Part shown: piece by piece, positions 1 through 64,000 of the stretch
How the letters are laid out: every line of letters starts with the position of its first letter
How positions within the stretch are numbered: the stretch's first letter is position 1
Source of the DNA: Pseudomonadota bacterium
Lineage (GTDB): Bacteria > Pseudomonadota > Alphaproteobacteria > Rhodobacterales > Rhodobacteraceae
DNA: 64,000 nucleotides
Direction: 5' to 3'
NCBI GenBank assembly: GCA_049323795.1
Contig: JBMOOH010000005.1
Location: 2,261-66,260, forward strand
Position numbers and translations under genes: made by a program
The notes under the pieces: model-generated
Databases searched by the model: none
The model's input: the letters and a program-made list of their open reading frames with translations, nothing else
What the model was told of the DNA's origin: nothing

Positions 1-284
1 GCGAACGCGAGATCCATCCCGAGGACGCGGGCCTCGCGCCGCATCCGTTCGAGGCGCTTCTCGGAGGCTCTCCCGAACGGAACGCGGCCGCCCTGCGCGC
101 CCTTCTCGGCGGGGCGGGCGGTGCCTACCGGGACGCGGTGCTGCTGAACGCCGCGGCGGCGCTCGTCGTGGCCGGCCGCGCGGCGGATCTGCGCGAGGGG
201 GTGGCGCGGGCCGCCGAAAGCATCGACAGCGGCGCGGCCGCGGCCAAGCTCGCCGCGCTGGCCGCGGCGACGCGCGCAGCGTGA
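1..284 (+). CDS. trpD: anthranilate phosphoribosyltransferase, C-terminal fragment (5' end outside window)
   Basis: Frame starting at nt 3 reads ...[48 protein letters not shown]... and stops at TGA 282-284. This is a typical TrpD C-terminus, and trpC lies downstream. Confidence 0.8.
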
Positions 285-940
285 GCCTTCCCGAGGCCTG
301 GGCGGCGCTGCCCTTCTTCCGCCGCGACTGGCCTGCGATCGCGGCGCGGCTCGGGCGCGAGCCCGATGCCCTGCCTGCTCCGGACCGCCGTTTCGCCGCG
401 CTCGCCATGACGCCACCGGACCGGGTACGGGTGGTAATCCTCGGCCAGGATCCCTATCCGACCCCCGGCCACGCCAATGGCCTCGCCTTCTCGGTGGCCC
501 CGAGGGTGAGACCCCTGCCCCGGTCGCTGTCGAACATCTTCAGGGAGCTGCAGTCCGATCTGGGTGCGAGTCCTGCGACCGGCGATCTGAGCCACTGGGC
601 GCGGCAGGGGGTGCTGCTGCTCAACACCTGCCTGACCGTCCGGCCCGGCGCCGCCGGCGCCCATGCCGGACTCGGGTGGGAGAAGCTGGCCGAAGAGGTG
701 CTCGGCCATGTGTCGGCCCGCCCGACCGCCTTCGTTCTCTGGGGCGCCCGGGCGCAGGGCCTGTCGCGCCACATCCGCGCGGACGGCCATCTGATCGTGA
801 CTTCCGCCCATCCCTCGCCCCTCTCGGCGGGCCGCGGCTTCTTCGGATCGCGCCCGTTCAGCCGGGTGAACGCCTGGCTCGCCGCGCGGGGCGAGGCGCC
901 GATCGACTGGGCCGACCCCCGCATGACGGCCCCCGCGTGA
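281..940 (+). CDS. ung: uracil-DNA glycosylase (family 1)
   Basis: 219-aa ORF with the UDG motifs [16 protein letters not shown] and HPSPLSA. The GTG start overlaps the trpD stop (GTGA). Confidence 0.85.
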
Positions 941-987
941 CGGCCCCTGCGTGACGGCCCCTGCGTGACGGCCCCTGCGTGACGGCG
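923..987. repeat. 14-bp tandem repeat, about 4.5 copies (atgacggcccccgc / gtgacggcccctgc x3 / gtgacggcg...)
   Basis: Read directly. Units start at 923, 937, 951, 965 and 979. The ung stop codon (938-940) lies in the second unit. Confidence 0.9.
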
Positions 988-1074
988 CGGGCGGGCCGGC
1001 GCGGGTCTGCGCGACCTCTGCCCGCCGCGCTCCCTGCGCTTTCCAACGGGCGGCGGCTTGGATATGACAGGCGC

Positions 1075-1878
1075 ATGGACATTCTCGACAGGATCAAGGC
1101 CTACAAGCTCGAGGAAGTGGCATCGGCCAAGCGCGCCCGGTCGCGCGCCGGCCTCGACGACGAGGCCCGCGCCGCGCCAGCCGTCCGGCCCTTCGCCGAA
1201 GCGCTCGGCGCCGCGGCGGGCCGGGGCTACGGGCTGATCGCCGAGATCAAGAGGGCCTCGCCCTCGAGGGGGCTGATCCGGTCCGACTTCGACCCGCCGG
1301 CGCTCGCCCGCGCCTACGCGGCCGGGGGCGCGACCTGCCTGTCGGTCCTGACCGACGCGCCTTCGTTCCAGGGCGCGCCGGAATTCCTGACGGCGGCGCG
1401 CGCGGCCACGTCGCTGCCGGTCCTCCGCAAGGACTTCATGTACGACACCTGGCAGGTGGCCGAGGCGCGCGCCTGGGGGGCGGACTGCATCCTCGTCATC
1501 CTCGCCTCGGTCAGCGACGCCCAGGCGGCCGAGCTTGAGGACGCCGCGCGCGGATGGGGGATGGACGCGCTTCTTGAGGTTCACGACGACGCCGAGCTTG
1601 ACCGGGCGCTGGCGCTGAACGCGCGGCTGATCGGGATCAACAACCGCAACCTCCGCACCTTCGGGGTGAGCCTCGACACCTCGCGCCGCCTCTCGGGGCG
1701 CGTGCCGGCCGGGCGGATCGCCGTCGCCGAGAGCGGCCTCGCCACTCCCGCCGACCTTGCCGATCTTGCGGGATTCGGCGCGCGCTGCTTCCTCGTCGGG
1801 GAAAGCCTGATGCGGCAGCCCGACGTTGCCGCCGCGACCCGCGCGCTTCTCACCGACCCGGTTCCGGCGGAAGGCTGA
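1075..1878 (+). CDS. trpC: indole-3-glycerol phosphate synthase
   Basis: [15 protein letters not shown]...[12 protein letters not shown]...LRKDF...[11 protein letters not shown] at 1075 inside the longer track ORF 979..1878, whose upstream part is the tandem repeat. Confidence 0.9.
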
Positions 1879-1879
1879 C

Positions 1880-2356
1880 ATGGCACTCAGCCACTTCGAC
1901 GCCGAGGGCAAGGCGCACATGGTGGATGTCGGCGCGAAGGCCGAGACGCGCCGCCGCGCGGTGGCCGAGGCGCGGGTGCGGATGTCGCCGGGAACGCTCG
2001 ACCTGGCCATGTCGGGCACGGCGGCGAAGGGCGATGTGCTGGGGGTCGCGCGGATCGCCGGCATCATCGCCGCGAAGCGCACGTCCGACCTGATCCCCCT
2101 CTGCCATCCGCTCGCGCTGACCCGGGTGAGCGTGGATCTGACCGCCGATCCCGGGCTGCCCGGCCTCCGCATCGAGGCGACGGTCGAGACCTCGGGCCGC
2201 ACCGGCGTCGAGATGGAGGCGCTGACGGCGGCGAGCGTGGCGGCGCTGACGGTCTACGACATGCTAAAGGCCGCCGAGAAGGGTATGACCATCGAGGGCA
2301 TCCGGCTTCTGGTCAAGGAAGGCGGAAAATCAGGACGTTACGAGGCGTCCCCGTGA
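1880..2356 (+). CDS. moaC: cyclic pyranopterin monophosphate synthase MoaC
   Basis: [20 protein letters not shown]...LIPLCHPL...[23 protein letters not shown] at 1880, 1 nt after the trpC stop. Confidence 0.9.
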
Positions 2357-3534
2357 TTTCTGTCGAAGAGGCTCTGGCACGGGTCCTGGCTCTGGCGCCC
2401 GCGGAGCCCGAGCCCAGGACAGTGCCGCTCCGCGAGGCGTCGGGACGGGTGCTCGTCCGGGATGCCGTGGCCGGCCTGACCCAGCCGCCGTTTCCCGCCT
2501 CGGCCATGGATGGCTATGCGATCCGGGACGCCGATCACCGACCCGGCGCGGTTCTGGCCGTCAGCGGCACCTCGGCGGCGGGACATTCCTTCACCGGCGG
2601 GGTCGGACCGGGCGAAGCCGTGCGCATCTTCACCGGCGCCCCGGTGCCGGGGGGTGCAGAGCGTGTCGTCCTTCAGGAAGACGTGACGTACGCGGAAGGC
2701 CGCATCACGCTCGGACCGAGGATCGGGACGGCGCGTCATGTCCGACCGGCAGGGCAGGACTTTCGCCGGGGCGACCGTCTCGCCGCGCCGCGGCTGCTGT
2801 CGCCGCGCGACCTTGCCCTCGTCGCCGCGATGAACCTTGCCGAGGTCACGGTGGCGCGTCGCCCCGTGGTCGCAATCCTGCCGACCGGGGACGAACTCGT
2901 GATGCCCGGCGAGGCACCGCGCCCCGACCAGATCGTCGCCTCGAACGTCTTCGGGCTTGCCGCGATGGCCGAGGCTGCGGGGGCCGAGGCGCGCCTGCTT
3001 CCCATTGCGCGTGACAGCCGCGAAAGCCTGACCTTCGCCTTCGGGCTGGCCGAAGACGCGGACCTGATCCTGACGGTCGGGGGAGCCTCGGTGGGCGACC
3101 ACGACCTTGTCGGGCCGGTGTCCCTGGACCTCGGCTTCGAGCGCGCCTTCTGGAGCGTCGCCATGCGGCCGGGCAAGCCGCTCATGGCCGGACGGCGGGG
3201 CCGGACCGTGCTGCTCGGGCTGCCGGGAAACCCCGTCTCGGCAATCGTCTGCGCCCATCTCTTCATGCGTCCGCTGATCGCCGCGATGCAGGGGCTGCCG
3301 CACCGGCCGGATCCGGTGGTGCGGGCGGAACTTCTGGCGCCCGTCGCGGCGAACGGCCCGCGGGCGCACTACCTGCGGGCAAGATTCGACCGCGGGCGGA
3401 CAGCGGTGCATCCCTTCGACCGGCAGGATTCGGCGCTCCTGTCCGTCCTGGCCGAGGCGGATGCGCTGATCGTGCTTCCCCCCGGCGCAGCGGCCCTGGT
3501 TCCGGGTCAGATCGTGGACTGCCTCGCCCTCTGA
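2353..3534 (+). CDS. moeA: molybdopterin molybdotransferase MoeA
   Basis: 393 aa; [15 protein letters not shown] and GGASVGDHD motifs. GTG start overlaps the moaC stop (GTGA). Confidence 0.9.
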
Positions 3535-3551
3535 CGGCCGGGCGCGCGGCG

Positions 3552-3591
3552 TTGACACAAACAGGGAACGCGCGTAGAACAACGACCGAAC
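3552..3591 (+). promoter_or_regulatory. lexA promoter with three direct GAAC repeats (two overlapping alpha-type SOS boxes GAAC-N7-GAAC)
   Basis: TTGACA at 3552-3557 and TAGAAC at 3575-3580 (17-bp spacer). GAAC at 3566, 3577 and 3588, spaced 11 bp. This matches the GTTC-N7-GTTC LexA operator described for Rhodobacter sphaeroides and other alphaproteobacteria. Confidence 0.75.
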
Positions 3592-3623
3592 GTCACGGAA
3601 GCGCAGAGGAGGTCCGTGCAGGC

Positions 3624-4310
3624 ATGCTGACCCGCAAGCAACTGGAACTTCTGGACTTCATCAGGAAACGGATGGACAGGGACGGTGTGCCGCCCTCCTT
3701 CGACGAGATGAAGGATGCCCTCGACCTGCGCTCGAAGTCGGGAATCCACCGCCTCATCACCGCGCTCGAGGAAAGGGGGTTCATCCGCCGGCTCGCCCAT
3801 CGCGCCCGCGCGCTCGAGATCGTGAAGCTGCCCGAGGCGATGGAGAGGCCCGGTTTCAGCCCGCGCGTCATCAGGGGCGACCGTCCCGAACAGCCCAGGG
3901 GCGCCATGCCCGTCTCGCCCGTCCATGCGCTGGAGCTTCCGGTGATGGGCCGGATTGCCGCAGGCGTGCCGATCGAAGCGATCTCGGAGGTCAGCCACCA
4001 CGTCGCGGTGCCAGGCTCCATGCTTTCGGGCAAGGGGCAGCACTACGCGCTCGAGGTGAAGGGCGACTCGATGATCGAGGCGGGCATCAACGACGGCGAC
4101 ATCGTCGTGATCCGCGAACAGAGCACCGCCGAGAACGGCGACATCGTGGTGGCGCTTGTCGAGGGGCACGAGGCCACCCTGAAGCGATTCCGCCGCAGGG
4201 GCGGCATGATCGCGCTCGAAGCCGCCAACCCGTCCTACGAGACACGGGTGCTTCCCGATCACGCGGTGCGCGTGCAGGGGCGTCTCGTCGGGCTGATCCG
4301 CAGCTACTGA
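3624..4310 (+). CDS. lexA: LexA repressor
   Basis: [29 protein letters not shown]...; cleavage/peptidase motifs AAG and GDSM...ATLKR. ATG at 3624 with a GGAGG upstream. Confidence 0.95.
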
Positions 4311-6410
4311 AGCGCCACCGCTGCTCCGGATGGCGCGTCCGGCATCCCGTCACGCGGGCCGGTTCCCGTCCGGCCCCTCGGGGCGCGCATGTTCCAGAGC
4401 CGCGCCCCGGCCGTGTCGCGCGCGGTGATGACGGTCAGATCCGCCCCTAGGGCCACGGCCCCCGACCGGGCGAGCCGTCCCGCATCGAAGAGCAGGCAGT
4501 CGCCCGGCGGCGGACCAGCCCAGACCGCGTCGGTCACGACGACGGCACCGGCGGTGCAGACCGCGGCCAGCCGTTCCGGGGCGGTCTTGCCGGTCAGGTG
4601 CCAGAGGGACCGTCCGGCAAACTCGCCCCGCATCTGCCCCCGCTTGCCCCGGAACAGGCCCCGTCCGAAGGCCTGCTCCTGGTCCGCGAGGTCGCCGTCA
4701 TCCTGAAGCCATCTCGCCGCGATGAACCCCGCCCCCTTCGGCCTGGACAGGGCCCGGCCCGAGGCCGTCATCACCCCGACGAGCCTGCCGTCGCCCGAGA
4801 TCAGGACCGCGGGCCTCTCGACCGCCGTCCAGAGGACCGCGGCCCCCGCAAGGAAGGGCACCCCGGCGAGGCGCAGCCACCCCCGCGACAGGCCGGCAAG
4901 GATGGCACCCGCCGCAAGGAGGGGCAGCGTCGCCGGCGGCGGGGCCGGCACAGCGCCGACCGCTCCGTCCAGTCCCGCGACCCAGGCAGCGATGGCAAGG
5001 ATCAGTGCCGTGCCCCGCTCCATGACCCAGAGCGCGGGCTGGGCCAGCCCGAACGGCGCGAGAAGCCCCGCCATCACGCCCGCGGGCATCACCGCGACGC
5101 CCATGACCGGTACGGCAAGCAGGTTTGCCAGAAGCCCGTAGGCCGCGACCCGGTTGAACTGCGCCGCCGCGATCGGCGCGGTCGCAAGCCCCGCCGCAAG
5201 CGACGAGACGACCAGCATCGCGACCTGGCGGAGGAGGAACGGCAGCCGCGCCTGCCGCCCCATAAGCGGGCCGAGCGTGACGATCAGCGCCGCCGTCGCC
5301 GCAAAGGACATCTGGAACCCGGGCTCGATCAGGCTTTCGGGTTCGAGCAGGAGAACGATGACCGCCGCCACCGCCAGCGACCGGAGCGAGATCGCACGCC
5401 GGTCGGCGAGGACGGCCGCCAGCATGACCGCCACCATGACGAAGGCGCGCCGGGTCGCGACATCCGGCCCGGCCAGCGCCAGGTACGCGGCCGCCGCGAC
5501 CAGCGCGACCGCGGCGGCGATCTTCTTCGTCGGAACCCTGAGCGCGACCGCGGGAACGAGCGCCAGTCCATAGCGGACGAGGCCGAAGACGAAGCCGGTC
5601 AGAAGCCCCATGTGCAGGCCCGAGATCGATATCATGTGGCTGAGGTTCGAGGCGCGCATCACCTCGTTCGTCGCTGCGTCCACGCCCGACCGGTCCCCGG
5701 TCATGAAGGCTGCGGCCAGGGCGCCCGGCTGGCCCTCCATCCGGGCCTGCATCGCCGCCGAAAGGGCCATCCGCGCGCGGAAGGCCGCAAGCCCGATCCC
5801 CCCCTCGGGCGGGTCGAGCTCGAGCACGGGGGCGCGGGTGTAGCCGATCGCCCCGAGGCCCGAAAACCAGGCCATGCGCCGGAAGTCGAAGCCTCCCGGC
5901 GCGGCGGGCCCGTCCGGGGGGGCGAGAAAGCCGGTCAGGATCGCCGTTGTCCCCGGCTGGATCGGCGGACCCGCCGCGGCGCCCCGGAGCGACACGCGAA
6001 CCCGCGCCGGCGTGTCGGCGGGCCGGACATCGCCGAGGACGACCCGGTCGAGCGTCAGGCGGATGGCATCCGAAGGGCTGCGGTCGATGCCCACCACCCT
6101 GCCCTGCACCGGGCCGTAGTACCGGAACGGCAGGACCGGCGCGGCCACCGCATGCGCGCGCCAGGCTGCCAGGGCGAACCCCGCAGCGAGGAGCGCGGCG
6201 GCAGCGGCCGGAACGCGCAGGCGGGCCGGGCAGGCGGACGAGGAGCAGCGCCGGAACCGACGCGGCGGAAAGCGCGAGGATCCCCGTCCCCGGTTCGGCC
6301 GGAAGGCCGAAGTAGACGCCGATTCCCGTGCCGAGCAGGACGGGCACCCAGAGAAAGAGCGTGCCCTCCGCCTCGGCGAGCCGGTCGAGAGGCACCAGAA
6401 GCCGCTCCAC
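4304..6410 (-). CDS. comEC: ComEC/Rec2 family competence membrane protein, with an apparent frameshift near 6213-6236
   Basis: The main frame (track ORF 4304..6490) carries the ComEC body. The typical N-terminus [40 protein letters not shown] is in another frame (track ORF 4698..6410, start 6410). The two frames meet in the cccggcccgcc run. Confidence 0.75.
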
Positions 6411-6492
6411 CCTTGTCTCACTGCCCCCGCTTGCCTAATGAACGTCGGGTTGACTGTTGCAACGCTTGGTTTCCGAAAGGTTAAGGCCACAG

Positions 6493-7905
6493 ATGCCCGG
6501 CCCCGTCGTCACGCGATTCGCGCCCTCGCCCACGGGCTATCTGCACATCGGCGGCGCCCGGACCGCGCTCTTCAACTGGCTCTATGCCCGCGGCCGGAAG
6601 GGCCGGTTCCTGCTGCGGATCGAGGACACCGACCGGGCGCGCTCGACCCCGGAGGCAACCGAGGCGATCCTGAAGGGGCTGACCTGGCTCGGGCTCGACT
6701 GGGACGGCGATGTCGTCAGCCAGTTCTCGCGCAGGGACCGCCACGCCGAGGTCGCGCGCGAGATGCTCCGGCGCGGCGCGGCCTACAAGTGCTTCTGCAC
6801 GCAAGGCGAAATCGAGGCCTTCCGCGAAACCGCCCGCGCCGAGGGCCGCTCGACGCTGTTCCTGTCGCCGTGGCGCGATGCCGACCCGGCGACGCATCCC
6901 GACGCGCCCTACGTGATCCGCCTGAAGGCGCCGCGCGACGGCGAGACGGTGATCGAGGACGAGGTGCAGGGCCGGGTCGTCTTCCGCAACGACCAGCTCG
7001 ACGACATGGTGTGTTTACGCTCGGATGGTACACCGACCTACATGCTGGCCGTCGTGGTCGATGACAACGACCACGGCGTCACGCATGTCATCCGTGGGGA
7101 CGACCACCTGAACAACGCGGCCCGCCAGACGCAGATCTATCGCGCGATGGGCTGGGATGTGCCAACTTGGGCGCATATCCCGCTGATCCACGGGCCGGAT
7201 GGCAGGAAGCTCAGCAAGCGGCACGGGGCGGTCGGCCTGCACGACTACGCCGCGATGGGCTATCCTGCCTCGGCGATGCGGAACTATCTCTGCCGTCTCG
7301 GCTGGAGCCATGGCGACGACGAGTTCTTCACCGACGCGCAGGCAATCGCGTGGTTCGACCTGCCGCAGATCGGACGCGCGCCCGCGCGGCTCGACTTCAG
7401 GAAGCTCGAGAACCTTTCGGGGCTTCATATTGCAGCCGCAGAAAACGCGGCGCTCCTCGTCGAAATCGAGGCATTTCTTGCCGCGTCGGGCCGGAAACCG
7501 CTGACCGCGGCGCAGCGCGAGGGCCTGGGCCGGGCCATGGACACGCTCAAGGATCGCGCGAAAACATTTCCTGAACTTCTTGAAAAGGCGCACTTTGTTC
7601 TTGCATCTCGCCCGTTCCGCCCGGACGAGGCGGCGGCGCGGGTGCTCGATCCGGTATCCCGTGGTATACTGACCGAATTGACGCCGCATCTGCAAACTGC
7701 TAGCTGGACGCGGGATGATCTGGAGGCTTGCGTGGCGTCGTTCGCCGAGTCGCGCGCGATCGGTCTTGGAAAGATCGCCGCCCCTCTGCGCGCCGCCCTT
7801 GCCGGGCGGACGGTGACGCCGAGCGTGTTCGACATGATGATGGTGATCGGGCGGGACGAGACGATCGCCAGACTGAAGGACGCGGCCGGGCAGGATCCGT
7901 CCTGA
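6493..7905 (+). CDS. gltX: glutamate--tRNA ligase
   Basis: [29 protein letters not shown] (HIGG motif) and KLSKRHG (KMSKS motif). ATG at 6493. Confidence 0.95.
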
Positions 7906-7961
7906 CCGCCGGCGCTTTGACAACCGGACGCACGCGCCCGTGCGTCGAACTGGGGGATGAG

Positions 7962-9266
7962 ATGGCCGATACCAAGCTGCCCGCAAAGACCGCGACGCTG
8001 ACCTGCGGGGGCAGGACCTTCGACATGCCGGTCCTCACGCCCACCCTCGGCCCCGACGTGGTGGACATCCGCAAGCTCTACGCCGAGACCGGGCTCTTCA
8101 CCTACGACCCCGGCTTCACCTCGACCGCGGCCTGCGAGTCGACGATCACTTATATCGACGGCGACAGGGGCGAGCTTCTCTACCGCGGCTACCCGATCGA
8201 GCAGCTCGCCGAGCACTCGAACTACATCGAGACCTGCTTCCTGCTTCTCTACGGCAACCTGCCCACCGCGGCCGAGCTTGCCGATTTCACCAGCCGTGTC
8301 ACCCGGCACACGATGGTGCACGAGCAGATGCACTACTTCTTCCGCGGCTTCCGGCGCGACGCGCATCCGATGGCCACGATGGTCGGTGTCGTCGGCGCGA
8401 TGAGCGCCTTCTACCACGACTCGACCGACATCAACGATCCCTGGCAGCGCGAGGTCGCGGCGATCCGCATGATCGCCAAGCTTCCGACCATCGCGGCGAT
8501 GGCCTACAAGTACTCGATGGGCCAGCCCTTCATGTATCCGAGGAACAACCTCGATTACGCGTCGAACTTCCTGCACATGTGCTTCGCGGTCCCCTGCGAG
8601 GACTACGTGGTGAACCCGGTCGTCGCCAAGGCAATGGACCGGATCATGATGCTCCATGCCGACCACGAGCAGAACGCCTCGACCTCGACGGTGCGTCTGG
8701 CGGGATCCTCGGGCGCCAACCCCTTCGCCTGCATCGCGGCCGGCATCGCCTGCCTCTGGGGCCCCGCCCACGGCGGCGCGAACCAGGCCGCGCTCGAGCA
8801 GTTGCGCGGGATCGGGACGGTGGACCGCATCCCCGAGTTCATCAAGCAGGCCAAGGACAGGAACTCGGGCATCCGCCTGATGGGCTTCGGCCACCGGGTC
8901 TACAAGAACTACGACCCCCGCGCGAAGGTCATGAAGCAGTCCGCCGACGAGGTGCTCGACCTCATGGGCATCCACAACAACCCGACCCTCCAGGTGGCGA
9001 AGGAACTCGAGCGCATCGCGCTCGAGGACGAGTATTTCGTGACCAAGAAGCTCTATCCGAACGTGGACTTCTACTCGGGCATCATCCTCGAGGCGATGGG
9101 CTTCCCGACCGCGATGTTCACGCCGATCTTCGCGATCAGCCGCACCGTCGGCTGGATCAGCCAGTGGAAAGAGATGATCGCGGACCCGACGCTGAAGATC
9201 GGCCGCCCGCGCCAGCTCTACATCGGGCCGGCGCGGCGGGATTACGTGGGCATCGGCAAGCGCTGA
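7962..9266 (+). CDS. gltA: citrate synthase
   Basis: [25 protein letters not shown]...[16 protein letters not shown]...[17 protein letters not shown] at 7962 inside the longer track ORF. Confidence 0.95.
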
Positions 9267-9508
9267 CGCACCCTCTCCCGGCAGCATCCGGGCGGCCTCC
9301 GACGCGGCCTGGCCCGCGACGACACGGGCAACGGTCCGTTCTCGACTGTGAAGGGTCGGGCGGGCATTCTGTTGGGGGTTGTTCATCCTTCGGGGTCCTC
9401 GGCCGGAGTCTGGCGCCGGAGTCTGGCGATTGCAGCCCAACCCCGTTCCGGGTGAACAATCTCCTGAGAACAGCTAGACCACCGCTTCCCGCCTGACGCC
9501 GGGCGTCG

Positions 9509-9772
9509 TCACTTTTGCGATCGAAGATCCTTCAACGCGGCCTGGTCCGGCATCGCCACGGCCAAGAGCCTCTTGAGCGTGCCATTCTCGTCCTCGATCG
9601 CCTTGAGCCGCTTTGCGCCGGCGACATCCATCCCGCCGAACTTCGCCTTCCAGGCATGGAACGTGGCTTCCGACATGCCCTGCTTACGGCCGAGATCCGC
9701 CGTCTTTGCACCAGCCTCATGCTCGCGCACTATCCCGATGACCTTCTCTTCCGTGTATCTCGCCCGTTTCAC
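9509..9772 (-). CDS. IS3-family transposase OrfA (HTH part only)
   Basis: MKRARYTEEKVIGIVREHEAGAKTADLGRKQGMSEATFHAWKAKFGGMDVAGAKRLKAIEDENGTLKRLL is the IS3/IS407-group OrfA pattern. No orfB follows. Confidence 0.85.
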   Translation of the reverse strand: MKRARYTEEKVIGIVREHEAGAKTADLGRKQGMSEATFHAWKAKFGGMDVAGAKRLKAIEDENGTLKRLLAVAMPDQAALKDLRSQK

Positions 9773-9830
9773 TCTCCGGTCCCCTCGTCGGGCCGGACCC
9801 TGGCATCAGGTGGACGAGTTATCGGGGTCA
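9509..9830 (-). mobile_element. truncated IS3-family element (orfA only, orfB and distal end missing)
   Basis: orfA has no downstream orfB before the gltA stop. A possible left end TGACCCCGATAACTCGTCCACCTGATGCC (minus strand) starts at 9830. That boundary is a guess. Confidence 0.5.
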
Positions 9831-10052
9831 GAACACTCCAACCGCCGGCAAAATCGGCACGGGACGGTCGCCGGACTAACCTGCGTCAGTGCAGAAGGGC
9901 TCGGACATGGGACAGATGGAGATGTGCCCGCCGAATGGTTGGGGGCACGGTTTTTCCGAGTACCCGAGAAGCGTATGGGCATGCGGCAACCCAATCTGTC
10001 CGCATGCCTGCGCGCTTCCTATTCTCGGAACGTCCAGGAAAGGACAATCCCA

Positions 10053-10241
10053 ATGACTGACGACCACGGCAAGACCGCCGACAAGATGAAATCCGTCAAA
10101 GCCGCCTGGGACAAGGCGCCCTCCGGCCCGAAGAAGGATGCGGCCCTGAAGCACTATCAGGCGGCGGAGAAGGCGCACACGGCCCACAACCACGCCGAGA
10201 CCGACAAGGAACTCGACGCGGCGACCCACGCCCTTGCGTGA
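10053..10241 (+). CDS. small hypothetical protein (62 aa, Lys/His/Ala-rich)
   Basis: ATG at 10053 preceded by AGGAAAGGA. It is the 3' part of track ORF 9573..10241. No family recognised. Confidence 0.4.
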   Translation: MTDDHGKTADKMKSVKAAWDKAPSGPKKDAALKHYQAAEKAHTAHNHAETDKELDAATHALA

Positions 10242-10299
10242 CGTCCGGCGTCTGACGTGACCACCGGGGCCGCCTGCCGATCGACGGAGGGCGGCCCTC

Positions 10300-11034
10300 T
10301 CATTTCAGGAGTGGTCCCGCCTGATCCAGGTATGCGGGATCGAACTCCGCAAGTTCCACCAGCCGGTCATGGTCGTGAATCGACACATGTCCGTCCCGGA
10401 AAGTCACCAGCCCATTTTCGCGGAGCTGTCGCAAGACGCGGTTCACGTGAACGGCACTCAGACCCAGCGCATCGGCCAGGTGATACTGCGTGAGCGGGCA
10501 ATCGTACCCTTCCTTGCCCCCCATGCCCACCAGCGCCAGCCTCGAACTCAGTTCCAGCAGGAAATGTGCCATGCGGGCATCCGCATCACGCCGGCCTATG
10601 CCGACGAGATGTTCGACCACCATCGCCTCGTCCCGCGACACCGCCCAGAGAACGGCCATCGCGAGGCGCGGCGTCTGCGCGAACGCCTTGAGAAGGTCGC
10701 CCGTCAGCACCTCGGCGGCATGGATGTCCACGATGGGCTCGAAACTGTGATCCGAGGTGCGCAACAGCACGCTGCGCAAGCCAAGGAAGTCCCCCGGCAA
10801 CTGGAAGTCGACAATCTGGCGCGTCCCGTCGGGCTGCAGCTTGTAGGAACAGACCCAACCCGCCGACAGGATGTAAGCTGCCTGCCCAGCCTGCCCCTGA
10901 TGCACCATGTCGCGCCCGGCGACGAAGGATCGGCGGCGCTGGTGCAGGCGCTCGAGCACGCTCAGCTCGGCCTCTGACAAAGCGACGAAGGCCGAGAGCT
11001 TGCGGGTGAGCGGGCTGGTCTCGGCTGGTGTCAT
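10300..11034 (-). CDS. Crp/Fnr family transcriptional regulator
   Basis: cNMP-binding fold followed by a C-terminal HTH (PLTQYHLADALGLSAVHVNRVLRQLRENGLV). ATG at 11034. No N-terminal Cys cluster, so not FNR-type. Confidence 0.8.
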   Translation of the reverse strand: MTPAETSPLTRKLSAFVALSEAELSVLERLHQRRRSFVAGRDMVHQGQAGQAAYILSAGWVCSYKLQPDGTRQIVDFQLPGDFLGLRSVLLRTSDHSFEPIVDIHAAEVLTGDLLKAFAQTPRLAMAVLWAVSRDEAMVVEHLVGIGRRDADARMAHFLLELSSRLALVGMGGKEGYDCPLTQYHLADALGLSAVHVNRVLRQLRENGLVTFRDGHVSIHDHDRLVELAEFDPAYLDQAGPLLK

Positions 11035-11186
11035 GGCCGCTCCCGTCCAGGTGCGATGCTCGAGCAGAAATCGGCCCGGAGACTGCTGTCGATCAGTCCA
11101 GCATAGAGCATTTCCTGCGAGAAGTGGGAACGCATCAGGCCAGATGTTCTGCCCGGATCGCGGCGCGACGAGAAGGAACACCGCAG

Positions 11187-11420
11187 ATGCCCACGACGAA
11201 CGACCATGCAGGACTGGCCGCCCTTTCAATCTGCGAGGCGCTCCTGCTGGCCATGAACGATCGCGGACTGTTACCGGAGAACGAGATCGTGGGCGTTCTC
11301 CGCGACGCCGCGGCGGCCCACGAGAACGTCACTGGCACGGCTGAAACGGAAAAGCACCAGGCCGTCGCCGCCTTGATCAATGCGATCATCGCTGGCGGGA
11401 ACTCGGTTCGACGGTCATGA
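11187..11420 (+). CDS. small hypothetical protein (77 aa)
   Basis: ATG at 11187 preceded by GAAGGAA. Divergent from the Crp-family gene. No family recognised. Confidence 0.4.
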   Translation: MPTTNDHAGLAALSICEALLLAMNDRGLLPENEIVGVLRDAAAAHENVTGTAETEKHQAVAALINAIIAGGNSVRRS

Positions 11421-11633
11421 TATGGTGTAGCGACAACCCTGATCCGCATTCCCGGAGGCGACCGGCCCCGATGATGTGACCGCCCCCCTCGTGACCCGGT
11501 GCCGGGTCGCGATCCACGTGGCGGAACCGGCCCGGACCTTTCCGTTTTCGCCCTCGCTGGCCGGCAGCCGCACCCGGCCGGCATTTGCCTGCCTCGAGCG
11601 CGCCCCGCCGTGCGCGTGGTTCCCGCCCGTCCG

Positions 11634-13985
11634 TCAGCCCTTGCGTTCCGGATCGAAGCGCAGCAGGCGCATCGCGTTCAGAGTGACGAGGACCGTCGCC
11701 CCGGTGTCCGCGAGGATCGCGATCCAGAGGCCGGTCAGGCCCAGGACCGAGGTCACGAGGAACACAGCCTTGAGCCCGAGCGCGACGGTCACGTTCTGCC
11801 GGATGTTGGCCATGGCCGCACGTGCGAGCCGGATCTTGGCCGGCACGTCGGTCACCCGGTTGCGCAGGATCGCCGCATCGGCGGTTTCCAGCGCCACATC
11901 GGTGCCCGACCCCATGGCCACGCCGACGCTCGCCTGCTTCAGCGCCGGGGCGTCGTTGATGCCGTCGCCGATCATCATCACCCCGCCCTGCGTGCCCATG
12001 TCCCGGATCGCGGCAAGCTTGTCTTCGGGCAGCAGCCCGGCGCGGAACGCGATTCCCAGGCCCCCGGCGATGGCGGCGGCGGTGCGCGGGTTGTCGCCGG
12101 TCAGCATGACGGAGGAAACCCCCAGGTCCTTCAACTGCCGCACGGCTTCCGCCGCATCGGCGCGCGGCTCGTCGCGCACCGCGATCAGGCCCAGCGGCGT
12201 CCGGTCGCGGAACACCGCCACGGTGGTCTTGCCCGCGTCCTCGAAGACGGCCGCCTGGTCCAGGCCGGGGCCGCCAAGCCCGCCGTTCTCCATCGCGTAG
12301 CGCGGCGAGGCGACCCAGGCCGGGGCATCGCCGACCGTGGCGGTGACGCCCCGGCCCATCAGTGCCCTGGCGTCGCGGGACGGCAGGACCGCGACACCGG
12401 CCTCCTTGGCCCTGGCCAGGATGGCGACGGCGAGCGGATGGCTCGACCCGGTCTCGACGCCGGCCGCCACTGCCAGAAGCTCCGCCTCGGTCGTGGTGCC
12501 GAAGGTCACGAGGTCGGTCACGTGCGGCCGGCCGTGCGTCAGCGTGCCGGTCTTGTCGAAGGCGACGCGGGCGACCTTCGACGCCGCCTCGACCACCGCG
12601 CCGCCCTTCATCAGAAGGCCGTGCCGCGCGCCGGCGGACAATGCCGAGGCGATCGAGGCCGGGACCGAGACCACCAGCGCGCAGGGGCAGCCGATCAGCA
12701 GGAGCGCGAGGCCCCGGTAGATCCAGGTGTCCCAGGGCTGGGCGAAGGCCAGGGGGGGGACCAGGATCACCAGCGCCGAGACGGAGACGATGGCGGGCAT
12801 GTACCACCGGCTGAAGCGGACGATGAAGCGTTCGGTCGGGGAACGCGACTCCTCGGCCTCTTCCACCAGGCGGATGATGCGGGCGATGGTGTTGTCCTCG
12901 GGGCCCTTGGTGACCTTCACGCGCAGCGCCGCCTCGGTGTTGATCGACCCGGCAAAGACCGTGTCGCCCGGCCCCTTGGTCACCGGCACGCTTTCGCCCG
13001 TCACCGGGCTGTCATCGACGCCCGAGGTGCCCTGCGTGATCTCGCCGTCGGCCGGAACCCGGTCGCCGGGGCGGACGAGGACGGTCTGGCCGACCGTCAG
13101 CGATGCCGCCGGAACCTCGCGGGTCGTGCCATTCACCTCAAGCAGCGCGGTCTTCGGCACCAGAGCCGCCAGCGACCGGATCCCGTCGCGCGCCTTGCCG
13201 GCGGCCACCCCCTCGAGAAGCTCGCCCACGGCGAAGAAAAACACGACCACCGCCGCTTCCTCGGAGGCGTTGATCAACAGCGCGCCGAGGACGGCGAGCG
13301 TCGTCAGGCTTTCGATGGTGAAGGGCTGTCCCACCCGCAGCGCCGCGAGGGCGCGCCGCGTCAGCGGCGCGACGCCGATGAGGCTGGCGGCGACGAAGGC
13401 CCAGCGCCCGACCTGCGGCGCGACGAGCTCGACGGACCAGGCGGCGGCGAGCAGCACGGCTGTAGATATGACATGCTTGCCCTTGCCGGTCTGATACCAG
13501 CGCTTGCCGCGGTCGGCGGGGTCGTCATGGCCGTGGCCGGGGCTGTCATCGCCGCTGGTGTCGCGTAGGCGCGTGGCGGTCGGTTCCGGACCGTGATCGT
13601 GCCCGGCATGGTCGTGATCCGAATGATCATGGCCGGAATGATCATGGCCTGCATGCGCGTCGCCATGCTCCTCGGCCGGGGCGGCACCGGGCCTCACGAG
13701 ATCCTTGCGTGCCGATGCCGTGCGCGGCGTCAGGCCATATCCCAGCGACTTCACCACCTTTTCGACCTTGTCGCGGGCGGTCCTGGTTTCGTCCAGCGTC
13801 AGCCGCAGGCGTTCGGACATGAGGCCGACCTCCACGCCGCTGACCCCCGGCAGACGCGCCACGGCATCCTTGATCTTGGTCGCGCAGGACCCGCAATCCA
13901 TGCCTGAAACCGTCCAGTCGCATGCGGTTCCCGTTTCGGTCGGCGCCATCGTCATCCCCTGGCCCGCACGGGCCGTTGCTTTCAT
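11634..13985 (-). CDS. heavy-metal-translocating P1B-2-type ATPase (Zn/Cd/Pb-type)
   Basis: N-terminal HMA domain (SGMDCGSCATKIKD), a His-rich stretch (HGDAHAGHDHSGHDHSDHDHAGHDH), CPC in TM (IGCPCALVVSVP), DKTGTLT, GDGINDAP, and a TM5 Lys plus ADTG in TM6. Alternative starts at 13955 and 13949. Confidence 0.9.
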   Translation of the reverse strand: MKATARAGQGMTMAPTETGTACDWTVSGMDCGSCATKIKDAVARLPGVSGVEVGLMSERLRLTLDETRTARDKVEKVVKSLGYGLTPRTASARKDLVRPGAAPAEEHGDAHAGHDHSGHDHSDHDHAGHDHGPEPTATRLRDTSGDDSPGHGHDDPADRGKRWYQTGKGKHVISTAVLLAAAWSVELVAPQVGRWAFVAASLIGVAPLTRRALAALRVGQPFTIESLTTLAVLGALLINASEEAAVVVFFFAVGELLEGVAAGKARDGIRSLAALVPKTALLEVNGTTREVPAASLTVGQTVLVRPGDRVPADGEITQGTSGVDDSPVTGESVPVTKGPGDTVFAGSINTEAALRVKVTKGPEDNTIARIIRLVEEAEESRSPTERFIVRFSRWYMPAIVSVSALVILVPPLAFAQPWDTWIYRGLALLLIGCPCALVVSVPASIASALSAGARHGLLMKGGAVVEAASKVARVAFDKTGTLTHGRPHVTDLVTFGTTTEAELLAVAAGVETGSSHPLAVAILARAKEAGVAVLPSRDARALMGRGVTATVGDAPAWVASPRYAMENGGLGGPGLDQAAVFEDAGKTTVAVFRDRTPLGLIAVRDEPRADAAEAVRQLKDLGVSSVMLTGDNPRTAAAIAGGLGIAFRAGLLPEDKLAAIRDMGTQGGVMMIGDGINDAPALKQASVGVAMGSGTDVALETADAAILRNRVTDVPAKIRLARAAMANIRQNVTVALGLKAVFLVTSVLGLTGLWIAILADTGATVLVTLNAMRLLRFDPERKG

Positions 13986-13994
13986 CGAATCGGG

Positions 13995-14025
13995 TAAATA
14001 ATGTCTCCAGCACCTATAGGTTCAA
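13995..14025 (-). promoter_or_regulatory. MerR-type promoter/operator for the Zn/Cd ATPase (TTGAAC-19 bp-TATTTA with internal dyad)
   Basis: Minus strand reads CTTGAAC CTATAGGTGCTGGAGACAT TATTTA. The 19-bp spacer is typical of MerR-family promoters. A perfect palindrome ACCTATAGGT lies at 14012-14021. The site sits between divergent ATPase and MerR genes. Confidence 0.7.
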
Positions 14026-14035
14026 GGGGAATCTC

Positions 14036-14479
14036 ATGCTCACCATCGGCAAGCTGGGGACAGAGGCCGGGGTGAAGATCCCGACCATCCGGTATTACGA
14101 GCAGATCGGCCTGATGCCCGGGGCCGAGCGCAGCGCCGGCAACCAGCGGCTCTATGACCGCCGCGCGCTGGAACGGCTGGCCTTCATCCGCCATGCGCGC
14201 GCCCTGGGCTTCACCCTCGAGGCCATCCGCGACCTGCTGAGCCTCTCGGACCGGCCCGACCAGCCCTGCACGGCTGCCGATGCCATCGCCCGCGCGCAAC
14301 TGGCCGAGGTCGAAAGCCGCCTTGCGCGGCTCACCGCGCTCAAGGCCGAACTCGAACGCATGGTCGCGCAATGCGCGGGCGGAAGGATCGCCGATTGCCG
14401 GGTGATCGAGGCGCTGGGCGATCACGCGCTCTGCGCCTCCGACCACAGTCCGCGTCACCGGCCAGACACTCTCTGGTGA
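14036..14479 (+). CDS. MerR family metal-responsive transcriptional regulator (ZntR/CadR-like)
   Basis: MLTIGKLGTEAGVKIPTIRYYEQIGLMP...NQRLYD...FIRHARALGFTLEAIRDLL, plus C-terminal Cys residues (QCAGGRIADC...LC). ATG at 14036. Confidence 0.85.
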   Translation: MLTIGKLGTEAGVKIPTIRYYEQIGLMPGAERSAGNQRLYDRRALERLAFIRHARALGFTLEAIRDLLSLSDRPDQPCTAADAIARAQLAEVESRLARLTALKAELERMVAQCAGGRIADCRVIEALGDHALCASDHSPRHRPDTLW

Positions 14480-14575
14480 CGCCCCGCCCGGCGGCTTGAC
14501 GCAGTGCATCCCGATCGCCGGGACAGCGGCCGCGGCGGGCGCATCCGACCCGGAACGGCCCGGGATCTGCCAGTC

Positions 14576-15865
14576 TCAGGGACCGGGCTGACCGGCTGCG
14601 CCGGTGTGGACCCGCAGCCGGCGGGTGGCAACCCAGCCTGCCGCCGCAAGCGCCCCGGCGGTCGCCAGGCAGAGCGGCAGCCCGCCCTGCTGGTAGCTCA
14701 GCCCGGACAGGAGCGTGCCGAAAAGCCGTCCTGCCGCATTGGCCATGTAGTAGAACCCCACGTCCATCGAGACCCGCTCGGCCTTCGAGAAGGCGAGGAT
14801 GAGATAGGAGTGGACCGAGGAATTCACCGCGAAGACGAAGCCGAAGAGAAGGAGGCCGGCGACGAGCGTTGCCGTGAGCCAGGGGCTCGGCCCGCCCGAG
14901 ACGAGCGCCGCCCCGGCCAGCGCAAGCGGAATGGGAACAAGGTAGCCGGCCCAGCGGATCGCCTTCGCCACGATCTCGGTCTCTCCATCGGTCTCGGGCC
15001 GGCCCTCCGCGCGCAGAAGCTTCGGCACCAGCCCCTGCACCCCCCCGTAGGCGATGATCCAGAGCGCCATGAAGCCCCCGACCATGAAGAAGGCCCAGCG
15101 CCGCCCCTCGGGCGTTCCGTCCGACAGGACCATTTGGAAATAGACCGGCACGCCGACGACGAACCAGACATCGCGCGCGCCGAAGAGAAACATCCGCGCA
15201 AGGCTCAGGCGGTTCACGCGGGCATCGGTGGACCAGACCGAGGTGAACTGTGCGTCCTTCGATCCGGCCGGAAGGCCCGGCGGCAGGAACAGCGCCACCG
15301 CGACCAGGATCGCCGCGAGGACCGCCGCCATTCCCCAGACCGCGCCCGCGAACCCCGCCATCGCCAGAAGCGCCGCGCCGGCGAAGAAGCCCAAGCCCTT
15401 GACCGCGTTCTTCGACCCCGTGAGCGCCGCCACCCAGCGGAAGAGCGCAGCCTCGGAGGACGGCGCGAGCAGCTTCACCGCCGACTTCGCGGACATCTTG
15501 GCAAGGTCCTTCGCCACCCCGCTCGCCCCCTGCACCGCCATGACGAAGGCGACCGAGGCGCCGATACCCCAGCTTGGGTCGAGCTGCGCCAGCGCGACGA
15601 GGGCCGCGATCTGCAGCGCAAGGCCGCCGCGGAGCGTGGCGGCGAGGCCGAAGCGCGCCGCGATCCAGCCGGCGGCAAGGTTCGTCACGATCCCCGCGAG
15701 TTCGTAGAGCAGGAACAGCCAGGCAAGCTGCACGGGCGTGAAGCCGAGGGCGTTGAAGTGCAGCAGGACGAGCATCCGCAGCGCGCCGTCCGTCAGCATG
15801 AAGGCCCAGTAGGCCGCCGTGACGGCCGCGTAGGCCCTCAGCCCGTCGGGCCGGCGTTCCGCCAT
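14576..15865 (-). CDS. arsJ: MFS organoarsenical (1-arseno-3-phosphoglycerate) efflux permease ArsJ-like
   Basis: About 430-aa MFS protein immediately downstream of an ars-linked GAPDH (2-nt gap). Its N-terminus MAERRPDGLRAYAAVTAAYWAFMLTDGALRMLVLLHF is ArsJ-like. ATG at 15865. Confidence 0.75.
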   Translation of the reverse strand: MAERRPDGLRAYAAVTAAYWAFMLTDGALRMLVLLHFNALGFTPVQLAWLFLLYELAGIVTNLAAGWIAARFGLAATLRGGLALQIAALVALAQLDPSWGIGASVAFVMAVQGASGVAKDLAKMSAKSAVKLLAPSSEAALFRWVAALTGSKNAVKGLGFFAGAALLAMAGFAGAVWGMAAVLAAILVAVALFLPPGLPAGSKDAQFTSVWSTDARVNRLSLARMFLFGARDVWFVVGVPVYFQMVLSDGTPEGRRWAFFMVGGFMALWIIAYGGVQGLVPKLLRAEGRPETDGETEIVAKAIRWAGYLVPIPLALAGAALVSGGPSPWLTATLVAGLLLFGFVFAVNSSVHSYLILAFSKAERVSMDVGFYYMANAAGRLFGTLLSGLSYQQGGLPLCLATAGALAAAGWVATRRLRVHTGAAGQPGP

Positions 15866-15867
15866 CG

Positions 15868-16884
15868 TCACGACGCCAGCCCCCGCACCACCATCCGCGC
15901 GATATCGGCCAGCCGGCAGGCATAGGCCCATTCGTTGTCATACCAGGCGCAGATCTTCACCTGCGTTCCGTTCACCACCATCGTGGAGGCCGCATCGACG
16001 ATTGCCGACCGGCTGTCGTTCACGAAATCCGACGACACGAGCGGCCGCGTCTCGCAGCCGAGAATGCCCTTCAGGGCGCCTTCGGACGCCGCGGCGAGAA
16101 GCGCGTTCACCTCCTCCGCAGTCGTCGGGCGCTCCACCTCGAACACGCAGTCGGTGATCGAGGCGTTCAGAAGCGGCACACGGACGGCGTGTCCGTTCAG
16201 CCTTCCCCTGAGTTCGGGGTAGATGAGCGTGATCGCCGTCGCCGACCCGGTCGTCGTCGGGATGAGGTTGAGAAGCGCCGACCGCGCGCGGCGCATGTCC
16301 TTGGCCGGTCGGTCAACGATGGTCTGGGTGTTCGTCACGCCGTGGATCGTGGTGAGCGAGCCGTGGCGGATGCCGATGCCCTCGTGGATGACCTTCACCA
16401 CCGGTGCAAGGCAATTGGTCGTGCAGCTTGCCGCCGTCACCAGCCTGTGCGCGCCCGGGTCGTAGAGGTGATGGTTGACGCCGTAGACGAGGTTCAGCGC
16501 GCCCCCGTCCCTGACCGGCGCGCTGACCACGACCTTGCGGGTGCCCGCCGCGAAGTAGGGTTCGATCCTCGCGCCGGTCTTGAAGACGCCGGTGCAGTCG
16601 ATCACGACATCCACGCCAAGCTCGCGCAGGGGCAGCGCCCCGATCGCCCTTTCATGCATCAGCCGGATGTCGCGCCCGGCGAGGGTCAGGATGCCGGGGC
16701 CGGGGCGGACAGGCGTCGCCCAGCGCCCGTGGACGCTGTCGAACTCCATCAGAAGCGCATGCTGTTCGGCATCGCCCGCAGGGTCGTTCAGCAGCACGAT
16801 CTCGCCGCCGGTCCCGCGATCCACGAGCGCGCGGAGCGCGAGCTTTCCGATGCGGCCGAGGCCGTTCAGGGCGATGCGGGCCAT
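15868..16884 (-). CDS. ArsJ-associated glyceraldehyde-3-phosphate dehydrogenase
   Basis: MARIALNGLGRIGK...ASCTTNCLAP...TGSATA...WYDNEWAY are GAPDH motifs. The position between arsR::arsC and arsJ supports the call. Confidence 0.9.
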   Translation of the reverse strand: MARIALNGLGRIGKLALRALVDRGTGGEIVLLNDPAGDAEQHALLMEFDSVHGRWATPVRPGPGILTLAGRDIRLMHERAIGALPLRELGVDVVIDCTGVFKTGARIEPYFAAGTRKVVVSAPVRDGGALNLVYGVNHHLYDPGAHRLVTAASCTTNCLAPVVKVIHEGIGIRHGSLTTIHGVTNTQTIVDRPAKDMRRARSALLNLIPTTTGSATAITLIYPELRGRLNGHAVRVPLLNASITDCVFEVERPTTAEEVNALLAAASEGALKGILGCETRPLVSSDFVNDSRSAIVDAASTMVVNGTQVKICAWYDNEWAYACRLADIARMVVRGLAS

Positions 16885-16888
16885 GCGC

Positions 16889-17737
16889 CTACCCCTGCTT
16901 CTCGGTCACGGCTTCGGCGCCGATGCGATCGACCTGCGCCTGAAGCGCGAGGCGGCTCAGCGTGTCGAAGGGCAACGCGACGAAGGCCGCGATGCGGCGG
17001 CGGAGCGCGCCGTAGGTCTGCGCGAAGACGAGCGCCTTCTCGGCATCGGTGCCTTGGGCCCTGACCGGGTCGGGCAGGCCCCAGTGGCCGGTGATCGGCT
17101 GGCCCGGCCAGGGCGGGCATTCCTCGGCCGCCGCGGTGTCGCAGACAGTGAAGACGAAATCCATGACCGGCGCGCCGGGCCCCTGGAACTCCGCCACATG
17201 CTTCGGCCGGAGGCCCGACGTGCCGTGCCCGTTCCGTCCGAGCACCTCGAGCGCGAAGGGGTTGAGCGTCGTGTTGGGCCGCGTCCCGGTCGAGAAGGCG
17301 CGGAACCTGTCCCCGCCGAGATCGCGCAGGATCGCCTCGGCGAAGATCGACCGGGCGGAGTTGCCAGAACAGATGAAAAGCACGTTGAAGCTCGGATTCG
17401 CCATGGCCGGAATGTCCCTGTTCAGCGATGCAAGAGAGTCGACAAGATCGGGCCGCCCGCGGCCCAGGTTCAGCGCGAGGTAGCCGATCAGCGCCTCCGC
17501 CGTGTCGAGATCGACCGAATAGCGCAGCGACCGCCCCCGCCGCTCCACCCGGACAAGGCCCGCGGCACTCAGGTCGGCCAGATGGTGGGACAGGGTGTTC
17601 GCCCGGAACCCCAGCGCCCCGGCGATCTCGCCGGGCCGGACGCCCCGTGGCGCGAAGCGCATCAGAAGGCGGAACACCGCCAGACGGCCGGGATGGCCGA
17701 GGGTCGAAAAGGCTGTTGCGGCTTCGGGGTCGCGCAT
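16889..17737 (-). CDS. ArsR-family HTH fused to LMW-PTP-type arsenate reductase (ArsR::ArsC fusion)
   Basis: The N-terminal winged HTH (LGHPGRLAVFRLL...GEIAGALGFRANTLSHHLADLSAAGLVRVERRGRSLRY) has no Cys. The C-terminal ArsC/LMW-PTP domain has FICSGNSARS and VCDTAAAEECP. Confidence 0.85.
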   Translation of the reverse strand: MRDPEAATAFSTLGHPGRLAVFRLLMRFAPRGVRPGEIAGALGFRANTLSHHLADLSAAGLVRVERRGRSLRYSVDLDTAEALIGYLALNLGRGRPDLVDSLASLNRDIPAMANPSFNVLFICSGNSARSIFAEAILRDLGGDRFRAFSTGTRPNTTLNPFALEVLGRNGHGTSGLRPKHVAEFQGPGAPVMDFVFTVCDTAAAEECPPWPGQPITGHWGLPDPVRAQGTDAEKALVFAQTYGALRRRIAAFVALPFDTLSRLALQAQVDRIGAEAVTEKQG

Positions 17738-17759
17738 ATTTCCTAAAATCGGGAAATAT
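17736..17759. promoter_or_regulatory. AT-rich perfect inverted repeat ATATTTCC-N8-GGAAATAT over the arsR::arsC SD/start
   Basis: Read directly: atatttcc at 17736-17743 and ggaaatat at 17752-17759. On the minus strand the repeat ends in the ATG of arsR::arsC. It stands out in GC-rich DNA. It could be an operator or an RNA hairpin over the SD. Confidence 0.5.
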
Positions 17760-17970
17760 TCCGCGAGGTCCAGTGAAGGTTTTGTGACACCCCCCCGGAT
17801 GCCATGGCGCCACCGCCACCCGCGGCGCTGCGGCGATCATTCCGCCCCGAAAGAACGCCGGACCCCGGCAGCGAACTCCGCCAGCGCTATCGCGGCGCTT
17901 CGGGCGCACCATCTGGCGACGATGGTGAGGGGGGCCAGCCCGCCCGCGGTTCGGGGAAGGCCCGAACGAT

Positions 17971-18024
17971 GCCTCCCACCGCCGGAAAACGATCAGGCGG
18001 ATCGTTTTCTCGGCGGTGGGAGGC
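17971..18024. terminator. long GC-rich hairpin (about 24-bp arms, 5-nt loop, one bulge) downstream of the Cu-ATPase gene
   Basis: gcctcccaccgccggaaaacgatc aggcg gatcgttttctcggcggtgggaggc, about 110 nt after the ATPase stop. No U-tract follows, so the terminator role is an inference. Confidence 0.45.
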
Positions 18025-18134
18025 ACCTACCCGTGTCAAACTCCCGGGTCAGCGCCTCGTGGCGCGGGACTTCGCCCGTCAGGCTGCCGGGCTCCGGCTC
18101 CGTGCGGGTTGCCGCACCCTGGCGCCGGCTCCTC

Positions 18135-20819
<2,685 letters not shown>

Positions 20820-20838
20820 CCTTGATCCCTCTTCCACG

Positions 20839-21876
20839 TCACGTCTCCACTTCTTGCATGATGTTCGGCCGGTCCCGGCGCAGGGTCAAGCGCTCTTGCG
20901 GCGTGCGGGTTCGCCCTCGACCGCCGGCAGGGCAGATGCCATGGCGCGGGGTCCCGGCCGGTCCGGCCGGGATTTGACCGCCAGTCGCTGATCTCGTCCC
21001 CTCGGCCGCGGTCTGCACCGCCGTCCCGGACAGGGGCGCCTCGATGTGCATCCCGGCATCGACATGCAGCACTTCCCCGGTCACCGCGGCGGTGTAGTCG
21101 CTGGCCAGGAGCAGCGCCGCCCGGCCGACCTCGTCGGCCTCGATCCCGCGGCGCAGGGGCGCCGCCCGGGCACTCGCGTCCAGAAGCGAGGAGAGCCCGA
21201 TCAGGCCCGACGCGGCGCGCGTCGCCACCGGCCCGGCCGAGATCGCGTTGACGCGGATGGCCTGCGGGCCGAGTTCGTGGGCCAGATAGCGCACGCTGGC
21301 CTCGAGCGCCGCCTTGACCGGGCCCATGACGCTGTAGTGATCCACCACCCGCTCGGCACCGAGATAGCTGAGCGTGATCAGGCTACCGCCCGCGGCCATC
21401 AGGGGCTCGACCAGGCGCGCGATGCGGATGAAGGAATGCACCGATACGGTCATCGCCTCGGCGAAGCCTTCGGCCGAGCAATCGGTCAGCCGGCCCTGCA
21501 GATCCTCCGGCCGGACCTTGCCGACCGCGTGCAGCACGAAGTCGAGCCGCCCCCAGCGGTCGCGGATCGCGCCGAAGACCGCCTCGAGCCCGCCGGGCGC
21601 GGCAACGTCGCAGGGCATGAAGATCGCGGCCTCGACACGCTCGGCCAGCGGCGCGACATGGGCACGGGTGCGGTCGTTCACATGGGTCAGCGCCAGGTCG
21701 GCGCCCGCTTGGCGGAAATGCAGCGCGGCCGACCAGGCCAGGCTGCGGTCGTTGGCGATGCCGATGACCAGCCCCTTGCGGCCGCCGAGATCCAGCAGTT
21801 CGCGCGGATCGCAGCATTCCTCGAAACGAGGCCGGGGTGCCGGGGCCTGCCCGGCCGATGCGGTGGTCGTGCTCAT
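20839..21876 (-). CDS. enoyl-ACP reductase FabI-like SDR with an N-terminal and an approximately 60-aa C-terminal extension
   Basis: [14 protein letters not shown]...[30 protein letters not shown]...RVNAISAGP...HVDAG. The start ATG overlaps the pta stop (TGATG). Confidence 0.8.
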
Positions 21877-22907
21877 CAGGGTCCGGCTCCCGGCAGCGGA
21901 CAGCAGTCCGCCTCGGACGCAGGCGCGGCCGGCAGCGACCGCTGCGGCTCATCGCCGCGGGGCGTGCCGGAGCGGCCCGTCCGGTCCCTGCCGCTCAAGA
22001 GCACGGCCAGCGCCAGCGAGGCGATGCGGGTGTCCTCGGTGTCGGCGCGCGAGGTCAGCACCACCGGCGCGGCAAGCCCCAGGGCCACGCCCGCGGCCTT
22101 CGCCCCGGCCAGGTATTCCAGCGCCTTGGCCAGCACGTTGCCGCTGACCAGATCGGGAACGAGGAGGATGTCGGCGCGGCCCGCCACGTCCGACACGATC
22201 CCCTTCTCGGCCGCGGCCCGCGGCGACACCGCGTTGTCGAAGGCGAGCGGGCCGTCCACCACGGCCCCGGCGATCTGTCCGCGCCGGGCCATGAGCGTGA
22301 GGCTGGCGGCATCCAGCGTCGAGACCACGCCCGGCGTCACCGTCTCGACCGCCGAGACCACCGCGACGCGGGGCTCGGCGATCCCGAGCGCGTGAAAGGC
22401 ATCGACCGCGTTCTGGAGGATCTGCGCCTTGGCGGCGAGGTCGGGGGCGATGTTCACCGCGGCGTCGGTGACGCCGATCAGCCGGTCGTGGCCCGGCACC
22501 TGAAGCAGGAAGAGGTGGCTCACCCGCAGGCCCGGCAGCCGCAGCCCGGTCGCGGCGTCCAGCAGGACACGCATGAAGGTGTCGGTGTGCAGGTTGCCCT
22601 TCATCACCACGTCCGCCCTGCCCTCGCGCACCAGCCGGACGGCCAGAGCCGCGGCCCCCGCGTCCGGGGCGCTGTCATGCAGGCAGACGGCGTCGAGCGC
22701 CAGTCCGGCCGCGGCGGCCAGCGGCTCGATCTCGGCGCGCGGGCCGACCAGATGCGGCACGGCGAGACCCTCGTCCACCGCGCGGGCCATGGTCGCCAGC
22801 ACCACTTCCTGCGCGGCGTCGGCGACGGCGACACGCACCGGTCCCCGGGCGCGGGCGCGCATGATGAGGGCATCGAGCGAGGTTGCCGTCGCCATCTCGT
22901 CCATCAC
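21876..22907 (-). CDS. pta: phosphate acetyl/butyryltransferase (short PTA_PTB type)
   Basis: VVMKGNLHTDTFMRVLLD...LIGVTDAAVNIAPDL...SGNVLAKALEY. Start codon GTG 22907 or ATG 22904, overlapping the ackA stop. Confidence 0.8.
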   Translation of the reverse strand: MMDEMATATSLDALIMRARARGPVRVAVADAAQEVVLATMARAVDEGLAVPHLVGPRAEIEPLAAAAGLALDAVCLHDSAPDAGAAALAVRLVREGRADVVMKGNLHTDTFMRVLLDAATGLRLPGLRVSHLFLLQVPGHDRLIGVTDAAVNIAPDLAAKAQILQNAVDAFHALGIAEPRVAVVSAVETVTPGVVSTLDAASLTLMARRGQIAGAVVDGPLAFDNAVSPRAAAEKGIVSDVAGRADILLVPDLVSGNVLAKALEYLAGAKAAGVALGLAAPVVLTSRADTEDTRIASLALAVLLSGRDRTGRSGTPRGDEPQRSLPAAPASEADCCPLPGAGP

Positions 22908-24172
22908 GAGGCCTCCCTCGCCGGCTCGCTGCGCCCGCCACAGAGCCGCGCGACATGCGTGGCGATCATCGCTTCCTCGTCGGTCTGGCGCACCTCGACC
23001 GTCACGCCGGCGCCCGGCGCCGAGACGATCCGCCGGCCCCCGGCATTGGCCGCAGGATCGAGGTCGATCCCCAGATAGCCGAGCCCGGCACAGACCAGCG
23101 CGCGCACCGGCGCGGCGTTGGCACCGATGCCGCCGGTGAAGACCAGCCGGTCGATCCCTTCCAGCGGCGCGGTCAGCGCCACCAGATGGCGGCGGACATG
23201 ATAGCAGAAATAGCCGATCGCCTCGGCCGAGGCGGCATCGTGGCGCTCGATCAGGTCGCGCATGTCGCTGCTCTGTCCGGAAAGCCCGAGCAGGCCCGAG
23301 CCGGACATCAGCATCTCTCCGACCGATGCCGCCGTCATGCCGCGTTCCCGCATCAGGTGCAGCACGAGCCCGGGGTCCACATCGCCCGACCGGGTGCCCA
23401 TCGGCACGCCGGCAAGGGTCGAGAAGCCCATCGTCGTCTCGATCGACCGCCCGCCGCGGATCGCGGCGAGCGAGGCGCCATTGCCGAGATGGGCGACGAC
23501 GATCCGTTCGGAGGACAGATCCACGCCGTCCCGGGCCAGTGCCACCACGATGTATTCGTAGCTCAGCCCGTGATAGCCGTAGCGCCGCAGCTCGGGGGTC
23601 TCGATCGCCCGCGGCAGACCGGTCATCCGCGCCAGCCGCGGCAGGCCGTTGTGGAAGGCGGTGTCGAAACAGGCGATCTGAGGCAGGTCGGGCCGCAGTG
23701 AGGCGATGGCCTCGATCCCGTCGATGTTGGCCGGCAGGTGCAGGGGCGCCAGCGGCACCAGCGCGCGCAGCCGGTCCCGCAGCCCGGGCGTGACCGGAAC
23801 GGGGCAGTCGCAGTCCGGCCCGCCATGGGCGACGCGGTGCCCGACGCCGACGAGGGGGTGGCCGCCGCCTTCGGCGCGAACCGCCCTAAGCACGGCATCG
23901 AGCGCCGCACGGTGGCTGTCGAACCGGCCCGGGCGCGCGGTCGTCCCGGCCCCCTGCCCGGCCCCCTGCCCGGCCCCCTGCCCGGCCCCCCGCCCGGCGC
24001 CCCGCCCGGCGCCCAGCGGGCCGGTCATCGAGAGGCTGGCCTTGCCGCCCCCGATGCCGGTCACCGCGCCATGCGCAAGGCGCCCCTCGCCCCCGTCCGC
24101 GTCCGCGTCGAAGAGCGCGAACTTGAGGCTGGAGGATCCGGCATTCAGGACCAGGATCGCCGATCCGGTCAC
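22904..24172 (-). CDS. ackA: acetate (propionate) kinase, with an internal Gly/Ala/Gln/Arg repeat insertion
   Basis: ILVLNAGSSSLKFALFD...GHRVAHGG...YGYHGLSYEY...VVAHLGNGASL...LVFTGGIGANA. Likely GTG start at 24172, 2 nt after the upstream small ORF stop. Alternative ATG at 24199. Confidence 0.9.
   Translation of the reverse strand: MTGSAILVLNAGSSSLKFALFDADADGGEGRLAHGAVTGIGGGKASLSMTGPLGAGRGAGRGAGQGAGQGAGQGAGTTARPGRFDSHRAALDAVLRAVRAEGGGHPLVGVGHRVAHGGPDCDCPVPVTPGLRDRLRALVPLAPLHLPANIDGIEAIASLRPDLPQIACFDTAFHNGLPRLARMTGLPRAIETPELRRYGYHGLSYEYIVVALARDGVDLSSERIVVAHLGNGASLAAIRGGRSIETTMGFSTLAGVPMGTRSGDVDPGLVLHLMRERGMTAASVGEMLMSGSGLLGLSGQSSDMRDLIERHDAASAEAIGYFCYHVRRHLVALTAPLEGIDRLVFTGGIGANAAPVRALVCAGLGYLGIDLDPAANAGGRRIVSAPGAGVTVEVRQTDEEAMIATHVARLCGGRSEPAREAS
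23945..24016. repeat. 12-bp tandem repeat x6 (cccggccccctg and variants) inside ackA
   Basis: Units start at 23945, 23957, 23969, 23981, 23993 and 24005. The repeat is in frame and encodes GAGRGAGRGAGQGAGQGAGQGAG. Confidence 0.9.
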
Positions 24173-24173
24173 G

Positions 24174-24413
24174 TCATGGCCTCCTGTCCGGGGGTGCATC
24201 GCCCTCCGGCGGAGGATCGGTGTCGGCCGGGGTCTGCCCGGTCCCCCTGTGCGCGCCGGGTCCGTGATGGCCGGAATGGCCGCCCGCCCCCCCCCGCCCG
24301 CCGTGGCCGCCCCGTCCACCGTGGCCGCCATGGCCACCGTGCCCGAACAGGTGCATCGCGATCATCCCGCCGACGAGCAGCAGGATGAGCCAGTTGTCAT
24401 ATATCCACTGCAT
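24174..24413 (-). CDS. small membrane protein with a His/Gly-rich tail (DUF2933-like, from memory)
   Basis: MQWIYDNWLILLLVGGMIAMHLFGHGGHGGHGGRGGHGGRGGAGGHSGHHGPGAH... The ATG at 24413 is 3 nt after the DUF3141 stop, and the stop is 2 nt before the ackA GTG, so it is coupled on both sides. Confidence 0.65.
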   Translation of the reverse strand: MQWIYDNWLILLLVGGMIAMHLFGHGGHGGHGGRGGHGGRGGAGGHSGHHGPGAHRGTGQTPADTDPPPEGDAPPDRRP

Positions 24414-24416
24414 GGC

Positions 24417-26222
24417 TCAGCCGCCCTTTCCGGAGGTGAGGTCGCCGGGCGGGGTGAAGACGGACCTGAACGCCAGTGCGACGGCAGTGTCGCGCGCCGT
24501 GCGCAGCGCACCGAGGCCCGCTCCGATCCGGTCCAGCGTCTCGCGTTCGGCCAAGATGGAGGGATGGTCGTCGGCCAGCGGCGCGCGGGTCCGGCGGACC
24601 GTGCCGGCCAGCATCTCGACCGAGCGCATCCATGGGTTGTAGCGCGCCGAGAACATCAGCCGGCTCCAGCGCATCGGATGGAGCGCGCGCAGCGCCTCGG
24701 CGCTGGCCGGTGTCGTCCAGGCCCGGATCCAGGGCCCCCAGAAGAGATCATAGGCCGCTCCGCCCAGGGCCGAGACCTGCGCGACCGTCTCCAATGCGCC
24801 CGAGGAGCTGACGGCGCCGAGGTCGGCGACATCGCGCTCCTCGAAGCGCACCACGTAGCCGGGCTTGCGGCAGTCGGGATCGCCGGTCGGATTGTCGATC
24901 TTCATTTCGTAGAGACCGGGCGCCAGCGCCTCGATCTCGCCCAGGCTGTCCAGGATCGCGCGGTGCTCGAACCGGGCCACCGCGGCCGAGACGAAGATGC
25001 CGAGATGGCCGACATGCGGATTGACGAGATAGACGATACGCTGGCCTGCGGCCTTCAGCGCGGCGGTGTCGGGATAGACCCTGGGGATCCAGCCCAGCGC
25101 CTGCGCCGGCGGGGTGATGTTGTCGCCCTCCGAGGCGAAGACCACGACCGGGCCGTGGATGCGGCGGAGGTCGGCCGAGCAGTCCTCGTCGATCCGCATC
25201 TCGCCGGTTTCCAGCTTGTTGCCGATGAAGAGGTTTTCGGTGATCGCGAGGATCTCCTCGCGGCTCAGCGTGTAGAAGCCGTTCCACCAGCGCTCGAAGT
25301 CGAGGAACCGGTCGCGCTCGGTGTCGACATGCGCGAAGAGATGGGCGTATTTCTCCCAGATCGCCTTTTCCGGCTGCAGCCCTTCGAAGTTCTGCGCCAG
25401 CCAGGCGCCGTCGAAACGGCCGTCCCCCAGGTCGGCCGCCATGTGCGCGGCCCAGACCCCGCCGGCCAGCGCGCCCATCATCCGCATCGGGCTGGTCTCG
25501 GGCGCGCCCGCCCAGTAGCTGAGCGGCGCGCCGTTCAGCACGACCGGACCGGCCAGACCCTCGCAGTCGGCCGCCAGCAGCGTCACCGCCCATCCGGCCT
25601 GGCAGTTGCCGTAAAGCACCGGCGGATGGTCGGGATGGCGCCTGGCGACCTCGGCCACGAAGCGGCGCAGGGCATGGTGGACATCGGCCAGCGTCTGGCC
25701 GGGTTCCGGCTCGGGGAAGAACATCACGAAATAGACGGGATGGCCCTCGTGCAGGGCGATGCCCAGTTCGCTGTCGCGCTTGAAACCGCCGATGCCCGGC
25801 CCGTGTCCCGCGCGCGGATCGAGCACGATCACCGGCGGCTTGGCCGGATCGACGCAATCGTCCCAGCAGGTGTCGCCAAGGCGCGTGATCCGGAGCAGCG
25901 CGTAGTTCGCGGGCGTCTCGAAGCGCCGCGCGTCGAGAAGCATCTCGCTGTCGAAGTCGAGCAGCGGCGGCATGCCCTGACGCTCGTGCTCGATCATGTT
26001 GTCGGCCCGAGCGCGCAGCGTGTCGAGAAACAGGATCCAGCGTTCGGCCAGATCCTTCGGATAGGAGGCTGCGGCTGTCGCCGCATCGCCGGCCCGCGCG
26101 GCCGTTGCGGCGGATGGCCTGGCGGCCGCCGATGTCGCGGCGGCCTGGGTGACGGCCGCCGGCATGGGCGCGGGCACCGGGGCGCGCCGCGTGGTCCTGT
26201 GATGCGTTCCCGTGGCGGTCAT
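24417..26222 (-). CDS. DUF3141 / 3-hydroxyalkanoate-synthetase-like alpha/beta-hydrolase protein
   Basis: 601 aa. It holds the 'orfA' position upstream of ackA/pta/fabI, as in the Sinorhizobium meliloti orfA-pta-ackA locus. The family was assigned from memory of this conserved neighbourhood and the overall sequence character. Confidence 0.65.
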   Translation of the reverse strand: MTATGTHHRTTRRAPVPAPMPAAVTQAAATSAAARPSAATAARAGDAATAAASYPKDLAERWILFLDTLRARADNMIEHERQGMPPLLDFDSEMLLDARRFETPANYALLRITRLGDTCWDDCVDPAKPPVIVLDPRAGHGPGIGGFKRDSELGIALHEGHPVYFVMFFPEPEPGQTLADVHHALRRFVAEVARRHPDHPPVLYGNCQAGWAVTLLAADCEGLAGPVVLNGAPLSYWAGAPETSPMRMMGALAGGVWAAHMAADLGDGRFDGAWLAQNFEGLQPEKAIWEKYAHLFAHVDTERDRFLDFERWWNGFYTLSREEILAITENLFIGNKLETGEMRIDEDCSADLRRIHGPVVVFASEGDNITPPAQALGWIPRVYPDTAALKAAGQRIVYLVNPHVGHLGIFVSAAVARFEHRAILDSLGEIEALAPGLYEMKIDNPTGDPDCRKPGYVVRFEERDVADLGAVSSSGALETVAQVSALGGAAYDLFWGPWIRAWTTPASAEALRALHPMRWSRLMFSARYNPWMRSVEMLAGTVRRTRAPLADDHPSILAERETLDRIGAGLGALRTARDTAVALAFRSVFTPPGDLTSGKGG

Positions 26223-26394
26223 GACGCGCTCCTTTCAGTTGTCATTGTTCGTCTGTCGCTTCTGACCGTCCCAAGCCCCGGCGTTGCGACGCCCGAGAGA
26301 CAGACGTATGCCGGGGTCGCACATTACAGCCGGTTCCCGTCGTGCCGGTCTCGCCCGGTCCGGCCCGGCTGCCCCCTCGATCCCGCCGAACGGG

Positions 26395-27554
26395 TCAACC
26401 GGGAGGTGCGGCTGCGGCCGGCCCGGGGCCCGGGTCGTAATCGCCGTGCCGGCACCAGACGCAGTCGCATTCCTCGTGTCTGCAGCTCGGATCGGCAAGC
26501 GGGGCACGCCAGTATCGCTGCGCGACCGGAAGCAACAGCCGTTTCAGCGGCGTGAGAGCATAGGCGCGGCGCAGGAGGTCGCCCGCGTCGCGCCGGCCCA
26601 GCCGACCGACAGCCAACCGAATCCCGGTCGCGCTCGCGGCAGTAGTGAAGATCCACCGGTTGACCAGGCCGGCCTTCAGCCCCGGGCCCAGGTCAGCCTG
26701 CCAGAGCGCGGCAAGTCGCCGCCGGCCAGGATGCTGCGGGCCGCCAGCACACCCGAGCGGATCGCATAGCGGATCCCGAAACCCGCCAGCGCATCCTGAA
26801 AGCCGGCATGTTCGCCGATCACCGGATGGCCGCCCTGCATTGCCGTGCGCGGCAGCCGGACATTGCCGTAGCCGCCGAATGGCCGGGGATTGCGCATCTC
26901 GAGGCCCGAATGGGTGCGGAACCACGCCTCTGCCGCGGCGACATGGCGCGCCTGGTCGCGGAAGCGGGCGAACATGCAGCTTGCCACCGTTCCCCGCCCG
27001 TTGTGCACGAGCAGATAGGCATAGCCACCGGGGGCCACGGCATCGCCGAGCGCCAGCCACGCGCCATCGGCCATGCCGGTCTCGAAGACGTGACCCGCTG
27101 CGATCACCGTGGCCTCGCGCGGCCCGGCGGCGAGAACACCGGCGCCGTCGAACGCGCGCACCCGGTCGCCGAAGCGGAGTTCGACGCCGGCTGCCTCGGC
27201 CTGCGCCGCCAGCCCGCGGTCGAGCGTGCCCGCCTCCGGCCCGCGGCGGACGAGGTAGAACAGCGGCCGCCTGCCGGTCACGTCGTGGCGCCTCCCGGTC
27301 GGATCGAAGACCGCCCCGCGGTCGACGCCGTGATACTCGAAACTGGCGGCGATGCCGGCCTCGGCCAGGTCGTCGAGCACGTCGGACCCGCGGCTCCAGT
27401 TCTCGATGCCCTGGAAGTCGTCGTGAAACCGATGGCCGACGCCGTGCTTCCATTCGCGCACCACCACGCGCGCGCCGCCCTTCGCCAGAACGATGGCACA
27501 GGCAAGCCCGGCGGGTCCTGCACCGACGACCGTGAGTGCGTCGTCACGGCGCAT
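26395..27554 (-). pseudogene. FAD-dependent oxidoreductase (geranylgeranyl-reductase-like) with an apparent 1-nt frameshift near 26713
   Basis: The N-terminal frame (26676..27554) has VVGAGPAGLACAIVLAKGGARVVV. After ...SILAGGD the coding-looking sequence (high GC3) continues in another frame as LAALWQADLGPGLKAGLVNRWIF...CRHEECDCVWCRHG to a stop at 26395. Confidence 0.6.
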
Positions 27555-27585
27555 GTTTGCAGCCTCCGTTCCCCCCGGCCCGGTG

Positions 27586-28434
27586 TCAGGCCACGGCGAG
27601 GATCACCAGACCCAGCCCCACCACGCTGCCGCCAAGGGCAAGCTTGACCCCGTCACGGTGGTGGAGGTTCCAGTGCGCCAGCCGGTTCAGCCCGGCGCGC
27701 GACGAGGCGGCAAGCAGGATGCCGACCAGGGGCAGGATGAACATCACGTTGTAGACCAGAAGATAGCCGTAGCTTTCGGTCAGGCCGGGCTGCAGCGCCA
27801 GAAGGCTGATGATCGCCAGATAGACCGCGCCCGAGCAGGGCACGGTGCACAGGCTGATCAGCGCGCCGAGGCCGAACATCGTGGCCGCCGAGGCCGCCCC
27901 GTCGGCCCCGCGCACGCGGCGCCCGACCCAGGCCGGCGCGGCAAGCCGCGGTCCGACACCGGGCAGGAAGTAGTCCTTCAGCATCCACAGGCCCAGCAAC
28001 ACCGACAGAAGCGCGCCGAGCCGCGCCCCGAAGTGGTTCTGCGCCAGCGTCGTCGAAATCTGCATCAGCCCGGCGCCCAGCACCAGATAGGCCAGGAAGA
28101 TCGCCAGAACGAAGGCGCCGCCGTTGCGCAACATGCGTCCGCGGACCTGCGACACGGCCGCAGGACCGGCATTGCCCGCCGTGGCCAGTAGCGCCGCGAT
28201 GAACAGCAAAAGCAGCGTGAACGAACAGGGATTGATCCCATCGGCAAGCCCGGCCAGGACGATCACGGGCAGCGTGATCTCGGGCCGCGTCAGAAGCCCG
28301 GCCATGCCGCCCTGGGGCGCGAGGCCCGTCGGCAGCCAGCCTGCGGCCAACGCGATTGCGATGGCACCAAGCGCCGCAAGCCCAAGGACTGCGGCCACGG
28401 GCCTGCGACGGAAACCCGGTATCGCCATTCTCAC
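27586..28434 (-). CDS. CcdA/DsbD-family thiol-disulfide-transfer membrane protein
   Basis: Polytopic membrane protein with the two TM cysteines typical of the family (GINPCSFTLL and LCTVPCSGAVY). GTG at 28434 overlaps the upstream stop; alternative ATG at 28428. Confidence 0.7.
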   Translation of the reverse strand: MRMAIPGFRRRPVAAVLGLAALGAIAIALAAGWLPTGLAPQGGMAGLLTRPEITLPVIVLAGLADGINPCSFTLLLLFIAALLATAGNAGPAAVSQVRGRMLRNGGAFVLAIFLAYLVLGAGLMQISTTLAQNHFGARLGALLSVLLGLWMLKDYFLPGVGPRLAAPAWVGRRVRGADGAASAATMFGLGALISLCTVPCSGAVYLAIISLLALQPGLTESYGYLLVYNVMFILPLVGILLAASSRAGLNRLAHWNLHHRDGVKLALGGSVVGLGLVILAVA

Positions 28435-28898
28435 GCCTCGACGATCAGTCGGCCGTTCATGTAGGGATTGGCTTTCCCCCCGCAGCAGACGTTGCAGTAG
28501 AAGCCGTAGGTGCCGGGCTTGTCCACGGTGAAGCTGACCAGCTGCTCGGAAAGCGGTCCCACCTTGAAATCGAGGCCAAGTTCCTCGCTGGCGAACTGGT
28601 GCCAGCCGCCGCCGTCCGAATGCAGCGAATTGTCACGGTTGACCAGGAGCAGACGGACCGGCTGTCCCGCCTTCACGGTCAGCACGTTCGGGGCAAAGCC
28701 GCTCATCGAGATGGAGACGGGCACGGCGTCGGCCGCGGCGCCGGACAGGTTCTGACGCAGCGCCGGCCACAGGAAGTAGCCGGCCGCACCGAGCGACCCG
28801 GCCGCGACGAGGCCGAAGGCGAGCAGGCTGCGCCGGGTGGGCCTGCCGGCGGTCGCGCCCGGGTGGCCGGGCCGGGCGTTCTTGGGGGCGGTGTTCAT
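28431..28898 (-). CDS. Tat-exported cupredoxin-fold protein with an atypical Cys-rich ligand loop
   Basis: RRSLLAFGLVAAG signal, then VLTVKAGQPVRLLLVNRD...PGTYGFYCNVCCGGKANPYMNGRLIV. ATG at 28898 has a GGAGAT SD. An alternative ATG at 28976 overlaps the upstream stop (ATGA). Confidence 0.7.
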   Translation of the reverse strand: MNTAPKNARPGHPGATAGRPTRRSLLAFGLVAAGSLGAAGYFLWPALRQNLSGAAADAVPVSISMSGFAPNVLTVKAGQPVRLLLVNRDNSLHSDGGGWHQFASEELGLDFKVGPLSEQLVSFTVDKPGTYGFYCNVCCGGKANPYMNGRLIVEA

Positions 28899-28972
28899 GG
28901 ATGTTCGATCTCCGGTTGGGGCGTCGGTCGGGCTGGAGGCAGCCGCCCGTGGCCGGGTGGCCGCCGCTGCGC

Positions 28973-29725
28973 TCATCCAATTGACGCAGCACGGCGCGAC
29001 AGATTACGGGGGCGTTCGGCCACGACGACCTGGTAGAGCCCGCCGAGACAGCGCCGCTCGCGCCAGCGGAAATGTCCGGACGCAGAGGCGAGCGACGCGA
29101 TCGGCGTGCGCCACATTTCGGCGGCAAAGGGCTCCAGCAGGCGAAACACCGCGCCCATCACCGGCCGGAGCGGGTTCCAGGCGGCGGGCCGCGCGTAATC
29201 GACGAAAACCGCCCGCCCGCCCGGCTCGACACGGGCGAGGGCGGCATCGACCGCCCGCCGCTTGTGGGCGGGGGGCAGTTCGTGCAGCAGGAAAAAGACC
29301 AGGATCGCATCGTAGGCGACGTCATGGCCGGAGGCGCCCGGGTCCGCGGCATCCGCCTGATGCACCCGTGCGTTGGAGAACCGGCGCAGTTTGCGCGCGG
29401 TGTTGGCGACCTGGATCGGCGCGATGTCGATCACGTCCAGCGCCCCGTGCGGGCCGAGGCGCGCAGCCAGCCGTTGCGACAGGTCGCCATAGACGCAGGC
29501 GACCTGAAGGACCCGGTCCCCGGGCGCGACTTCGGCGAGGGCGGCGTCCGTCAGGCGGCGATACTGGCCCCACAGGATCGCCGATGCCATTGCGGTGCGA
29601 TCGAAGACGCGAAGGCTGGCGGGCCGCAGATAGGCCCACCGGTAGTGCCGTTCGAGATAATCGGGAAGGCCGGCCGGTGCAGTGTCTGCCCCGGCCAGGT
29701 CCGGCACTTCGCCCCCGTCAGCCAC
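28973..29725 (-). CDS. class I SAM-dependent-methyltransferase-fold protein with RquA-like motif I (candidate rhodoquinone biosynthesis enzyme)
   Basis: DYLERHYRWAYL...VLQVACVYGDLSQRLAARLGPHGALDVIDIAP...ILVFFLLHELP...GGRAVFVDY. Motif I is LQVACVYG instead of LDxGxGxG (Asp to Gln, Gly to Val). Confidence 0.6.
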   Translation of the reverse strand: MADGGEVPDLAGADTAPAGLPDYLERHYRWAYLRPASLRVFDRTAMASAILWGQYRRLTDAALAEVAPGDRVLQVACVYGDLSQRLAARLGPHGALDVIDIAPIQVANTARKLRRFSNARVHQADAADPGASGHDVAYDAILVFFLLHELPPAHKRRAVDAALARVEPGGRAVFVDYARPAAWNPLRPVMGAVFRLLEPFAAEMWRTPIASLASASGHFRWRERRCLGGLYQVVVAERPRNLSRRAASIG

Positions 29726-30473
29726 GCGCTCGGCTTCCCAGGAAGCCGAGCGCGACGATCGCGACCGCTCCGGCGACGAAGACCCAGAGCATCCAGGTCG
29801 GCAGGTAGAAGGTCATGTAGACTTCCCAGCCGAGCCAGCCCAGGCTTTTCGTCACCAGTGACGGCGTCCCGTTCAGCGATCCGCCAAGCGTGCCGGTGAT
29901 CGTCACCACGGCGGTCCCGATCAGGGTCAGCAGGAAAGTGACCCAGCGCTGCGCCCCGTCGAAGAGATGCTGCCGGAAGCGGTAGCCGAGGATGCCCATC
30001 ACCGTCCAGTAGCTGAGCGTCCAGGTCGCCAGCATGATGTGGTTGCGCCCCAGCGGCGATTCCGTGATCGCCGACCAGGGATAGATCGACAGCCCCAGCC
30101 CATAGGCCACGACGCCCGAGAGCGAGCCCAGCAGGATCAGCGGCCAGACCGACTTCTGCAGCCGCACCGCCAGATCGGAGTCCGAGAAGACCCGGAAAAA
30201 GATGAAGAGCGCGGCAGTCAGCCACAGCGCGATCGGGAAATGCACCACCAGGATGTGATAGACTGGGCTGATCGAGAAGCGCGGCGCGCCTTCCAGCGCG
30301 ACCGGCACCCCGCCAGCCTGGCTGCTGGCCAGCGCGGCTCCGACGGTTGCGGCCAGCGCGCCTGCGGCAAGCAGGGCCCTGCGTGCCGTCATGTCGAAGA
30401 TCCGAAGTCCTTGCATGGGTCGATCCTTGCTCTGTGCGGGGCTGGCGATCCGGATTGGGTTGCTGCGGGTCAT
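29718..30473 (-). CDS. DUF2231-like integral membrane protein (possible haem-binding)
   Basis: Multi-TM protein with VVHFPIALWL and later conserved-looking His residues. ATG at 30473 overlaps the upstream stop (ATGA). Alternative starts at 30416 and 30392 (Tat-like MTARRALLAAGA). Confidence 0.55.
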   Translation of the reverse strand: MTRSNPIRIASPAQSKDRPMQGLRIFDMTARRALLAAGALAATVGAALASSQAGGVPVALEGAPRFSISPVYHILVVHFPIALWLTAALFIFFRVFSDSDLAVRLQKSVWPLILLGSLSGVVAYGLGLSIYPWSAITESPLGRNHIMLATWTLSYWTVMGILGYRFRQHLFDGAQRWVTFLLTLIGTAVVTITGTLGGSLNGTPSLVTKSLGWLGWEVYMTFYLPTWMLWVFVAGAVAIVALGFLGSRARG

Positions 30474-31858
30474 CTGAGGTCCTCCTGGCGCCGGTAGAGC
30501 AGCAGCATCGAGATGCCGAGCGCGGCGATCAGGCCCACGCTCGCGGCCAGCGTCCACAGCCATTGCCGCTTGATTTCCTTGGCGAACTCGACTTCGACGC
30601 CATAGAGCGCGAGTTGCCGCTCGGAGTGGCGGTAGGCGACCGGCACGCGCTGCGCGATCTTGTCGGCGCCCGGGTGCTGACGCGGATCGACCAGACGCGA
30701 CCAGCTGACCTGGCCGGGGTAGAAGACCGTCATCTCGGTCCACGGCCCGCTCCAGTCGGGCTGCCCCGGCTGGGAGCGCTGCACCGAGATCTGCCCCGGG
30801 GCGTCAAGGCCGAGCGAGACCGGCAGGGAAATGTAGTGCCAGCGCATGGTCGAGGAATTGCGGAATACCGCGAAGGCGAGATCGTAGCTGCCGCCTTCGC
30901 GGAAGATCTTGTCCTCCAGGGGATCGCCCGTATCCATCGCCCGCTGCAGCGTCACGTCCCAGTAGCCGTCGCTCCAGCGCGCGGCCTGCGGCATCACGAT
31001 GTCGCCGCGCGACCCGCCGGCAGCGCGCAGAACCTGCGCCGGCAGGGTGTCGCCCTCCTTCCAGCCGGCATTGGGGTCGAAGGGCACGGCCGCGGATTCG
31101 GCCAGGAAATAGGGCGCGTCGAAGCTGACCGTGCCTGCGGCCACTTCCTCCGCCGTCACCTTCCCGGCACCGGCGGCACCCGGCGCGAACATGAAGCGCG
31201 GCTGTCCGGTCGCCTCGTCGAAGTTCGAATCGTAGGGCGCAGTGCCGCTGTCTTCCTCGCGCGCCGCGCTGACAGAAGTGTCGTCAGCCTGCGCCAGGGG
31301 ATTGGTGCGGGCCGACTTCCAGTCCCAGAGGTCCAGGAAATACCCCGCCTTGCGCAGGTCGAGCAGCTCGTTCCCGGGGCGGACCGTCTCGAACTTGTTC
31401 GGATCGGTCCGGGTCTGCGGGAGGTACTTGCTGCGCTCCTCCGCGGTTTCGGGCACGCCGGTGAAGCTCGTCAGCCCGTCGCCGATGGTGATGTAGCCGC
31501 CATAGCGCGAGAACAGCGGCACCGAGCCGTCGTCCACCATCATCGCCACCCGGTCCTCGATCAGCCGGTCGGGGTCGGACCCGAGTTCCTCGCCCTCGCG
31601 CAGGGACCATTTGCCGCCCTCGTAGACCAGCAGGTTGTTGACGAGGTTCGGCTGTTCCGCCGGCCAGCGGTAGCGGAACCAGATCGACTGGCCGTCATAG
31701 GCGACCTTCACCTGCAGGGTGCTGGTCAGTTCCTTCGGGATCGCGATGTTTCGTTCGGGGTCATCGCCGATGATGCCGGTGCGGTGGTTGACCCAGGCGG
31801 CCACCAGAAGCCCGGTGAAGATGACCGACGCCGCGGCAAGATAGGGCAGTCTTCGCAT
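30470..31858 (-). CDS. EB_dh (ethylbenzene-dehydrogenase gamma-like, DOMON-related) haem-domain protein with N- and C-terminal membrane anchors
   Basis: QVKVAYDGQSIWFRYRWP...FLDLWDWKSARTNP...YWDVTLQRAM...FAVF. ATG at 31858 with a GAGGAG SD. C-terminal TM segment WLWTLAASVGLIAALGISMLLLY. Confidence 0.65.
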   Translation of the reverse strand: MRRLPYLAAASVIFTGLLVAAWVNHRTGIIGDDPERNIAIPKELTSTLQVKVAYDGQSIWFRYRWPAEQPNLVNNLLVYEGGKWSLREGEELGSDPDRLIEDRVAMMVDDGSVPLFSRYGGYITIGDGLTSFTGVPETAEERSKYLPQTRTDPNKFETVRPGNELLDLRKAGYFLDLWDWKSARTNPLAQADDTSVSAAREEDSGTAPYDSNFDEATGQPRFMFAPGAAGAGKVTAEEVAAGTVSFDAPYFLAESAAVPFDPNAGWKEGDTLPAQVLRAAGGSRGDIVMPQAARWSDGYWDVTLQRAMDTGDPLEDKIFREGGSYDLAFAVFRNSSTMRWHYISLPVSLGLDAPGQISVQRSQPGQPDWSGPWTEMTVFYPGQVSWSRLVDPRQHPGADKIAQRVPVAYRHSERQLALYGVEVEFAKEIKRQWLWTLAASVGLIAALGISMLLLYRRQEDLR

Positions 31859-31974
31859 TGCTGTGCGCTCCTCTGCTTGGTCACGGACACGGGAACGCAC
31901 ACGATGCCGGCGCGGGTCGCGCCGACGGTCGGCCGACCCCGGACGAAGACATAGACGCAGATTTTCCCGATTCC

Positions 31975-32352
31975 TTACAGAGCCTGCCGCATGCCGGCGT
32001 CCGCGGCCGCATCCGGCGTGCCGCAGCCGCAGGCGGGGGTTTGATCCCGGCCCTCCTCGGCGCCGCCCGTCTGGCACAGCCCGAGGGCCATCAGCACCGC
32101 GATGTCGCGCCGGATCTCCATCAGCATCGCCGCGGCCTCGCCGGGATCGAGGCCGAGGTCGGACGTCGCCTCGGCAAGCGTCTGCCCCTTGATGTCGCAG
32201 CGCAGGAACAGATCGCGGCGGAGCCGGACGGCGCGGCGCTGGGCCTCGGGCAGGCAGGCGCAGAACAGTGAATTCAGGACGGCACGGAACTCGGCATCGA
32301 CCTGCAACTCGTCGTCGAGGCCGGAACAGGACTCCTCCCTAGCGTTCGTCAT
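31975..32352 (-). CDS. small sigma-70-region-4-like HTH protein with Cys pairs (CAC, CGC)
   Basis: 125 aa: ...LFCACLPEAQRRAVRLRRDLFLRCDIKGQTLAEATSDLGLDPGEAAAMLMEIRRDIAVLM...PACGCG... ATG at 32352 with a purine-rich SD. No family recognised. Confidence 0.45.
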   Translation of the reverse strand: MTNAREESCSGLDDELQVDAEFRAVLNSLFCACLPEAQRRAVRLRRDLFLRCDIKGQTLAEATSDLGLDPGEAAAMLMEIRRDIAVLMALGLCQTGGAEEGRDQTPACGCGTPDAAADAGMRQAL

Positions 32353-32437
32353 GTGCTCTCTCTCCCTGGCTGATCGGCGCAAAGGCCGTTCAGCCCGGGA
32401 GACGCTCCGGCGGCGCCCCCATTACCAATGGCTGGGC

Positions 32438-33070
32438 TCAGGTGGCGTCCACGTCGTCGCACCGGGTCTGGTGCTCGACGTTCTCGCAGCCGCCGGGCAT
32501 GCAGGAACAATCGTCGAAGCCATGCTGGCAGCAGGGACCGCAATGGCCGACCAGCAGGTCGCGGAGCGCCTTGCGGGCGCGGTGGAGGCGCACCGCCAGC
32601 GTACCCGGCCGGATGCCGAGATCGGCGGCGACCGCGGCATGGTCCGCGAGGCCGAGGTCGATCCGCCGGATCAGGTCGGCGTCGGCGGGGCGCAGTCCGG
32701 GAACCAGTCCCCTGATGCAGCCGCAGACCAGATCCATCGCCTCGGGCGCGTCCACCGCGTCTCCGACCGCCGCCATCTCCTGCGCGAAGGCCTCGTCCAG
32801 CCGGCGCCGGCGCCCTGCCTTGCGGAAATGATCGTTGAGCGTCGAACGCAGGACCGCGTAGAGCCACGCATCGAGGCGCTCGGCATTGCGCAGCTGCTCG
32901 TGGCGGGTGAGCACCCGGATGCAGAATTCCTGCAGCACGTCCTCGGCGTCGGCGCGATTGCCGAGCCTCTTCACGAGAAACCGGAGAAACGCGCTGCGTC
33001 CGCTGGTCAGCGGCCGCTGGATCGCGGCGTTGCCGGAGACGGCCCCTGTTCCTGCCTGCTTCGCATCCAT
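32438..33070 (-). CDS. ECF sigma factor with linker CxC and a C-terminal Cys-rich domain (CorE-like, ECF44-type)
   Basis: Region 2 (DAEDVLQEFCIRVL...LDAWLYAVLRSTLNDHFR) and region 4 (LRPADADLIRRIDLGLADHAAVAADLGIRPGTLAVRLHRARKAL). LVCGCIRG lies between the regions, and the tail is HCGPCCQHGFDDCSCMPGGCENVEH. ATG at 33070. Confidence 0.8.
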   Translation of the reverse strand: MDAKQAGTGAVSGNAAIQRPLTSGRSAFLRFLVKRLGNRADAEDVLQEFCIRVLTRHEQLRNAERLDAWLYAVLRSTLNDHFRKAGRRRRLDEAFAQEMAAVGDAVDAPEAMDLVCGCIRGLVPGLRPADADLIRRIDLGLADHAAVAADLGIRPGTLAVRLHRARKALRDLLVGHCGPCCQHGFDDCSCMPGGCENVEHQTRCDDVDAT

Positions 33071-33210
33071 GTTCAACGCCTCTCTGGTCCCGAGCGCGGA
33101 TCCGCCGGTGCGCGTCAGCCGATCAGGGCGGACCATGCCTTGCGCGGGCGACTCGCGTCATGATGTAGATCAAGCATCCTGCGCAGGGCAACAGGCCGTC
33201 ATCCCCGGGG

Positions 33211-33257
33211 CCGGTATCCCCCTCCCCCCGGGGGGGGGGCGCGGGGGGCATACCCGG
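33211..33257. other. C6/G10 homopolymer-centred imperfect hairpin between the ABC ATPase gene and the ECF sigma gene
   Basis: ccggtatccccctcccccc / ggggggggggcgcggggggcatacccgg. The G10 run is at 33230-33239. Possible terminator, or a G-quadruplex/i-motif-prone tract. Confidence 0.5.
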
Positions 33258-33376
33258 GGGCCGGCACGCCCGGTCAGGCACCCGCCCCCCGCCCCTCGGC
33301 ACGTGTCCGGGTGAATGCAGCCCGGCGGCCCTGCAAGGCCGTCGCCCTCGCCGCGCCGTCCGGCCGGAAGGCGCGG

Positions 33377-35164
33377 TCAGGCGGGCACCGCCACCAGATG
33401 GCTGTCGCCCGTATCGACGAGCCTCGCGCGGACCGGACCCTCCCCGAGGGGGTGCACCGGACTGGGCACCTCACCGGACGGACGCGGGATCGCCGGTCGG
33501 ACGGCTGCCGGGTCGGGCACCGGCACGGCCTCGATCAACCGGCGCGTATAGGGGTGCTGCGGGTTGCCGAAGATCTGGGCCCGCGTGCCCATCTCGACGA
33601 TCTGGCCGAGATACATCACGGCCACCCGGTCCGAGATGTTCTCCACCACCGCCATGTCGTGGCTGATGAACAGAAAGGCGACGCCGAATTCCTGCTGCAG
33701 AGTCCGGAGCAGGTCGAGGACGCGGGCCTGCACGCTGACATCGAGTGCGCTGACGCTCTCGTCGGCGATGATCAGGTCGGGCTGCAGCGCCAGGGCGCGG
33801 GCGATGCAGATGCGCTGGCGCTGCCCGCCGGAGAATTCGTGCGGGTAGCGGTCAAGCTGGTCGGCCGTCAGGCCCACGCGCCTCATGAGGTCTGCCGCGC
33901 GCGCACGGCGCGCGTCGGCCGGGCCGATGCCATGGATGAGGAGCGGCTCGGCAATCTGGTCGCCCGCCGTCATGCGGGGGTCGAGCGCTGCCATCGGGTC
34001 CTGGAACACCATCTGGACGCGGCGGCGCAGGGCCGCAAGACCGGACCTGTCCGTGTCGGACAGCGCCTTCCCGGCGATCTCGATCCGGCCCTCATGCGGC
34101 ACCAGGCCGACCATGGCCTTGGCGATCGTCGACTTGCCGCAACCGGATTCGCCGACGAGCGCCAGCGTCTCGCCCCGGCGGATGTCGAAACTGACGTGCT
34201 CCACGGCATGGATCAGGTGGGTTGTCCGGCCGAGAAGGCCGCCCTTCAGCGGAAAGCGCACCACGACGTCCGAAAGGCGGGCGATCGGTGACCCGCGCGG
34301 CGGCGCGCGGCGGGCGCCCTGCCCCATGCGCGGCACCGCGGCAAGGAGGTCGCGTGTGTACTGGGCCTTGGGCGCCGCGAAGAGGGATGCGACCGGCGCT
34401 TCCTCGACCATCGCGCCGCTGCGCATGACGATGACGCGGTCGGCCATTTCCGCCACCACGCCCATGTCGTGGGTGATCAGGATGATCGCGGTGCCGGTCT
34501 CGCGCTGGAGGTCGCGCAGAAGGTCGAGGACCTCTCGCTGGACCGTCACGTCGAGCGCGGTGGTCGGTTCGTCGGCGATCAGCACCTCGGGCCGGAGGGC
34601 GAGCGCCATGGCGATCATGACCCGCTGGCGCATGCCCCCGGAGAGTTCGTGCGGATACTGGGTCAGGCGCCGCTCGGGCTGCGACAGGCGCACGGCGCGG
34701 AGCGCCCGAAGTGCGCGGGCCCGCGCCTCGGTCCGGCCGACCGGCTCATGCGCGCGGATCGCCTCGGCAAGCTGCGTGCCCACCGTCATGACCGGGTTCA
34801 GGCTGGTCATCGGCTCCTGGAAGATCATGGCGATGCGGTCGCCGCGGATCGCGCGGAGACGCGCCTCGGGCAGGCCGGTCAGCTCGGTTTCCCCCAGATG
34901 GACCGCGCCGCCCGTCACCCGGACCGCGGGCGGGAGAAGGCCCATGATGGCGAGCGAGGTGATGGACTTGCCCGACCCGCTTTCGCCCGCGATGCAGAGC
35001 GTCTCGCCGCGGCGCAGGGTGAAGGAAAGGCCGTCGACGAGCGGCAGCGATCCTTCCCCGGCCCTGACCGAGACCGTCAGCCCCCGCACCGTCAGGACAG
35101 GCGGCTGCTCCGGGACCGTGGCGACCCCGGAGCCCGCGGTTTCGACGCCCGTCGCAGCCGTCAT
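33377..35164 (-). CDS. fused double ABC ATPase (DppD/DppF-like) of the peptide/nickel importer family
   Basis: Two cassettes: GESGSGKS...LSGGMRQRV and GESGCGKST...FSGGQRQRI. The ATG overlaps the upstream stop (ATGA). Confidence 0.9.
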   Translation of the reverse strand: MTAATGVETAGSGVATVPEQPPVLTVRGLTVSVRAGEGSLPLVDGLSFTLRRGETLCIAGESGSGKSITSLAIMGLLPPAVRVTGGAVHLGETELTGLPEARLRAIRGDRIAMIFQEPMTSLNPVMTVGTQLAEAIRAHEPVGRTEARARALRALRAVRLSQPERRLTQYPHELSGGMRQRVMIAMALALRPEVLIADEPTTALDVTVQREVLDLLRDLQRETGTAIILITHDMGVVAEMADRVIVMRSGAMVEEAPVASLFAAPKAQYTRDLLAAVPRMGQGARRAPPRGSPIARLSDVVVRFPLKGGLLGRTTHLIHAVEHVSFDIRRGETLALVGESGCGKSTIAKAMVGLVPHEGRIEIAGKALSDTDRSGLAALRRRVQMVFQDPMAALDPRMTAGDQIAEPLLIHGIGPADARRARAADLMRRVGLTADQLDRYPHEFSGGQRQRICIARALALQPDLIIADESVSALDVSVQARVLDLLRTLQQEFGVAFLFISHDMAVVENISDRVAVMYLGQIVEMGTRAQIFGNPQHPYTRRLIEAVPVPDPAAVRPAIPRPSGEVPSPVHPLGEGPVRARLVDTGDSHLVAVPA

Positions 35165-36120
35165 TCGAAGACGCAGCGCGGAAAGTAGAACGAGACCACC
35201 CAGTTCGGCATGTCCACGATCTCGGAGATGCGCAGATCACCGCAGACCGAACAGAGCATGTAGGCATCAACCGCCGCCATGCCGCGCTGCGCGCAGAGCA
35301 GGTCGATCATGTGCGACACCGCCGCGCGCGCGCCCGTCATCAGGTCCGGGCCGATGCCGGTCGTGGCCTCGTAGCCCCTGGCGTCAAGATGGCGGGTGAC
35401 CGGGCCCGGCGTGGTGAAGCGCGGAGTCCCGAGGCCGGCGCCCTTCACCAGGTCGAGCGTCAGCACGACATCCATCGGGCTTTCGATGGCGGTCCCGCAG
35501 ACTTCTCCGTCACCCTGCGCGGCATGGGTGTCGCCGACGCTGAACAGCGCGCCCTCGACCTCGACCGGCAGATAGAGGGTGACGCCGGCGGTCAGGTCGC
35601 GGATGTCGAGGTTGCCGCCGACGCGCCGGGGCGGAACGACCGAGTGGAGGCCCTTCTCGGCGGGCGCGTTGCCGATGGTGCCCGAGAAGGGCTTGAGCGG
35701 CACGCGCGCCTCCTTTCCCCAGAGCGCGGGCGCCATGCTGGCCGGGTCGTAGGACCAGAGGTTCAGGGCGGCGTCCCGGAACTGGTCGGCAAGCAGCCCG
35801 AAGCCCGGAATGTTCGCCGTCCAGCCGAACCCCCTGCCGTCGAACTGCCGGGGCGCGAAGCCTTCGAGCGTGACCTTGAGCGCGTCGCCGGGTCGGGCGC
35901 CTTCGACATGGATCGGCCCCGAGACCGGGTTGATCCTGCCGAAGTCGAGGTTGGCCACGTCCGCAAGGGTGGACGACGGGCCAAGCTGGCCCGCCGAGGA
36001 ATCATGACAATGGAACTCGATCGTCGATCCGGGCGCGACGCGCAGCGCGGGCGGCAGGGAATTGTCCCAGCCGAAGTGGTGCTGCGCACCGTGGATGGTG
36101 TAGCCGCAGGCCTTGCACAT
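35161..36120 (-). CDS. acetamidase/formamidase family amidohydrolase
   Basis: MCKACGYTIHGAQHHFGWDNSLPPALRVAPGSTIEFHCHD...NPVSGPIHVEGARPGD...GDTHAAQGDGEVCGTAIE (FmdA/AmdA family pattern). Confidence 0.85.
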   Translation of the reverse strand: MCKACGYTIHGAQHHFGWDNSLPPALRVAPGSTIEFHCHDSSAGQLGPSSTLADVANLDFGRINPVSGPIHVEGARPGDALKVTLEGFAPRQFDGRGFGWTANIPGFGLLADQFRDAALNLWSYDPASMAPALWGKEARVPLKPFSGTIGNAPAEKGLHSVVPPRRVGGNLDIRDLTAGVTLYLPVEVEGALFSVGDTHAAQGDGEVCGTAIESPMDVVLTLDLVKGAGLGTPRFTTPGPVTRHLDARGYEATTGIGPDLMTGARAAVSHMIDLLCAQRGMAAVDAYMLCSVCGDLRISEIVDMPNWVVSFYFPRCVFE

Positions 36121-37734
36121 CTACTGCTTGACCCAGACGTAATCGTAGTTGACCGGGATCGAGACGGGATCGACGTAGAGCGCATCCTCGCCGCCCATCC
36201 GTTCGGACTTCATCGTGTAGCGCTCCTCGTTGAAGACCGGCACCCAGGGCGCGTCCTCCATCACGCTCATGTAGATGTCCGACCACATCTTCAGCCGGTC
36301 AGCCGCCTTGGCCGGATCGAAGATGCTGTCGGCCTCGACCGCCTTGGCGTCGAGCGCCTCGTTGCAGTATTTCGACCAGTTCCAGCCCCCCTCGGCGGCG
36401 CCCGCGCAGCCGAGGATGGGGCCGTAGAAGTTGGACGGGTCGGGGAAGTCCGCGATCCAGGCCATGCCGCCCGACCAGATCATCGGGGCGGTGCCCGCGC
36501 CGCCCGCCTCGATCACGTTCGCCTGGGCGAGGCTCTGGATGCTGGCCTTGATCCCGATGGCGGCGAGATCCTGCTGGATGGCCTGCGCGATGCGCGGGTT
36601 CGGGTCGGTGTTCATCACGTAGAGATCCGTCTCGAACCCGTCGGGAAGGCCCGCATCGGCGAGCATCTTCCGCGCGCCCTCGACGTCGTAGGGATAGCCG
36701 GCGTAGCCCTCGGTGTAGCCCGGCATCGACGGCGGCAGCGGCTGCGTCGCCGGAACGGCGCGGCCGTTGATGATCTGGATGATGCGTTCCTTGTTGATGG
36801 CCATGTTCACGGCCCGGCGCACCTCGACCTTGTCGAAGGGCGGGGTCTTGACGTTCATCGTGATGTAGCCCGTGTGCAGCTGGCCGCCGATGACCACGCG
36901 ACCGGCCTGCGCCGGATCGGCCATCACCTCGGTGAACTTCGCCGGCGGGATGCCGTCGCCGGGGACGTCGACCTCGCCGTTCTGGAGACGGAGAAGCGCG
37001 ACCACCGGCTCCTGCCCGACCTCGAACACCACCTGATCGAGGAAGGGCACGCCCGGCCGCCAGTAGTCGGGGTTCTTCTCGAAGACGAGCCGCTGCCCGA
37101 GCGTCCATTCGGCCAGCCTGAAGGCGCCCGTGCCGACCGGCTTCTTGCCGAAGTCGGCCCCGGCCGCGTCCACCGCCTCCTTCGGCACGACCGATGCGAA
37201 GTTGAGCGCCATCACGTGCAGGAACGTCGCATCGGGGCGGCTGAGGGTGATCTTCACCGTCAGCGGATCGACCACCTCGACCCCCGACAGCCCCCCCTCG
37301 CCCGCCTTGTCGAACCCGGCGACCGAGCCGAAGAAGCCTGCGCCCGGCGACTGCGTTGCGGGGTTCGTCACCCGGTCGAGGGAATACTTGACGTCCTCGG
37401 CCGTCATCTCGCGGCCGTTGTGGAACTTCACCCCGGCACGCAGCTTGAAGGTGTAGACGAGGCCATCCTCGGAAATCTTGTAGCTCTCCGCCAGGCCGGG
37501 GCGCAGGGTCGTGGTGCCGGGAACGTAGTCCATCAGGCCGTCGAAGAGCGACTTGATCATCGACCAGTTCTGCCAGTCGTACCCGATCGCCGGATCGAGC
37601 GTCGCGACATCGTCCTTGTAGGTGATGACGATGGAGCCGCCGGGCCTGGCCGCCGGATCGGGGGTGTAATCCTGCGCGAACGCCGGGAAGGCCAGCGACA
37701 GGACGAGCGAGGTCGTTGCGAGAAGCGATTTCAT
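36121..37734 (-). CDS. ABC transporter substrate-binding protein, family 5 (peptide/nickel type)
   Basis: 537 aa with a signal peptide (MKSLLATTSLVLSLAFPAFA) and typical SBP_bac_5 sequence character. Lies between the permease and amidase genes. Confidence 0.85.
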   Translation of the reverse strand: MKSLLATTSLVLSLAFPAFAQDYTPDPAARPGGSIVITYKDDVATLDPAIGYDWQNWSMIKSLFDGLMDYVPGTTTLRPGLAESYKISEDGLVYTFKLRAGVKFHNGREMTAEDVKYSLDRVTNPATQSPGAGFFGSVAGFDKAGEGGLSGVEVVDPLTVKITLSRPDATFLHVMALNFASVVPKEAVDAAGADFGKKPVGTGAFRLAEWTLGQRLVFEKNPDYWRPGVPFLDQVVFEVGQEPVVALLRLQNGEVDVPGDGIPPAKFTEVMADPAQAGRVVIGGQLHTGYITMNVKTPPFDKVEVRRAVNMAINKERIIQIINGRAVPATQPLPPSMPGYTEGYAGYPYDVEGARKMLADAGLPDGFETDLYVMNTDPNPRIAQAIQQDLAAIGIKASIQSLAQANVIEAGGAGTAPMIWSGGMAWIADFPDPSNFYGPILGCAGAAEGGWNWSKYCNEALDAKAVEADSIFDPAKAADRLKMWSDIYMSVMEDAPWVPVFNEERYTMKSERMGGEDALYVDPVSIPVNYDYVWVKQ

Positions 37735-37753
37735 GCGTCTTTTCTCCTGTTGG

Positions 37754-38674
37754 TCACTTCAGCTTTATCCGTGGGTCGATGAAGGGGGCGGCGAGGTCGG
37801 CAAGCAGGTTGCCGAGAACGATGGCGAACGCCGAGACCAGCGTGACGCCCAGGATGATCGGGATGTCGATCCGCTGGATCGCCTGCCAGGCGAGCTGGCC
37901 GATGCCGGGCCAGCCGAAGACGGACTCGACGATCACGATCCCGCCCATGAAGATGCCGATGTCGATGCCGATCATGGCGATGACCGGAAGGATGGCGTTG
38001 GGCAGCGCGTGCGCGAGGATGACGCGGGCGCGGCTCAGCCCCTTGGCGCGGGCGGTGCGGATGAAGTCCGCGCGCAGGACGTCGATCATCGACGACCGCA
38101 TCATCCGGCTGTACCAGCCCGACCCGAGGATGCCGAGCGTCACCGCGGGCAGGACGAGGTGGGCGAAGGTGCCGTAGCCGCCGATCGGGAACCAGCCGAG
38201 CCTGACCGCGAAGACATAGAGCAGAAGCAGGCTGACGACGAACTGCGGGGCGGACACCGTGACGAAGGACGCCATCATCAGCGTCTGGTCGAGCACCGTC
38301 CCGCGGCGCAGCGCCGCGACGATGCCGAGCGTCAGGCCAATGACGAGTTCGCAGAAGATCGCGCCGAGCATGAGAAGCAGGGTCGCCGGAAGACGGGACC
38401 GGATCAGTTCGGCAACCTCGGTCTTCTGCAGGTAGCTGCGGCCTAGATCCCCCTGCACGAGGCCCGCAAGATAGCGCCCGTACTGCACGATGAAGGGCTG
38501 ATCCAGCCCGAGTTCCCGGCGGATGTTCTCGACCGTCTCGGCGGTGGCCGAACGTCCGGCGATCTGGCGCACCGGGTCGGCCGGCAGAACGTAGAGCAGG
38601 ACGTAGGTGACGAAGGTCACGCCGAGCAGGATCAGGACCGACTGGAGCAGCCGGCGGACCAGATAGACAGCCAT
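37754..38674 (-). CDS. ABC transporter permease (DppB-like)
   Basis: MAVYLVRRLLQSVLILLGVTFVTYVLLY... plus an EAA-type loop (FIRTARAKGLS). ATG at 38674. Confidence 0.85.
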   Translation of the reverse strand: MAVYLVRRLLQSVLILLGVTFVTYVLLYVLPADPVRQIAGRSATAETVENIRRELGLDQPFIVQYGRYLAGLVQGDLGRSYLQKTEVAELIRSRLPATLLLMLGAIFCELVIGLTLGIVAALRRGTVLDQTLMMASFVTVSAPQFVVSLLLLYVFAVRLGWFPIGGYGTFAHLVLPAVTLGILGSGWYSRMMRSSMIDVLRADFIRTARAKGLSRARVILAHALPNAILPVIAMIGIDIGIFMGGIVIVESVFGWPGIGQLAWQAIQRIDIPIILGVTLVSAFAIVLGNLLADLAAPFIDPRIKLK

Positions 38675-38705
38675 CACCGCTGCGCCCCCGTCATTCGCTT
38701 CCCCG

Positions 38706-39596
38706 TCATTCGCTTCCCCGCTGCGTCGGGTCGAGCACGTCGCGCAGGGCGTCGCCGACGAGGTTGAAGCCAAGCGCGAGAAGGATGATCGCGGCGCCGG
38801 GGATGAAGACCAGCCAGGGCGCCGTCTGGAAGTAGGTCTGGTTCTCGAAGATGATGTTGCCCCAGCTGGGCGTGGGGGGCTGAACGCCGATGCCGAGGAA
38901 CGAGAGCGTGGCTTCGAGCAGCACGGTCGTGGAGATCCCGAGCGTACCCCAGACGATGATCGTCGGAACGAGATGCGGCAGGATGTGCCGGACCAGGATG
39001 CGGCCCGTCCCCGCCCCGAGCGTGCGGCTGGCCGCGATGAAGTCGCGCGTCGCGAGCGATGTCGTTTCGGTGAAGATCACCCGCGCGGTCTGGACCCAGT
39101 TCACGAGGGCGATGACCATCGCGACGATCCAGAGCGACGGCTGGAAGATCGCGGCGAGGCTGATGGCGAGGAGAAGTGCGGGGAAGGCCATCATCAGGTC
39201 GGTGAACCGCATCAGGACGGCGCCGACCCAGCCGCGATGGTAGCCCGCCACGATGCCCACCACCGTTCCGATCAGGAGGGCCATGCCGTTGGCGGCCACG
39301 CCGATGACGAGAGAGGTCCGCGCCCCGTAGAGGATCCGGCTGAAGAGATCGCGCCCCAGAAGGTCGGTCCCGAAGAGGAACCGCCCATCGGGCGGGAGCG
39401 GCGATCCCTCGATCGTGAGGCCGTCGAAGAGCTGGGCGTCCGGTGCGTAGGGCGCGACGAACGGGGCCGCGATCGCGCCGGCGACGACAAGGGCGATCAG
39501 GGACAGTCCCAGAAGGGCCAGCTTGCGCCGCAGAAGCCGCGCCAGGACGCCCGGCGGGGGGGCGCGGTCAGCGCTGGTGAAGCTGGTCATCGCCAT
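38706..39596 (-). CDS. ABC transporter permease (DppC-like)
   Basis: 296 aa with DppC/OppC-type TM pattern (DFIAASRTLGAG...). The start overlaps the amiR 3' end by 29 nt. Confidence 0.85.
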   Translation of the reverse strand: MAMTSFTSADRAPPPGVLARLLRRKLALLGLSLIALVVAGAIAAPFVAPYAPDAQLFDGLTIEGSPLPPDGRFLFGTDLLGRDLFSRILYGARTSLVIGVAANGMALLIGTVVGIVAGYHRGWVGAVLMRFTDLMMAFPALLLAISLAAIFQPSLWIVAMVIALVNWVQTARVIFTETTSLATRDFIAASRTLGAGTGRILVRHILPHLVPTIIVWGTLGISTTVLLEATLSFLGIGVQPPTPSWGNIIFENQTYFQTAPWLVFIPGAAIILLALGFNLVGDALRDVLDPTQRGSE

Positions 39597-40191
39597 CCTC
39601 GTCCCCGGAGGGGCTGCCGCTCAGCCGGGCCACCACGCGCGTCGCCGCATCCTCGAAGGTGACACGCCACGACATGGCCATCTGCCGGAGCTGGCCATAG
39701 GCGGCCGCGTCGTCCCTTGCCCCCTGCGCGACAAGAAGCGTGACCGCCCTGACGACGGTCTGGCGATCGCCGAGCCGACGGCGGAGATCCTCGATCTGGG
39801 CCGAAAGCGCGCGCTGGGCGTCGAAGGCGGCGCGGGCGATCAGCAGGGCCGAGAAGACGCCGTTGTCGCCAACGGGCTTGAGAAGGTGCGCGTGCGCGCC
39901 GGTCCTCTGCGCCCATTCGATCCGCCCCGGAGCCTCGGACCCGATGAGCGCCACCAGCGGCATCGGGCTTTGGCCGGGCATCCACGGAAACTGCTCGTCG
40001 TGGCCCATGTCGGCGTCGAAGAAGACGAAGTCCGCCCCGAGAGCCGCGGGGGCCAGTTCGGGCCAGGACTGGGTCACCGAGAGGCCGATGGCGCGGAGCT
40101 GCCGCTCCAGCGCATGTACGGTCGGATGCGGGCGGTGCAGCACCACAGCCGCGGCGCTGCCCAGATGATGCATGCGGAGCGGCGGCCTCAT
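39568..40191 (-). CDS. amiR: ANTAR-domain response-regulator-like antiterminator (AmiR-like)
   Basis: The C-terminus LGDRQTVVRAVTLLVAQGARDDAAAYGQLRQMAMSWRVTFEDAATRVV has ANTAR character. ATG at 40191 overlaps the amiC stop (ATGA). Confidence 0.8.
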   Translation of the reverse strand: MRPPLRMHHLGSAAAVVLHRPHPTVHALERQLRAIGLSVTQSWPELAPAALGADFVFFDADMGHDEQFPWMPGQSPMPLVALIGSEAPGRIEWAQRTGAHAHLLKPVGDNGVFSALLIARAAFDAQRALSAQIEDLRRRLGDRQTVVRAVTLLVAQGARDDAAAYGQLRQMAMSWRVTFEDAATRVVARLSGSPSGDEDGDDQLHQR

Positions 40192-41270
40192 GACACCACC
40201 CTCAGCACCGGACCGGCGGCCTGCCGGCGCGTGTGCGTCAGGTAGGGGTCGCCCGCAACGGCCGGAAGGGCCCTGATGGTCCGGAACACCCCGCCTTCGA
40301 CCTGGGCGATGATGACCGGAAGGGCGGTGTGGTGCGTCACGCTGTCGATCGCCGACCGGCCGGCAGCCTGCAGAAGCGCGCCGAGGCTCATGTCCTCGGC
40401 GCCCCTGCGCCCGTGCAGGAGGCGGGAAAGCTCCATCACCGCCGCATGGGCAGCGGCCTCGGGCGACGACCGGAATTCGTCTGCGCCCGGGGCGCGGAAA
40501 TAGGGGCCGGCGGCCACCAGCCCTTCGGCCGCCGCGCCGATGGCGGGCAGTTCGGCCTCGGTCAGGTTGCAGGACAGGATCGGGCAGCGGCCCTCCGCGA
40601 AGGCCGGTTCCCCGATCCTGAGCCGGTGCATGGCCGACAGGAACTCGTAGGTCGAGGTACCGACGAGGTTGTTCAGGATGAAGTCCGGCCGGGAATGGCG
40701 GATCTCCTCGACCATGCGCCCGACCTCGCGCGAGCCGAGGGGCAGGTAGCGCTCGCCGACGATCTCGCCGCCCGCGGTGCCGATCCGCTCGCGCGCGAGC
40801 CGGTTCATCTCCCAGCCCCAGATGTAGTTCGATCCGGTCAGGTAGGCCCGCGCCCCGTAGGCCGGCAGCGCCCAGTCGAGAAGCGGCAGAAGGTGCTGGT
40901 TCGGGCAGGCATGGGTATAGACGACATGGTCCGACGCCTCGAAGCCCTCGTAGGGCAGCGCATACCAGAGGGTGCCGCCGAATTTCTCCAGAACCGGGAT
41001 GACTTCCTTCCGGCTCCACGACGTGACGCAGCCGATGATGTGGCGCGCGCCGGTGTTGCGGAGAAGATCCTCGCAGAGCGGCGCGTAGCGGTCCACATCC
41101 CCGCCCGGATCACGTTCGACGGGCAGCAGCGCGAGGTCGAGCTCCGGATCCGCATTGACCCGGGCGATGGCCGCAAGGGCCCCGGACCTACACGCCTCGG
41201 AGAACAGCGCATAGCCGCCCGAGCGGGAATAGAGCAGACCCAGTCCGATCTTGCGCTTGTCCTTGCCCAC
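40188..41270 (-). CDS. amiC: AmiC-like amide-sensing negative regulator (periplasmic-binding-protein fold)
   Basis: IGLGLLYSRSGGYA...DPGGDVDRYAPLCEDLLRN...IIGCVTSWSRKEVIPVLE...YEGFE...GSNYIWGWE aligns by eye with Pseudomonas aeruginosa AmiC. GTG at 41270 gives an AmiC-like N-terminus. The track ORF extends to a TTG at 41390. Confidence 0.8.
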   Translation of the reverse strand: MGKDKRKIGLGLLYSRSGGYALFSEACRSGALAAIARVNADPELDLALLPVERDPGGDVDRYAPLCEDLLRNTGARHIIGCVTSWSRKEVIPVLEKFGGTLWYALPYEGFEASDHVVYTHACPNQHLLPLLDWALPAYGARAYLTGSNYIWGWEMNRLARERIGTAGGEIVGERYLPLGSREVGRMVEEIRHSRPDFILNNLVGTSTYEFLSAMHRLRIGEPAFAEGRCPILSCNLTEAELPAIGAAAEGLVAAGPYFRAPGADEFRSSPEAAAHAAVMELSRLLHGRRGAEDMSLGALLQAAGRSAIDSVTHHTALPVIIAQVEGGVFRTIRALPAVAGDPYLTHTRRQAAGPVLRVVS

Positions 41271-41513
41271 GCCACCCGCCCGAACGACAAGAGCCCTGCG
41301 GCCGACCTCGTGGTCGGCGACAGGGCCCGGTTGCCATGCGGCTCTTCGCCAGATTTGCCCGGATGGTATCCCTCCCGTGGATTGGGTCAAGTGCGCACTG
41401 CGCGCCCTCCCCCCGTCCGCCCGTGCTCCGAGGCCGGAAACCTGCCCGGTTCGGCGGCAGGGCGAGGAAGCCGGGGGGGGGCGCGGGCTCCGGAATCCGG
41501 TCCCGGCAGGCCC

Positions 41514-42443
41514 TCAGCGGGCGCGCTGGCGCGGATCGAGCGCGTCGCGCAGGCCGTCACCGATATAGTTGACCGCAAGGACCGTGAGCGAGATCGCCAG
41601 GCCCGGGAACAGCACGCGGTTGGGGTCCATCTGCATGTATTCCACCCCCTCGAAGAGAAGCCTGCCCCAGGTCGGGAAGTCCGGCGGGAAGCCGAGGCCG
41701 AGGAACGAGAGCGCGCTTTCGGTGATGATCGCCGCGGCAAAGCCGAGCGTCGCCGCCACCATCACCGGCGACAGCACGTTGGGCAGGATATGGGTGGTGA
41801 TGATGCGCCAGGGCGGCGTGCCGATCGACCGCGCCGCGAGCACGAATTCGCGCTCCTTCAGCGCCAGCACCTCGCCCCGCACGACGCGCGCCGCCTGCAT
41901 CCACGAGGTGAGGCCGATGGCGCCGACGATCAAGAGGAAGGTGCCGATCTCGACGCCGAACATCCCGGCCAGCGCGTCGCGGAAGAGCATCACCATCACC
42001 AGGAGCAGGGGCAAGAGCGGCAGCGCCAGGAAGAGGTCGGTCAGGCGCATCAGCGGCCCGTCCAGCCAGCGCACGAAGCCCGCGAGCACCCCCACGGCCG
42101 TCCCGACCACGATCGCGATCGCCATCGCGACCAGCCCGACCGCGAGCGACACCTTGCCCCCTGCCAGCATCCGCGCCAGCGTGTCGCGCCCGAGCTGGTC
42201 GGTGCCCATCGGATGGGCGAGGCTCAGCGGCAGGTTGCGCGTGCGCATCATGTCCACGGCCTTGGGCTCGATGAAGGCCGGATCGATCCGCCAGATCAGC
42301 GGCCCGACCAGCACCGCGAGGACCAGCGCGATCAGGACGCCCGCGCCGATCATCGCGCCGGTGTGGTTGCGGAACTGGCGCCAGATCCCGGCCCAGGGGC
42401 TGCGTGCACGGTCCGAGAAGGCGCCCGAGGCGGTCTCAGTCAT
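41514..42443 (-). CDS. ABC transporter permease (DppC/OppC-like)
   Basis: 309 aa, multi-TM, with an EAA-type loop (EFVLAARSIGTP). Confidence 0.85.
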   Translation of the reverse strand: MTETASGAFSDRARSPWAGIWRQFRNHTGAMIGAGVLIALVLAVLVGPLIWRIDPAFIEPKAVDMMRTRNLPLSLAHPMGTDQLGRDTLARMLAGGKVSLAVGLVAMAIAIVVGTAVGVLAGFVRWLDGPLMRLTDLFLALPLLPLLLVMVMLFRDALAGMFGVEIGTFLLIVGAIGLTSWMQAARVVRGEVLALKEREFVLAARSIGTPPWRIITTHILPNVLSPVMVAATLGFAAAIITESALSFLGLGFPPDFPTWGRLLFEGVEYMQMDPNRVLFPGLAISLTVLAVNYIGDGLRDALDPRQRAR

Positions 42444-43443
42444 AGCGGATCCTCGGGTCCATGATGCCGTAGAGCAGGTCGGCCACCAGGTTGAAGAAGA
42501 CGATCAGCACCGCGAAGATGAAGGTCAGCGTCTGCACCATCGGCAGGTCGCTGGCCACGATGGCGTTGATCAGCGCGCCGCCGATGCCGTTGATCTTGAA
42601 CACCTGTTCCACGATGATCGAGCCGCCGAAGATCGACGGCATCCCGAGCGCGAGCACCGTGATCACCGGGATCATCGCATTGCGCAGCGCGTGCTTCAGC
42701 ACCACCTTGTGCTCGAGCGCCCCCTTGGCGCGCGCGGTGCGCACGTAGTCCTGCCCGAGCGTGTCGAGCATGGACGAGCGGGTGTAGCGGCTGATCTCGG
42801 CGGCATGGAAGAGCGCGATCACCGTGACCGGCAGCGCCATCTGCCAGATCTGCCGCGACAGGCTGGCGAAATCCGTCACCTTCAGCGAGGCGTCGTAATA
42901 GGACGGGAACCAGCCGAGGTTGACGGCGAAGATCACGATCAGAAGGACGCCGGTGAAGAAGGTCGGCACCGAATAGCCGATCATCGCGACGAAGGTGCCA
43001 AGCTGGTCGAACCAGGAATACTGGCGATAGGCGGAATAGATGCCGATCGGCAGGGCGATGGCGGCGGCGATCAGATAGGCGGTCCCGACGACCGTCATGG
43101 TGCGCGCCAGCCGGTCGCCGATCACGTCGAACACCGGGGCGCGGCTCTGCCAGGACAGGATGCGCTGCTGGTCCCCGCCGAGCGACGTGCCGACCCAGCC
43201 GTCGATCAGATAGGCGGGCTCGACGATGAAGAACTGCTTCAGCCACAGGAGATAGCGGACGAAGACCGGCTGGTCGGCGCCGAGCGCGGCGATCATCCTG
43301 GCACGCGTCTCGGGCGGGATCGAGCGCGGGATCTCCGACATCGGCGAGCCGGGCGCCAGATCGACCATCAGGAAGATCACGAGGCTGATGAGCAAGAGCG
43401 TCGGAATCGCCAGAAGCAGCCTGCGGAGGGCGTAGGTGAGCAT
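42436..43443 (-). CDS. ABC transporter permease (DppB/OppB-like)
   Basis: MLTYALRRLLLAIPTLLLISLVIFLMV... and YVRTARAKGA. Overlaps the next permease by 8 nt. Confidence 0.85.
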   Translation of the reverse strand: MLTYALRRLLLAIPTLLLISLVIFLMVDLAPGSPMSEIPRSIPPETRARMIAALGADQPVFVRYLLWLKQFFIVEPAYLIDGWVGTSLGGDQQRILSWQSRAPVFDVIGDRLARTMTVVGTAYLIAAAIALPIGIYSAYRQYSWFDQLGTFVAMIGYSVPTFFTGVLLIVIFAVNLGWFPSYYDASLKVTDFASLSRQIWQMALPVTVIALFHAAEISRYTRSSMLDTLGQDYVRTARAKGALEHKVVLKHALRNAMIPVITVLALGMPSIFGGSIIVEQVFKINGIGGALINAIVASDLPMVQTLTFIFAVLIVFFNLVADLLYGIMDPRIRYD

Positions 43444-43522
43444 GAAGGTCGGACTTTCCGGGACGGGACGCCAGGACGGAGGACGGGCGGGGCGTCGATG
43501 CCCCGCCCGCTTAGGCTGCAGC

Positions 43523-45229
43523 TTACTTCACCCGATACCAGTCGGCGACGTTCCACATCTCGCTGTCCCAGGCGTTGACCTTGACGCCGCCGAGCGTGTT
43601 CGACATCGCCGAGAGGTTGCCGCGCAGGATGAGCGGCAGCGTCACCATGCCGTCCTTGGTGATCATGTCGTTCATCTGCTTGGCAAGGGCGGCGCGTTCG
43701 TTCATGTCGAAGGTCTGGGCCAGCTTGACCGACAGCGCGTCGTATTCGGGGTTGGCATAGCGGTTGTAGTTGGTGCCGATCCACTGGGTTTCCGGCCGCG
43801 GCGCCTTGTCGGTGGTCAGCGCGGCGAGATAGGCCTCGGGGTCGGTGCCGTCGTAGTTGTTGGCATGCATCTCGACATCGGCATAGAATTTCTCGGCCGT
43901 GTCGGGCGAGGCCGGATCGCCGCCGAAGAAGACGCCCGGGTCGATCACCTTGAGTTCGGTCTCGACGCCGATTTCGGCCCACCAGCCCTTGATCAGGGCC
44001 TGGAAGTCCTGCCGCACCGGGTTGTTGGTGGTCTGGAACAGAAGCTTCAGCGGCATGCCGTCCTTTTCGCGGACGCCGTCGCCGTCAGTGTCCTTCCAGC
44101 CGGCCTCGTCGAGCAGCTTCTTGGCGCCCTCGATGTCCTGGGTCAGGCAGCCGGTGTTGTCCGAGGCATAGAAGGCCGGCGCCGGCACGATGTTGCAGTT
44201 GGGCGACCCGCCGGCCCCGTAGCCGATGTCGTTCAGCGCCGTGCGGTCCAGCGCCATCGACAGCGCCCGGCGCACGCGCACGTCCGACAGGCGCGGGTTG
44301 GGATACTTGGCGGTGGACCGCTCGCCCTCGGGCAGGTCGGGCGAGGGATCGGTCAGGTTCAGCTCCAGCCGCTCGATGTTGGTGCCGAAGCCCATGATGA
44401 ACTTGCCCTTGCCGGCGGCCAGCATCTGCGCCTGCAGTTGGGGGTTGATCTGCGCATTCCAGGCATAGTCGAACTCGCCGGTTTCCATCACGCCGCGGGC
44501 CGAGGCGATGGAATCGCCGCCGCCCTTGATGATCGCGGTGGCGAATTCGGGCTTGGCCGGATCGCGGTAGTTCGGGTTGGCCTCGTACTGGACGAGATCG
44601 TTCACGGTGAAGCCGGTGACACGGAACGGCCCGGTGCCGATCGGGCCGAAGTTCTGCGCGGTGCAGGCCTGCGCCGCCGCACCCATGCAGTTCTCGAACT
44701 GCGCCTTCTGCAGGATCGGCGTCTGCGATCCGACGAAGGCGTTGAACGGGTTCGCCTTCGGCGCCTTGAAGGTGATCCTGACGGTCAGGTCATCGACCGC
44801 CTCGATCTTGTCGATCCCGTCGAACTTGAAGGCCTGGGCGCAGCCGCTGTCGGTTTCGGTGCAGTAGGCGCCGGTGAAGACCACGTCGGCGGCCGTCAGC
44901 GGCGTGCCGTCCGACCACTTGACACCGGGGATGAGCTTCCAGGTGATCGACTTGTAGTCGGCCGAGATGCCGCCGTTCTCGAGGCTCGGGACCTCGGTCA
45001 CGAGGCGCGGGTACACCGCGCCGTTCTCGTCGAAGCCGGCCAGCGGCTCCAGCACCATGCTCGACGCATAGACATCCTTGGTGCCGCTCGACAGGTAGGG
45101 GTTCAGCGTCGAGGTCGCCTGCGGGAAGGTGATCCGCAGTTCCCCGTCGGTGCCCCGCCCGCCGGCAAATGCCGGCAGACCGAGCAGGGCCATGGCCGTC
45201 CCCGTCAGCAGGATCGAAGTCTTTCTCAT
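43523..45229 (-). CDS. ABC transporter substrate-binding protein, family 5
   Basis: Signal peptide MRKTSILLTGTAMALLGLPAFA. ATG at 45229 with a GGAG SD. SBP_bac_5 sequence character. Confidence 0.85.
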   Translation of the reverse strand: MRKTSILLTGTAMALLGLPAFAGGRGTDGELRITFPQATSTLNPYLSSGTKDVYASSMVLEPLAGFDENGAVYPRLVTEVPSLENGGISADYKSITWKLIPGVKWSDGTPLTAADVVFTGAYCTETDSGCAQAFKFDGIDKIEAVDDLTVRITFKAPKANPFNAFVGSQTPILQKAQFENCMGAAAQACTAQNFGPIGTGPFRVTGFTVNDLVQYEANPNYRDPAKPEFATAIIKGGGDSIASARGVMETGEFDYAWNAQINPQLQAQMLAAGKGKFIMGFGTNIERLELNLTDPSPDLPEGERSTAKYPNPRLSDVRVRRALSMALDRTALNDIGYGAGGSPNCNIVPAPAFYASDNTGCLTQDIEGAKKLLDEAGWKDTDGDGVREKDGMPLKLLFQTTNNPVRQDFQALIKGWWAEIGVETELKVIDPGVFFGGDPASPDTAEKFYADVEMHANNYDGTDPEAYLAALTTDKAPRPETQWIGTNYNRYANPEYDALSVKLAQTFDMNERAALAKQMNDMITKDGMVTLPLILRGNLSAMSNTLGGVKVNAWDSEMWNVADWYRVK

Positions 45230-45276
45230 CGTCAGTCTCCTTGTTGGATCCGTCGTCTCTTCTGGTTCGCGCCGGT

Positions 45277-46299
45277 TCATCCGGCGGCGGGTTTGTTGTC
45301 GGAATAGAGGTGGCAGGCGACCAGCCGGCCGGGTTCGACCTCGCGCAGGCCGGGGTTCTCGGTCCGGCAGCGGTCAAGGACCTTCGGACAGCGGGTGTGG
45401 AAGTTGCAGCCCGGCGGCATCCGCGCCGGCGACGGCACGTCGCCCTTCAGGATGATCCGCCCGCGCGTCCCGGCCCCGCCGCGGCTTCCGGCCCGGTCGA
45501 GCCGGGGCACCGCCGACAGGAGCGCCTCGGCGTAGGGATGGAGCGGCCGGGCATAGAGCGCATCGCGGGGGCTGAGCTCGGCTATCCGGCCGAGATACAT
45601 CACCGCCACCCGGTCGGCGATATGGCGCACCATCGACAGGTCATGGCTGATGAAGAGGTAAGTCAGGCCGAAGTCGCGCTGCAGCTTTTCCAGCAGGTTG
45701 ACCACCTGGGCCTGGATCGACACGTCGAGTGCGGCGATCGGTTCGTCGCAGACGACGAACTTCGGGTTCAGCGCCAGGGCGCGGGCGATGCCGACCCGCT
45801 GGCGCTGCCCGCCCGAGAATTCGTGCGGGAAGCGGTTGACGAAGCGCCGGTCGAGCCCGACCGCATCCATCAGCTCGCGCACCCGCGCCACCTTGCGCTC
45901 GGCCGGCCAGTCGGTGTGCACGTTCAGGGGTTCGGAAATGATGGCGGACAGGGTCATCCGGGGATTGAGGCTGGCCTGGGGGTCCTGGAACACCATCTGC
46001 ATGGTCGGGCGCTTGCGGCGCAGCGCCGCCGGACCAAGCGAGAGCACGTCCTCTCCGCCGATCGCGACGCGCCCGGCGGTCGGCTCGCAGAGCCGCAGGA
46101 TCGACCGCCCGACAGTGGACTTGCCGCAGCCCGACTCCCCCACGAGACCCAGCGTCTCGCCCTCGGCAATGCTGAAGCTGACCCCGTCGACCGCCCGGAC
46201 GGACCCGACCTGCCGGCGCAGCAGGCCGGCCAGTACCGGGAAATGGGTCTTGAGCCCCTCGACCTCGACGAGCTTGCGGACAGCCTGACCCTCAGCCAT
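45277..46299 (-). CDS. ABC transporter ATP-binding protein (DppF/OppF-like)
   Basis: GESGCGKST...[18 protein letters not shown] at 46299 overlaps the upstream gene by 8 nt. Confidence 0.9.
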
Positions 46300-47326
46300 G
46301 CGGAACCCCGTGCGGAAGCGAGGCCGCGACACGATGGCAGGCGACGATATGGCCCGGCGCGGCGAGTGCCCCGGCCGAGGAAACCGCACAGCAGGTCGGG
46401 TTGGCGCAGGCGCAGAGGTCGTGCGCCTCGGCGCAGCGGTGGCGGAACGAGCAGGCCGCGGGCGCCTCGGTCAGGATCGGCGGCTGGCCCTCGATCGTGT
46501 AGAGCTGTTCCGGACGGGGACCGTCGAGCGAGGGAACGGTGCGCAGGAGCGCCCGCGTATAGGGATGGCGCGGGGCATCGAAGAGCTCGGATGCCGGCGC
46601 CTCCTCGACCACCTGACCGCCATACATCACCATCACCCGGTCGGCGATTTCCGCAATGACGCCAAGATCATGCGAGATCCAGACGATCGCCATGCCCAGC
46701 TTGCGGCGCAACTCGCCGATCAGCTCCAGGATCTGCGCCTGCACCGTCACGTCCAGCGCCGTTGTCGGCTCGTCAGCAATCAGGAGGTCCGGCTCGCAGG
46801 CCAGCGCGATGGCGATCATCACCCGCTGCCGCATGCCGCCCGAGAACTGGTGCGGATAGGCGCCGAGCCGGCTTTTCGGGTCGGGGATCCCAACCATTTC
46901 CAGAAGCTCGACCGCACGCGCCGCCGCCGCCGCGCGTGTCATGCCCCGGTGGCGGATCAACGGCTCGGAAAGCTGGTCGCCGATGGTCAGGACGGGGTTG
47001 AGGCTGGTCATCGGGTCCTGGAACACGAAGCCGACCCGCGCGCCCCGCACATCCGCCAGTTCGCGCGGTGTGAGCTTCAGCAGATCCTGCCCGTCGAGGA
47101 GAACCTCGCCGCCGCGTATTTCGGCCGACGACGCCGGCAGCAGGCCCAGCATCGAGAGCATCGTCACCGACTTGCCCGACCCGCTTTCGCCCACCACCCC
47201 CAGAAGCTCGCCGCGCATCACGCGGAAGCTCACGTCGTTGACGGCGTGAACCTCCGCGTTTCCAACCTTGAACACGGCCTTCAACCGGCGCACGTCAAGG
47301 ACCGGTCGTGCCGTGCCTGCCGTCAT
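46292..47326 (-). CDS. ABC transporter ATP-binding protein (DppD/OppD-like)
   Basis: GESGSGKS...[18 protein letters not shown] at 47326 overlaps the stop of the small Cys/His-rich ORF (ATGA). Confidence 0.9.
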
Positions 47327-47517
47327 GCGTGGGTCGCGGTTCCGGCGTGGCTGTGGTGGTGGCCGCCGGCCGGATCGCAGGCACAGGACTCCTCGGCTGC
47401 CGCCGTCTTCGGGGCATGGTTCGCGCCGGCGTGGGCCTTGTCGTGACCGGCCGCGTCCGCATGCGCGCCATGCCCGGTCCCGGCCTCGGTGGTGGACGGT
47501 TTGCCGCAATTGCACAT
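47323..47517 (-). CDS. small Cys/His-rich protein (64 aa), first gene of the importer operon
   Basis: [64 protein letters not shown]. Strong SD (AAGGAGAAAGACCG-ATG), high GC3, and a stop overlapping the next ATG. In the track it is hidden inside the spurious ORF 47323..48504. Confidence 0.65.
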   Translation of the reverse strand: MCNCGKPSTTEAGTGHGAHADAAGHDKAHAGANHAPKTAAAEESCACDPAGGHHHSHAGTATHA

Positions 47518-47666
47518 CGGTCTTTCTCCTTCGATTGAGGTGCATCCCGTGACTGAAGGATTACAACGCTGGAAGGTCAAGGCTTTTCGCACCTGCCGGT
47601 GCCGCCGGACCGGCATCGTGCCCGGGCCGCGGCGCGGCGACCTGCGGAGGGGCGAAGGACGAGACC

Positions 47667-48455
47667 TCAGTCGGCGCGGTAGAAGAACTGCTCGGTACTC
47701 TTCAGGCTGGTCAGGGTGACGACGACCAGCACCGCGGCCAGCACGTAAAGTCCCGCTGCGGCGGCGACCTCGGGCGGCGGCGGACCCCGCATGCTGGCGA
47801 ACATCGCGATCGGCAGGGTCTGGATGTTGATCGTGATCAGCAGGAGCGAGATCACGAACTCCGAAATGCCGAGGACGAAGACCATCAGCGTGCCCGAGAG
47901 TATCCCCGGCATGATGCCCGGCAGCGTGACGAAGAGGAAGGTCTGCACCTTCTCGGCCCCGAGCGTCGCCGCGGCCTCCTCGAGCCGCGGATCGAGACTG
48001 AAGAGCGAGGAGGCGACCGAAAACATCAGGAAGGGCAGGTTGACGATGGTGATCCCGACCGAGATCGGCCAGAGCGAGCCGAGCGCCCCCATCTGGGTGA
48101 AGAGCGCAAGAAAGGCGAAGGCCGAGGCGATCAGCGGCGTCGCCACGCCAAGGATCATGTAGAGCCCCAGGCCGAAGCGGAAGCGGAACTTGAACCGCAC
48201 CAGCGCGATCGCCGCGGGGACCCCGGCGATCAGCGACAGCGCCACGACCTGGACGCCGACGATCAGGCTGCGCCCCAGGGCCGCCCGGATCTCTGCATTG
48301 CCGACGAGCGCGCGGTACGGGTTGAGCGACAGGCTTTCCGGCGGGAAGGTCAGCCGCTCGCCGCCGCTGACCGAGGCGATGAGCACGATGGCTAGCGGCA
48401 CCGCGACCAAGAGGATGACCAGCGCCAGCGACAGGCGGATCACGGGCCCTCTCAT
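47667..48455 (-). CDS. ABC transporter permease (PotC-like)
   Basis: MRGPVIRLSLALVILLVAVPLAIVLI... ATG at 48455 overlaps the upstream stop (ATGA). Confidence 0.85.
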   Translation of the reverse strand: MRGPVIRLSLALVILLVAVPLAIVLIASVSGGERLTFPPESLSLNPYRALVGNAEIRAALGRSLIVGVQVVALSLIAGVPAAIALVRFKFRFRFGLGLYMILGVATPLIASAFAFLALFTQMGALGSLWPISVGITIVNLPFLMFSVASSLFSLDPRLEEAAATLGAEKVQTFLFVTLPGIMPGILSGTLMVFVLGISEFVISLLLITINIQTLPIAMFASMRGPPPPEVAAAAGLYVLAAVLVVVTLTSLKSTEQFFYRAD

Positions 48456-49402
48456 GCCGGGCCTCTCCGCGCGCGCCTGATCCGAAGCCAGCCAAGGAAT
48501 GCAAGGCCGGGCACCACCACCACCAGCGTCGAGACCACGAGGAGAAGCAGGCTGAAGGCCGAGCCGAGATAGAGGTTCTGCTGCAGGCGGTAGATGTCGC
48601 CGATCACGTTGGCGACGAAAGGCAGCCGCCCGAGGCCGAGGATGGCCGGCATGTCGTATTCGGCGATGTTGAGAAGCAGCACCACGATGATCGCCGCGAC
48701 GATGCCGGGCCAGCACAGCGGGATGATGATGTTGGCCCAGATCCGCGCGGGCGATGCGCCGAGCGTCGCCGCCGCACGCTCGAGATTGGGGTCGATCCGC
48801 CGCATGGCCGGCATGATGAGAAGCGTGGCCAGCGGCGTCGAGACCTGCATCATCCCGATGAACACGCCGAAGGCGGTGCCGAGCAGCCCGCCGTCCTCGA
48901 TCCCGAAGAGCGAGGCCAGCCAGCCGACCGCGCCCTTGTTCGCCAGGATCAGATACCAGGCGAAGGTCCGCACGATCTCGCCCATCAGGAAGGGCACGAG
49001 CAGGAGGACGAGCAGCGCCACGCGGAGCACGCGGCTGGGCGTGCGGATGATGACATAGGCGACCGGCAGGCCCAGAAGCACCGCCCCCGCCGTCACCGTC
49101 AGCGACAGCAGAAGCGTGCGCAGCAGCGTCTGCTGGTAGAACGGTCCCGACGGGGGTTCGAACAGGAGCCGGTACTGCTCGGCCGAGATTGCGCCCGCCC
49201 GCATCAGGAAGGTGTCGTAGGCATGGATGCTGAGCCAGCCGAGCCAGACCAGTCCCGCGGCAAGCAGCGACACGAGGAGGACGGCGGGCAGAAGCAGGAG
49301 ATAGGGCTGAACCGGGACGAGGCGGCCGAGGCGCAGCACGCGGCCCGTCGCGATCAGCCCGTCGATCAGCCGCCAGCGCAATCCGGTGTAGGTTTCAGCC
49401 AT
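48452..49402 (-). CDS. ABC transporter permease (PotB-like)
   Basis: 316 aa, multi-TM, with an EAA-type loop (LERAAATLGASP). Confidence 0.85.
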   Translation of the reverse strand: MAETYTGLRWRLIDGLIATGRVLRLGRLVPVQPYLLLLPAVLLVSLLAAGLVWLGWLSIHAYDTFLMRAGAISAEQYRLLFEPPSGPFYQQTLLRTLLLSLTVTAGAVLLGLPVAYVIIRTPSRVLRVALLVLLLVPFLMGEIVRTFAWYLILANKGAVGWLASLFGIEDGGLLGTAFGVFIGMMQVSTPLATLLIMPAMRRIDPNLERAAATLGASPARIWANIIIPLCWPGIVAAIIVVLLLNIAEYDMPAILGLGRLPFVANVIGDIYRLQQNLYLGSAFSLLLLVVSTLVVVVPGLAFLGWLRIRRARRGPA

Positions 49403-50513
49403 GGCCGTCTTCCGCCACCGCCCAGACCTTCTCGCGCGGCCAGGTCAGCCGGACCTTCGCGCCGTTCGGAACCTCGCCCGTGCGGCTGGCGATGCGCAGT
49501 GGCCGGTCGATGCCGGGAACGGCAACCTCGTAATAGACCGCCTCGCCCTCGAACAGCCGCAGCGCCACCTGGCCGGTCAGGCCCGGTCCCGCGCCGTCAT
49601 CCGCGGCCGGCGACAGATCGATGTCCTCGGCCCGCAGGATCGCCGTGGCGCCGCGGCCCTCGGCGATCCCGCGCCCCGGCGTCACCGCGATCCGGGCGCC
49701 GCCCGGGGTCACCACCGAAGGACCGTCGCCGCCCGTGCTCAGCGTTCCGTCGATGACGTTTGCCCGGCCGAGGAAATCGGCGACGAAGCGGTTCGCCGGA
49801 CGGCGGTAGAGCGCCTCGCCATCCCCCACCTGCATCAGCTTGCCGTCGTTCATCACGCCGACGCGGTCGCTCAGCACCATGGCCTCGACCTGGTCGTGGG
49901 TGACGTTGATGATCGTCACGTCGATCTCGCGGTGCAGGCGGACGATCTCGAGCTGCATCTCCTCGCGCAGCCGCTTGTCGAGCGCACCGAGCGGTTCGTC
50001 GAGCAGGAGCAGCCGGGGATTGTAGACCAGCGACCGCGCCAGCGCGACCCGCTGCTGCTGGCCGCCGGACAACTCGTGCACCCGCCGCTCGGCGATCTTC
50101 GGCAGCCGCACGATGTCGAGCGCCTGCGCCACCCGCCGGGCGATCCCGTCCTGCGGCTCGCGCCGCATCCGGAGCGGAAAGGCGATGTTGTCGAACACCG
50201 TCATGTGCGGAAACAGCGCCAGCGACTGGAACACCATGCCGATGTTGCGCTGATGCGTCGGCACGTCGCGCACGTCCCGCCCCTCGATCGTCAGCGTGCC
50301 CCCGTCGATGCCGATGAGCCCCGCGATGGCGCGCAGCACCGTGCTCTTGCCCGAGCCGGACGGCCCGAGCAGGGTAAAGAGCTCGCGCGGGCGGATCTCG
50401 AGATCGACATGATCGATCGCGTTGTGCGCGCCGTAGGACTTGACGACACCGGCCAGCCTGACGATCGCAGGCTGGGCGGACGCCTCGGGAACCGGGCGTG
50501 ACTGCGCGGACAT
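49395..50513 (-). CDS. ABC transporter ATP-binding protein (PotA-like)
   Basis: GPSGSGKST...LSGGQQQRVALARSL, plus a C-terminal TOBE-like region. Confidence 0.9.
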   Translation of the reverse strand: MSAQSRPVPEASAQPAIVRLAGVVKSYGAHNAIDHVDLEIRPRELFTLLGPSGSGKSTVLRAIAGLIGIDGGTLTIEGRDVRDVPTHQRNIGMVFQSLALFPHMTVFDNIAFPLRMRREPQDGIARRVAQALDIVRLPKIAERRVHELSGGQQQRVALARSLVYNPRLLLLDEPLGALDKRLREEMQLEIVRLHREIDVTIINVTHDQVEAMVLSDRVGVMNDGKLMQVGDGEALYRRPANRFVADFLGRANVIDGTLSTGGDGPSVVTPGGARIAVTPGRGIAEGRGATAILRAEDIDLSPAADDGAGPGLTGQVALRLFEGEAVYYEVAVPGIDRPLRIASRTGEVPNGAKVRLTWPREKVWAVAEDGHG

Positions 50514-50523
50514 GATGCCGGAC

Positions 50524-51624
50524 CTAGCGCTGGATCGAGGCGCTGTAGGCAGCCTGCCAGCGGTCCTTGTTGCGGGCCTCGACCTCGACCGGCACGACGA
50601 TGGCGTATTTCGCGAGGTCTTCCTCGGTCACCGGGAAGGCCGGGTCGCCCTTCATGAAGTCCGGCACCGCCGCCTTCAGGTTGACCGGGGTTTCCGCGAT
50701 ACCAGCGGCGATCTTGCTCTGGTTCTCGGCGGTCAGAACTTCCGACATGAAGACCTGGGCCCAGTAGGTCACGTCCTCGGGCAGGCCAACGGGCACATAC
50801 ATCGCCTCGGTCGAGACCACGGAGCCCTCCTTCGGCACCACCCAGGCAAGACCTTCGACCTCCATCGCCGTGCCGACGAGGGTGATCCCGAGGCTGAACT
50901 CGCCCGCCCCGATCCCGGCGATGAATTCCTCCTCGTCGCCGGACGCGGCGATGTTCGCCTTGAGCTTGGCGATCTTGTCGAATACCGGCGCCAGATCGTC
51001 CTTGGCCGGGTCGAGGCCGAGCGTCTTGGCGAAGGGGAAGAGCAGCGAGGGGAAGGTATTGGTGACGAACAGCTTGCCCTTGTATTTCGGGTCGAGAAGC
51101 TCGTCCCACGAAATGCCCGCGGCCAGCGTCACCGCCTTCGGATCGTAGACGATCGGCTGCGAATAGGCGGCGACGTTGACATAGTTCGTCGCGCCCGATG
51201 GCATCGCCAGGGAACTGAGTTCGTCCCGCGCCTCGATCATGAAGGGATCGAGCGGGACGGAGAGGCCCTGCACCTGCGCGGCATAGGCCATCGACTCGAT
51301 CGTCAGCACCAGATCGACGGGCGGACGGCTGCCGGCGCTGACGCTCTGCGCGATCTTCACCTGAAGCTCGTTGAAATCCGTGACGTCGAACTCGACCGGG
51401 ATGCCCGTCTTGGCCGTGAAGCTCGCCGCGGCGCTTTCGCCGTAGGTCGTGCGCCAGGGCCCGCCCCAGGTGCGCACCACCAGCCGCTCGGGCTTGGTGG
51501 CGGGCGCTTCCGGCACCCCGCTCGCCATCAGCGGCATCCCGCCGGCGGCGACCCCGCCGAAGGCAAGCATGGCCGCTGCGCCGCGCAGCACGTTCCTGCG
51601 GCCCGTCCGGTAGGTCCTGTCCAT
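50524..51624 (-). CDS. extracellular solute-binding protein (PotD/PotF-like) with a Tat-type signal
   Basis: MDRTYRTGRRNVLRGAAAMLAFGG... ATG at 51624 with a GGGGGAA SD. Confidence 0.8.
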   Translation of the reverse strand: MDRTYRTGRRNVLRGAAAMLAFGGVAAGGMPLMASGVPEAPATKPERLVVRTWGGPWRTTYGESAAASFTAKTGIPVEFDVTDFNELQVKIAQSVSAGSRPPVDLVLTIESMAYAAQVQGLSVPLDPFMIEARDELSSLAMPSGATNYVNVAAYSQPIVYDPKAVTLAAGISWDELLDPKYKGKLFVTNTFPSLLFPFAKTLGLDPAKDDLAPVFDKIAKLKANIAASGDEEEFIAGIGAGEFSLGITLVGTAMEVEGLAWVVPKEGSVVSTEAMYVPVGLPEDVTYWAQVFMSEVLTAENQSKIAAGIAETPVNLKAAVPDFMKGDPAFPVTEEDLAKYAIVVPVEVEARNKDRWQAAYSASIQR

Positions 51625-51666
51625 CACCGTTCCCCCTGTCGTTTTCCTTGCATCCGTCCGATGCTT

Positions 51667-51685
51667 CCCTGCAATGGTTGCAGGG
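51667..51685. promoter_or_regulatory. perfect 8-3-8 palindrome CCCTGCAA-TGG-TTGCAGGG upstream of the PotD-like gene
   Basis: Read directly, about 45 nt upstream of the ATG at 51624. Candidate operator or leader hairpin. Confidence 0.35.
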
Positions 51686-51779
51686 TCGCGCGCGCAGGGA
51701 CAACCGGAATTGCCGCCGGGGCCGTCCGCTGCGATCACTTAATGGTGATCGGTCGCGCGCCGGACGCAGCATCCGCCCC

Positions 51780-52901
51780 TCACCCGGAAACGGTCATCGA
51801 TGTGCGGAAGCGCATCAGCGCGACGAGGAAGAAGATCACGCTGAGGGCGGCCATCGCCACGAGCTTCGGCCAGACCTGCGACAGGTCGGCGGACCTGTAG
51901 AGCACCGCCTGGGCGAACGAGGTGAAGTGGCTCGACGGCACCGCGAGCATCGCCGTCTGGAGCCATTCCGGGCTGCTTTCGAGCGGCGTCCGCGCACCCG
52001 AGAGAAGCGACATCGAGACCAGCACGGGGATCGCCAGAAGGCCGAACTGCTGCATCGAGACGGTGAAGGTCGCGAGCAGCACGCCCAGTGCCATCACCGA
52101 GAACTGGTAGATGAGGGCGCCCGCCGCGAACAGCCAGAGCGACCCGGCGAGCGGCGCCCCGAGCAGCCATCCCGCGATCACGATGAGCGAGGCGAGTGCG
52201 GCGCCGACGATCACGAGGCCGTTCGACAGGATCTTGGACAGCATGATCTCGGCCGGGGTGACCGGCATGACGAGCAGGTGCTCGATGGTGCCGTGGTCGC
52301 GTTCGCGGATCACCGCCGCGCCCGCGAGGATCACCGACAGCATGGTGGTCATGTTGATGATCTCCATGACCGAGGTGAACCATTCCGAGGTGGTGTTCGG
52401 GTTGTAGAGCAACCGCACCACGGCATCGACCGGCGGCGGCGGGACCGCGCCGCCCCGCGCGCGCGACAGCTCGCGCCCGATGATCTCGCGCAGGAAGGCG
52501 GCGCCGTTGCCGGCCTGGGACATGGCCGTCGCATCGACGTTGATCTGGATCCCGGTGGGCCGGCCTGCCATCAGGTCGGCCTCGAAGCGCGGCGGGATCT
52601 CGATGACGAAGACGTACCGCCCGAGATCCATCGCGCGGTCGACCTCGCCCGCGGCGATCAGCACGGGCGGTCGGAACATCGGCTCCTGCAGGGCGTCGAT
52701 CAGCCGGCGCGACAGGGCCGAGCGGTCGTCATCCACGACCGCGACGGCTGCGCGCTCGACATCGAAGTTCTCGTTCTTGGCGGCGGAATAGACCGCGTAG
52801 CTGAAGGCGTAGGCGATGAGCGCGAGCATCACCACGTCGCGGTGGAGGCTGTGGGCCTCCTTGCCGCAGAGCCGCAGGACACTCCGGAGAAAGCGGCGCA
52901 T
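51780..52901 (-). CDS. ABC-2 type transporter permease (YhhJ-like)
   Basis: MRRFLRSVLRLCGKEAHSLHRDVVML... Large extracytoplasmic loop followed by 5 TM segments. The start lies 1 nt downstream of the RbbA-like stop. Confidence 0.8.
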   Translation of the reverse strand: MRRFLRSVLRLCGKEAHSLHRDVVMLALIAYAFSYAVYSAAKNENFDVERAAVAVVDDDRSALSRRLIDALQEPMFRPPVLIAAGEVDRAMDLGRYVFVIEIPPRFEADLMAGRPTGIQINVDATAMSQAGNGAAFLREIIGRELSRARGGAVPPPPVDAVVRLLYNPNTTSEWFTSVMEIINMTTMLSVILAGAAVIRERDHGTIEHLLVMPVTPAEIMLSKILSNGLVIVGAALASLIVIAGWLLGAPLAGSLWLFAAGALIYQFSVMALGVLLATFTVSMQQFGLLAIPVLVSMSLLSGARTPLESSPEWLQTAMLAVPSSHFTSFAQAVLYRSADLSQVWPKLVAMAALSVIFFLVALMRFRTSMTVSG

Positions 52902-52902
52902 G

Positions 52903-55683
52903 TCAGCGCTCCTGCTTGGGCAACGCGGCGGCGGCCGCAAGAAGATAGACCGCGGCGAAGAGCGCGAGCACCGCCGGAACCTGCCAGAGATCGGCAAGGC
53001 CGAGGCCCTTGGTGATCGCCCCGACGCTTGCGTCCTGAAACCAGGCCGACGGGAAGGCGCGCCCCACGTACCAGGCCTGCGCCCCGAGCGCCGAGGCGGG
53101 GGTGAGCATTCCCGAGAAGTTCATCGCCGGAGTGATGAGCGAGATCGGCGTGAGGAACAGCGCCACCGCCTGGGTCCGGGTGAAGGACGACAGCAGCAGG
53201 CCGTAGCCCGTCGTCGCGGTCACGTAGAAGAGACCGCTGATGAGCAGGACGGGCAGCGAGCCCCTCACCGGCACGGCAAAGACCAGCCAGCCGGCGACAA
53301 GCAGCGTGAGGAAGCTCACGAAGGCGAGCACCACATAGGGCGCCTGCTTGCCGAGCAGGAACTCGATCCGGGTGACGGGCGTGGCGCGGAAATTGGTGAT
53401 CGATCCTGTCTCCTTCTCGCGCACCACGCCGATCGCGGTCATCATCGCCGGGATCAGGATCATCATCAGCATGATGATGCCGGGCACGATCGCCGCGCTG
53501 CTGCGGAAGTCCTGGTTGTAGCGGAACCTCACCCCGATCGACGGCGGCGGCGGCGCCGCGGCCGCCGATGCGCGCGCCGGGTCCGACCGGGCGAGCCGTG
53601 CGGCCATGGTCTCGATCACCCCGCCGATGTAGCCGCGCGCGGTCTCGGCGCGGAACGGCATGGCACCGTCGATCGATATCGCCACCTCGGTCGGCCGCGC
53701 CGCCCTGAGGTCACGCCCGAAGCCGGCCGGGACCTCGATCAGGACCGCGAGCTTGCCGCGCCGCATCGTCCGTTCGGCATCGGCAAGATCCGCAGGGTCC
53801 GCGACACGGGCAAAGTTGCGCGAGCCCTCGAAGCTTTCCAGGAACAGGCGGCTTTCGGGCGTCCGGTCCCGGTCGATCACCGCGTAGGGCAGGTTCTCGA
53901 CGTCAAAACTGATGCCGAACCCGAAGGCCAGCATCAGGATCAGCGGTCCGGCGAGCGCGAAGGTGATGCGGATCGGGTCGCGCAGGATCTCGACCGTCTC
54001 GCGCCGGGCATAGGCCCAGAGCCGGGCGGGATCGAAGGCCGACCGCGCCGCCCGCCCGGACCGCCCGGCGGACGCGAAGGCGGCCTGCGGCGGCGCGGCC
54101 GCGGGTTCGGGATCGGCCGGCTCGGGGGTACCCGAGGCTTCCAGCAGATAGGCGATGAAGGCTTCCTCGAGCGAACCGCCGCCCTTGGCAGCCGCCAGTT
54201 CGGCGGGCGCGCCCACTGCCAGCACGCGTCCGGCATGCATCAGCGACACGCGGTCGCAGCGCTCGGCCTCGTTCATGAAATGGGTGGACAGGAAGATGGT
54301 GATCCGGTCGCGCCGCGACAGCGTGACGAGATACCGCCAGAAGGCATCGCGCGCCACCGGATCGACGCCCGAGGTCGGCTCGTCCAGGATCAGCACCTCG
54401 GGCCGGTGCAGCACCGCGACCGCAAGTTGCAGCCGCTGGCGCACCCCGAGCGGCAGGGCTTCGGGCAGGCTGTCGGCCACCTCGACCAGATCGAAATCGG
54501 TCAGAAGCTCGGCCACCCGCGGCCCGCGGTCGGCCTGCGGCAACTCGAAGATGCCGGCATGCAGCACCAGGTTCTGGCGGATCGTCAACTCGCCATAAAG
54601 CGAGAAGGACTGCGACATGTAGCCGACGCGCCGTCGCACGCCCAGATCGCCCGCATCGACCGGCTTGCCCAGAAGCAGCGCGCGCCCGGCGCTGGCCGGG
54701 ATCAGCCCGGTCAGCATCTTCATCGTCGTCGACTTGCCGCAGCCGTTCGAGCCGAGAAAGCCGAAGATCTCGCCCTGCCCGATGCGAAAGCTCACGTCGT
54801 CCACCGCAGTGAAGGTGCCGAAGGTCTTGGTCAGCCCGAAGGCCTCGATCGCCGCCGGGCCGTCGATCTCCTCGCGCGGGGGAACCACCAGCCCGCCATA
54901 GCCGCGGCGGCGCGGCTCGGGCAAGAGCGCGACAAAGGCCTCTTCCAGCGTCGCCTCTCCGGTGCGGGCCAGAAGGTCGGCCGGCGTGCCCTCGGCGGCG
55001 ATGCGGCCGGCATCCACCGCCACCAGCCAGTCGAAGCGCTGCGCCTCGTCCATGTAGGCGGTGGCGACGATCACGCTCATCCCCGGCCGGCGGGCGCGGA
55101 TGTGCGCGATCAGCTCCCAGAACTGCCGGCGCGACAGGGGATCGACGCCGGTGGTCGGCTCGTCGAGGATCAGCAGGTCGGGGTCGTTGAGAAGGCTCGC
55201 ACAGAGCGACAGCTTCTGCTTCATGCCGCCCGAGAGCTTGCCCGCCGGCCGGTCCGGAAACGGGTCGAGCCCGGTCGCAGCCAGAAGTTCGGCAATGCGC
55301 GACTGGCGCTCCCTTGCCGGAAGGCCGTGGAGGCGGGCGAAGAAGTCGAGGTTCTCGCGCACGCTGAGGGTGGGATAGAGGTTCCGCCCCAGCCCCTGCG
55401 GCATGTAGGCGATGCGCCGGACCGTGTCCTGCCGCGCGCGGCGGTTGCGCAGGTCGCCGCCGAGCGCCGCCACCTGACCTGACTGGGCGCGCCGGACCCC
55501 CGCGATCAACGCCAGAAGCGTCGACTTGCCGACGCCGTCAGGCCCGATGAGGCCGACCATCCGGCCCGACGGGAAGCTGACCGTCACATCGTCGAGCGCG
55601 ACGACCTTGCGGTAGCGGTGGGTGACCCCGCCGAGCGCCGCGGCGGCGGGGTCCACACCGGCGGTCCCGGCCGTGAGGATCAT
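52903..55683 (-). CDS. rbbA: fused 2x ABC ATPase + ABC-2 permease (RbbA/YhiH-like)
   Basis: 926 aa: GPDGVGKST...LSGGMKQKL, GSNGCGKST...LPLGVRQRL, then an ABC-2 membrane domain. Gene order HlyD-RbbA-YhhJ matches E. coli yhiI-rbbA-yhhJ. Confidence 0.7.
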   Translation of the reverse strand: MILTAGTAGVDPAAAALGGVTHRYRKVVALDDVTVSFPSGRMVGLIGPDGVGKSTLLALIAGVRRAQSGQVAALGGDLRNRRARQDTVRRIAYMPQGLGRNLYPTLSVRENLDFFARLHGLPARERQSRIAELLAATGLDPFPDRPAGKLSGGMKQKLSLCASLLNDPDLLILDEPTTGVDPLSRRQFWELIAHIRARRPGMSVIVATAYMDEAQRFDWLVAVDAGRIAAEGTPADLLARTGEATLEEAFVALLPEPRRRGYGGLVVPPREEIDGPAAIEAFGLTKTFGTFTAVDDVSFRIGQGEIFGFLGSNGCGKSTTMKMLTGLIPASAGRALLLGKPVDAGDLGVRRRVGYMSQSFSLYGELTIRQNLVLHAGIFELPQADRGPRVAELLTDFDLVEVADSLPEALPLGVRQRLQLAVAVLHRPEVLILDEPTSGVDPVARDAFWRYLVTLSRRDRITIFLSTHFMNEAERCDRVSLMHAGRVLAVGAPAELAAAKGGGSLEEAFIAYLLEASGTPEPADPEPAAAPPQAAFASAGRSGRAARSAFDPARLWAYARRETVEILRDPIRITFALAGPLILMLAFGFGISFDVENLPYAVIDRDRTPESRLFLESFEGSRNFARVADPADLADAERTMRRGKLAVLIEVPAGFGRDLRAARPTEVAISIDGAMPFRAETARGYIGGVIETMAARLARSDPARASAAAAPPPPSIGVRFRYNQDFRSSAAIVPGIIMLMMILIPAMMTAIGVVREKETGSITNFRATPVTRIEFLLGKQAPYVVLAFVSFLTLLVAGWLVFAVPVRGSLPVLLISGLFYVTATTGYGLLLSSFTRTQAVALFLTPISLITPAMNFSGMLTPASALGAQAWYVGRAFPSAWFQDASVGAITKGLGLADLWQVPAVLALFAAVYLLAAAAALPKQER

Positions 55684-56681
55684 TCCTGCGCCGGGCCGGC
55701 GACGGTCAGGCGGTCCGGCCAGCGCGCACCCGGGTCCGTCCGCAGGTAGGCGACGCCGCGCAGTCCGCTCACCGGCCGCCCCCCCACCCGGCTTTCCAGA
55801 TCCGCGGGCGCACGCAGCGAGACCCGGAACATCAGACGTTCGCGCTCGGCATCGGTCTCGACGGTCTTGGGGGTGAACTGCGCGTCCGGCGAGACGAAGC
55901 TGACGGTCATCGGCAGCACCGTCTCGGGCAGGGCATCGAGGATGACGCGCGCCTCGTCCCCGATGACCAGACGCCCGGCATCGCCTGCCGGAAGAAACAC
56001 CGTCATCGTCACGTCGGCGGGGTCGAGAAGCGTCACGATGCGTCCGCCGGCCGGCACGACGGCGCCGGTCTCGATCAGGCGATAGAGCACCGTTCCGGCG
56101 ACCGGCGACTTGATCTTCGTCTTGTCGAGCGCGATCCGCGCGCTTTCGAGCGCCGCCTCGGCGGCCCGCGAGGCGGCGGCCGCAGCGGCAACGCCGGCGG
56201 TGCGGGCGGCGACACCCGCCTCGGCGGCGGAAAGCGCCTGCTGCGCCATCTCGTGCGCGCGGTGCGACGCGGCGTCCGCGTCGGCCAGCCGCGTGGTGCG
56301 GTCGAAATCCTGCCGGGCGAAGATCAGCGCCGCCTGCTGGGCCGCAAGGTCCGCCTCGGCGACCGCCACCGCCTGCCTTGCGCGCTCGGCCTCGGCCTCG
56401 GCGCGGTCGGCGGCGGCCCTGGCCGGCACGGCGTCCAGTTCTGCAACGAGCTGGTCGCGCGCCACCCGGTCGCCTTCGTCCACGGCGATGACCGCGACAC
56501 GGCCCTCGATCTCGGTCGCCACGTCCACCGTGGCGGCCTCGATCCGGCCGTTGGTGCTGACGAGTCCGGCGGGCAGCCGGGCGGCGGCCGCGTCGCTCCA
56601 GGCCGTCCAGCCGGCCCAGCCGGCAAGGCCCAGAACCGCCGCCGCGGTCACACCGAGAACCATTGGCTTCAGCTTCGGCAC
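55680..56681 (-). CDS. HlyD-family membrane fusion protein (YhiI-like)
   Basis: N-terminal TM, an Ala-rich coiled coil and a beta-barrel C-terminus. GTG at 56681 with a GGAGAGGAAGAAA SD. The stop overlaps the next ATG. Confidence 0.8.
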   Translation of the reverse strand: MPKLKPMVLGVTAAAVLGLAGWAGWTAWSDAAAARLPAGLVSTNGRIEAATVDVATEIEGRVAVIAVDEGDRVARDQLVAELDAVPARAAADRAEAEAERARQAVAVAEADLAAQQAALIFARQDFDRTTRLADADAASHRAHEMAQQALSAAEAGVAARTAGVAAAAAASRAAEAALESARIALDKTKIKSPVAGTVLYRLIETGAVVPAGGRIVTLLDPADVTMTVFLPAGDAGRLVIGDEARVILDALPETVLPMTVSFVSPDAQFTPKTVETDAERERLMFRVSLRAPADLESRVGGRPVSGLRGVAYLRTDPGARWPDRLTVAGPAQE

Positions 56682-56694
56682 TTTCTTCCTCTCC

Positions 56695-56726
56695 GTCCGC
56701 GTGTCTGCGAGAGTCCGCGTGTCTGC
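56695..56726. promoter_or_regulatory. two identical 14-bp direct repeats (gtccgcgtgtctgc, 18-bp period) abutting the SD of the HlyD-family gene
   Basis: Read directly: 56695-56708 and 56713-56726. Confidence 0.4.
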
Positions 56727-56757
56727 CGTGCCGGCCGTTCCGGAACGGCCGGCACGG
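56726..56757. terminator. perfect 32-nt palindrome (16-bp arms, no loop) ccgtgccggccgttcc|ggaacggccggcacgg
   Basis: Read directly. Lies about 100 nt downstream of cutG and upstream of the HlyD-family gene. Probably the cutFOG terminator or insulator. No U-tract. Confidence 0.5.
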
Positions 56758-56853
56758 CGGTCCGCCGCGCTTCCCTCTTAGAACATGGCGCGCCCGAGCG
56801 CCATTGCCGCTCCGGTGTCCGGACGCAGCGTCGCGCCGGCCGCGCGCCGGACG

Positions 56854-57384
56854 CTAGAGAAGCGACCGGATCTGGCCGAGGGAGGCGTCGGACGTCCAGT
56901 CAAACGGGCCCTGCAGGCGCCCGATTTCCCGCGACTGCCGGTCGATGAGCAACGTGGTCGGGAGTCCGAGGAACCCGAAGGCAAGCCCGGCGCGGAGCGG
57001 CTCGGACCAGTAGAGCGGCAGGTTCCGCAACCCGATCTCGTCGTAGAAGCGGCGGCCGGTGCCGATGCCCGATTCATCGATGCAGATCGGCAGCACCATG
57101 AAATCGGCGCCGCCGAGCATGCCCTGCAGCGCGTCGAGATCGGGCATTTCCTTGCGGCAGGGCGGGCACCACGTCGCCCAGAGGTTCAGAAGGACGACAC
57201 GCCCGGCGAAATCGCCGAGCTGCCGGGTGCGTCCGTCCTCGTCGAGGATCGGGGGGGAAAGCAGGGCCTGCCCCTCCTGGCGCAACCGGAACGGCGGGCG
57301 CGCCTCGGCAGGTCGGGCGATGAGCGGAAGGGCCAGCGCGGCCAGCACCCCCGGGACGGCACGGCGGCCGATGCGAGCGGACAT
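56854..57384 (-). CDS. cutG: thioredoxin-fold TlpA-like periplasmic protein in the cutG position
   Basis: Signal sequence then VVLLNLWATWCPPCRKEMPDL. ATG at 57384 with a GGGAGGAA SD. Third gene after cutF and cutO. Confidence 0.65.
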   Translation of the reverse strand: MSARIGRRAVPGVLAALALPLIARPAEARPPFRLRQEGQALLSPPILDEDGRTRQLGDFAGRVVLLNLWATWCPPCRKEMPDLDALQGMLGGADFMVLPICIDESGIGTGRRFYDEIGLRNLPLYWSEPLRAGLAFGFLGLPTTLLIDRQSREIGRLQGPFDWTSDASLGQIRSLL

Positions 57385-57458
57385 GGTGTTCCTCCCTCGT
57401 GGTCTGCCCGGACCCGCGGCGGCCGCCGCGGGTCCGGGCAGGGTCGGACCGCTTCCGA

Positions 57459-58979
57459 TCAGGCAGAGACCGCAAGCTCGGTCATCATGCCCGACTCGAG
57501 GTGCGGCATGTGGTGGCAGTGAAGCACCCACCGCGCCGCCTCGCCTGCGTCGAACGCGATGGTCATCGCCGTCATCGGGGGCACATGCACGGTATCCCGG
57601 ACCGCGCCCGCGAACCGGTTCGCGCCGATGCCGACGACCTGGAAGGCGTGGCCGTGCAGGTGCATCGGGTGCGCCATCATCGACATGTTGCTGAACGCGA
57701 TTTCGACCCGCTCGCCGGACTTCGCCGTCACCGGGACATGCCTGCCCCAGCCCTGGCCGTTGATCGTCCAGGCATAGGGCATCATCGTGCCGCCGAGCAC
57801 CAGCGTCGGCTGCGCGGTCGGCGCGCGGTCCGGCAGGGGGGCGAGCGCGCGCAGCGAGGCTTCCTGCGTCAGATCGGCGCTGAAGGCCGGGGCATCGGCC
57901 TCTCCCTTCTCGGCGATCCTCGTGACCGTCGCGCCGGGCGTGGCGAGGATCAGGCCGGTCCGGTCGGATTCGCCCTCGCGCAGGGCGAGGACCGGGAACG
58001 CCCCCCCGTCGCGCGGCAGGTCCAGCTCGATGTCGAGGCGCTGGCCCATGGCAAGTCCGAAGCGGTTGCCCGGAAGCGGCTGCACCGGCTCGCCGTCCAC
58101 CGCGACCAGACGGCCCTGGACGGCCCCGGTGTCGATCCAGAACGAAGTCGCCGCGGCGGCGTTGATGACCCGGACGAGAACCCGCCCGCCCTTCTCGACC
58201 TGCACGACCTCGGGGTCGTACAGCGTGCGTTCATTGGCGAGATAGGCGTCGAAGTCGTAGTCGTTGAGGTCCATCTCCATGCCGCCCGGGCCGGACATGG
58301 ACATCGCGCCGCCTCCCGCAGCGGCGCCCGACCCGCCCATGTCCATGCCACCCATGTCCATGCCCTGCATGTTCATGCCGCCCATGGCCATGCCGCTCAT
58401 GTCGCCGGGATCGGCCTTCGCTTCGCCGGTCTCCATCGAGGTGCCGCTGAAGATCCTCTTCAGGACCACGTCCGGCGGATCGAAGGCATAGTCATGGAGG
58501 AACATCGTCACTTCCTGCCGGTCGGCCGCCACATCCTCGGGGCGGCGGACGATCAGCGGCGCGGCAAGAAGCAGCATCTCGTGCGTGGCGATGTGGGCAT
58601 GCATCCAGTGCGTGCCCGCCCGCGCCGGGAAGTCGTAGCTGCGCGTCTCGCCGGGCTGGAGCACCGGCATCGGGATGTCCGGGACACCGTCCTGCATGTT
58701 GGGGGGAATCTGGCCGTGCCAGTGGATGATGGTCGGCTCGGCGAGCGCGTTCGTCAGGTCCACCGCGAAGGCCTGGCCCGGCTCGAGGACGAGCCCCGAC
58801 CGGCCCTGCGCGTCGAGAAGTCCCCAGACCGTCGCCGCGCGCCCCCGCACGTCGATGGTGCGGGTGGTGGCCGAAAGCGTCATCCGGGCCGACTGGGCGC
58901 GGACGCGGGCGGGAAGCACGAGGGCGGCCGCAGTGGCCGTAGAAGCCGCAAGAAAGCCGCGGCGAGTGATGAGCGACAT
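57459..58979 (-). CDS. cutO: Tat-exported multicopper oxidase (CutO/CueO/CopA-MCO type) with a Met-rich insert
   Basis: MSLITRRGFLAAS; copper-site motifs HWHG, HWMHAH, HPMHLHGH and HCHHMPHLESGMM; Met-rich MSGMAMGGMNMQGMDMGGMDMGG. ATG at 58979 with an AAGGAGA SD. Confidence 0.9.
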   Translation of the reverse strand: MSLITRRGFLAASTATAAALVLPARVRAQSARMTLSATTRTIDVRGRAATVWGLLDAQGRSGLVLEPGQAFAVDLTNALAEPTIIHWHGQIPPNMQDGVPDIPMPVLQPGETRSYDFPARAGTHWMHAHIATHEMLLLAAPLIVRRPEDVAADRQEVTMFLHDYAFDPPDVVLKRIFSGTSMETGEAKADPGDMSGMAMGGMNMQGMDMGGMDMGGSGAAAGGGAMSMSGPGGMEMDLNDYDFDAYLANERTLYDPEVVQVEKGGRVLVRVINAAAATSFWIDTGAVQGRLVAVDGEPVQPLPGNRFGLAMGQRLDIELDLPRDGGAFPVLALREGESDRTGLILATPGATVTRIAEKGEADAPAFSADLTQEASLRALAPLPDRAPTAQPTLVLGGTMMPYAWTINGQGWGRHVPVTAKSGERVEIAFSNMSMMAHPMHLHGHAFQVVGIGANRFAGAVRDTVHVPPMTAMTIAFDAGEAARWVLHCHHMPHLESGMMTELAVSA

Positions 58980-59015
58980 GTTGATCTCCTTTGGGGTCGC
59001 AGGTTGTCCAGAAGG

Positions 59016-59034
59016 CCGGCCCGTTGCGGGCCGG
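59016..59034 (-). promoter_or_regulatory. GC-rich stem-loop (8-bp stem CCGGCCCG/CGGGCCGG, 3-nt loop) in the cutF-cutO intergenic leader
   Basis: Read directly, between the cutF stop (59044) and the cutO SD. An mRNA stem-loop at this position is reported to mediate Cu-dependent cutO expression in R. capsulatus. Confidence 0.55.
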
Positions 59035-59043
59035 ACCGGCGGG

Positions 59044-59397
59044 TCAGGTTGCGAGGGCCTTCGGAGGCGGGCCGGGCGGCGGGACCGCGAGCGAGGCGGC
59101 CAGGACATCGCCGCGGGGACCGGATGCCGCCACCTGTGCCAGCGCAAGCGCGGCCGCGGGCGGCGCAGGCAGGATTGCGGCGCCCGGCAGGCAATGCTGC
59201 TGGCAGACCATGGCCTGCCCCGGGTCCGCAAATCCTTCGTTCGTCATGACATGGCCTTCGTGACCGACCGCCGCCATCATGCCGGCATGCCCGACCTGCA
59301 TCGGCGGCTTTCCGGCAGAGAGCCCCGCGAGGGGCAGGATCAGCGCCAGGACCACGACCAGGACGAGCGCCGGAAGGCGAAAGATCGGGAACGGCAT
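59044..59397 (-). CDS. cutF: CutF-like small exported protein (CxxxC motif, proline-rich C-terminus)
   Basis: 117 aa: signal/TM MPFPIFRLPALVLVVVLALILPLAG, a His/Met stretch, CQQHC, and a C-terminus ending in PPPGPPPKALAT. ATG at 59397. It is the 3' part of track ORF 59044..59667. Confidence 0.7.
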   Translation of the reverse strand: MPFPIFRLPALVLVVVLALILPLAGLSAGKPPMQVGHAGMMAAVGHEGHVMTNEGFADPGQAMVCQQHCLPGAAILPAPPAAALALAQVAASGPRGDVLAASLAVPPPGPPPKALAT

Positions 59398-59481
59398 CAA
59401 TGCTCCGGCCACGGGGACACGATCTGAATTTGGGTGTCGCATGCGCCGGGTCAAGCCCCGGGCGACCCTCGGGCTGCGACA

Positions 59482-59516
59482 GATTGCCAGCCCCTGACGG
59501 ATTGCCGGCCCCTGCC
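59482..59516. promoter_or_regulatory. two 17-bp direct repeats (gattgccRgcccctgMc, 18-bp period) in the cutF/copG divergent region
   Basis: Read directly: 59482-59498 and 59500-59516, with 15/17 identity. Confidence 0.35.
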
Positions 59517-59681
59517 GTCCGGTTTCCCCTGCGGCCGGCTTGCGCACCGGTCCGGTACGGACGGAGGTGCCGGTCCGGGCGCGGCCGGGCGGCAATCGGC
59601 GGCGGAGGCGGCTGCCCCCTCGCAACCGCGGGCGCGACGGGGTAAGGTCGGTGCCGAGAGATATCACAGGAGGTGGACGAC

Positions 59682-60170
59682 ATGGCGATATCGCGGCGCC
59701 TGATCCTTTTGGCGGGGCCCTGGATTGCCGGGACGATGGCCCTGCCCCCGGCCGCGGGTCCGGCAGCGGCGGCTTCGGACGCGGGCAGCAGCATCCATGT
59801 CGTCAAGGACCCGGGCTGCCCCTGCTGCGGCGGCTGGATCGGTTATCTTCGCGACAACGGCTTCCGCGTGACCTTCGAGGAGCGAAGCGTCGAGGCCCTC
59901 GCCGCCTTCAAGCGCGAGCGCGGCATCCCGGAGGCCCTTTCCTCCTGCCATACCGCCACCATCGGCGACTACACGCTTGAAGGCCACGTTCCTGCCGCCG
60001 ACATCCGCCGGCTCGTGGCGGAAAGTCCGGCCGCAATCGGACTCTCGGTGCCCGGAATGGTCTCGGGCTCGCCCGGCATGGGGCCGGAATCCGAACGCGA
60101 CGCCTATGATGTCATCCTGATCGGGACGGACGGGCAGGCGACGGTGTTCACCGCCTATCCTGCGGCCTGA
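59682..60170 (+). CDS. copG: DUF411 copper-resistance protein CopG-like
   Basis: VKDPGCPCCGGWIGYL...SCHTATIGDYTLEGHVP...GLSVPGMVSGSPGM. ATG at 59682 is 8 nt after AGGAGG. The track ORF begins at a GTG at 59673. Confidence 0.8.
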   Translation: MAISRRLILLAGPWIAGTMALPPAAGPAAAASDAGSSIHVVKDPGCPCCGGWIGYLRDNGFRVTFEERSVEALAAFKRERGIPEALSSCHTATIGDYTLEGHVPAADIRRLVAESPAAIGLSVPGMVSGSPGMGPESERDAYDVILIGTDGQATVFTAYPAA

Positions 60171-60231
60171 CCACAGTCTCCTCCACCGGCTGGGCGCCAC
60201 CCGCAGAGCCGGGCGGCGCGATACCGGCAGG

Positions 60232-60792
60232 TCAGATCAGCTTCACCTGCGTCCCGACCGGAGCCCGCTCGTAGACCGCTTCGATCTGTTCGTTGTAGAG
60301 GCCGATGCAGCCGTTGGACGCCCGCCGACCGATCTTGCGCGCATCGTCGGTCCCGTGGATGCGATAGTACTGCCACGACAGGTAGAGCGCCCGGGTGCCA
60401 AGGGGGTTCTTCGGATCCCCGCCGGGCACGAATGCCGGCCATTCGGGGTTGCGCTTGCGCATCGACGGCGTGGGCGACCAGCTCGGGTTGACCCGCTTCT
60501 CGACAACTTCCGTGTAGCCCCTGCGGGTCAGTTCGTCGGTCAGCGGGACCGAGGTCGGGTAGACATACATCTGCCCGTCCGGGGTCCATTGCTGGAGGGC
60601 GCGGGTATTGGTGTCGGCGATGATGATGCCGAGGCCGATCCTGTCGAAGTGGTCCTGCCACTCGTGGACGCGGAAGGACGATGTGTTGTTCCTGACCCCG
60701 TCCAACTGATCTTCGGCCGCATTGGCCGCCCGGCCGATCACGAAGGGTGCGGCAAGGCCGGCCGCAACGAGGGCACGTCTTGTGAATCTCAT
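60232..60792 (-). CDS. L,D-transpeptidase (YkuD domain)
   Basis: Tat/Sec signal MRFTRRALVAAGLAAPFVIGRAANA and catalytic motif YRIHGT...SNGCIGL. ATG at 60792 with an AAGGAG SD. Confidence 0.85.
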   Translation of the reverse strand: MRFTRRALVAAGLAAPFVIGRAANAAEDQLDGVRNNTSSFRVHEWQDHFDRIGLGIIIADTNTRALQQWTPDGQMYVYPTSVPLTDELTRRGYTEVVEKRVNPSWSPTPSMRKRNPEWPAFVPGGDPKNPLGTRALYLSWQYYRIHGTDDARKIGRRASNGCIGLYNEQIEAVYERAPVGTQVKLI

Positions 60793-61099
60793 GGTCTGCT
60801 CCTTCTTTTTTTGCAGGGACTCCCCTTCCAACATGGAAAGGTCAATGCGCATTTCAGCCGCACCAGGTCACAAGCGGGTGAGGACGTGGCAGATTCGCCA
60901 TGTGATCCGGGGATCTGGCAGGTTCACCGCGAATTGATGCGCAGCATTGCTGCCGCCGGTGCCTATCCTGTGCCACTGCGGCGCGCGCCGTCCGGATTGG
61001 CCGTGACCGCGTTCCTCCGCACCGGACAGGTGGAGTCGGAATGCAGACTGGCCCAGGCCCCGGCGGGCCGATCCCCGCCCTCGATCGGACAATCGCGCC

Positions 61100-61867
61100 G
61101 TGAGCTTCAAGCGACGCGATCTCCTTGTCATCGTCGGTGCCATCGCGGCGGTCTACGGCCTGCGCGCCCTGCCGTGGGACCGGCTGTTCGGGCGCGGACC
61201 GGAGTACACCGACATCCCCGACGTCCCGCCGTTCCGCCGGCTTGCCTTCGTGGGGCAGACTTCGACGGTGCCCCCCGCCCTCGTCGGCATCGACGGGCCT
61301 TCTCCCGACGCCGATCTGCGCCGCAGCCGCGCCGAGGCGGCGAAGGCCGATCCCTGCCCCGGACTGTTCCGGAACGAACGGCAGGAAGGCATGACACCGA
61401 TCGCCTATTTCAGCGAGTTTCGCTGTCCCTACTGCCGCGCCCTCGAGCGTGATCTCGACCGGCTGCTGGCCGAGTTCCCCGGGGCCTTCCAGATCATCCA
61501 GCACGAGCTTCCGATCTTCGGGCCGCCATCGGAGCTTTTTGCGAGGGCGTCGGTGGCAGCGGCGCATCAGGGCAAGCAGCAGGAGCTGCGCCGCCGGTTC
61601 ATGCGGGTGCCCCTGGTCGCCGATCCCGCGTCGATCATCCGGGTGGCGTCCGACCTCGGGCTGGACAGCGGCCGCCTGACGCGGGACATGGCCTCGGCCG
61701 AGGTGCAGGCCGAGCTCGACACGACGCGGGCGCTGGCGGATGTCTTCGGTTTCGTCGGAACGCCGGGCCTGGTGGTGGGCCGGACCGTGCTGAACGGCGC
61801 GCTTCCCTACACGCTGCTCCGCCGCATCGCCGAGGACGAAAGAGCCCTGCCCCCCCTCGCCTGCTGA
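61100..61867 (+). CDS. DsbA-family thiol:disulfide oxidoreductase with an N-terminal membrane anchor
   Basis: FSEFRCPYCRALE (CPYC active site) and a C-terminal FGFVGTPGLVVG. GTG start at 61100. Confidence 0.8.
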   Translation: MSFKRRDLLVIVGAIAAVYGLRALPWDRLFGRGPEYTDIPDVPPFRRLAFVGQTSTVPPALVGIDGPSPDADLRRSRAEAAKADPCPGLFRNERQEGMTPIAYFSEFRCPYCRALERDLDRLLAEFPGAFQIIQHELPIFGPPSELFARASVAAAHQGKQQELRRRFMRVPLVADPASIIRVASDLGLDSGRLTRDMASAEVQAELDTTRALADVFGFVGTPGLVVGRTVLNGALPYTLLRRIAEDERALPPLAC

Positions 61868-61885
61868 CCCCGGTGCGCCGCGACG

Positions 61886-62470
61886 ATGAACACGCCTTCG
61901 CACATGCTGATCGGCGCCTCGGTCTTCGCGCGGCCGGCCGCGCCCGCCACCCTGGCGGCTGCGCTCGCGGGAGGGATCCTGCCCGATCTCCCGATGTTCA
62001 CGATGATCCTCTGGACCCGTTGGGTCGCAGGAGTGCCCGACCGCGAGATCTTCGGGCGGCTCTACTACTCGGACGCATGGCAGTCGGTGTTCGCGGTCGA
62101 TCACGGCTTCCTCTTCTGGGGAGCGATCCTCGCTGCCGCGCTGTGGCTGGGTGCTGCGGCCGTCAGGGCCTTCGCGGGGTCCGGCCTGCTCCATGCCGCG
62201 ACCGACTTCCTGACCCACAACGACGATGCGCGCCGCCAGTTCTGGCCGGTCTCGGACTGGAGGTTCCGCAGCCCGGTCAGCTACTGGGATCCGCGCTTCT
62301 ACGGCGAGGTGTTCGGCATCTTCGAGGTCGGGCTGGTCGTCGGTCTGGCAATCTTCCTATGCTGGCGATTCCGCCGGCTGTGGGAGCGCTCACTGATCCT
62401 GGCCACCGCCAGCCCGTTGCTTGTGCCGTTCCTGCTCACCGGCAGCCTGCACGGCCTGCATGGCATGTGA
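61886..62470 (+). CDS. integral membrane protein, possibly a DUF457/YdjM-like metal-dependent hydrolase
   Basis: MNTPSHMLIGASVF...LPDLPMF...HAATDFLTHNDD; 4-5 TM segments. Family assignment is tentative. Confidence 0.5.
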   Translation: MNTPSHMLIGASVFARPAAPATLAAALAGGILPDLPMFTMILWTRWVAGVPDREIFGRLYYSDAWQSVFAVDHGFLFWGAILAAALWLGAAAVRAFAGSGLLHAATDFLTHNDDARRQFWPVSDWRFRSPVSYWDPRFYGEVFGIFEVGLVVGLAIFLCWRFRRLWERSLILATASPLLVPFLLTGSLHGLHGM

Positions 62471-62480
62471 CGACCGGTGG

Positions 62481-62867
62481 TCAGATGCTTGCCACGACCT
62501 CGGTCAGCATCTGGCGGACCTGACCGGCCACCTGCTTCAGCGCCTGGTTCGGGATCGCCTGCATCGACGCCACCGGGTCGATGGCGCTGACCTCGATCCC
62601 GCCCGGAACCTCGCGCAGGATGACGTTGCAGGGCAGCATGGCGCCCACCTTCGGTTCCATGCCGATCGCCTGGTGCGCCATGCCCGGATTGCAGGCGCCG
62701 AGGATGCGGTAGCCTGGCATGTCCACATCCAGCTTCTTCTTCAGCGTCGCCTGCGCATCGATCTCGGTCAGGACGCCGAAGCCCCTGGCCGTCAGCGCGG
62801 CGCGGGTGCGCGCGTCGATGTCGTGCAGGCTGGCTCCGGGAAAGCTGCGGTCGATCGTATAGCTCAT
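62481..62867 (-). CDS. DUF302 domain protein
   Basis: 128 aa: ...GFGVLTEIDAQATLKKKLDVDMPGYRILGACNP...MLPCNVILRE... is the typical DUF302 pattern. Confidence 0.8.
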   Translation of the reverse strand: MSYTIDRSFPGASLHDIDARTRAALTARGFGVLTEIDAQATLKKKLDVDMPGYRILGACNPGMAHQAIGMEPKVGAMLPCNVILREVPGGIEVSAIDPVASMQAIPNQALKQVAGQVRQMLTEVVASI

Positions 62868-63037
62868 GCTAGGCCTCTTTCAGGATGTCCTGAGCGTCGA
62901 AGCATATCGGCACCCGGCGTCGAAGATCAGAATGGGTGTCTCGCGCCGCGCATTCAAGACCTGCGCCGTGACGCTTGCCGGCGCCCTCGCGTGCCGGGGG
63001 TGCCGCACCGCGCCTCTGGGCGGGCGGCGCTAGCCCA

Positions 63038-63988
63038 TCACCCGCGCCGGGCCGCAAGAACGATCCCGCCGAACGTCACAGCCATCCCGAACGCGGCCAG
63101 CGGGATCAGCCGCTCGCCCAGGAAAACGACGCTGATCGCCACGCCCAGAAGCGGCACGAGAAACGTGAAGGCATTCGCGGTGTTCAGCGGGCAGCGTCTG
63201 AGAATTCCGATCCAGAGCGCGAATGTGATCGCCGTTCCCCCGATGGCAAGGACAGCAACAATCACCAGAAAGCCGGACTCCAGAATACGCGGCGTCCACG
63301 GCTCGTAGAGGTAGGCAAGCACAGCCAGCGGGACCGTGCCGATAAGGAGCTGAAGCGCCGCCGCCGCAATCGGATCGACCTCCGCCGCGAAGCGTTTCGT
63401 CAGCGCGTTGCCAAAGGCGACGCCGAACGTCGCCGCGATGACGAGTGCGCTTCCGGCAACGGCGGTCGTGCCGCCCGCCACGATGTCCGGGAAGGTCATC
63501 ATCGCAATCCCCGCAAGCGACACGGACATGCCGATGACCTGCCACCTGCCGAAAGGCTGGCCGAACATGGCCAGAGCCAGCAGCGCGGCCACGATCGGCT
63601 GGGTCCCTGCGACCACTGTGGCGATGCCTGGCGCAATCAGACCGGCCGCGCCGAACATGCTCAGGAAGCCGAGCGAGGTGGCGGAAAGGCCGGACAGGGC
63701 CACAAGCAGCCAGACCCGCCTGCCGCGCGGAAACGGGCGGCGCAGGACGACGGCCAGCAGCAGCAGCGCAAGTCCCGCGATAACGGCGCGCAGCGCGGCA
63801 AATTGTATCGGCGGGGCGTACGAAAGCCCGATTGACAGAAGCGGGTAGCAAAGCGCGGTCAGCACCGCCATGACAATCAGGCTGAAGACCGTTGCAAGAC
63901 CGAGGTCCCCCCCGGCGTCCGCCCCGGAACGCGTCGCGTTAGCCGCCGACAGCAATGGCGGGCGCGCGCGACCAGTAGTCGATGGCAT
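63038..63988 (-). CDS. EamA/DMT-family transporter
   Basis: About 10 TM segments and two EamA-like halves (…ALRAVIAGLALLLL…, …LQLLIGTVPLAVL…). Start codon uncertain. Confidence 0.75.
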   Translation of the reverse strand: MPSTTGRARPPLLSAANATRSGADAGGDLGLATVFSLIVMAVLTALCYPLLSIGLSYAPPIQFAALRAVIAGLALLLLAVVLRRPFPRGRRVWLLVALSGLSATSLGFLSMFGAAGLIAPGIATVVAGTQPIVAALLALAMFGQPFGRWQVIGMSVSLAGIAMMTFPDIVAGGTTAVAGSALVIAATFGVAFGNALTKRFAAEVDPIAAAALQLLIGTVPLAVLAYLYEPWTPRILESGFLVIVAVLAIGGTAITFALWIGILRRCPLNTANAFTFLVPLLGVAISVVFLGERLIPLAAFGMAVTFGGIVLAARRG

Positions 63989-64000
63989 AGGCGATTTCCC

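Follow-up and report, generated by a model that had tools for sequence, protein, structure and literature searches.

A conserved gene set of marine Alphaproteobacteria that appears to be controlled by a Cys-rich CorE-type sigma factor through one common promoter motif

CorE-type sigma factors are Cys-rich and have no recognisable anti-sigma factor, and in CorE and CorE2 activation by metal goes through a CxC and a Cys-rich tail. The CorE-like (ECF44) group is defined by two features, a CxC placed between sigma2 and sigma4.2 and a Cys-rich domain at the C-terminus (PMC4937300, PMC8999054); within it, CorE2 answers to Cd/Zn and not to Cu, the specificity being set by one Cys (PMC4937300). RquA, the enzyme of rhodoquinone biosynthesis which acts on ubiquinone, needs O2 and a reductant in vitro, and the authors of that work expect another oxidant in vivo (PMC9814641). 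We describe here a 64-kb stretch of DNA (the window) in which genes of these two kinds stand in one cluster. The initial annotation knew of no characterised system of this composition, and we found no description of one in the literature.

The genes of the run

All the genes of the cluster are on the minus strand, as established from the open reading frames and their junctions (Table 1). The initial annotation had reported a co-directional run of eight genes with overlaps, ending at 26395. The run is real and the coordinates of its first seven genes hold, but it goes on for another ~8 kb, through DUF3141, ackA, pta and fabI, to a copper P1B-ATPase at 18135.

The sigma factor contains Sigma70_r2 (8e-12) and Sigma70_r4_2 domains (Pfam); its best NCBIfam match, under the cutoff, is SigZ, which belongs to ECF238 (PMC7826278). 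It has both defining features of a CorE-like factor, as had been proposed: CGC in the sigma2-sigma4 linker and a Cys-rich C-terminal tail with 7 Cys, HCGPCCQHGFDDCSCMPGGCENVEHQTRC. The CxC and the Cys-rich domain are kept in an alignment of 7 orthologues, and they may serve metal activation here as they do in CorE and CorE2; because CorE2 takes Cd/Zn and a single Cys sets the metal specificity, copper is the less certain as inducer. The name "sigma4-like" given to the 125-aa product of the next gene is a weak assignment: its match to Sigma70_r4_2 has E=0.025, BLASTP aligns it at 2e-4 with the C-terminal half of the sigma factor, and a sigma2 domain is absent from it. This protein, which bears an N-terminal FCxC and a C-terminal CxC, is comparable to M. 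xanthus MXAN_0974. Its gene lies directly 3' of the sigma gene in three of the compared loci (L007, L011 and L013), and tblastn matches to it occur in L002, L004 and 7 metagenome loci.

Membership of the 462-aa protein in the EB_dh family is borne out (Pfam, 1e-43). Residues 3-25 form an N-terminal helix, residues 426-455 anchor the C-terminus in the membrane, and relatives of the protein are encoded in 344 genome loci. The best Foldseek matches of its AlphaFold model (pLDDT 82.9) are NxrC (7b04_C) and EbdC (2ivf_C), both at E about 2e-7. It has thus the fold of these haem-b subunits, but the canonical ligands are not evident: the haem ligand Met108 of EbdC aligns to Leu168, and the CxxCH of a distant relative (L118) aligns to GYITIG. 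Haem binding, which had been presented as a property of the family, is putative in this variant. M106, M223 and H341 are invariant, H395 and H411 nearly so. The L118 homologue (34% identity, E 1e-58) has two CxxCH motifs; next to it come a NapC/NirT tetrahaem quinol dehydrogenase, in the place of DUF2231, and then RquA. On Azospirillum plasmid p4, one CDS annotated as a NapC/NirT cytochrome c includes an EB_dh-like stretch.

The ATG of the DUF2231 gene overlaps the EB_dh stop codon (ATGA). Its product scores 26.2 bits against the Pfam profile, just below the gathering score of 26.4, but homologues contain the domain; distant profile matches reach 50-70 bits, and clustering at 50% identity leaves only 107 representatives of the subfamily. 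The protein combines an N-terminal helix bearing a Tat-like RR and 5 TM helices, with H73, H78 and H145 invariant and a Ser at position 199. By a moderately confident model (pLDDT 68.9; no fold match in the PDB) and the positive-inside rule, these His residues are placed at periplasmic helix ends. The rquA gene overlaps this gene by 8 nt. Its product, annotated as an RquA-like SAM enzyme, is a bona fide RquA: against the equivalog it scores 290 bits (1e-86; cutoff 175), and D118 and D143, essential in R. rubrum RquA, correspond to conserved D100 and D125 with the same 25-residue spacing. Hence, the initial annotation was right in expecting a quinone-modifying activity.

The cupredoxin, whose Pfam assignment held, has an RR (Tat-like) signal and a C-x2-C-C...M loop and weakly resembles the NosZ CuA domain (NCBIfam); aligned with 5 orthologues it reads FYCG[IV]CCGGKANPYMHG, the window copy having N for the last H. 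Overlapping it by 4 nt is the gene of a membrane protein described as CcdA/DsbD-type, which is a divergent relative of that superfamily only. It has neither a Pfam match, even at E<=10, nor a PDB match, but among 35 homologues 10 match DsbD_TM (best 6.6e-9), 3 DsbD_2 and 15 SfLAP, the DsbD_TM and DsbD_2 matches coming only from homologues at 50-57% identity. NCBI and JGI label its relatives as CcdA family, and C70 (NPC) and C196/C200 (CTVPC) are invariant. The FAD oxidoreductase is not the single open reading frame that had been reported. The length of the interval is not a multiple of 3, and a 1-nt frameshift near 26713 splits the gene into an N-terminal part (26676-27554) and a C-terminal part in another frame (26395 to about 26700). 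The L080 homologue is one intact 387-aa frame, with which tblastn changes frame in the window; one base added near 26713 restores a 386-aa frame. The protein has a C-terminal CxHxxCxCxWCxHG motif and weakly matches FAD_binding_3 and the geranylgeranyl-reductase family.

In the last part of the run, the Acetate_kinase match begins at residue 135 of the ackA frame, whose real start codon probably lies 3' of 24337; pta overlaps the ackA stop by 4 nt. The copper ATPase, with three HMBD metal-binding domains, is 66-75% identical to ATPases encoded directly upstream of EB_dh in L016, L017 and L019-L022.

Table 1. Genes and promoter motif copies of the cluster, in window coordinates
Feature	Position	Strand	Basis
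CorE-type (former ECF44 / ECF238-like) ECF sigma factor	32438..33070	-	Pfam, NCBIfam, orthologue alignment
Weak motif copy GGTAATG-N-GCGTCT	32401..32426	-	PWM 12.0, within shuffled range (maxima 8.8-15)
125-aa sigma4-like Cys protein	31975..32352	-	BLASTP, Pfam, conservation
Exact motif copy TGTAAG-N16-GCGTCT	31954..31979	-	PWM 23.8
462-aa EB_dh-family periplasmic beta-sandwich protein	30470..31858	-	Pfam, AlphaFold, Foldseek
DUF2231 membrane protein	29718..30473	-	Pfam, adjacency to EB_dh, His pattern
RquA, rhodoquinone biosynthesis enzyme (ubiquinone to rhodoquinone)	28973..29725	-	NCBIfam NF038261 equivalog
Strong motif copy CGTAAT-N17-CGTCA	28983..29008	-	PWM 19.4, above all 20 shuffles (maximum 15.0)
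Cupredoxin-fold protein	28431..28898	-	Pfam Cupredoxin_1 6.5e-14
Divergent CcdA/DsbD-superfamily polytopic membrane protein	27586..28434	-	Homologue profile matches
FAD-dependent oxidoreductase, frameshifted	26395..27554	-	Two frames, tblastn with L080
Exact motif copy TGTAATG-N-ACGTCT, best in window	26303..26328	-	PWM 26.1
DUF3141 protein (601 aa)	24417..26222	-	Pfam DUF3141 4.8e-197
Acetate/propionate kinase (ackA)	22904..24337	-	Pfam Acetate_kinase 1.8e-96; TIGR00016 317 bits, cutoff 293
Phosphate acetyl/butyryl transferase (pta)	21876..22907	-	PTA_PTB 1.3e-45; NF006045 361 bits, cutoff 282
Enoyl-ACP reductase FabI	20839..21876	-	adh_short_C2 1.2e-79; NF005717 363 bits, cutoff 337
Copper-translocating P1B-type ATPase	18135..20837	-	E1-E2_ATPase and HMBD x3; TIGR01511 588 bits, cutoff 397

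A promoter motif common to the units

An ECF-type motif, TGTAAY-N17-CGTCT, precedes the transcription units. Four copies are found in the cluster, two exact, one strong and one inside the background score; by pattern match, the 2 exact copies compare with 0.04 expected in the 64-kb window. The top four PWM scores of the whole window all belong to the cluster, where each copy reads in the direction of the genes and precedes a start codon, the background being given by 20 shuffled sequences (maxima 8.8-15.0). The weak copy comes right after the sigma stop codon, upstream of the sigma4-like gene, at a position which exact copies occupy in L004, L007, L011, L087, L095 and L123. The next copy lies ~95 nt before the EB_dh ATG, and its -35 element shares bases with the stop codon of the small Cys protein. 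The strong copy falls within the 3'-terminal part of rquA, ~85 nt ahead of the cupredoxin start codon (ATG at 28898), and L008 has an equivalent site before its cupredoxin gene. The best copy is 81 nt upstream of the DUF3141 ATG, and DUF3141 is preceded by the same motif in L003, L004 and L123.

The motif is specific to the strand and to the clade. The genome loci of the clade (401 kb) contain 34 copies on the gene strand versus 5 on the other, and those of a sister clade without the sigma gene (899 kb) contain 0 versus 1. In an independent metagenome set, loci of the cluster type (141 kb) give 36 versus 2, and the other rquA loci (312 kb) 0 and 0. Judged by this co-occurrence, the sigma factor of the window most likely directs RNA polymerase to these promoters. 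The PWM finds no copy upstream of the sigma gene itself in the window, and five loci (L003, L014, L015, L048 and L080) have the motif and no sigma gene within 10 kb.

A constant pair and its variable company

We compared 24 genome loci of clade A, 55 of clade B and 19 RquA-seeded metagenome contigs; since loci are often incomplete, the frequencies are lower bounds. The EB_dh and DUF2231 genes are adjacent in 79 of the 79 genome loci. The eight genes are not the fixed unit that had been suggested, but contain this constant core, which is kept together well beyond chance. Only in one clade, a marine one, do RquA, the sigma factor, the flavoprotein and other proteins accompany the core; there, RquA follows the pair in 18/19 of the metagenome contigs. 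Jannaschia helgolandensis DSM 14858 and Allgaiera indica DSM 24802 are among the carriers. A canonical order comes back in L084-L100 and L123: sigma, sigma4-like, His-rich protein, EB_dh, DUF2231, rquA and EF-hand-like protein, followed either by cupredoxin and CcdA-like or by FAD, CMAS and DUF3141. The flavoprotein gene neighbours rquA in many loci, and DUF3141 orthologues are near the cluster in L003, L004, L017, L111, L117 and L123. Clade B, which holds most of the pairs, has neither rquA nor the sigma gene, and its neighbourhoods vary. In 7 clade-A loci an orthologue of the copper ATPase immediately precedes EB_dh, and 6 clade-B loci contain P1B ATPases; other neighbours of the pair include the cupredoxin, a YHS-domain ABC ATPase and, in clade B, a periplasmic Cu/Zn superoxide dismutase. 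Two-component systems also occur beside clade-B pairs, and they are not specifically of the heavy-metal type.

A proposed regulon for metal stress and its rivals

Our reading, of moderate confidence, is that a CorE-type sigma factor governs a conserved regulon whose core is this region; induced by metal, probably copper, the regulon would remodel the quinone pool and periplasmic redox chemistry. The metal would bind the CxC and the Cys-rich tail and activate the factor, and four minus-strand units would then be read from the motif copies: the sigma4-like gene, behind the weak copy; the EB_dh, DUF2231 and rquA genes; the cupredoxin, CcdA-like and flavoprotein genes, the last one frameshifted in the window; and the genes from DUF3141 to the copper ATPase. 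The ATPase would pump Cu(I) from the cytoplasm, RquA would turn ubiquinone into low-potential rhodoquinone, and Pta and AckA would supply substrate-level ATP. The membrane pair would face the periplasm, the EB_dh-like domain on its C-terminal helix and the DUF2231 His ring at the membrane edge, and might carry electrons to or from the quinone pool, with, for example, copper ions, the cupredoxin or the thiol system as its partner in the periplasm. Both the observation and the interpretation of the initial annotation are in this way upheld in part.

That independent, unrelated units merely happen to be neighbours is very improbable. A co-directional run by itself is ordinary, gene order varies among genomes, the flavoprotein gene is disrupted in the window, and cupredoxin and CcdA-like genes are rare accessories (2/24 genome loci, 3/19 metagenome loci). 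The conservation across genomes and the common promoter motif are not ordinary: rearrangement notwithstanding, dozens of genomes and contigs have the same families together, and the motif upstream of the units is specific to strand and clade. Harder to dismiss, yet still doubtful, is a role in copper handling without redox chemistry (sequestration, delivery or transport, with the ATPase, the cupredoxin-like protein and the His-rich secreted protein), in which the DUF2231 His cluster and conserved His, Met and Lys of the EB_dh protein would bind copper directly and rquA would be a passenger of one clade. The neighbours (CopA-type ATPase, cupredoxin, YHS-domain, Cu/Zn-SOD) fit this, as do the invariant and nearly invariant residues of EB_dh, the lack of evident canonical haem ligands, and the three invariant DUF2231 His, joined by H199 in clade B, at the modelled helix ends. 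NnrS is a haem- and copper-containing membrane protein, and one distant DUF2231 member resembles it weakly (4e-5, below the cutoff). However, the structural matches of the EB_dh protein that reach significance are all to haem electron-transfer subunits, its relatives bear CxxCH and pair or fuse with NapC/NirT quinol dehydrogenases, and the repeated independent linkage to rquA sits poorly with a protein that only binds metal.

This linkage also speaks for another possibility, which we consider unlikely: a rhodoquinone-centred anaerobic module whose Cys-rich sigma factor senses redox or oxygen and not metal, the copper genes being bystanders. The pair, with or without the flavoprotein, would be the redox partner of RquA in vivo without O2, in line with the oxidant other than O2 expected there (PMC9814641), or a periplasmic terminal reductase which oxidises rhodoquinol. 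One can notice that rquA lies 3' of DUF2231 in separate lineages (clade A; L099, L109 and L110) and that the NapC/NirT variant (L118 and L122) is a third separate linkage. In all rquA-linked DUF2231 proteins Ser replaces the fourth His, and the L099/L109 lineage has also lost H78; rquA and the flavoprotein gene adjoin even without EB_dh nearby (L016, L117); ackA and pta, behind the same motif, fit an anaerobic lifestyle; and the Octadecabacter copy comes after a nuo-like operon, adjoining cox genes. Against this stand the CorE/CorE2 metal-sensing signatures of the sigma factor, the ATPase orthologue found repeatedly directly beside EB_dh, and the pairs without rquA in the available DNA (11/24 clade-A and 55/55 clade-B loci). 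Moreover, rquA relatives below about 52% identity never occur with the pair, which means that RquA does not generally need it, and RquA alone reportedly makes rhodoquinone in E. coli and yeast.

The metal-induced regulon, which we prefer, brings together an unexpected combination: two uncharacterised membrane proteins facing the periplasm, RquA, fermentation genes of the acetate-kinase route and a pump that exports copper, in a gene set conserved in marine Alphaproteobacteria. If this reading is true, these bacteria would switch their quinone pool and envelope redox chemistry when metal threatens respiration.

Conservation of the gene cluster

The initial annotation had described eight co-directional genes in the window, and seven of them are indeed intact minus-strand open reading frames, from 33070 down to 27586, at the coordinates that it assigned. 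Their junctions are as it described them: an ATGA shared by the EB_dh and DUF2231 genes, an 8-nt overlap of the DUF2231 gene and rquA, and 4 nt shared by the cupredoxin gene and the membrane-protein gene after it. The eighth, read at first as a single gene for an FAD oxidoreductase, did not hold as such: it occupies two reading frames, and an intact orthologue aligns in one frame, then in another. Adding one base near 26713 restores an ORF of 386 aa. As there is no long homopolymer at the frameshift, we are dealing either with a real pseudogene or with an assembly error.

Genes, motif copies and other features of the window (window coordinates)
Feature	Position	Strand	Remark
Sigma factor gene	32438-33070	(-)	
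Sigma4-like Cys protein gene	31975-32352	(-)	125-aa product
EB_dh gene	30470-31858	(-)	
DUF2231 gene	29718-30473	(-)	
rquA	28973-29725	(-)	
Cupredoxin gene	28431-28898	(-)	
CcdA-like gene	27586-28434	(-)	
Flavoprotein (FAD) gene	26395-27554	(-)	frameshifted
DUF3141 gene	24417-26222	(-)	
ackA	22904-24337	(-)	
pta	21876-22907	(-)	
fabI	20839-21876	(-)	
Cu P1B ATPase gene	18135-20837	(-)	
Motif copy	31979-31954	(-)	exact; overlaps the sigma4-like stop codon; 95 nt upstream of EB_dh
Motif copy	26328-26303	(-)	exact; 81 nt before the start of the DUF3141 gene
Motif copy	29008	(-)	within the 3' end of rquA; 85 nt before cupredoxin; PWM 19.4, above all 20 shuffles (max 15.0)
Motif copy	32426	(-)	after the sigma stop codon; PWM 12, within background; exact copies at the same position in relatives
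G/C-run tract (C10, G6, G5)	33215-33262	(-)	hairpin potential; peptide-ABC ATPase/sigma intergenic spacer of 300 nt
Flavoprotein frameshift	26677-26755	(-)	most likely near 26713
EB_dh segment DWS..FYPGQ..W..H..ADK	30659-30766		residues ~365-400
DUF2231 position 199	29877-29879		Ser

Genomes, one per species, were scanned with an alignment of EB_dh homologues as seed; 344 loci were found and 79 were kept. The gene directly after EB_dh encodes a DUF2231 protein in 79/79 loci (Alpha-, Beta- and Gammaproteobacteria), and we call these two genes the pair. Clade A designates the 24 loci with EB_dh identity of at least 56%, from marine Rhodobacterales and Hyphomicrobiales, and clade B the other 55 (46-52%). 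In clade A, where many contigs are cut and all counts are lower bounds, we found rquA in at least 13 loci, the sigma gene in 9, the sigma4-like gene in 5, the flavoprotein in 10, a cyclopropane-fatty-acid (CFA) synthase in 10, an EF-hand-like protein in 12, a secreted His-rich protein in 8, DUF3141 in 3 and the P1B ATPase in 7. Clade B has the pair alone, plus a P1B ATPase in 6 loci. Cupredoxin and CcdA-like genes occur together in 2 genome loci only.

We then have a reverse test, a metagenome scan seeded with RquA. Wherever RquA of at least 59% identity comes with upstream DNA, DUF2231 and EB_dh genes stand directly upstream in all (18/19 contigs); RquA relatives below ~52% identity (~45 contigs) have the pair upstream in none. 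The usual order is sigma, sigma4-like, His-rich, EB_dh, DUF2231, rquA, EF-hand-like, then cupredoxin and CcdA-like or flavoprotein, CFA synthase, DUF3141. The genes proposed to form a unit are conserved together elsewhere, in the genome scan and in the metagenome scan alike, though with the pair alone as a constant core.

Two small secreted proteins of the relatives (L084-L097, L007, L013 and others, where L-numbers denote related genome or metagenome loci) are absent from the window: the His-rich one (~170 aa), encoded directly upstream of EB_dh, and the EF-hand-like one (~100 aa), encoded after rquA. Searches of Pfam and NCBIfam gave no match for either. Clade-B neighbourhoods vary, with MacB-type ABC systems, OmpR-type two-component systems, periplasmic Cu/Zn superoxide dismutase or Fnr and HemN-like genes; on five clade-B metagenome contigs (L165-L169) the pair comes directly after the superoxide dismutase gene and near genes for an Fnr/Crp regulator and a radical-SAM protein which may be HemN-like. 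Such neighbours fit, but do not fix, a general envelope-stress role.

The window has ~70% G+C; within it, the cluster (26000-33000) is at 0.67-0.69 and the neighbouring stretch 20000-24500 at 0.72-0.745. Together with the integrase and IS21 genes that flank the copy of Octadecabacter sp. SW4 (CP042819.1, L080, 1-9288), this dip hints at lateral mobility of the cluster. The Octadecabacter copy is rquA-less; its EB_dh, DUF2231 and flavoprotein genes come immediately behind a nuo-like operon, seemingly without separate NuoE, NuoF and NuoG, and COX1, COX2 and Cu-oxidase_2 follow on the other strand.

The sigma factor and the promoter motif

The sigma factor matches Sigma70_r2 of Pfam (45 bits), Sigma70_r4_2 slightly below its gathering score (21.7 bits for 25.7) and the sigma70-ECF model TIGR02937 (53 bits, cutoff 42.9). 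Its best NCBIfam match, below the cutoff, is SigZ (78 bits), a member of ECF238, the group which absorbed the former ECF44 (PMC7826278). CorE-like factors are recognised by a CxC between sigma2 and sigma4.2 and by a C-terminal Cys-rich domain of ~20-38 residues (PMC4937300); they act without an anti-sigma factor, CorE being activated by copper and CorE2 by Cd/Zn (PMC4937300, PMC8999054). In the window protein, the linker between sigma2 and sigma4.2 reads VCGCIRGL, with C[GSNA]C kept in 9 aligned orthologues, and the Cys-rich C-terminal tail, HCGPCCQHGFDDCSCMPGGCENVEHQTRC, contains 7 Cys; the pattern conserved among orthologues is HCGxCCxHGF[DE]DCSCPPxGCEH. The description of this protein as a CorE-like ECF factor is supported by its sequence, both elements being present and conserved.

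We compared it with CorE and CorE2 of Myxococcus xanthus (formerly ECF44, now within or near ECF238). Common to them are the two-domain ECF organisation, the CxC linker, the Cys-rich C-terminus, the proximity of metal-homeostasis genes, including a P1B ATPase, and, as far as the adjacent genes show, the lack of a recognisable anti-sigma gene. They differ in the arrangement of the tail cysteines, in the hosts, which are myxobacteria for CorE and CorE2 and marine Alphaproteobacteria here, and in the putative targets: EB_dh/DUF2231, rquA, CcdA-like and DUF3141-ackA-pta, and in relatives CFA synthase, would all be new for a CorE-type factor. Going by its sequence, the window sigma factor is a further member of this known kind.

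No gene for a ZAS-type or membrane anti-sigma factor adjoins the sigma gene; it is followed instead by that of the conserved Cys protein, which displays FCxC and, besides a sigma4-like helix-turn-helix, CxC at its C-terminus. The sigma4-like label that this protein had received is justified to the extent that similarity to sigma4 is detected, but the similarity is weak. M. xanthus has MXAN_0974, in which a sigma4.2-like region is combined with a Cys-rich domain and nothing else (PMC4937300), to which the window protein appears to be a comparable companion.

A dyad search of the intergenic regions of relatives yielded the motif TGTAAY-N17-CGTCT. Its architecture is the classic one for ECF factors, the -35 element being AAC-like and the -10 element containing CGT. 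The window contains 2 exact copies when 0.04 are expected, and the top four sites of the whole 64 kb for a PWM built from the relatives all lie inside the cluster and on the gene strand. The motif occurs 34 times on the gene strand and 5 times on the other strand of clade-A genome loci (401 kb searched), 0 and 1 times in clade B (899 kb), 36 and 2 times in cluster-type metagenome loci (141 kb), and on neither strand of the other rquA metagenome loci (312 kb); the metagenome loci played no part in the motif discovery. Copies stand 5' of the sigma4-like, cupredoxin, flavoprotein, CFA synthase and DUF3141 genes and, in many loci, of the His-rich/EB_dh unit and the EF-hand-like gene. From this co-occurrence we infer that the motif is recognised by the sigma factor encoded next to it.

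CorE reportedly affects its own expression, whereas the PWM finds no copy in the 300-nt spacer 5' of the window sigma gene, and a dyad search restricted to sigma upstream regions found nothing. Two relatives (L002 at ~1089, L004 at ~7240) have on the opposite strand a copy facing away from the sigma gene, which suggests that the divergent gene belongs to the same regulon. Scanning for sigma-70 promoters returned 0 sites, there is no convincing intergenic terminator within the cluster, and neither Rfam families nor tRNAs were found in the window.

The pair, RquA and the other putative redox proteins

The EB_dh protein matches its Pfam family well (1e-43, 150 bits, gathering score 33.3). In its AlphaFold model (pLDDT 82.9), a large beta-sandwich is preceded by an N-terminal helix and followed by a C-terminal membrane helix and then a basic tail, and its sole significant fold matches in the PDB (Foldseek, E ~2e-7, probability 1.0) are the haem-b subunits NxrC (7b04_C) and EbdC (2ivf_C). 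With these gamma subunits of the type II DMSO-reductase family it shares the EB_dh domain and the beta-sandwich, but it is roughly double their length, contains large insertions and has its own N- and C-terminal membrane helices. Conservation of their Met/Lys haem ligands is not evident in it: M108 of EbdC aligns with L168, and K201 falls, where the alignment is weak, 2 residues past the invariant R339-W340-H341. The family of EbdC and NxrC is encoded with molybdoenzyme alpha and beta subunits, whereas we found no molybdopterin alpha or Fe-S beta genes around the window cluster or among the recurrent neighbour families. Because these catalytic subunits are absent, we ruled out a subunit of an ethylbenzene-dehydrogenase-type enzyme; the NCBIfam EbdC model gives 19.5 bits for a cutoff of 400.

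Metagenome contig Ga0066644_10000086 (L118, 3816-6651), and also L122, carries a three-gene array: an EB_dh gene with two CxxCH, a NapC/NirT tetrahaem cytochrome gene and rquA. The L118 EB_dh protein (34% identity, E 1e-58) is without the C-terminal anchor. Its CxxCH aligns with GYITIG of the window protein, so any cofactor in the latter must be held differently. The DWS..ADK segment, C-terminal in the window protein, is N-terminal in that of L118 (3816-5183), a swap which resembles a circular permutation. A search of plasmids with the EB_dh protein gave one distant match only. Plasmid p4 of Azospirillum brasilense Sp7 (NZ_CP012918.1, L164, 6041-7663) has a single 540-aa CDS, annotated NapC/NirT cytochrome c, with an EB_dh-like stretch; it is flanked by two cytochrome-D1-domain genes and is next to a plastocyanin/azurin gene.

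The DUF2231 protein of the window scores 26.2 bits for a gathering score of 26.4 (PF09990), a domain carried by most close homologues, and distant profile matches score 50-71 bits. The subfamily has 107 representatives at 50% identity. Among 1.84 billion representatives searched, every member proved to stand alone, and there were no informative fusions; two members are extended at the N-terminus by unannotated sequence, and a third is probably a chimera of gene calling. The invariant His are H73 and H78 (YHxxxVHFP) and H145 (GRNH). Position 199 (compared in loci L001-L083) is Ser in every clade-A protein, the window included, and in complete clade-B proteins it is His in 51/57, Tyr in 2 and Asn in 1; a third rquA-linked lineage (L099, L109) has lost H78 as well. 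Judging from the model helices and the positive-inside rule, the four His positions would sit at periplasmic helix ends. If DUF2231 holds a cofactor, His side chains would be its ligands. Since the fold has no significant match in the PDB (best E 0.44), a likeness to cytochrome b561 or NarI is unsupported.

The order EB_dh, small membrane protein, rquA is the same in L118 as in the window, with the difference that the membrane protein of L118 is a NapC/NirT tetrahaem cytochrome, while DUF2231 lacks CxxCH and resembles NapC/NirT neither in sequence nor in fold. The Azospirillum CDS likewise brings together a NapC/NirT annotation and an EB_dh-like stretch. DUF2231 thus sits where L118 has a quinol dehydrogenase, and this is our main reason for thinking that the pair may exchange electrons with the quinone pool. 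In eukaryotes, the CYBDOM proteins are a cytochrome b561 fused to a DOMON domain; like the pair, they combine a His-rich helical membrane module with an extracytoplasmic beta-sandwich of the DOMON superfamily, but we detected no sequence or fold relation between DUF2231 and cytochrome b561. The pair is uncharacterised: for DUF2231/PF09990 the literature gave two unrelated papers only, and nothing relevant was found on EB_dh together with copper, nor on rhodoquinone together with copper or with ECF factors.

The product of rquA had been described as an RquA-like SAM enzyme. That it is a quinone enzyme stands, but the description was too weak: the equivalog model NF038261 gives 290.2 bits, far above its cutoff of 175, over positions 1-218 of 218. 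D100 is invariant and D125 near-invariant, and they are 25 residues apart, so that, by spacing, they may correspond to the essential D118/D143 of Rhodospirillum rubrum RquA. We identify the window protein, by its equivalog score, as RquA, which would convert ubiquinone to rhodoquinone. In a published analysis of its gene context, rquA was found close to respiratory complexes and unlinked to hypothetical or quinone genes (PMC5953543); here, by contrast, a distinct RquA subclade (at least 55-59% identity) is embedded downstream of the pair, in a cluster with ECF-type motifs. In Alterinioella nitratireducens (L009, 6933-7337) rquA is seemingly truncated to a 135-aa ORF, which suggests decay of the gene in some carriers.

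The cupredoxin matches Cupredoxin_1 (6.5e-14, 52 bits, gathering score 27). Its loop reads C-x2-C-C-x7-M-(H/N), with His after Met in orthologues and Asn in the window, and neither canonical set of ligands (His, Cys, His, Met; or CuA H...C-x3-C-x3-H-x2-M) was found in the window protein. The CcdA/DsbD assignment of the next protein can be kept in part. C70 (NPC) and C196/C200 (CTVPC) are invariant across 35 sequences, with the two membrane Cys in (N/V)PC; 10/35 homologues (50-57% identity) match DsbD_TM, at best with 6.6e-9. The window protein itself has no Pfam match at E<=10 except SfLAP (3.3), and nothing in the PDB by sequence or profile searches. As DsbD_TM is matched by homologues and not by the window protein, we consider the latter a distant member of the CcdA/DsbD superfamily. 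The copper-tolerance system ScsABCD of Salmonella uses a DsbD-family membrane reductase under copper stress, but unlike in Scs, no thioredoxin-fold partners are encoded beside the CcdA-like gene.

Copper, rhodoquinone and the proposed regulon

On the 3' side of the motif copy that precedes DUF3141 lie five minus-strand genes with touching or overlapping ends, for DUF3141, acetate/propionate kinase, phosphate acyltransferase, FabI and a Cu-translocating P1B ATPase with three HMBD domains (TIGR01511, 588 bits, cutoff 397). This ATPase is 66-75% identical to those whose genes immediately precede EB_dh in L016, L017 and L019-L022, and DUF3141, ackA and pta recur next to the cluster in L003, L004 and L111. 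Therefore, the same families travel together in different orders. The two-component systems located by clade-B pairs, considered as CopRS/CusRS, fall below the NCBIfam cutoffs of the heavy-metal subfamilies (best matches OmpR and QseC), and so we did not use them as evidence for copper.

The reading that we favour is that a metal, probably copper, would trigger a CorE-type regulon which would export copper, install a periplasm-facing quinone-linked redox pair and convert ubiquinone to rhodoquinone, while Pta and AckA would add substrate-level phosphorylation. Respiration and Fe-S enzymes being copper targets, rhodoquinone and acetate formation would make energy conservation less dependent on both. 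Beyond gene content, conservation and motif, these functional steps are ones that we infer. The main rival reading puts rhodoquinone first: the sigma factor would sense redox state, and the pair or the flavoprotein would be the in-vivo redox partner of RquA or a rhodoquinol oxidase. Three independent linkages to rquA with correlated His losses speak for it, as does the fact that RquA in vitro requires O2 and a reductant, although rhodoquinone serves anaerobic metabolism, and that another oxidant is expected in vivo (PMC9814641); the CorE signatures of the sigma factor, the linkage to the ATPase and the many pairs without rquA speak against it. After it comes the reading of the pair as a non-redox copper binder. 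A chance juxtaposition of the genes is effectively excluded.

One can go as far as to propose that a CorE-type sigma factor and copper, rather than anoxia, switch on rhodoquinone synthesis, and that the co-transcribed pair forms with the flavoprotein a new quinone-linked periplasmic redox branch, either as the O2-independent oxidant or reductant partner of RquA or as a rhodoquinol:periplasmic-acceptor oxidoreductase replacing a NapC/NirT-type quinol dehydrogenase; we hold this whole proposal to be improbable. We classify the system as a putative metal-responsive ECF regulon with unprecedented effectors. The initial annotation knew of no characterised system of this composition, and we likewise found no literature in which the pair, rquA and ackA-pta share one ECF motif with a copper pump.

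These results bear on two questions, the regulation of rquA and the in-vivo source of the redox partner of RquA. A distinct RquA subclade is placed with defined ECF-type motifs, a sigma factor of metal-sensor type at the head and candidate redox partners alongside, and hence both questions become testable in cultured strains, among them the carriers Jannaschia helgolandensis DSM 14858 (L013) and Allgaiera indica DSM 24802 (L003). DUF2231 and the long membrane-anchored EB_dh proteins, which look like an obligate pair across at least 344 bacterial species genomes, receive a first functional context, and CorE-type sigma factors are extended beyond myxobacteria, with a predicted promoter and regulon. 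The linkage would surprise specialists in quinones or in ECF sigma factors. If the copper link is true, bacteria would respond to the poisoning of respiration by metals with a change of the quinone.

Follow-up and report, generated by a model that had tools for sequence, protein, structure and literature searches.

Within the window, the whole 64-kb stretch of DNA that was analysed, a cluster of genes on the minus strand includes an open reading frame that is, by its sequence, a member of the RquA family. RquA is a membrane-associated enzyme of the class I methyltransferase fold, in which the α-amino group of SAM, with Mn2+, replaces one methoxy group of ubiquinone; the methyl group is not transferred. 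In vitro, the enzyme also requires both an oxidant and a reductant. The product, rhodoquinone (RQ), has a potential ~160 mV lower than that of ubiquinone and, where there is little oxygen, allows electrons to reach acceptors of low potential, fumarate among them. The genes of the cluster are:

22904 to ~24200, minus strand: acetate/propionate kinase
24174-24413, minus strand: small membrane protein rich in His and Gly, 79 aa
24417-26222, minus strand: DUF3141 gene
22904..26222, minus strand: downstream operon made up of DUF3141, the small membrane protein and the acetate/propionate kinase, behind the second copy of a promoter motif (see below)
26395..27554, minus strand: FAD-dependent oxidoreductase, geranylgeranyl-reductase/UbiH-like superfamily
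27586..28428, minus strand: polytopic membrane protein, 280 aa, with Pro-Cys motifs P67-C68 and P197-C198
28431..28898, minus strand: cupredoxin-domain protein, 155 aa (Pfam Cupredoxin_1, 51.7 bits)
28973..29725, minus strand: rquA, 250-aa rhodoquinone biosynthesis ‘methyltransferase’ (predicted SAM-dependent amino transfer to ubiquinone)
29718..30473, minus strand: DUF2231 membrane protein, 251 aa (Pfam DUF2231, 25.1 bits, slightly under the gathering score of 26.4)
30470..31858, minus strand: EB_dh-related protein, 462 aa (Pfam EB_dh, PF09459, 150.1 bits vs 33.3)
31975..32352, minus strand: small protein, 125 aa, weakly similar to sigma-70 region 4 (Pfam Sigma70_r4_2, subthreshold at E=0.025)
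32438..33070, minus strand: CorE-like (ECF44/ECF238-type) ECF sigma factor, 210 aa

The rquA cluster and its redox proteins

The rquA frame opens with a GTG at 29725 and runs uninterrupted to 28973 over 250 codons plus stop, while the plus strand of the same interval contains many stops. In the gene models, the start of the DUF2231 gene overlaps the EB_dh stop by 4 nt, and at its other end 8 nt are shared between its stop and the start of rquA; EB_dh, DUF2231 and rquA, in that order, form a translationally coupled unit with rquA third. The preliminary description had recognised a 250-aa protein of the class I methyltransferase fold, with its strand unstated; the frame is intact, lies on the minus strand, and its product carries class I methyltransferase domains in Pfam (Methyltransf_25/12/23 and Ubie_methyltran above their gathering scores). 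In DNA of 70% G+C, with many long overlapping open reading frames on both strands of the region, such a frame could be spurious, but we regard this as hardly credible: its GC3 (0.81) is typical of neighbouring real genes, HMM and homologue matches are strong, synteny is conserved, and the same gene was called by NCBI PGAP. An identical 250-aa RquA was called on at least nine independent metagenome contigs and in one NCBI MAG, and the exact sequence is present in GenBank (MFZ5708429.1, from the MAG of an uncultured member of the Pseudomonadota) under the name ‘rhodoquinone biosynthesis methyltransferase RquA’. No ubiquinone biosynthesis (ubi) genes and no fumarate reductase were found in the 64-kb window.

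The EB_dh-related protein is modelled (AlphaFold pLDDT 70.8) as a β-sandwich haem-b-type domain with a membrane helix on its N-terminal and C-terminal sides. It shares PF09459 and its fold with EbdC and NxrC, the haem-b γ subunits of the type II DMSO-reductase family, which were the only significant PDB matches of the model in Foldseek (NxrC, 7b04_C, E=3e-7; EbdC, 2ivf_C, E=6e-6), but it is twice as long (462 aa vs 214-292 aa) and is membrane-anchored at both ends. M106 and H341 are candidates for the axial ligands of its haem. Genes for a molybdopterin α subunit or an Fe-S β subunit were found neither in the cluster nor at any related locus, so that the protein is a stand-alone relative and not a γ subunit; its partner is DUF2231 or, elsewhere, a NapC/NirT protein, and not α/β subunits. 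In DUF2231 itself, H73, H78 and H145 are invariant in 31 homologues. The protein lacks CxxCH motifs, neither its sequence nor its fold is detectably similar to NapC, and its predicted structure (pLDDT 61, pTM 0.47) returned no PDB fold match at E≤0.001.

Downstream of rquA, the cupredoxin-domain protein has an RR-containing N-terminal signal or anchor and weak similarity to the C-terminal Cu domain of NosZ; it gave no tblastn match in 80 loci and is absent from related islands. The 280-aa membrane protein, for which there was no Pfam match even at E=1 and no NCBIfam match, may have a CcdA/DsbD-like role, to judge from its two Pro-Cys motifs. The FAD oxidoreductase is frameshifted by a 1-nt deletion near 26714, leaving 292 aa instead of 385-386 aa; against the copy at locus L082 it is 99.1% identical with a single-base gap. 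L081 and L083 share the frameshift, and the gene is intact in L082, L084 and L085. In other fetched loci the FAD oxidoreductase adjoins rquA (L003, L005) or lies within ~2 kb downstream of it (L001, L002, L091).

Assignment to the RquA family

The suggestion that this gene may be an rquA homologue, put forward in the preliminary description with an HMM comparison as one means of checking it, held up well. RquA scored 290.2 bits (E=1e-86) against the NCBIfam equivalog NF038261 (rhodoquin_RquA; cutoff 175), with residues 20-238 matched to the whole of the model (positions 1-218 of 218), and the highest-scoring UbiE model reached only 36.3 bits against a cutoff of 378. Sequence searches found hundreds of homologues, and the best GTDB-representative RquA shares 64% identity with that of the window. 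The next-best NCBIfam model, the corrinoid-associated methyltransferase CpaM, gave 44.7 bits against a cutoff of 180 and was rejected. Within rquA, two segments hold the residues on which the comparison with other methyltransferases turns:

29483..29512, minus strand: motif I VLQVACVYGD, aa 72-81, with RquA-specific Q74 and V78, from the alignment with E. coli UbiE/UbiG
29351..29428, minus strand: segment from D100 (29428-29426) to D125 (29353-29351), putative equivalents of R. rubrum D118/D143

The motif I columns of the MAFFT alignment read VLQVACVYGD in RquA, VLDLAGGTGD in E. coli UbiE and VLDVGCGGGI in E. coli UbiG, with Q for D at position 3, V for G at position 7 and further differences at positions 6 and 8; the replacements of Asp by Gln and of Gly by Val noted from the sequence beforehand are therefore real features of the alignment. 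Their use to set RquA apart from UbiE/UbiG was also well founded, since in RquA a motif I Gln is described as replacing the Asp/Glu, and a Val as replacing a Gly, of canonical class I methyltransferases (PMC7813818); across the aligned RquA sequences, Q74 occurs in 83 of 84 and V78 in 75 of 84. D100 falls in the column of the post-I acidic residue of UbiE, and D125 in that of its Asn behind β-3, and from this alignment and their spacing of 25 residues, which is that of D118 and D143 in R. rubrum, we infer that the two pairs are equivalent. The R. rubrum aspartates contact SAM and are required for RQ synthesis (PMC9814641). Asp is found at the position of D100 in 80 and at that of D125 in 76 of the 84 sequences, and the H148-E149 pair is conserved across the set; Q74, V78, D100, D125 and H148-E149 are all present in the window protein. 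R. rubrum RquA (Rru_A3227; Lonjers 2012, Neupane 2022) belongs to the same family, NF038261, with the same Q for D and V for G in motif I, its two aspartates at the same 25-residue spacing and a similar length; its dispensable N-terminal ~40 residues are the counterpart of the ~19 residues of window RquA that fall outside the model.

When 84 RquA sequences were combined with E. coli UbiE and UbiG in a neighbour-joining tree, the window protein fell in a clade with RquA of Allgaiera (Defluviimonas) indica, a member of the published RquA set, and outside UbiE/UbiG, which speaks for RquA in the phylogenetic question raised at the outset. A competing reading of the fold, an ordinary C- or O-methyltransferase (of UbiE, UbiG or MenG type, or acting on another small molecule) with a degenerate motif I, could draw on the Pfam methyltransferase matches given above and on the 26% identity with E. 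coli UbiE across 115 residues. In UbiE/UbiG, motifs post-I, II and III can be aligned, and the substrate is likewise a prenylated benzoquinone or quinol, but these enzymes transfer a methyl group and RquA an amino group. Against such an enzyme, the UbiE models of NCBIfam scored 15.6-36.3 bits (cutoffs 216-378) and the MenG models 22-22.3 bits (cutoffs 235-420), and the MpqE model lay within 22-36 bits against a cutoff in the range 235-420, compared with 290 bits for the RquA model. The GxGxG glycines, which define the SAM pocket for methyl transfer, show the very replacements seen in all RquA sequences, and the distance of window RquA (blosum62, Biopython) is ~0.90-0.92 to UbiE/UbiG and ≤0.59 to any RquA. 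We consider an ordinary methyltransferase very improbable, and this reading effectively refuted.

Whether an RquA-family protein makes rhodoquinone is a separate matter. SAM has been reported as the amino donor, the role given to it in the preliminary description, in an Mn2+-dependent reaction (PMC9814641). RquA homologues from 15 species were reported to yield RQ when expressed in E. coli (PMC11707229); in the same assays no RQ was formed with one homologue and only very small amounts with several, and a Desulfobacterota rquA was inactive in E. coli, which means that homology to RquA does not in itself guarantee activity. None of the proteins assayed in PMC11707229 could be matched to the island-type clade of window RquA. 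The protein could accordingly be a relic, now inactive, of an island in decay, or a paralogue with a new function that acts on a different quinone or substrate handled by the EB_dh, DUF2231 and FAD-oxidoreductase module. Besides the poorly active homologues, this reading can point to Octadecabacter sp. SW4, in which the EB_dh-DUF2231-FAD oxidoreductase triad occurs without rquA, to Alterinioella, in which the triad is accompanied by an rquA truncated to 135 aa, and to the frameshifted FAD oxidoreductase in the same strain as window rquA. From these cases it follows that the module does not strictly need RquA, and the frameshift here, together with the truncated gene of Alterinioella, indicates that some lineages can do without parts of the module and are losing them. 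Set against a relic or paralogue are the intact rquA frame, identical in at least nine independent contigs; a score 115 bits above the equivalog cutoff; the retention of all near-invariant family positions, including both SAM-contacting aspartates and H148-E149; and the full-length RquA copies kept in the related island clade, at 290-295 bits on NF038261. A protein that does not make rhodoquinone is thus an unlikely reading, and a functional rquA, which is very probably what the frame encodes, is the best explanation overall. RquA of the window would bind SAM and exchange one methoxy group of ubiquinone for an amino group, yielding rhodoquinone.

The identification is correct, yet it is not new, because the exact protein is already in GenBank as RquA and the orthologous A. 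indica island was tabulated in 2018. For the same reasons, the earlier remark that an rquA-like gene in an accessory island of a Rhodobacter-type organism would be unexpected was overstated: the eLife survey of RquA by Stairs et al. (2018) lists Rhodobacterales among the rquA-bearing orders and tabulates the A. indica island. A Rhodobacter-type host, also put too firmly there, is plausible from synteny and best matches; its GltX and GltA have no relative at 90% identity or more.

A CorE-like sigma factor and its putative promoters

The sigma factor encoded upstream of the operon matches Sigma70_r2 above the Pfam gathering score and Sigma70_r4_2 at 21.5 bits, below the gathering score of 25.7. 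Its best NCBIfam matches are SigZ models (76.6-78.4 bits, below cutoffs of 169-212), SigZ being an ECF238 member. The linker between sigma2 and sigma4 contains a CxC motif, C116-G-C118, within EAMDLVCGCIRGLVPG, and the L005 orthologue has the same CGC; the Cys-rich tail holds seven Cys in the last 34 residues (177, 180, 181, 188, 190, 195 and 204 of 210). [quoted passage not shown] With CorE and CorE2 of Myxococcus xanthus (once ECF44 and now ECF238, a group that includes B. subtilis SigZ), the window protein shares sigma2 and sigma4, the CxC linker and the Cys-rich extension, as well as a gene context that lacks a membrane anti-sigma gene beside the sigma gene and has metal-homeostasis genes nearby; the spacing of its Cys residues differs from that in CorE (38-residue CRD) and CorE2 (28-residue CRD, six Cys). 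The 125-aa protein encoded next to it has CxC pairs at C31/C33 and C108/C110, and small homologues come after the sigma gene in L001, L005 and L091. It is possibly a partner of the ECF sigma factor; M. xanthus MXAN_0974 is a precedent for a protein consisting of sigma4.2 and a CRD only.

An ECF-type promoter motif, TGTAAK-N15-17-CGTCT, was matched twice in the 64-kb window, against 0.01 matches expected, and both copies lie inside the rquA cluster on the coding strand:

31953..31979, minus strand: copy 1, TGTAAGGAATCGGGAAAATCTGCGTCT, located 95 nt ahead of EB_dh, where it overlaps the 125-aa gene at its stop
26302..26328, minus strand: copy 2, TGTAATGTGCGACCCCGGCATACGTCT, ~80 nt upstream of DUF3141

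The motif precedes the module in L001, L002, L005 and L090-L093, with counterparts of copy 2 upstream of DUF5676/DUF3141 in L001 and L091/L092. It is absent from all remaining fetched loci, in which the DUF2231-type module is lacking; outside the window it occurs only at loci with the same module. This co-occurrence suggests that the sigma factor recognises the motif. Between 24000 and 33500, a scan for sigma-70 promoters found nothing, and terminator-like matches were at chance level. The presumption that a metal-sensing sigma factor governs the locus is in keeping with these predictions from sequence, with an adjacent ECF sigma factor that bears both CorE-like signatures and the promoter motif before the operon. 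In a published survey of the surroundings of rquA in bacteria, hypothetical and quinone-biosynthesis genes were reported as not linked to it; unlike the contexts of that survey, window rquA sits inside a translationally coupled operon behind an ECF-type promoter motif.

The label of a metal island fits what is encoded nearby: at a distance of 3-17 kb from rquA, the same strand carries genes for two P1B heavy-metal ATPases, as well as an arsJ-gapdh-arsR/arsC set. Its description as an accessory island fared less evenly. GC and GC3 of the rquA cluster do not differ from the remaining window, no integrase or transposase was found among the annotated open reading frames of the window, and no tRNA or other Rfam RNA is present. 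Relatives of the module, in contrast, are flanked by transposases and integrases, and it is on these mobile genes and on the patchy distribution, and not on composition, that the accessory reading stands. On the question of a plasmid location, a tblastn search of RquA against 72,556 plasmids gave no match at E≤1e-20, and megablast of the 14-kb cluster matched only the flanking ABC transporter/formamidase and DUF3141 genes.

Related islands and a possible rhodoquinol module

The order EB_dh-DUF2231-RquA, with an FAD oxidoreductase nearby, is conserved in L001, L002, L003, L005 and L091/92. Among the closest described systems is the A. indica island. Its RquA (WP_081824947; Stairs et al. 2018, supplementary file 1) falls in the same clade and scores almost the same on the family model (290.8 vs 290.2 bits), but shares only 59.6% identity with window RquA. 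The two islands have in common the order sigma factor, small sigma4-like open reading frame, EB_dh, DUF2231, rquA, FAD oxidoreductase, small membrane protein, DUF3141 and acetate kinase (the DUF3141-small membrane protein-acetate kinase order of A. indica is also found in supplementary file 4 of Stairs et al. 2018), and in both a heavy-metal P-type ATPase is nearby; the A. indica island has four copies of the same promoter motif. A. indica additionally carries NirK, an EF-hand protein, a CMAS-like methyltransferase and EamA, whereas the window island has the cupredoxin and the Pro-Cys membrane protein instead, and its FAD oxidoreductase is frameshifted.

In the more distant RquA loci L013, L039 and L051, the slot between EB_dh and rquA that is held here by DUF2231 is filled by a NapC/NirT-type cytochrome, and a cytochrome of this type is also encoded nearby in L032, L053 and L078. 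This shared position suggests a quinol-facing role for DUF2231 equivalent to that of NapC/NirT/TorC. On the favoured reading, a metal or redox cue would act through the CorE-like sigma factor and induce rhodoquinone synthesis in this lineage, and the rhodoquinol would serve the redox proteins of membrane and periplasm that are encoded with rquA. Going further, we tentatively propose, as a possibility that is at present the less probable side of the argument, that in a clade of islands of the Rhodobacterales type RQ synthesis is part of a mobile regulon of a CorE-like (metal/redox) sigma factor, and not a stand-alone oxygen-regulated trait, and that RquA provides a low-potential quinone for a dedicated, uncharacterised quinol-oxidising module that passes electrons to periplasmic acceptors. 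The quinol-oxidising module would consist of DUF2231 here (NapC/NirT in other orders) and the membrane-anchored EB_dh-type haem-b protein, and its electrons might reach the cupredoxin, for example, or in A. indica NirK.

The gene identification itself carries small weight, as RquA is well described, this exact protein has already been named and a table of 2018 already contains the island of a relative in culture. The context is weightier: rquA is coupled to two uncharacterised redox-type membrane proteins, behind a motif tied to a CorE-like sigma factor, and the EB_dh partner recurs in distant orders with a NapC/NirT quinol dehydrogenase. The sole new point is that, from the arrangement of the locus, a sigma factor that senses metals or redox state appears to turn on rquA along with membrane haem proteins that are as yet uncharacterised; our literature searches returned no published discussion linking rhodoquinone or rquA to ethylbenzene dehydrogenase, a sigma factor or DUF2231, the sigma-factor matches being unrelated by title and abstract. 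In the culturable A. indica this provides a testable hypothesis both on the trigger of RQ synthesis, which may be metal or redox stress instead of, or besides, anoxia, and on the destination of rhodoquinol electrons. The rquA context also offers a route to the function of DUF2231. If true, the proposal would reveal a new rhodoquinol-dependent respiratory branch and provide the first functional assignment for DUF2231 and for the 460-aa EB_dh family.

An RquA family member on the minus strand

The preliminary description had singled out a 250-aa protein with a class I methyltransferase fold as a candidate RquA, and both the ORF and its identity held up, the sole correction being the strand. The minus strand holds a single unbroken ORF of 250 codons at 28973–29725, read from a GTG at 29725 to the stop at 28973, and stops occur throughout the plus strand of the same interval; a spurious ORF is effectively excluded. 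A Pfam search of the protein returned class I methyltransferase domains, and the NCBIfam equivalog model for RquA (NF038261, rhodoquin_RquA) covered residues 20–238 (model 1–218 of 218) with a score of 290.2 bits, where the curated cutoff is 175; the second-ranked model reached 44.7 bits. The top UbiE model, whose cutoff is 378, scored 36.3 bits, so that an ordinary UbiE/UbiG-type methyltransferase is effectively excluded as well. E. coli UbiE aligned to the window protein at 26% identity over 115 residues (BLASTP). In a neighbour-joining tree, the window RquA fell far from UbiE/UbiG, and its clade includes the Defluviimonas (now Allgaiera) indica RquA (WP_081824947; 290.8 bits on NF038261) as well as several Paracoccaceae/Rhodobacterales MAGs. 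The D. indica protein belongs to the published RquA set (Stairs et al. 2018).

The substitutions of Asp by Gln and Gly by Val in motif I, on which the candidate had been proposed, are real, and the literature names Gln for Asp/Glu and Val for a Gly of canonical class I methyltransferases as marks of RquA (PMC7813818). Aligned with E. coli UbiE and UbiG (from NC_000913.3), the window motif VLQVACVYGD (residues 72–81, nt 29512–29483) stands opposite VLDLAGGTGD and VLDVGCGGGI, respectively, and among 84 aligned RquA sequences Q74 is kept in 83 and V78 in 75. In R. rubrum RquA, D118 and D143 are indispensable, the amino group comes from SAM and Mn2+ is required (Neupane et al., PMC9814641). The 25-residue spacing of these aspartates recurs in D100 and D125 of the window protein (80/84 and 76/84 RquA sequences), which fall in the columns of UbiE's acidic post-I residue and its post-beta-3 residue. 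Judged by sequence, the product is a member of the RquA family with the required residues conserved.

RquA is a rare family, with only 98 matches at E ≤ 1e-30 among 1.84 billion 50%-identity cluster representatives, a count that fits the 'extremely rare and patchy' distribution described by Stairs et al. The identification is not new: a correct automatic annotation already exists for the identical 250-aa protein on a 212-kb contig (GenBank MFZ5708429.1, 'MAG: rhodoquinone biosynthesis methyltransferase RquA [Pseudomonadota bacterium]'), and the same sequence occurs on at least nine metagenome contigs. Rhodobacterales was one of seven rquA-bearing orders in Stairs et al. 2018, and a 2026 survey puts the orders at 24; rquA in a Rhodobacter-type organism is therefore uncommon but documented, and the surprise originally attached to it was over-estimated. 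The host is uncultured, with no relative of its GltX or citrate synthase at ≥90% identity among 15 billion proteins. Synteny and best hits suggest that it belongs to Rhodobacterales, and the closest RquA in the GTDB species representatives shares 64% identity.

Gene order and the partner proteins

Every gene between ~11.6 and 33.1 kb lies on the minus strand. Gene models were drawn from independent contigs, and families from Pfam and NCBIfam.

Features of the rquA cluster and its downstream flank, in transcription order
33070–32438, minus: ECF sigma factor, first in transcription order
32352–31975, minus: 125-aa ORF with weak sigma region-4 similarity, after the sigma gene
31979–31953, minus: ECF-type motif copy 1, 95 nt upstream of EB_dh
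31858–30470, minus: EB_dh-domain protein, 462 aa
30473–29718, minus: DUF2231 membrane protein
29725–28973, minus: rquA
28898–28431, minus: cupredoxin
28428–27586, minus: 280-aa membrane protein with two Pro-Cys motifs
27554–26676, minus: FAD-dependent oxidoreductase
26328–26302, minus: ECF-type motif copy 2, ~80 nt upstream of DUF3141
Downstream of the FAD-dependent oxidoreductase, minus: DUF3141, then a small His/Gly-rich protein, then acetate kinase
18135–20885: P1B heavy-metal ATPase with three HMBD repeats
14576–17836, minus: arsenic-type set of MFS (ArsJ-like), glyceraldehyde-3-phosphate dehydrogenase and an ArsR HTH-low-molecular-weight phosphatase (ArsC-type) fusion, flanked by both P1B ATPases
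11634–14021: P1B heavy-metal ATPase with HMA domain

The EB_dh gene shares 4 nt with DUF2231, which in turn shares 8 nt with rquA, so that the three are translationally coupled. Beyond acetate kinase follow a FabI-like reductase, the two P1B ATPases and the arsenic set; ABC peptide transporters and a formamidase lie upstream of the sigma gene, and 1–9.3 kb is housekeeping (trpC, moaC, comEC, gltX, gltA). With P1B ATPases and an arsenic set beside the cluster, 'metal island' is a fair label for ~11.6–33 kb. However, the island shows no compositional anomaly, the window no tRNA and the annotated window ORFs no mobility genes. Further metal/redox genes lie at the far window end, namely a three-domain multicopper oxidase (57459–59243, minus), a DUF302 protein (62481–62879, minus) and a DsbA-like thioredoxin-fold protein (61007–61867, plus). 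Two tandem repeats are in frame: a 12-nt unit ×5.8 (23945–24014) that gives the acetate kinase ORF a GAGQ/GAGR run in its N-terminal portion, and an 18-nt unit ×3 (24292–24345) encoding HGGHGG repeats in a 79-aa small membrane protein. Between the ABC-transporter ATPase and sigma genes, a C10/G6-rich near-palindromic tract (~33225–33265; …GCCCCCCGCGCCCCCCCCCCGGGGGGAGGGGGA…) could be a hairpin/terminator or a slippage-prone run.

In the AlphaFold model of EB_dh (pLDDT 70.8, pTM 0.71), a beta-sandwich lies between two helices, one at the N-terminus and a long one at the C-terminus. Significant PDB neighbours of the model are limited to NxrC and EbdC, which serve nitrite oxidoreductase and ethylbenzene dehydrogenase, respectively, as haem-b gamma subunits; a hit was also obtained at the sequence level. 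No molybdoenzyme subunit genes lie near the EB_dh gene, so that the protein is a stand-alone, membrane-anchored relative. DUF2231 carries invariant histidines H73, H78 and H145 in predicted helices; its predicted structure was of poor quality and found no fold neighbour. Most long-form homologues conserve 'ALAH-(S/G)xGGGV' just past the predicted signal/anchor helix (alignment columns ~50–62), where the window protein reads 'ALAS-SQAGGV' without the His, and short forms of 183 aa lack the entire N-terminal 70 residues. The FAD oxidoreductase (26395–27554, minus), of the geranylgeranyl-reductase/UbiH-like superfamily, has a 1-nt deletion near 26714 relative to 99%-identical metagenome contigs, shortening it from 385–386 to 292 aa. 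Two other independent assemblies (L081, L083) carry this frameshift and three have the gene intact (L082, L084, L085); it thus looks like a real population polymorphism, not an assembly error.

A CorE-like sigma factor and its predicted promoters

CorE-like (ECF44) factors are defined by a C-terminal Cys-rich domain and a CxC between sigma2 and sigma4.2, both essential for activity, and respond to Cu, Cd or Zn (PMC4937300, PMC8999054); ECF44 is now merged into ECF238, with B. subtilis SigZ (PMC7826278). In the 210-aa window sigma factor the sigma2 region is clear and the sigma4 region recognisable, the latter below the Pfam gathering score, and the top NCBIfam matches of the factor are sub-threshold SigZ models. 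It possesses both CorE-like features, CGC at 116–118 in the linker and seven cysteines in the last 34 residues, which upholds the earlier proposal of a metal-sensing factor at the level of a predicted metal response. The 125-aa ORF, with CxC pairs C31/C33 and C108/C110, resembles M. xanthus MXAN_0974, described as a sigma4.2+CRD-only protein, and in L001, L005 and A. indica the sigma gene is likewise followed by a small homologue. Its stop codon falls inside the -35 element of a predicted ECF promoter.

Comparison of upstream regions yielded a bipartite motif, TGTAAT/G, 15–17 nt, CGTCT, whose CGTC -10 element is typical of ECF promoters. TGTAAKN{15,17}CGTCT matches exactly twice in the 64-kb window, both on the coding strand, against 0.01 expected, and none of 100 shuffles reached two. 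Among 93 loci compared, the motif occurred only in the 12 carrying the EB_dh/DUF2231 module (four copies in A. indica) and was absent from every other, all without the module. This co-occurrence supports, but does not prove, membership of the rquA operon in the regulon of the CorE-like sigma factor.

A mobile module and its possible function

Profile searches of six-frame translations of the 80 GTDB RquA loci nearest to the query placed EB_dh–DUF2231 directly upstream of rquA, and the FAD oxidoreductase downstream, in L001, L002, L003 and L005, with a DUF2231 fragment at the truncated start of L007. Three Kiloniellales and Rhodospirillales MAGs carry a distant EB_dh homologue (~33% identity) upstream of rquA and, in the DUF2231 slot, a confirmed NapC/NirT/TorC-like tetrahaem cytochrome, anchored at its N-terminus and bearing four CxxCH motifs (L013:8952-9665, L039:6378-6965, L051:9278-9853). 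This positional equivalence, together with the three histidines, suggests that DUF2231 may bind haem or quinol. L032, L053 and L078 have NapC or EB_dh near rquA. EB_dh with a membrane quinol-dehydrogenase-type partner therefore adjoins rquA in ~1/8 of the loci, in at least two distinct configurations.

Respiratory genes have been added to the module in relatives. A paralogous Rieske Fe-S subunit (PetA equivalog) separates DUF2231 from rquA in a Rhodobacter MAG (L005:9208-9801), and the copper nitrite reductase NirK (equivalog) precedes EB_dh in a Paracoccaceae MAG (L001:6514-7683) and A. indica (L091:6449-7615). Alphaproteobacteria MAG SZUA-147 (L003) has two EB_dh–DUF2231 pairs (475–2456 and 8298–10381), only the former adjoining rquA–FAD oxidoreductase. 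In a Kiloniellaceae MAG, the gene immediately after rquA (L013:10810-12462) encodes a 550-aa FixC-like FAD oxidoreductase that looks, by its length and C-terminal 4Fe-4S-type motif, like an electron-transfer-flavoprotein:quinone oxidoreductase, recalling the ETF:rhodoquinone oxidoreductase of anaerobic mitochondria.

The EB_dh query also recovered a family of 460-aa proteins from cultured members of Rhodobacterales and Rhizobiales. A. indica has almost the complete window arrangement (P-ATPase, transposase, sigma, small ORF, NirK, EB_dh, DUF2231, RquA, EF-hand, FAD oxidoreductase, CMAS, EamA, DUF5676, DUF3141, AckA). Octadecabacter sp. SW4 (L090) lacks rquA but has the EB_dh–DUF2231–FAD oxidoreductase triad, placed between a second set of complex I genes and a cytochrome oxidase and adjoining an integrase and transposase. 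In Alterinioella nitratireducens, flanked by Tn3-type genes, the triad encloses a 135-aa rquA remnant between DUF2231 and the oxidoreductase (L093:6933-7340; RquA model 1–100 of 218, 127 bits, below cutoff). Judged by these contexts, the triad is a mobile module in its own right, with rquA as an optional passenger. Stairs et al. wrote that rquA is not close to hypothetical or quinone-biosynthesis genes, although their supplementary file 1 tabulates the D. indica neighbourhood, as well as Jannaschia helgolandensis rquA adjoining mer genes. Our literature search found no paper in which rhodoquinone is connected with a sigma factor, DUF2231 or EB_dh proteins.

Rhodoquinone synthesis is the most likely function. 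Its main rival is a homologue of RquA that is inactive or re-purposed: some homologues yield little or no rhodoquinone in E. coli, and in some lineages decay of the module is visible. The window gene retains the required residues; comparison across loci adds signals of co-transcription with EB_dh and DUF2231, as well as a promoter motif linked to the CorE-like factor. As an active enzyme, it would, as established for the family, bind SAM and, with Mn2+, move its amino group onto ubiquinone, releasing methanol and yielding rhodoquinone at a potential ~160 mV lower. A metal or redox cue may induce this synthesis, and rhodoquinol could then pass electrons through DUF2231 (or NapC) and the haem-b of EB_dh to periplasmic acceptors. 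The preliminary description proves correct for the gene and broadly so for its context; the modest value added here is a conserved operon under predicted CorE-like control, testable in the culturable Allgaiera indica.

Follow-up and report, generated by a model that had tools for sequence, protein, structure and literature searches.

The locus raises the question of whether a 64-amino-acid Cys/His-rich open reading frame (ORF), placed directly ahead of the genes of a Dpp/Opp-type ABC importer, is a genuine gene and, if it is, what its product would do beside a transporter. The ORF lies in what we call the window, the whole stretch of 64,000 nucleotides analysed here, which comes from a Rhodobacteraceae genome (G000, 100% complete by marker genes). 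The features under study are the following:

47550..47588, minus strand: conserved promoter/operator block (putative)
47526..47531, minus strand: Shine-Dalgarno (SD) AAGGAG, 8 nt ahead of the peptide ATG
47323..47517, minus strand: peptide gene, Cys4/His10, acidic, with MC-N-CGKPS ... S-C-A-C-DP
46292..47326, minus strand: DppD/OppD-type ATPase, 344 aa, ABC_tran plus oligo_HPY, without an SD of its own
46334..46453, minus strand: predicted Fe-S domain of DppD, residues 292-331
45277..46299, minus strand: DppF/OppF-type ATPase with canonical 4-Cys C-terminal domain
43523..45280, minus strand: family-5 solute-binding protein (SBP_bac_5, E = 3.3e-67)
42436..43443, minus strand: DppB-type permease, 91-95% identical in the other cassettes
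41514..42443, minus strand: DppC-type permease, the final cassette gene, 89-91% identical in five other genomes

Reading MCNCGKPSTT...GTATHA from an ATG at 47517-47515 to a TGA at 47325-47323, the ORF ends in an ATGA junction where its stop overlaps the ATG of the first ATPase gene (47326-47324). The frame, the SD 8 nt upstream and the ATGA overlap had been described in an earlier note on this DNA and were all read again at these positions, and the third-position G/C bias that it reported was borne out (GC per codon position 0.69/0.66/0.83). The C-x-C pairs that it listed also stood, while its count of 12 His did not, the peptide containing 10 His and 4 Cys. Upstream of the first ATPase its frame continues in phase, but with a GC3 of only 0.65, so the ATPase does not start further upstream. 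One contig assembled from DNA reads covers 46826-48000 with 2 differences, none of them inside the peptide ORF, 15 sequencing runs, 12 of them flagged as possible sources, match 0.96 or more of the sampled words, and the exact peptide sequence is known from gene calls on 9 contigs (JGI/IMG, Logan, ENA), so that gene callers do pick up in metagenomes an ORF which the earlier note had as uncalled. Contigs from presumed RNA runs cover just 47572-47768 and parts of the ATPase gene and do not show the peptide ORF to be transcribed.

The peptide reading frame stays open for 393 codons in the window, where the GC content is 70%, and the open frame alone therefore carries no weight. The earlier note had suggested looking for similar small ORFs upstream of importer operons, and regarded their absence from syntenic loci as an argument against the gene. 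Such ORFs, homologous and of 62-68 aa, were found at 8 loci in different Rhodobacterales (the window, L053-L058 and L089), all of which keep the frame. All 8 begin with MC[ND]CGKPS, place an SD-like hexamer exactly 8 nt from the ATG (AAGGAG in 6, AAGGAA in 1, GAGGAG in 1) and overlap DppD by ATGA, and every indel among the peptides is in frame. In 7 of the 8 loci at least two of the other five frames contain stops; a single antisense frame runs open through all 8, which is expected at such GC content. The signal beyond chance is the conserved start, SD spacing, frame and ATGA junction in all 8 loci, and it confirms the peptide ORF as a genuine, conserved protein-coding small gene and not a chance ORF.

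The pattern of substitution tells which parts of the peptide are kept. The alignment is invariant at M1, C2, C4, G5, K6, P7, S8, C45, C47 and P49 and nearly so at H16, H53, H54 and H57, and the invariant N-terminus is encoded with synonymous third-position changes (TGC/TGT, GAT/GAC, CCG/CCA/CCC). Both C-x-C pairs are retained in 7/8 loci, each peptide has 6-10 His, and the five 64-aa variants on record retain every Cys. Over the whole peptide, dN/dS is 0.31-0.66 (21 pairs) vs 0.10-0.24 for DppD, as under purifying selection in the peptide frame; change is fastest in the middle third, which is poorly conserved. Disorder is predicted for the peptide, and a model of it alone folds without confidence (pLDDT 48.6).

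The peptide is the first cistron of a six-gene operon running from 47517 to 41514, as proposed earlier and as our gene reading upheld, in the order peptide-DppD-DppF-SBP-DppB-DppC, with the importer ATPases ahead of the other subunits. The importer has the make-up of the Dpp/Opp/Nik type, with a pair of ATPases (each ABC_tran plus oligo_HPY), an SBP_bac_5 binding protein and a pair of BPD_transp_1 permeases; the binding protein starts at 45280 or at MRKTS at 45229, with a signal-like N-terminus. DppD is 79-84% identical to that of six other complete cassettes, and the cassette flanks, like the DNA downstream of DppC, differ in every genome; the cassette is a self-contained unit of six genes. 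Two neighbours were set aside as not part of the system: the downstream AmiC/AmiR plus formamidase operon, whose adjacency to the cassette is not conserved, and the upstream Pot-like transporter, common only to the window and L055. A Cys/His peptide gene beside importer genes, among them that of a family-5 binding protein, would also suit an exported ribosomal metallophore or RiPP precursor that is metal-loaded and then re-imported by the cassette. That idea is highly improbable, as the peptide has no signal peptide and the cassette holds importer genes only, with neither exporter nor modifying enzyme, between flanks that vary from genome to genome.

Within the cassette, the peptide has a counterpart in DppD. 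The canonical ligand positions C292, C298, C305 and C330 show the C-x5-C-x6-C-xn-C spacing in the oligo_HPY region and align with the OppD Cys of PDB 8j5q, from which a [4Fe-4S] cluster is predicted; in E. coli DppD, according to passages of PMC12136057, the cluster ligands are Cys284/290/297/315, with the same spacing. The cassette DppD has in addition C307, C312 and C313, extra His and an 8-residue insert. These extra Cys and the insert occur in 7/7 peptide-linked DppD vs 0/14 peptide-less homologues, and the expansion is confined to DppD, the DppF domain being unchanged. Peptide, extra-Cys insert of DppD and promoter block co-occur, and all three are missing in the 14 peptide-less homologous operons, where DppD has its own GGGAG SD. 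The association of the peptide with a Cys-expanded Fe-S domain is an observation absent from the earlier note.

The ATGA junction in 8/8 loci and the missing SD of DppD could mean that the ORF is a translational device, a coupling uORF or leader which loads ribosomes onto DppD while the peptide itself has little or no function. The poorly conserved middle third, the dN/dS of up to 0.66 and the predicted disorder are all compatible with it. However, the eight N-terminal residues, both C-x-C pairs and the GHH motif are kept as protein despite synonymous change, the length is held at 62-68 aa, the peptide co-varies with the Cys changes of DppD, and in the peptide-less homologues a simple SD suffices. 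Nor does the locus look like an attenuation leader, an option raised in the earlier note: the stop overlaps the next start and leaves no space for a terminator, no terminator-like or antiterminator site was found (minus strand, 41200-47900, for terminator-like sites), and the invariant residues are protein features. We therefore regard a device of this kind as unlikely, although coupling of this first cistron to the importer, claimed in the earlier note, is backed by the junction at every locus.

Searches for relatives placed the peptide in no described group. The peptide constitutes a previously unclassified conserved small-protein family, without an entry or match in Pfam, NCBIfam, PHROGs or PDB. 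It is also tiny, its members being the window genome, 6 loci from 185,579 species scanned and a single metagenome contig. When the single peptide served as query, scans of the metagenome and genome collections gave no match, and alignment-based scans of the same collections recovered the 6 loci and the 1 locus. With Pfam at E up to 10, the 7 members scanned gave zf-UBR as sole match in 2/7 (best E 0.86), and none of the 7 matched a metallothionein family. Nothing outside the peptide's own 90% cluster came from a word-indexed search of 5.8 billion proteins, no usable match from an ESM Atlas search, and nothing at E <= 1e-3 with the C-terminal region of DppD as query. Of 40 relatives searched, none gave a credible match; the best hit, in G014 (E = 8.9e-5), is interrupted by a TGA and runs antisense within a different ORF. 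A profile search of 400 genomes of the order scored 7 further genomes at E = 3e-4 to 9e-3, of which G014 alone was inspected individually; 6 hits carry stop codons, and they were taken as composition noise. The third hit of a further search, the 1129-aa protein P0009 with 12 repetitive stretches, was set aside as a low-complexity match. The literature, searched mainly at listing and abstract level together with passages of PMC7558416 and PMC12136057, yielded no described counterpart.

The composition of the peptide and the class of its importer had suggested to the earlier reader a Ni/Co/Zn-binding peptide beside a nickel or metallophore importer, and a chaperone or buffer receiving metal from a Nik-like metal-chelate importer accordingly has to be weighed. 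C-x-C motifs give N2S2 Ni sites, in HypB a Cys motif at the N-terminus is paired with a stretch of His, and the C-x-C pairs and His-rich stretches of the peptide would fit Ni(II) or Zn(II). The transporter belongs to the peptide/nickel family and scores partially with NikA, NikB and NikC. Those scores, however, fall short: the binding protein reaches 102.7 bits with the NikA model (cut-off 393) and stays under every NCBIfam equivalog cut-off, the permeases reach 198.8 with NikB (cut-off 447) and 214.1 with NikC (cut-off 358), and the nearest solved relatives of the binding protein are chitin-oligosaccharide and peptide binders. In the window's genome, urease alpha, NiFe-hydrogenase, NikR_C, HupE/UreJ, NicO and CbiM were unmatched, and an Rfam scan over 30-60 kb found no riboswitch (cobalamin included) or leader near the peptide ORF. 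With the sole conserved upstream element being CueR-like, the nickel reading is weak, and a Ni/Co/Zn chaperone has a low probability.

That upstream element was sought in an alignment of 7 loci, in which CTTGACCTT plus C190, G194, A199 and A200 are invariant and form the sole conserved block, the sequence further upstream being unrelated among the loci; L089 has the block likewise, and it is absent from all 14 peptide-less homologous operons. The block, an invariant CTTGACCTTCC-N6-GGAA-like element, contains a -35 TTGACC (47580-47575), a left half CCTTCC (47576-47571), N6 and a right half GTAATC (47564-47559), with a -10-like CAGTCA (47555-47550) after a 19-nt spacer. The 19-nt reading places a conserved A at position 2 of the -10, and no standard promoter with a 16-18-nt spacer was found at the peptide site. 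The right half makes a weak dyad, matching at 3/6 positions in the window, L053 and L055 and at 4-5/6 in the other loci. A Nur, NikR, Zur or Fur box, for which the earlier note had recommended looking, is not conserved upstream, where only the MerR/CueR-like -35/dyad block is seen. Two further promoter types were rejected: the GG/GC of a sigma-54 promoter deviates by one in spacing and neither element occurs in the window, and an ECF-type GGAAC-N16-17-CGT shows a spacing of 10 and is missing in the window.

The geometry of the block is that of CCTTyC-N6-GGAAGG boxes ahead of L,D-transpeptidase genes. The window has such a box at 60845, within a multicopper-oxidase/DUF411/DsbA-like island, three other cassette genomes have one upstream of a transpeptidase gene (G430, G433, G434), and in G432 the box is present, with no ORF detected behind it by the automated reading. 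The block also resembles the N7 boxes at a divergent copZ/copA pair adjoining the CueR gene. The window's genome has five MerR genes, of which only CueR and one Cd/Zn-type regulator have metal-binding Cys; the gene of the former, with a C-x7-C motif, lies beside copA/copZ, and that of the latter adjoins a different, CTATAG-type box. The peptide promoters have N6 and the copA/copZ boxes N7, and a common regulator is therefore uncertain; alternatively, the block may be an ordinary alphaproteobacterial promoter, CTTGAC-N17-CTTCAG, without a regulator. Judged from these motifs, we infer that the cassette would be expressed from a MerR/CueR-type copper-responsive promoter.

A promoter of this kind could also serve a general copper-stress, metallothionein-like sink that neighbours an unrelated peptide importer by chance, and in G430 a similar box does stand ahead of the gene for another small protein, a 49-aa His-rich HMBD protein. 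We find a free-standing sink quite unlikely: the peptide is never apart from this DppD (8/8 loci), the ATGA junction and the DppD-specific Cys changes accompany it, and it has just 4 Cys.

Taking these results together, we favour with moderate confidence an accessory protein that would bind a thiophilic metal (probably Cu(I)) and work alongside DppD, in a cassette that would be under a CueR-type promoter. The two C-x-C pairs and the His content make a metal-binding role the most economical reading of the sequence, so that the metal part of the earlier proposal is retained and its Ni/Co/Zn choice is not. The DppD-specific coupling and the Cys insert found only in DppD count for a peptide-DppD link and suggest contact between the two. 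A predicted complex of both proteins scored 0.02 (mark 0.32) and has no weight either way on binding. Several points count against: a copper-induced importer is counter-intuitive, four Cys are few for a metallothionein, the right half of the dyad is weak, the middle of the peptide changes quickly, its model has no confident fold and the family is very small.

In this accessory role the peptide would be a small, cytoplasmic, intrinsically disordered protein, with the N-terminal C-x-C (MC[ND]CGKPS), the second C-x-C-x-P, the GHH motif and scattered His as its probable working parts. Lacking its own ribosome-binding site, DppD is most likely translated by ribosomes terminating at the peptide stop, which would tie its synthesis to that of the peptide. 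The metal bound by the peptide would be a thiophilic one, most likely Cu(I), and the peptide would cooperate with the Cys/His-expanded [4Fe-4S] domain of DppD, either shielding this cluster domain from copper or reporting the cytoplasmic metal state to the importer. Passages of PMC12136057 report that the [4Fe-4S] clusters of E. coli DppD/DppF hold the complex together and that CuCl2 dissociates it. A bolder and improbable form of the proposal makes the peptide a detachable metal-sensing subunit of the importer, in which its two C-x-C pairs, together with the three additional Cys in DppD, would build a further site for metal beside the cluster, and Cu(I) or another soft metal would switch the transporter, or the peptide would protect the cluster.

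Although the family is rare, limited to a handful of Rhodobacterales and with a function proposed from sequence, it draws attention to the [4Fe-4S] domain of the ATPases, which among the parts of Dpp/Opp importers is understood least as far as a role beyond complex cohesion goes. One transporter type in two forms, the first having the peptide and the extra Cys and the second lacking both, is a natural pair, and a regulatory or metal-sensitive nature of the cluster domain is therefore directly testable. If the CueR link is true, an importer would lie inside a copper-stress regulon; if the metal-sensing subunit reading is true, the cassette would hold a control module of small protein and Fe-S domain not described for ABC importers.

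Compared with known systems, the cassette shares subunit families, the oligo_HPY domain and the four Cys positions with E. coli DppBCDF and mycobacterial OppABCD (PDB 8z1v-8z1z, 8j5q). It differs from both in the three more Cys, extra His and 8-residue insert of DppD alone, in the coupled Cys/His peptide ahead of DppD and in having the ATPase genes first; for E. coli DppBCDF, the passages of PMC12136057 do not mention a small partner protein. With CueR regulons (copA, copZ, cueO) it has in common a CCTTCC...GGAA dyad that overlaps a -35 TTGACC and, if the spacer is read as 19 nt, a long spacer, whereas its target is an importer and not efflux or detoxification, and its putative site has N6 instead of N7 and a right half that is degenerate in the window.

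Small cytosolic Cys/His-rich metal binders are well known among bacteria: the metallothioneins SmtA/BmtA, with about 9 or more Cys, and MymT, as well as Hpn and the HypB N-terminus. The peptide resembles them in being small and Cys/His-rich, probably without a stable fold in the absence of metal and putatively tied by its genetics to metal handling; it differs in having four Cys, no homology to known families detectable by profile and database searches, and a codon overlap with an ABC ATPase. An SmtA/BmtA-type metallothionein was rejected with 4 Cys and no family profile match, and HypB or a His-rich nickel storage protein with 64 aa in total, no GTPase (CobW/HypB) domain and no Pfam/NCBIfam match. 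NikABCDE and the cassette importer belong to the same superfamily, TC 3.A.5, yet the cassette misses the equivalog cut-offs, and searches of the window's genome for NikR and nickel enzymes gave no match. MntS, MgtS, AcrZ and KdpF are small transporter modulators, mostly membrane/hydrophobic or acting on other transporter classes. Like them, the peptide stays below 70 aa and is encoded beside a transporter or would act on one, but it is soluble, acidic and Cys/His-rich, and it would make its contact through the DppD of its own cassette.

The Cys/His-rich peptide is encoded on the minus strand, and its gene and translation signals are placed as follows.
47517 to 47323, minus strand: peptide ORF, ATG to TGA, 64 residues (MCNCGKPSTT...GTATHA)
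47531-47526, minus strand: AAGGAG SD, 8 nt before the peptide ATG
47326-47323, minus strand: ATGA overlap of the peptide stop with the ATG of the next gene

This confirms the ORF with its SD and ATGA junction to an ATPase gene described in the earlier note; the peptide has 4 Cys and, on recount, 10 His and not 12. Genes 2-6 of the cassette, which ends at 41514, encode two ATPases with ABC_tran and oligo_HPY domains, an SBP_bac_5 binding protein and two BPD_transp_1 permeases. Codon-position GC of the peptide ORF is 0.69/0.66/0.83; GC3 is 0.80-0.95 in the adjoining genes and only 0.65 in the ATPase frame extended in phase upstream, so the ATPase start does not lie further upstream. The peptide frame is open over 393 codons and one antisense frame is open at every homologous locus, and since an open frame carries no meaning at 70% GC, the case for a gene rests on conservation.

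A word-indexed protein search with the single peptide returned its own cluster only, five 64-aa variants with all Cys retained. The exact protein is found as gene calls on 9 contigs from three sources, so that gene finders do call this ORF, previously described as uncalled. HMMER searches against 1.84 billion representatives recovered two full-length relatives, of 68 aa (61% identity) and 67 aa (56%), and no relative was present in Pfam, NCBIfam, PHROGs or PDB. Alignment-based scans reached further than single-peptide searches: a scan of one genome per species gave six loci, in Rhodobacter, Paracoccaceae, Frigidibacter and further MAGs of Rhodobacterales type (one of the six carries the label Exiguobacterium), and a metagenome scan added another, L089. 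The comparison set was thus the window plus seven loci. Absence of the ORF from syntenic loci, which the earlier note named as evidence against it, is not borne out: all eight carry a 62-68 aa ORF starting MC[ND]CGKPS, an SD-like hexamer at exactly 8 nt upstream and an ATGA junction onto the start of the DppD orthologue, and every length difference is in frame. Positions M1, C2, C4, G5, K6, P7, S8, A12, C45, C47, P49, A58 and A64 are invariant and H16, G52, H53, H54 and H57 nearly so, with the fourth Cys replaced by Ser in L089, a single low-coverage contig. Synonymous TGC/TGT, GAT/GAC and CCG/CCA/CCC changes occur within the invariant N-terminus, and pairwise dN/dS is 0.31-0.66 for the peptide (21 pairs) and 0.10-0.24 for the adjacent DppD. 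Given this syntenic conservation, the peptide gene is almost certainly real; its product is predicted to be disordered.

No credible peptide match was obtained in 40 relatives, 5 of them of the same genus, or by a profile search of 400 further genomes of the order. The homologous operon is present in those relatives (DppD 57-70% identical), with no Cys/His ORF upstream, and DppD of this peptide-less version has its own GGGAG SD. That version was not found in the genome carrying the window (G000), and both versions are present in four other peptide-bearing genomes. Among peptide-bearing genomes the transporter is much better conserved than the peptide, with identities of 91-95% for DppB, 89-91% for DppC and 79-91% for DppD. 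The flanking genes differ in every genome, except for an upstream permease common to the window and locus L055, so the unit comprises exactly six genes plus a promoter of about 75 nt. It does not include the AmiC/AmiR pair or the second operon, of Dpp and formamidase genes, that lie downstream in the window, as these are not conserved beside the cassette of other genomes.
40191-41390: AmiC-like gene
39568-40191: AmiR/ANTAR gene
36124-37758: binding protein of the second Dpp-type system, which also includes permeases
35164-36120: FmdA-type formamidase
33380-35236: fused double ATPase of the second Dpp-type system

The whole stretch, 33380-41390, is probably an amide-responsive antitermination unit. 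An Rfam match to the Ruegeria Cis52 sRNA at 38007-38133 (plus strand), antisense to a permease gene, scores 36.4 bits versus a gathering score of 56 and is probably noise. In the homologous operons that lack the peptide (loci L017-L024), DppD is preceded at about 60-110 nt by another shared and conserved element, GCGAAAAA(A)TGTCTGA-like, which might show the normal regulation of that transporter family.

Three features travel together: the peptide, an altered DppD and a promoter block. In the oligo_HPY domain of DppD, C292, C298, C305 and C330 occupy, in alignment, the positions of the cluster Cys in solved OppD/DppD, and they are spaced C-x5-C-x6-C-xn-C, as are Cys284/290/297/315, the ligands in E. 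coli DppD (PMC12136057). C307 (which creates a C-x-C), C312-C313, more His and an 8-residue insert are additional; all 7 peptide-linked DppD carry them and none of the 14 peptide-less homologues does. DppF has the canonical form with or without the peptide. According to the same paper, E. coli DppBCDF needs the DppD/DppF clusters to stay assembled, and the complex comes apart in CuCl2 (PMC12136057).

The sole conserved stretch across seven aligned upstream regions is CAAAACCCCTTGACCTTCC-N6-(T)GGAA, with unrelated sequence further upstream; the same block precedes the peptide in L089, and TTGACYTT lies upstream of none of the 14 peptide-less operons. Within the block, a -35 TTGACC is overlapped by CCTTCC, followed by six bases and a GGAAGG-like half that matches at 3 of 6 positions in the window, L053 and L055, 4 of 6 in L056, L057, L058 and L089, and 5 of 6 in L054. 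MerR-type promoters have a 19-20 nt spacer with the dyad inside it. Under a 19-nt spacer reading the -10 is (C/T)A...., its A conserved, and no promoter with a 16-18-nt spacer was detected at the peptide site. The spacing is not of ECF type either, and no similarity was seen to the stretch upstream of a sigma-factor gene elsewhere in the window, so the two are taken as separate systems in surroundings rich in metal genes.

Outside the window, at G000:C5:83920-88182, a copZ-like HMA gene is divergent from a copA-type ATPase gene. Two back-to-back CCTTGC-N7-GGAAGC boxes (CueR-type) lie between them, and a CueR-type regulator gene (C-x7-C motif, CCGDDRPDC) is located about 1 kb downstream of copA. 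Within the window, a CCTTTC-N6-GGAAGG box at 60845 precedes an L,D-transpeptidase gene in a copper-handling island (57462-62879) that also encodes DsbA-like, YdjM-like and DUF302 proteins.
57462-59243, minus strand: multicopper oxidase
59646-60170, plus strand: DUF411/CopG-like gene
60232-60792, minus strand: L,D-transpeptidase, behind the box at 60845

A search of five other cassette genomes gave 17 sites for the box pattern versus 1 with the reversed control; those with identifiable genes precede copA (1), copZ (1), L,D-transpeptidase (3), the peptide gene (2) and a 49-aa His-rich HMBD protein (1). The L,D-transpeptidase boxes lie in G430, G433 and G434, so that control of an L,D-transpeptidase by copper seems to be a conserved trait of the group; G432 has a fourth box of this type, behind which our script found no ORF. 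The HMBD (PF19335) protein, at about 1500-1770 of locus L075 (G430:C22), stands behind a TTGACCTTCCAATTGCTGGAA box, and its gene is another small metal-binding one with a promoter of this kind.

G000 has five MerR-family genes, and metal-ligand Cys occur only in CueR and one Cd/Zn-type protein.
14037-14479, plus strand: Cd/Zn/Pb-type MerR regulator
11637 to about 13960, minus strand: HMA P-type ATPase, divergent from this regulator

Between the latter two lies a CTATAG-type operator, unlike the CCTTCC boxes. Because of this, and of the related copA, copZ and L,D-transpeptidase boxes, our best guess is that the cassette promoter would be under CueR control, although its box has N6 spacing versus N7 at copA, its right half-site is weak and an ordinary CTTGAC-N17 promoter reading is possible.

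Metal binding and coupling to the importer stand from the earlier interpretation, and nickel and a leader peptide do not. The binding protein falls far below the NikA cut-off, its closest solved structures binding chitin oligosaccharides and peptides, and G000 (100% complete by markers) has no match for urease alpha, HupE/UreJ, NicO, CbiM, NiFe-hydrogenase or NikR_C. No riboswitch was found upstream of the peptide gene. From its residues, the peptide is likely to bind metal; a link to copper is close to an even call, and action with DppD is a more tentative proposal. In the best reading, the peptide would be an accessory protein for Cu(I), or more generally a soft metal, acting on or beside the DppD Fe-S domain and either protecting it or relaying metal state to the transporter, because DppD is the only subunit to which the peptide is coupled, thiols are gained in the DppD cluster domain alone, and the promoter looks copper-responsive.

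In literature listings and abstracts, no peptide of this kind was found paired, behind a CueR-like box, with an ATPase whose Fe-S domain is Cys-expanded. The cassette is rare, and nature provides with it a clean experiment on the Fe-S domain in importers of the Dpp/Opp type. Its transporter, with the known Fe-S domain, falls within the peptide/nickel ABC family as an ordinary member. The peptide would work in the manner of the small Cys/His metal binders (metallothioneins, Hpn and the HypB N-terminus) and belongs to none of them.
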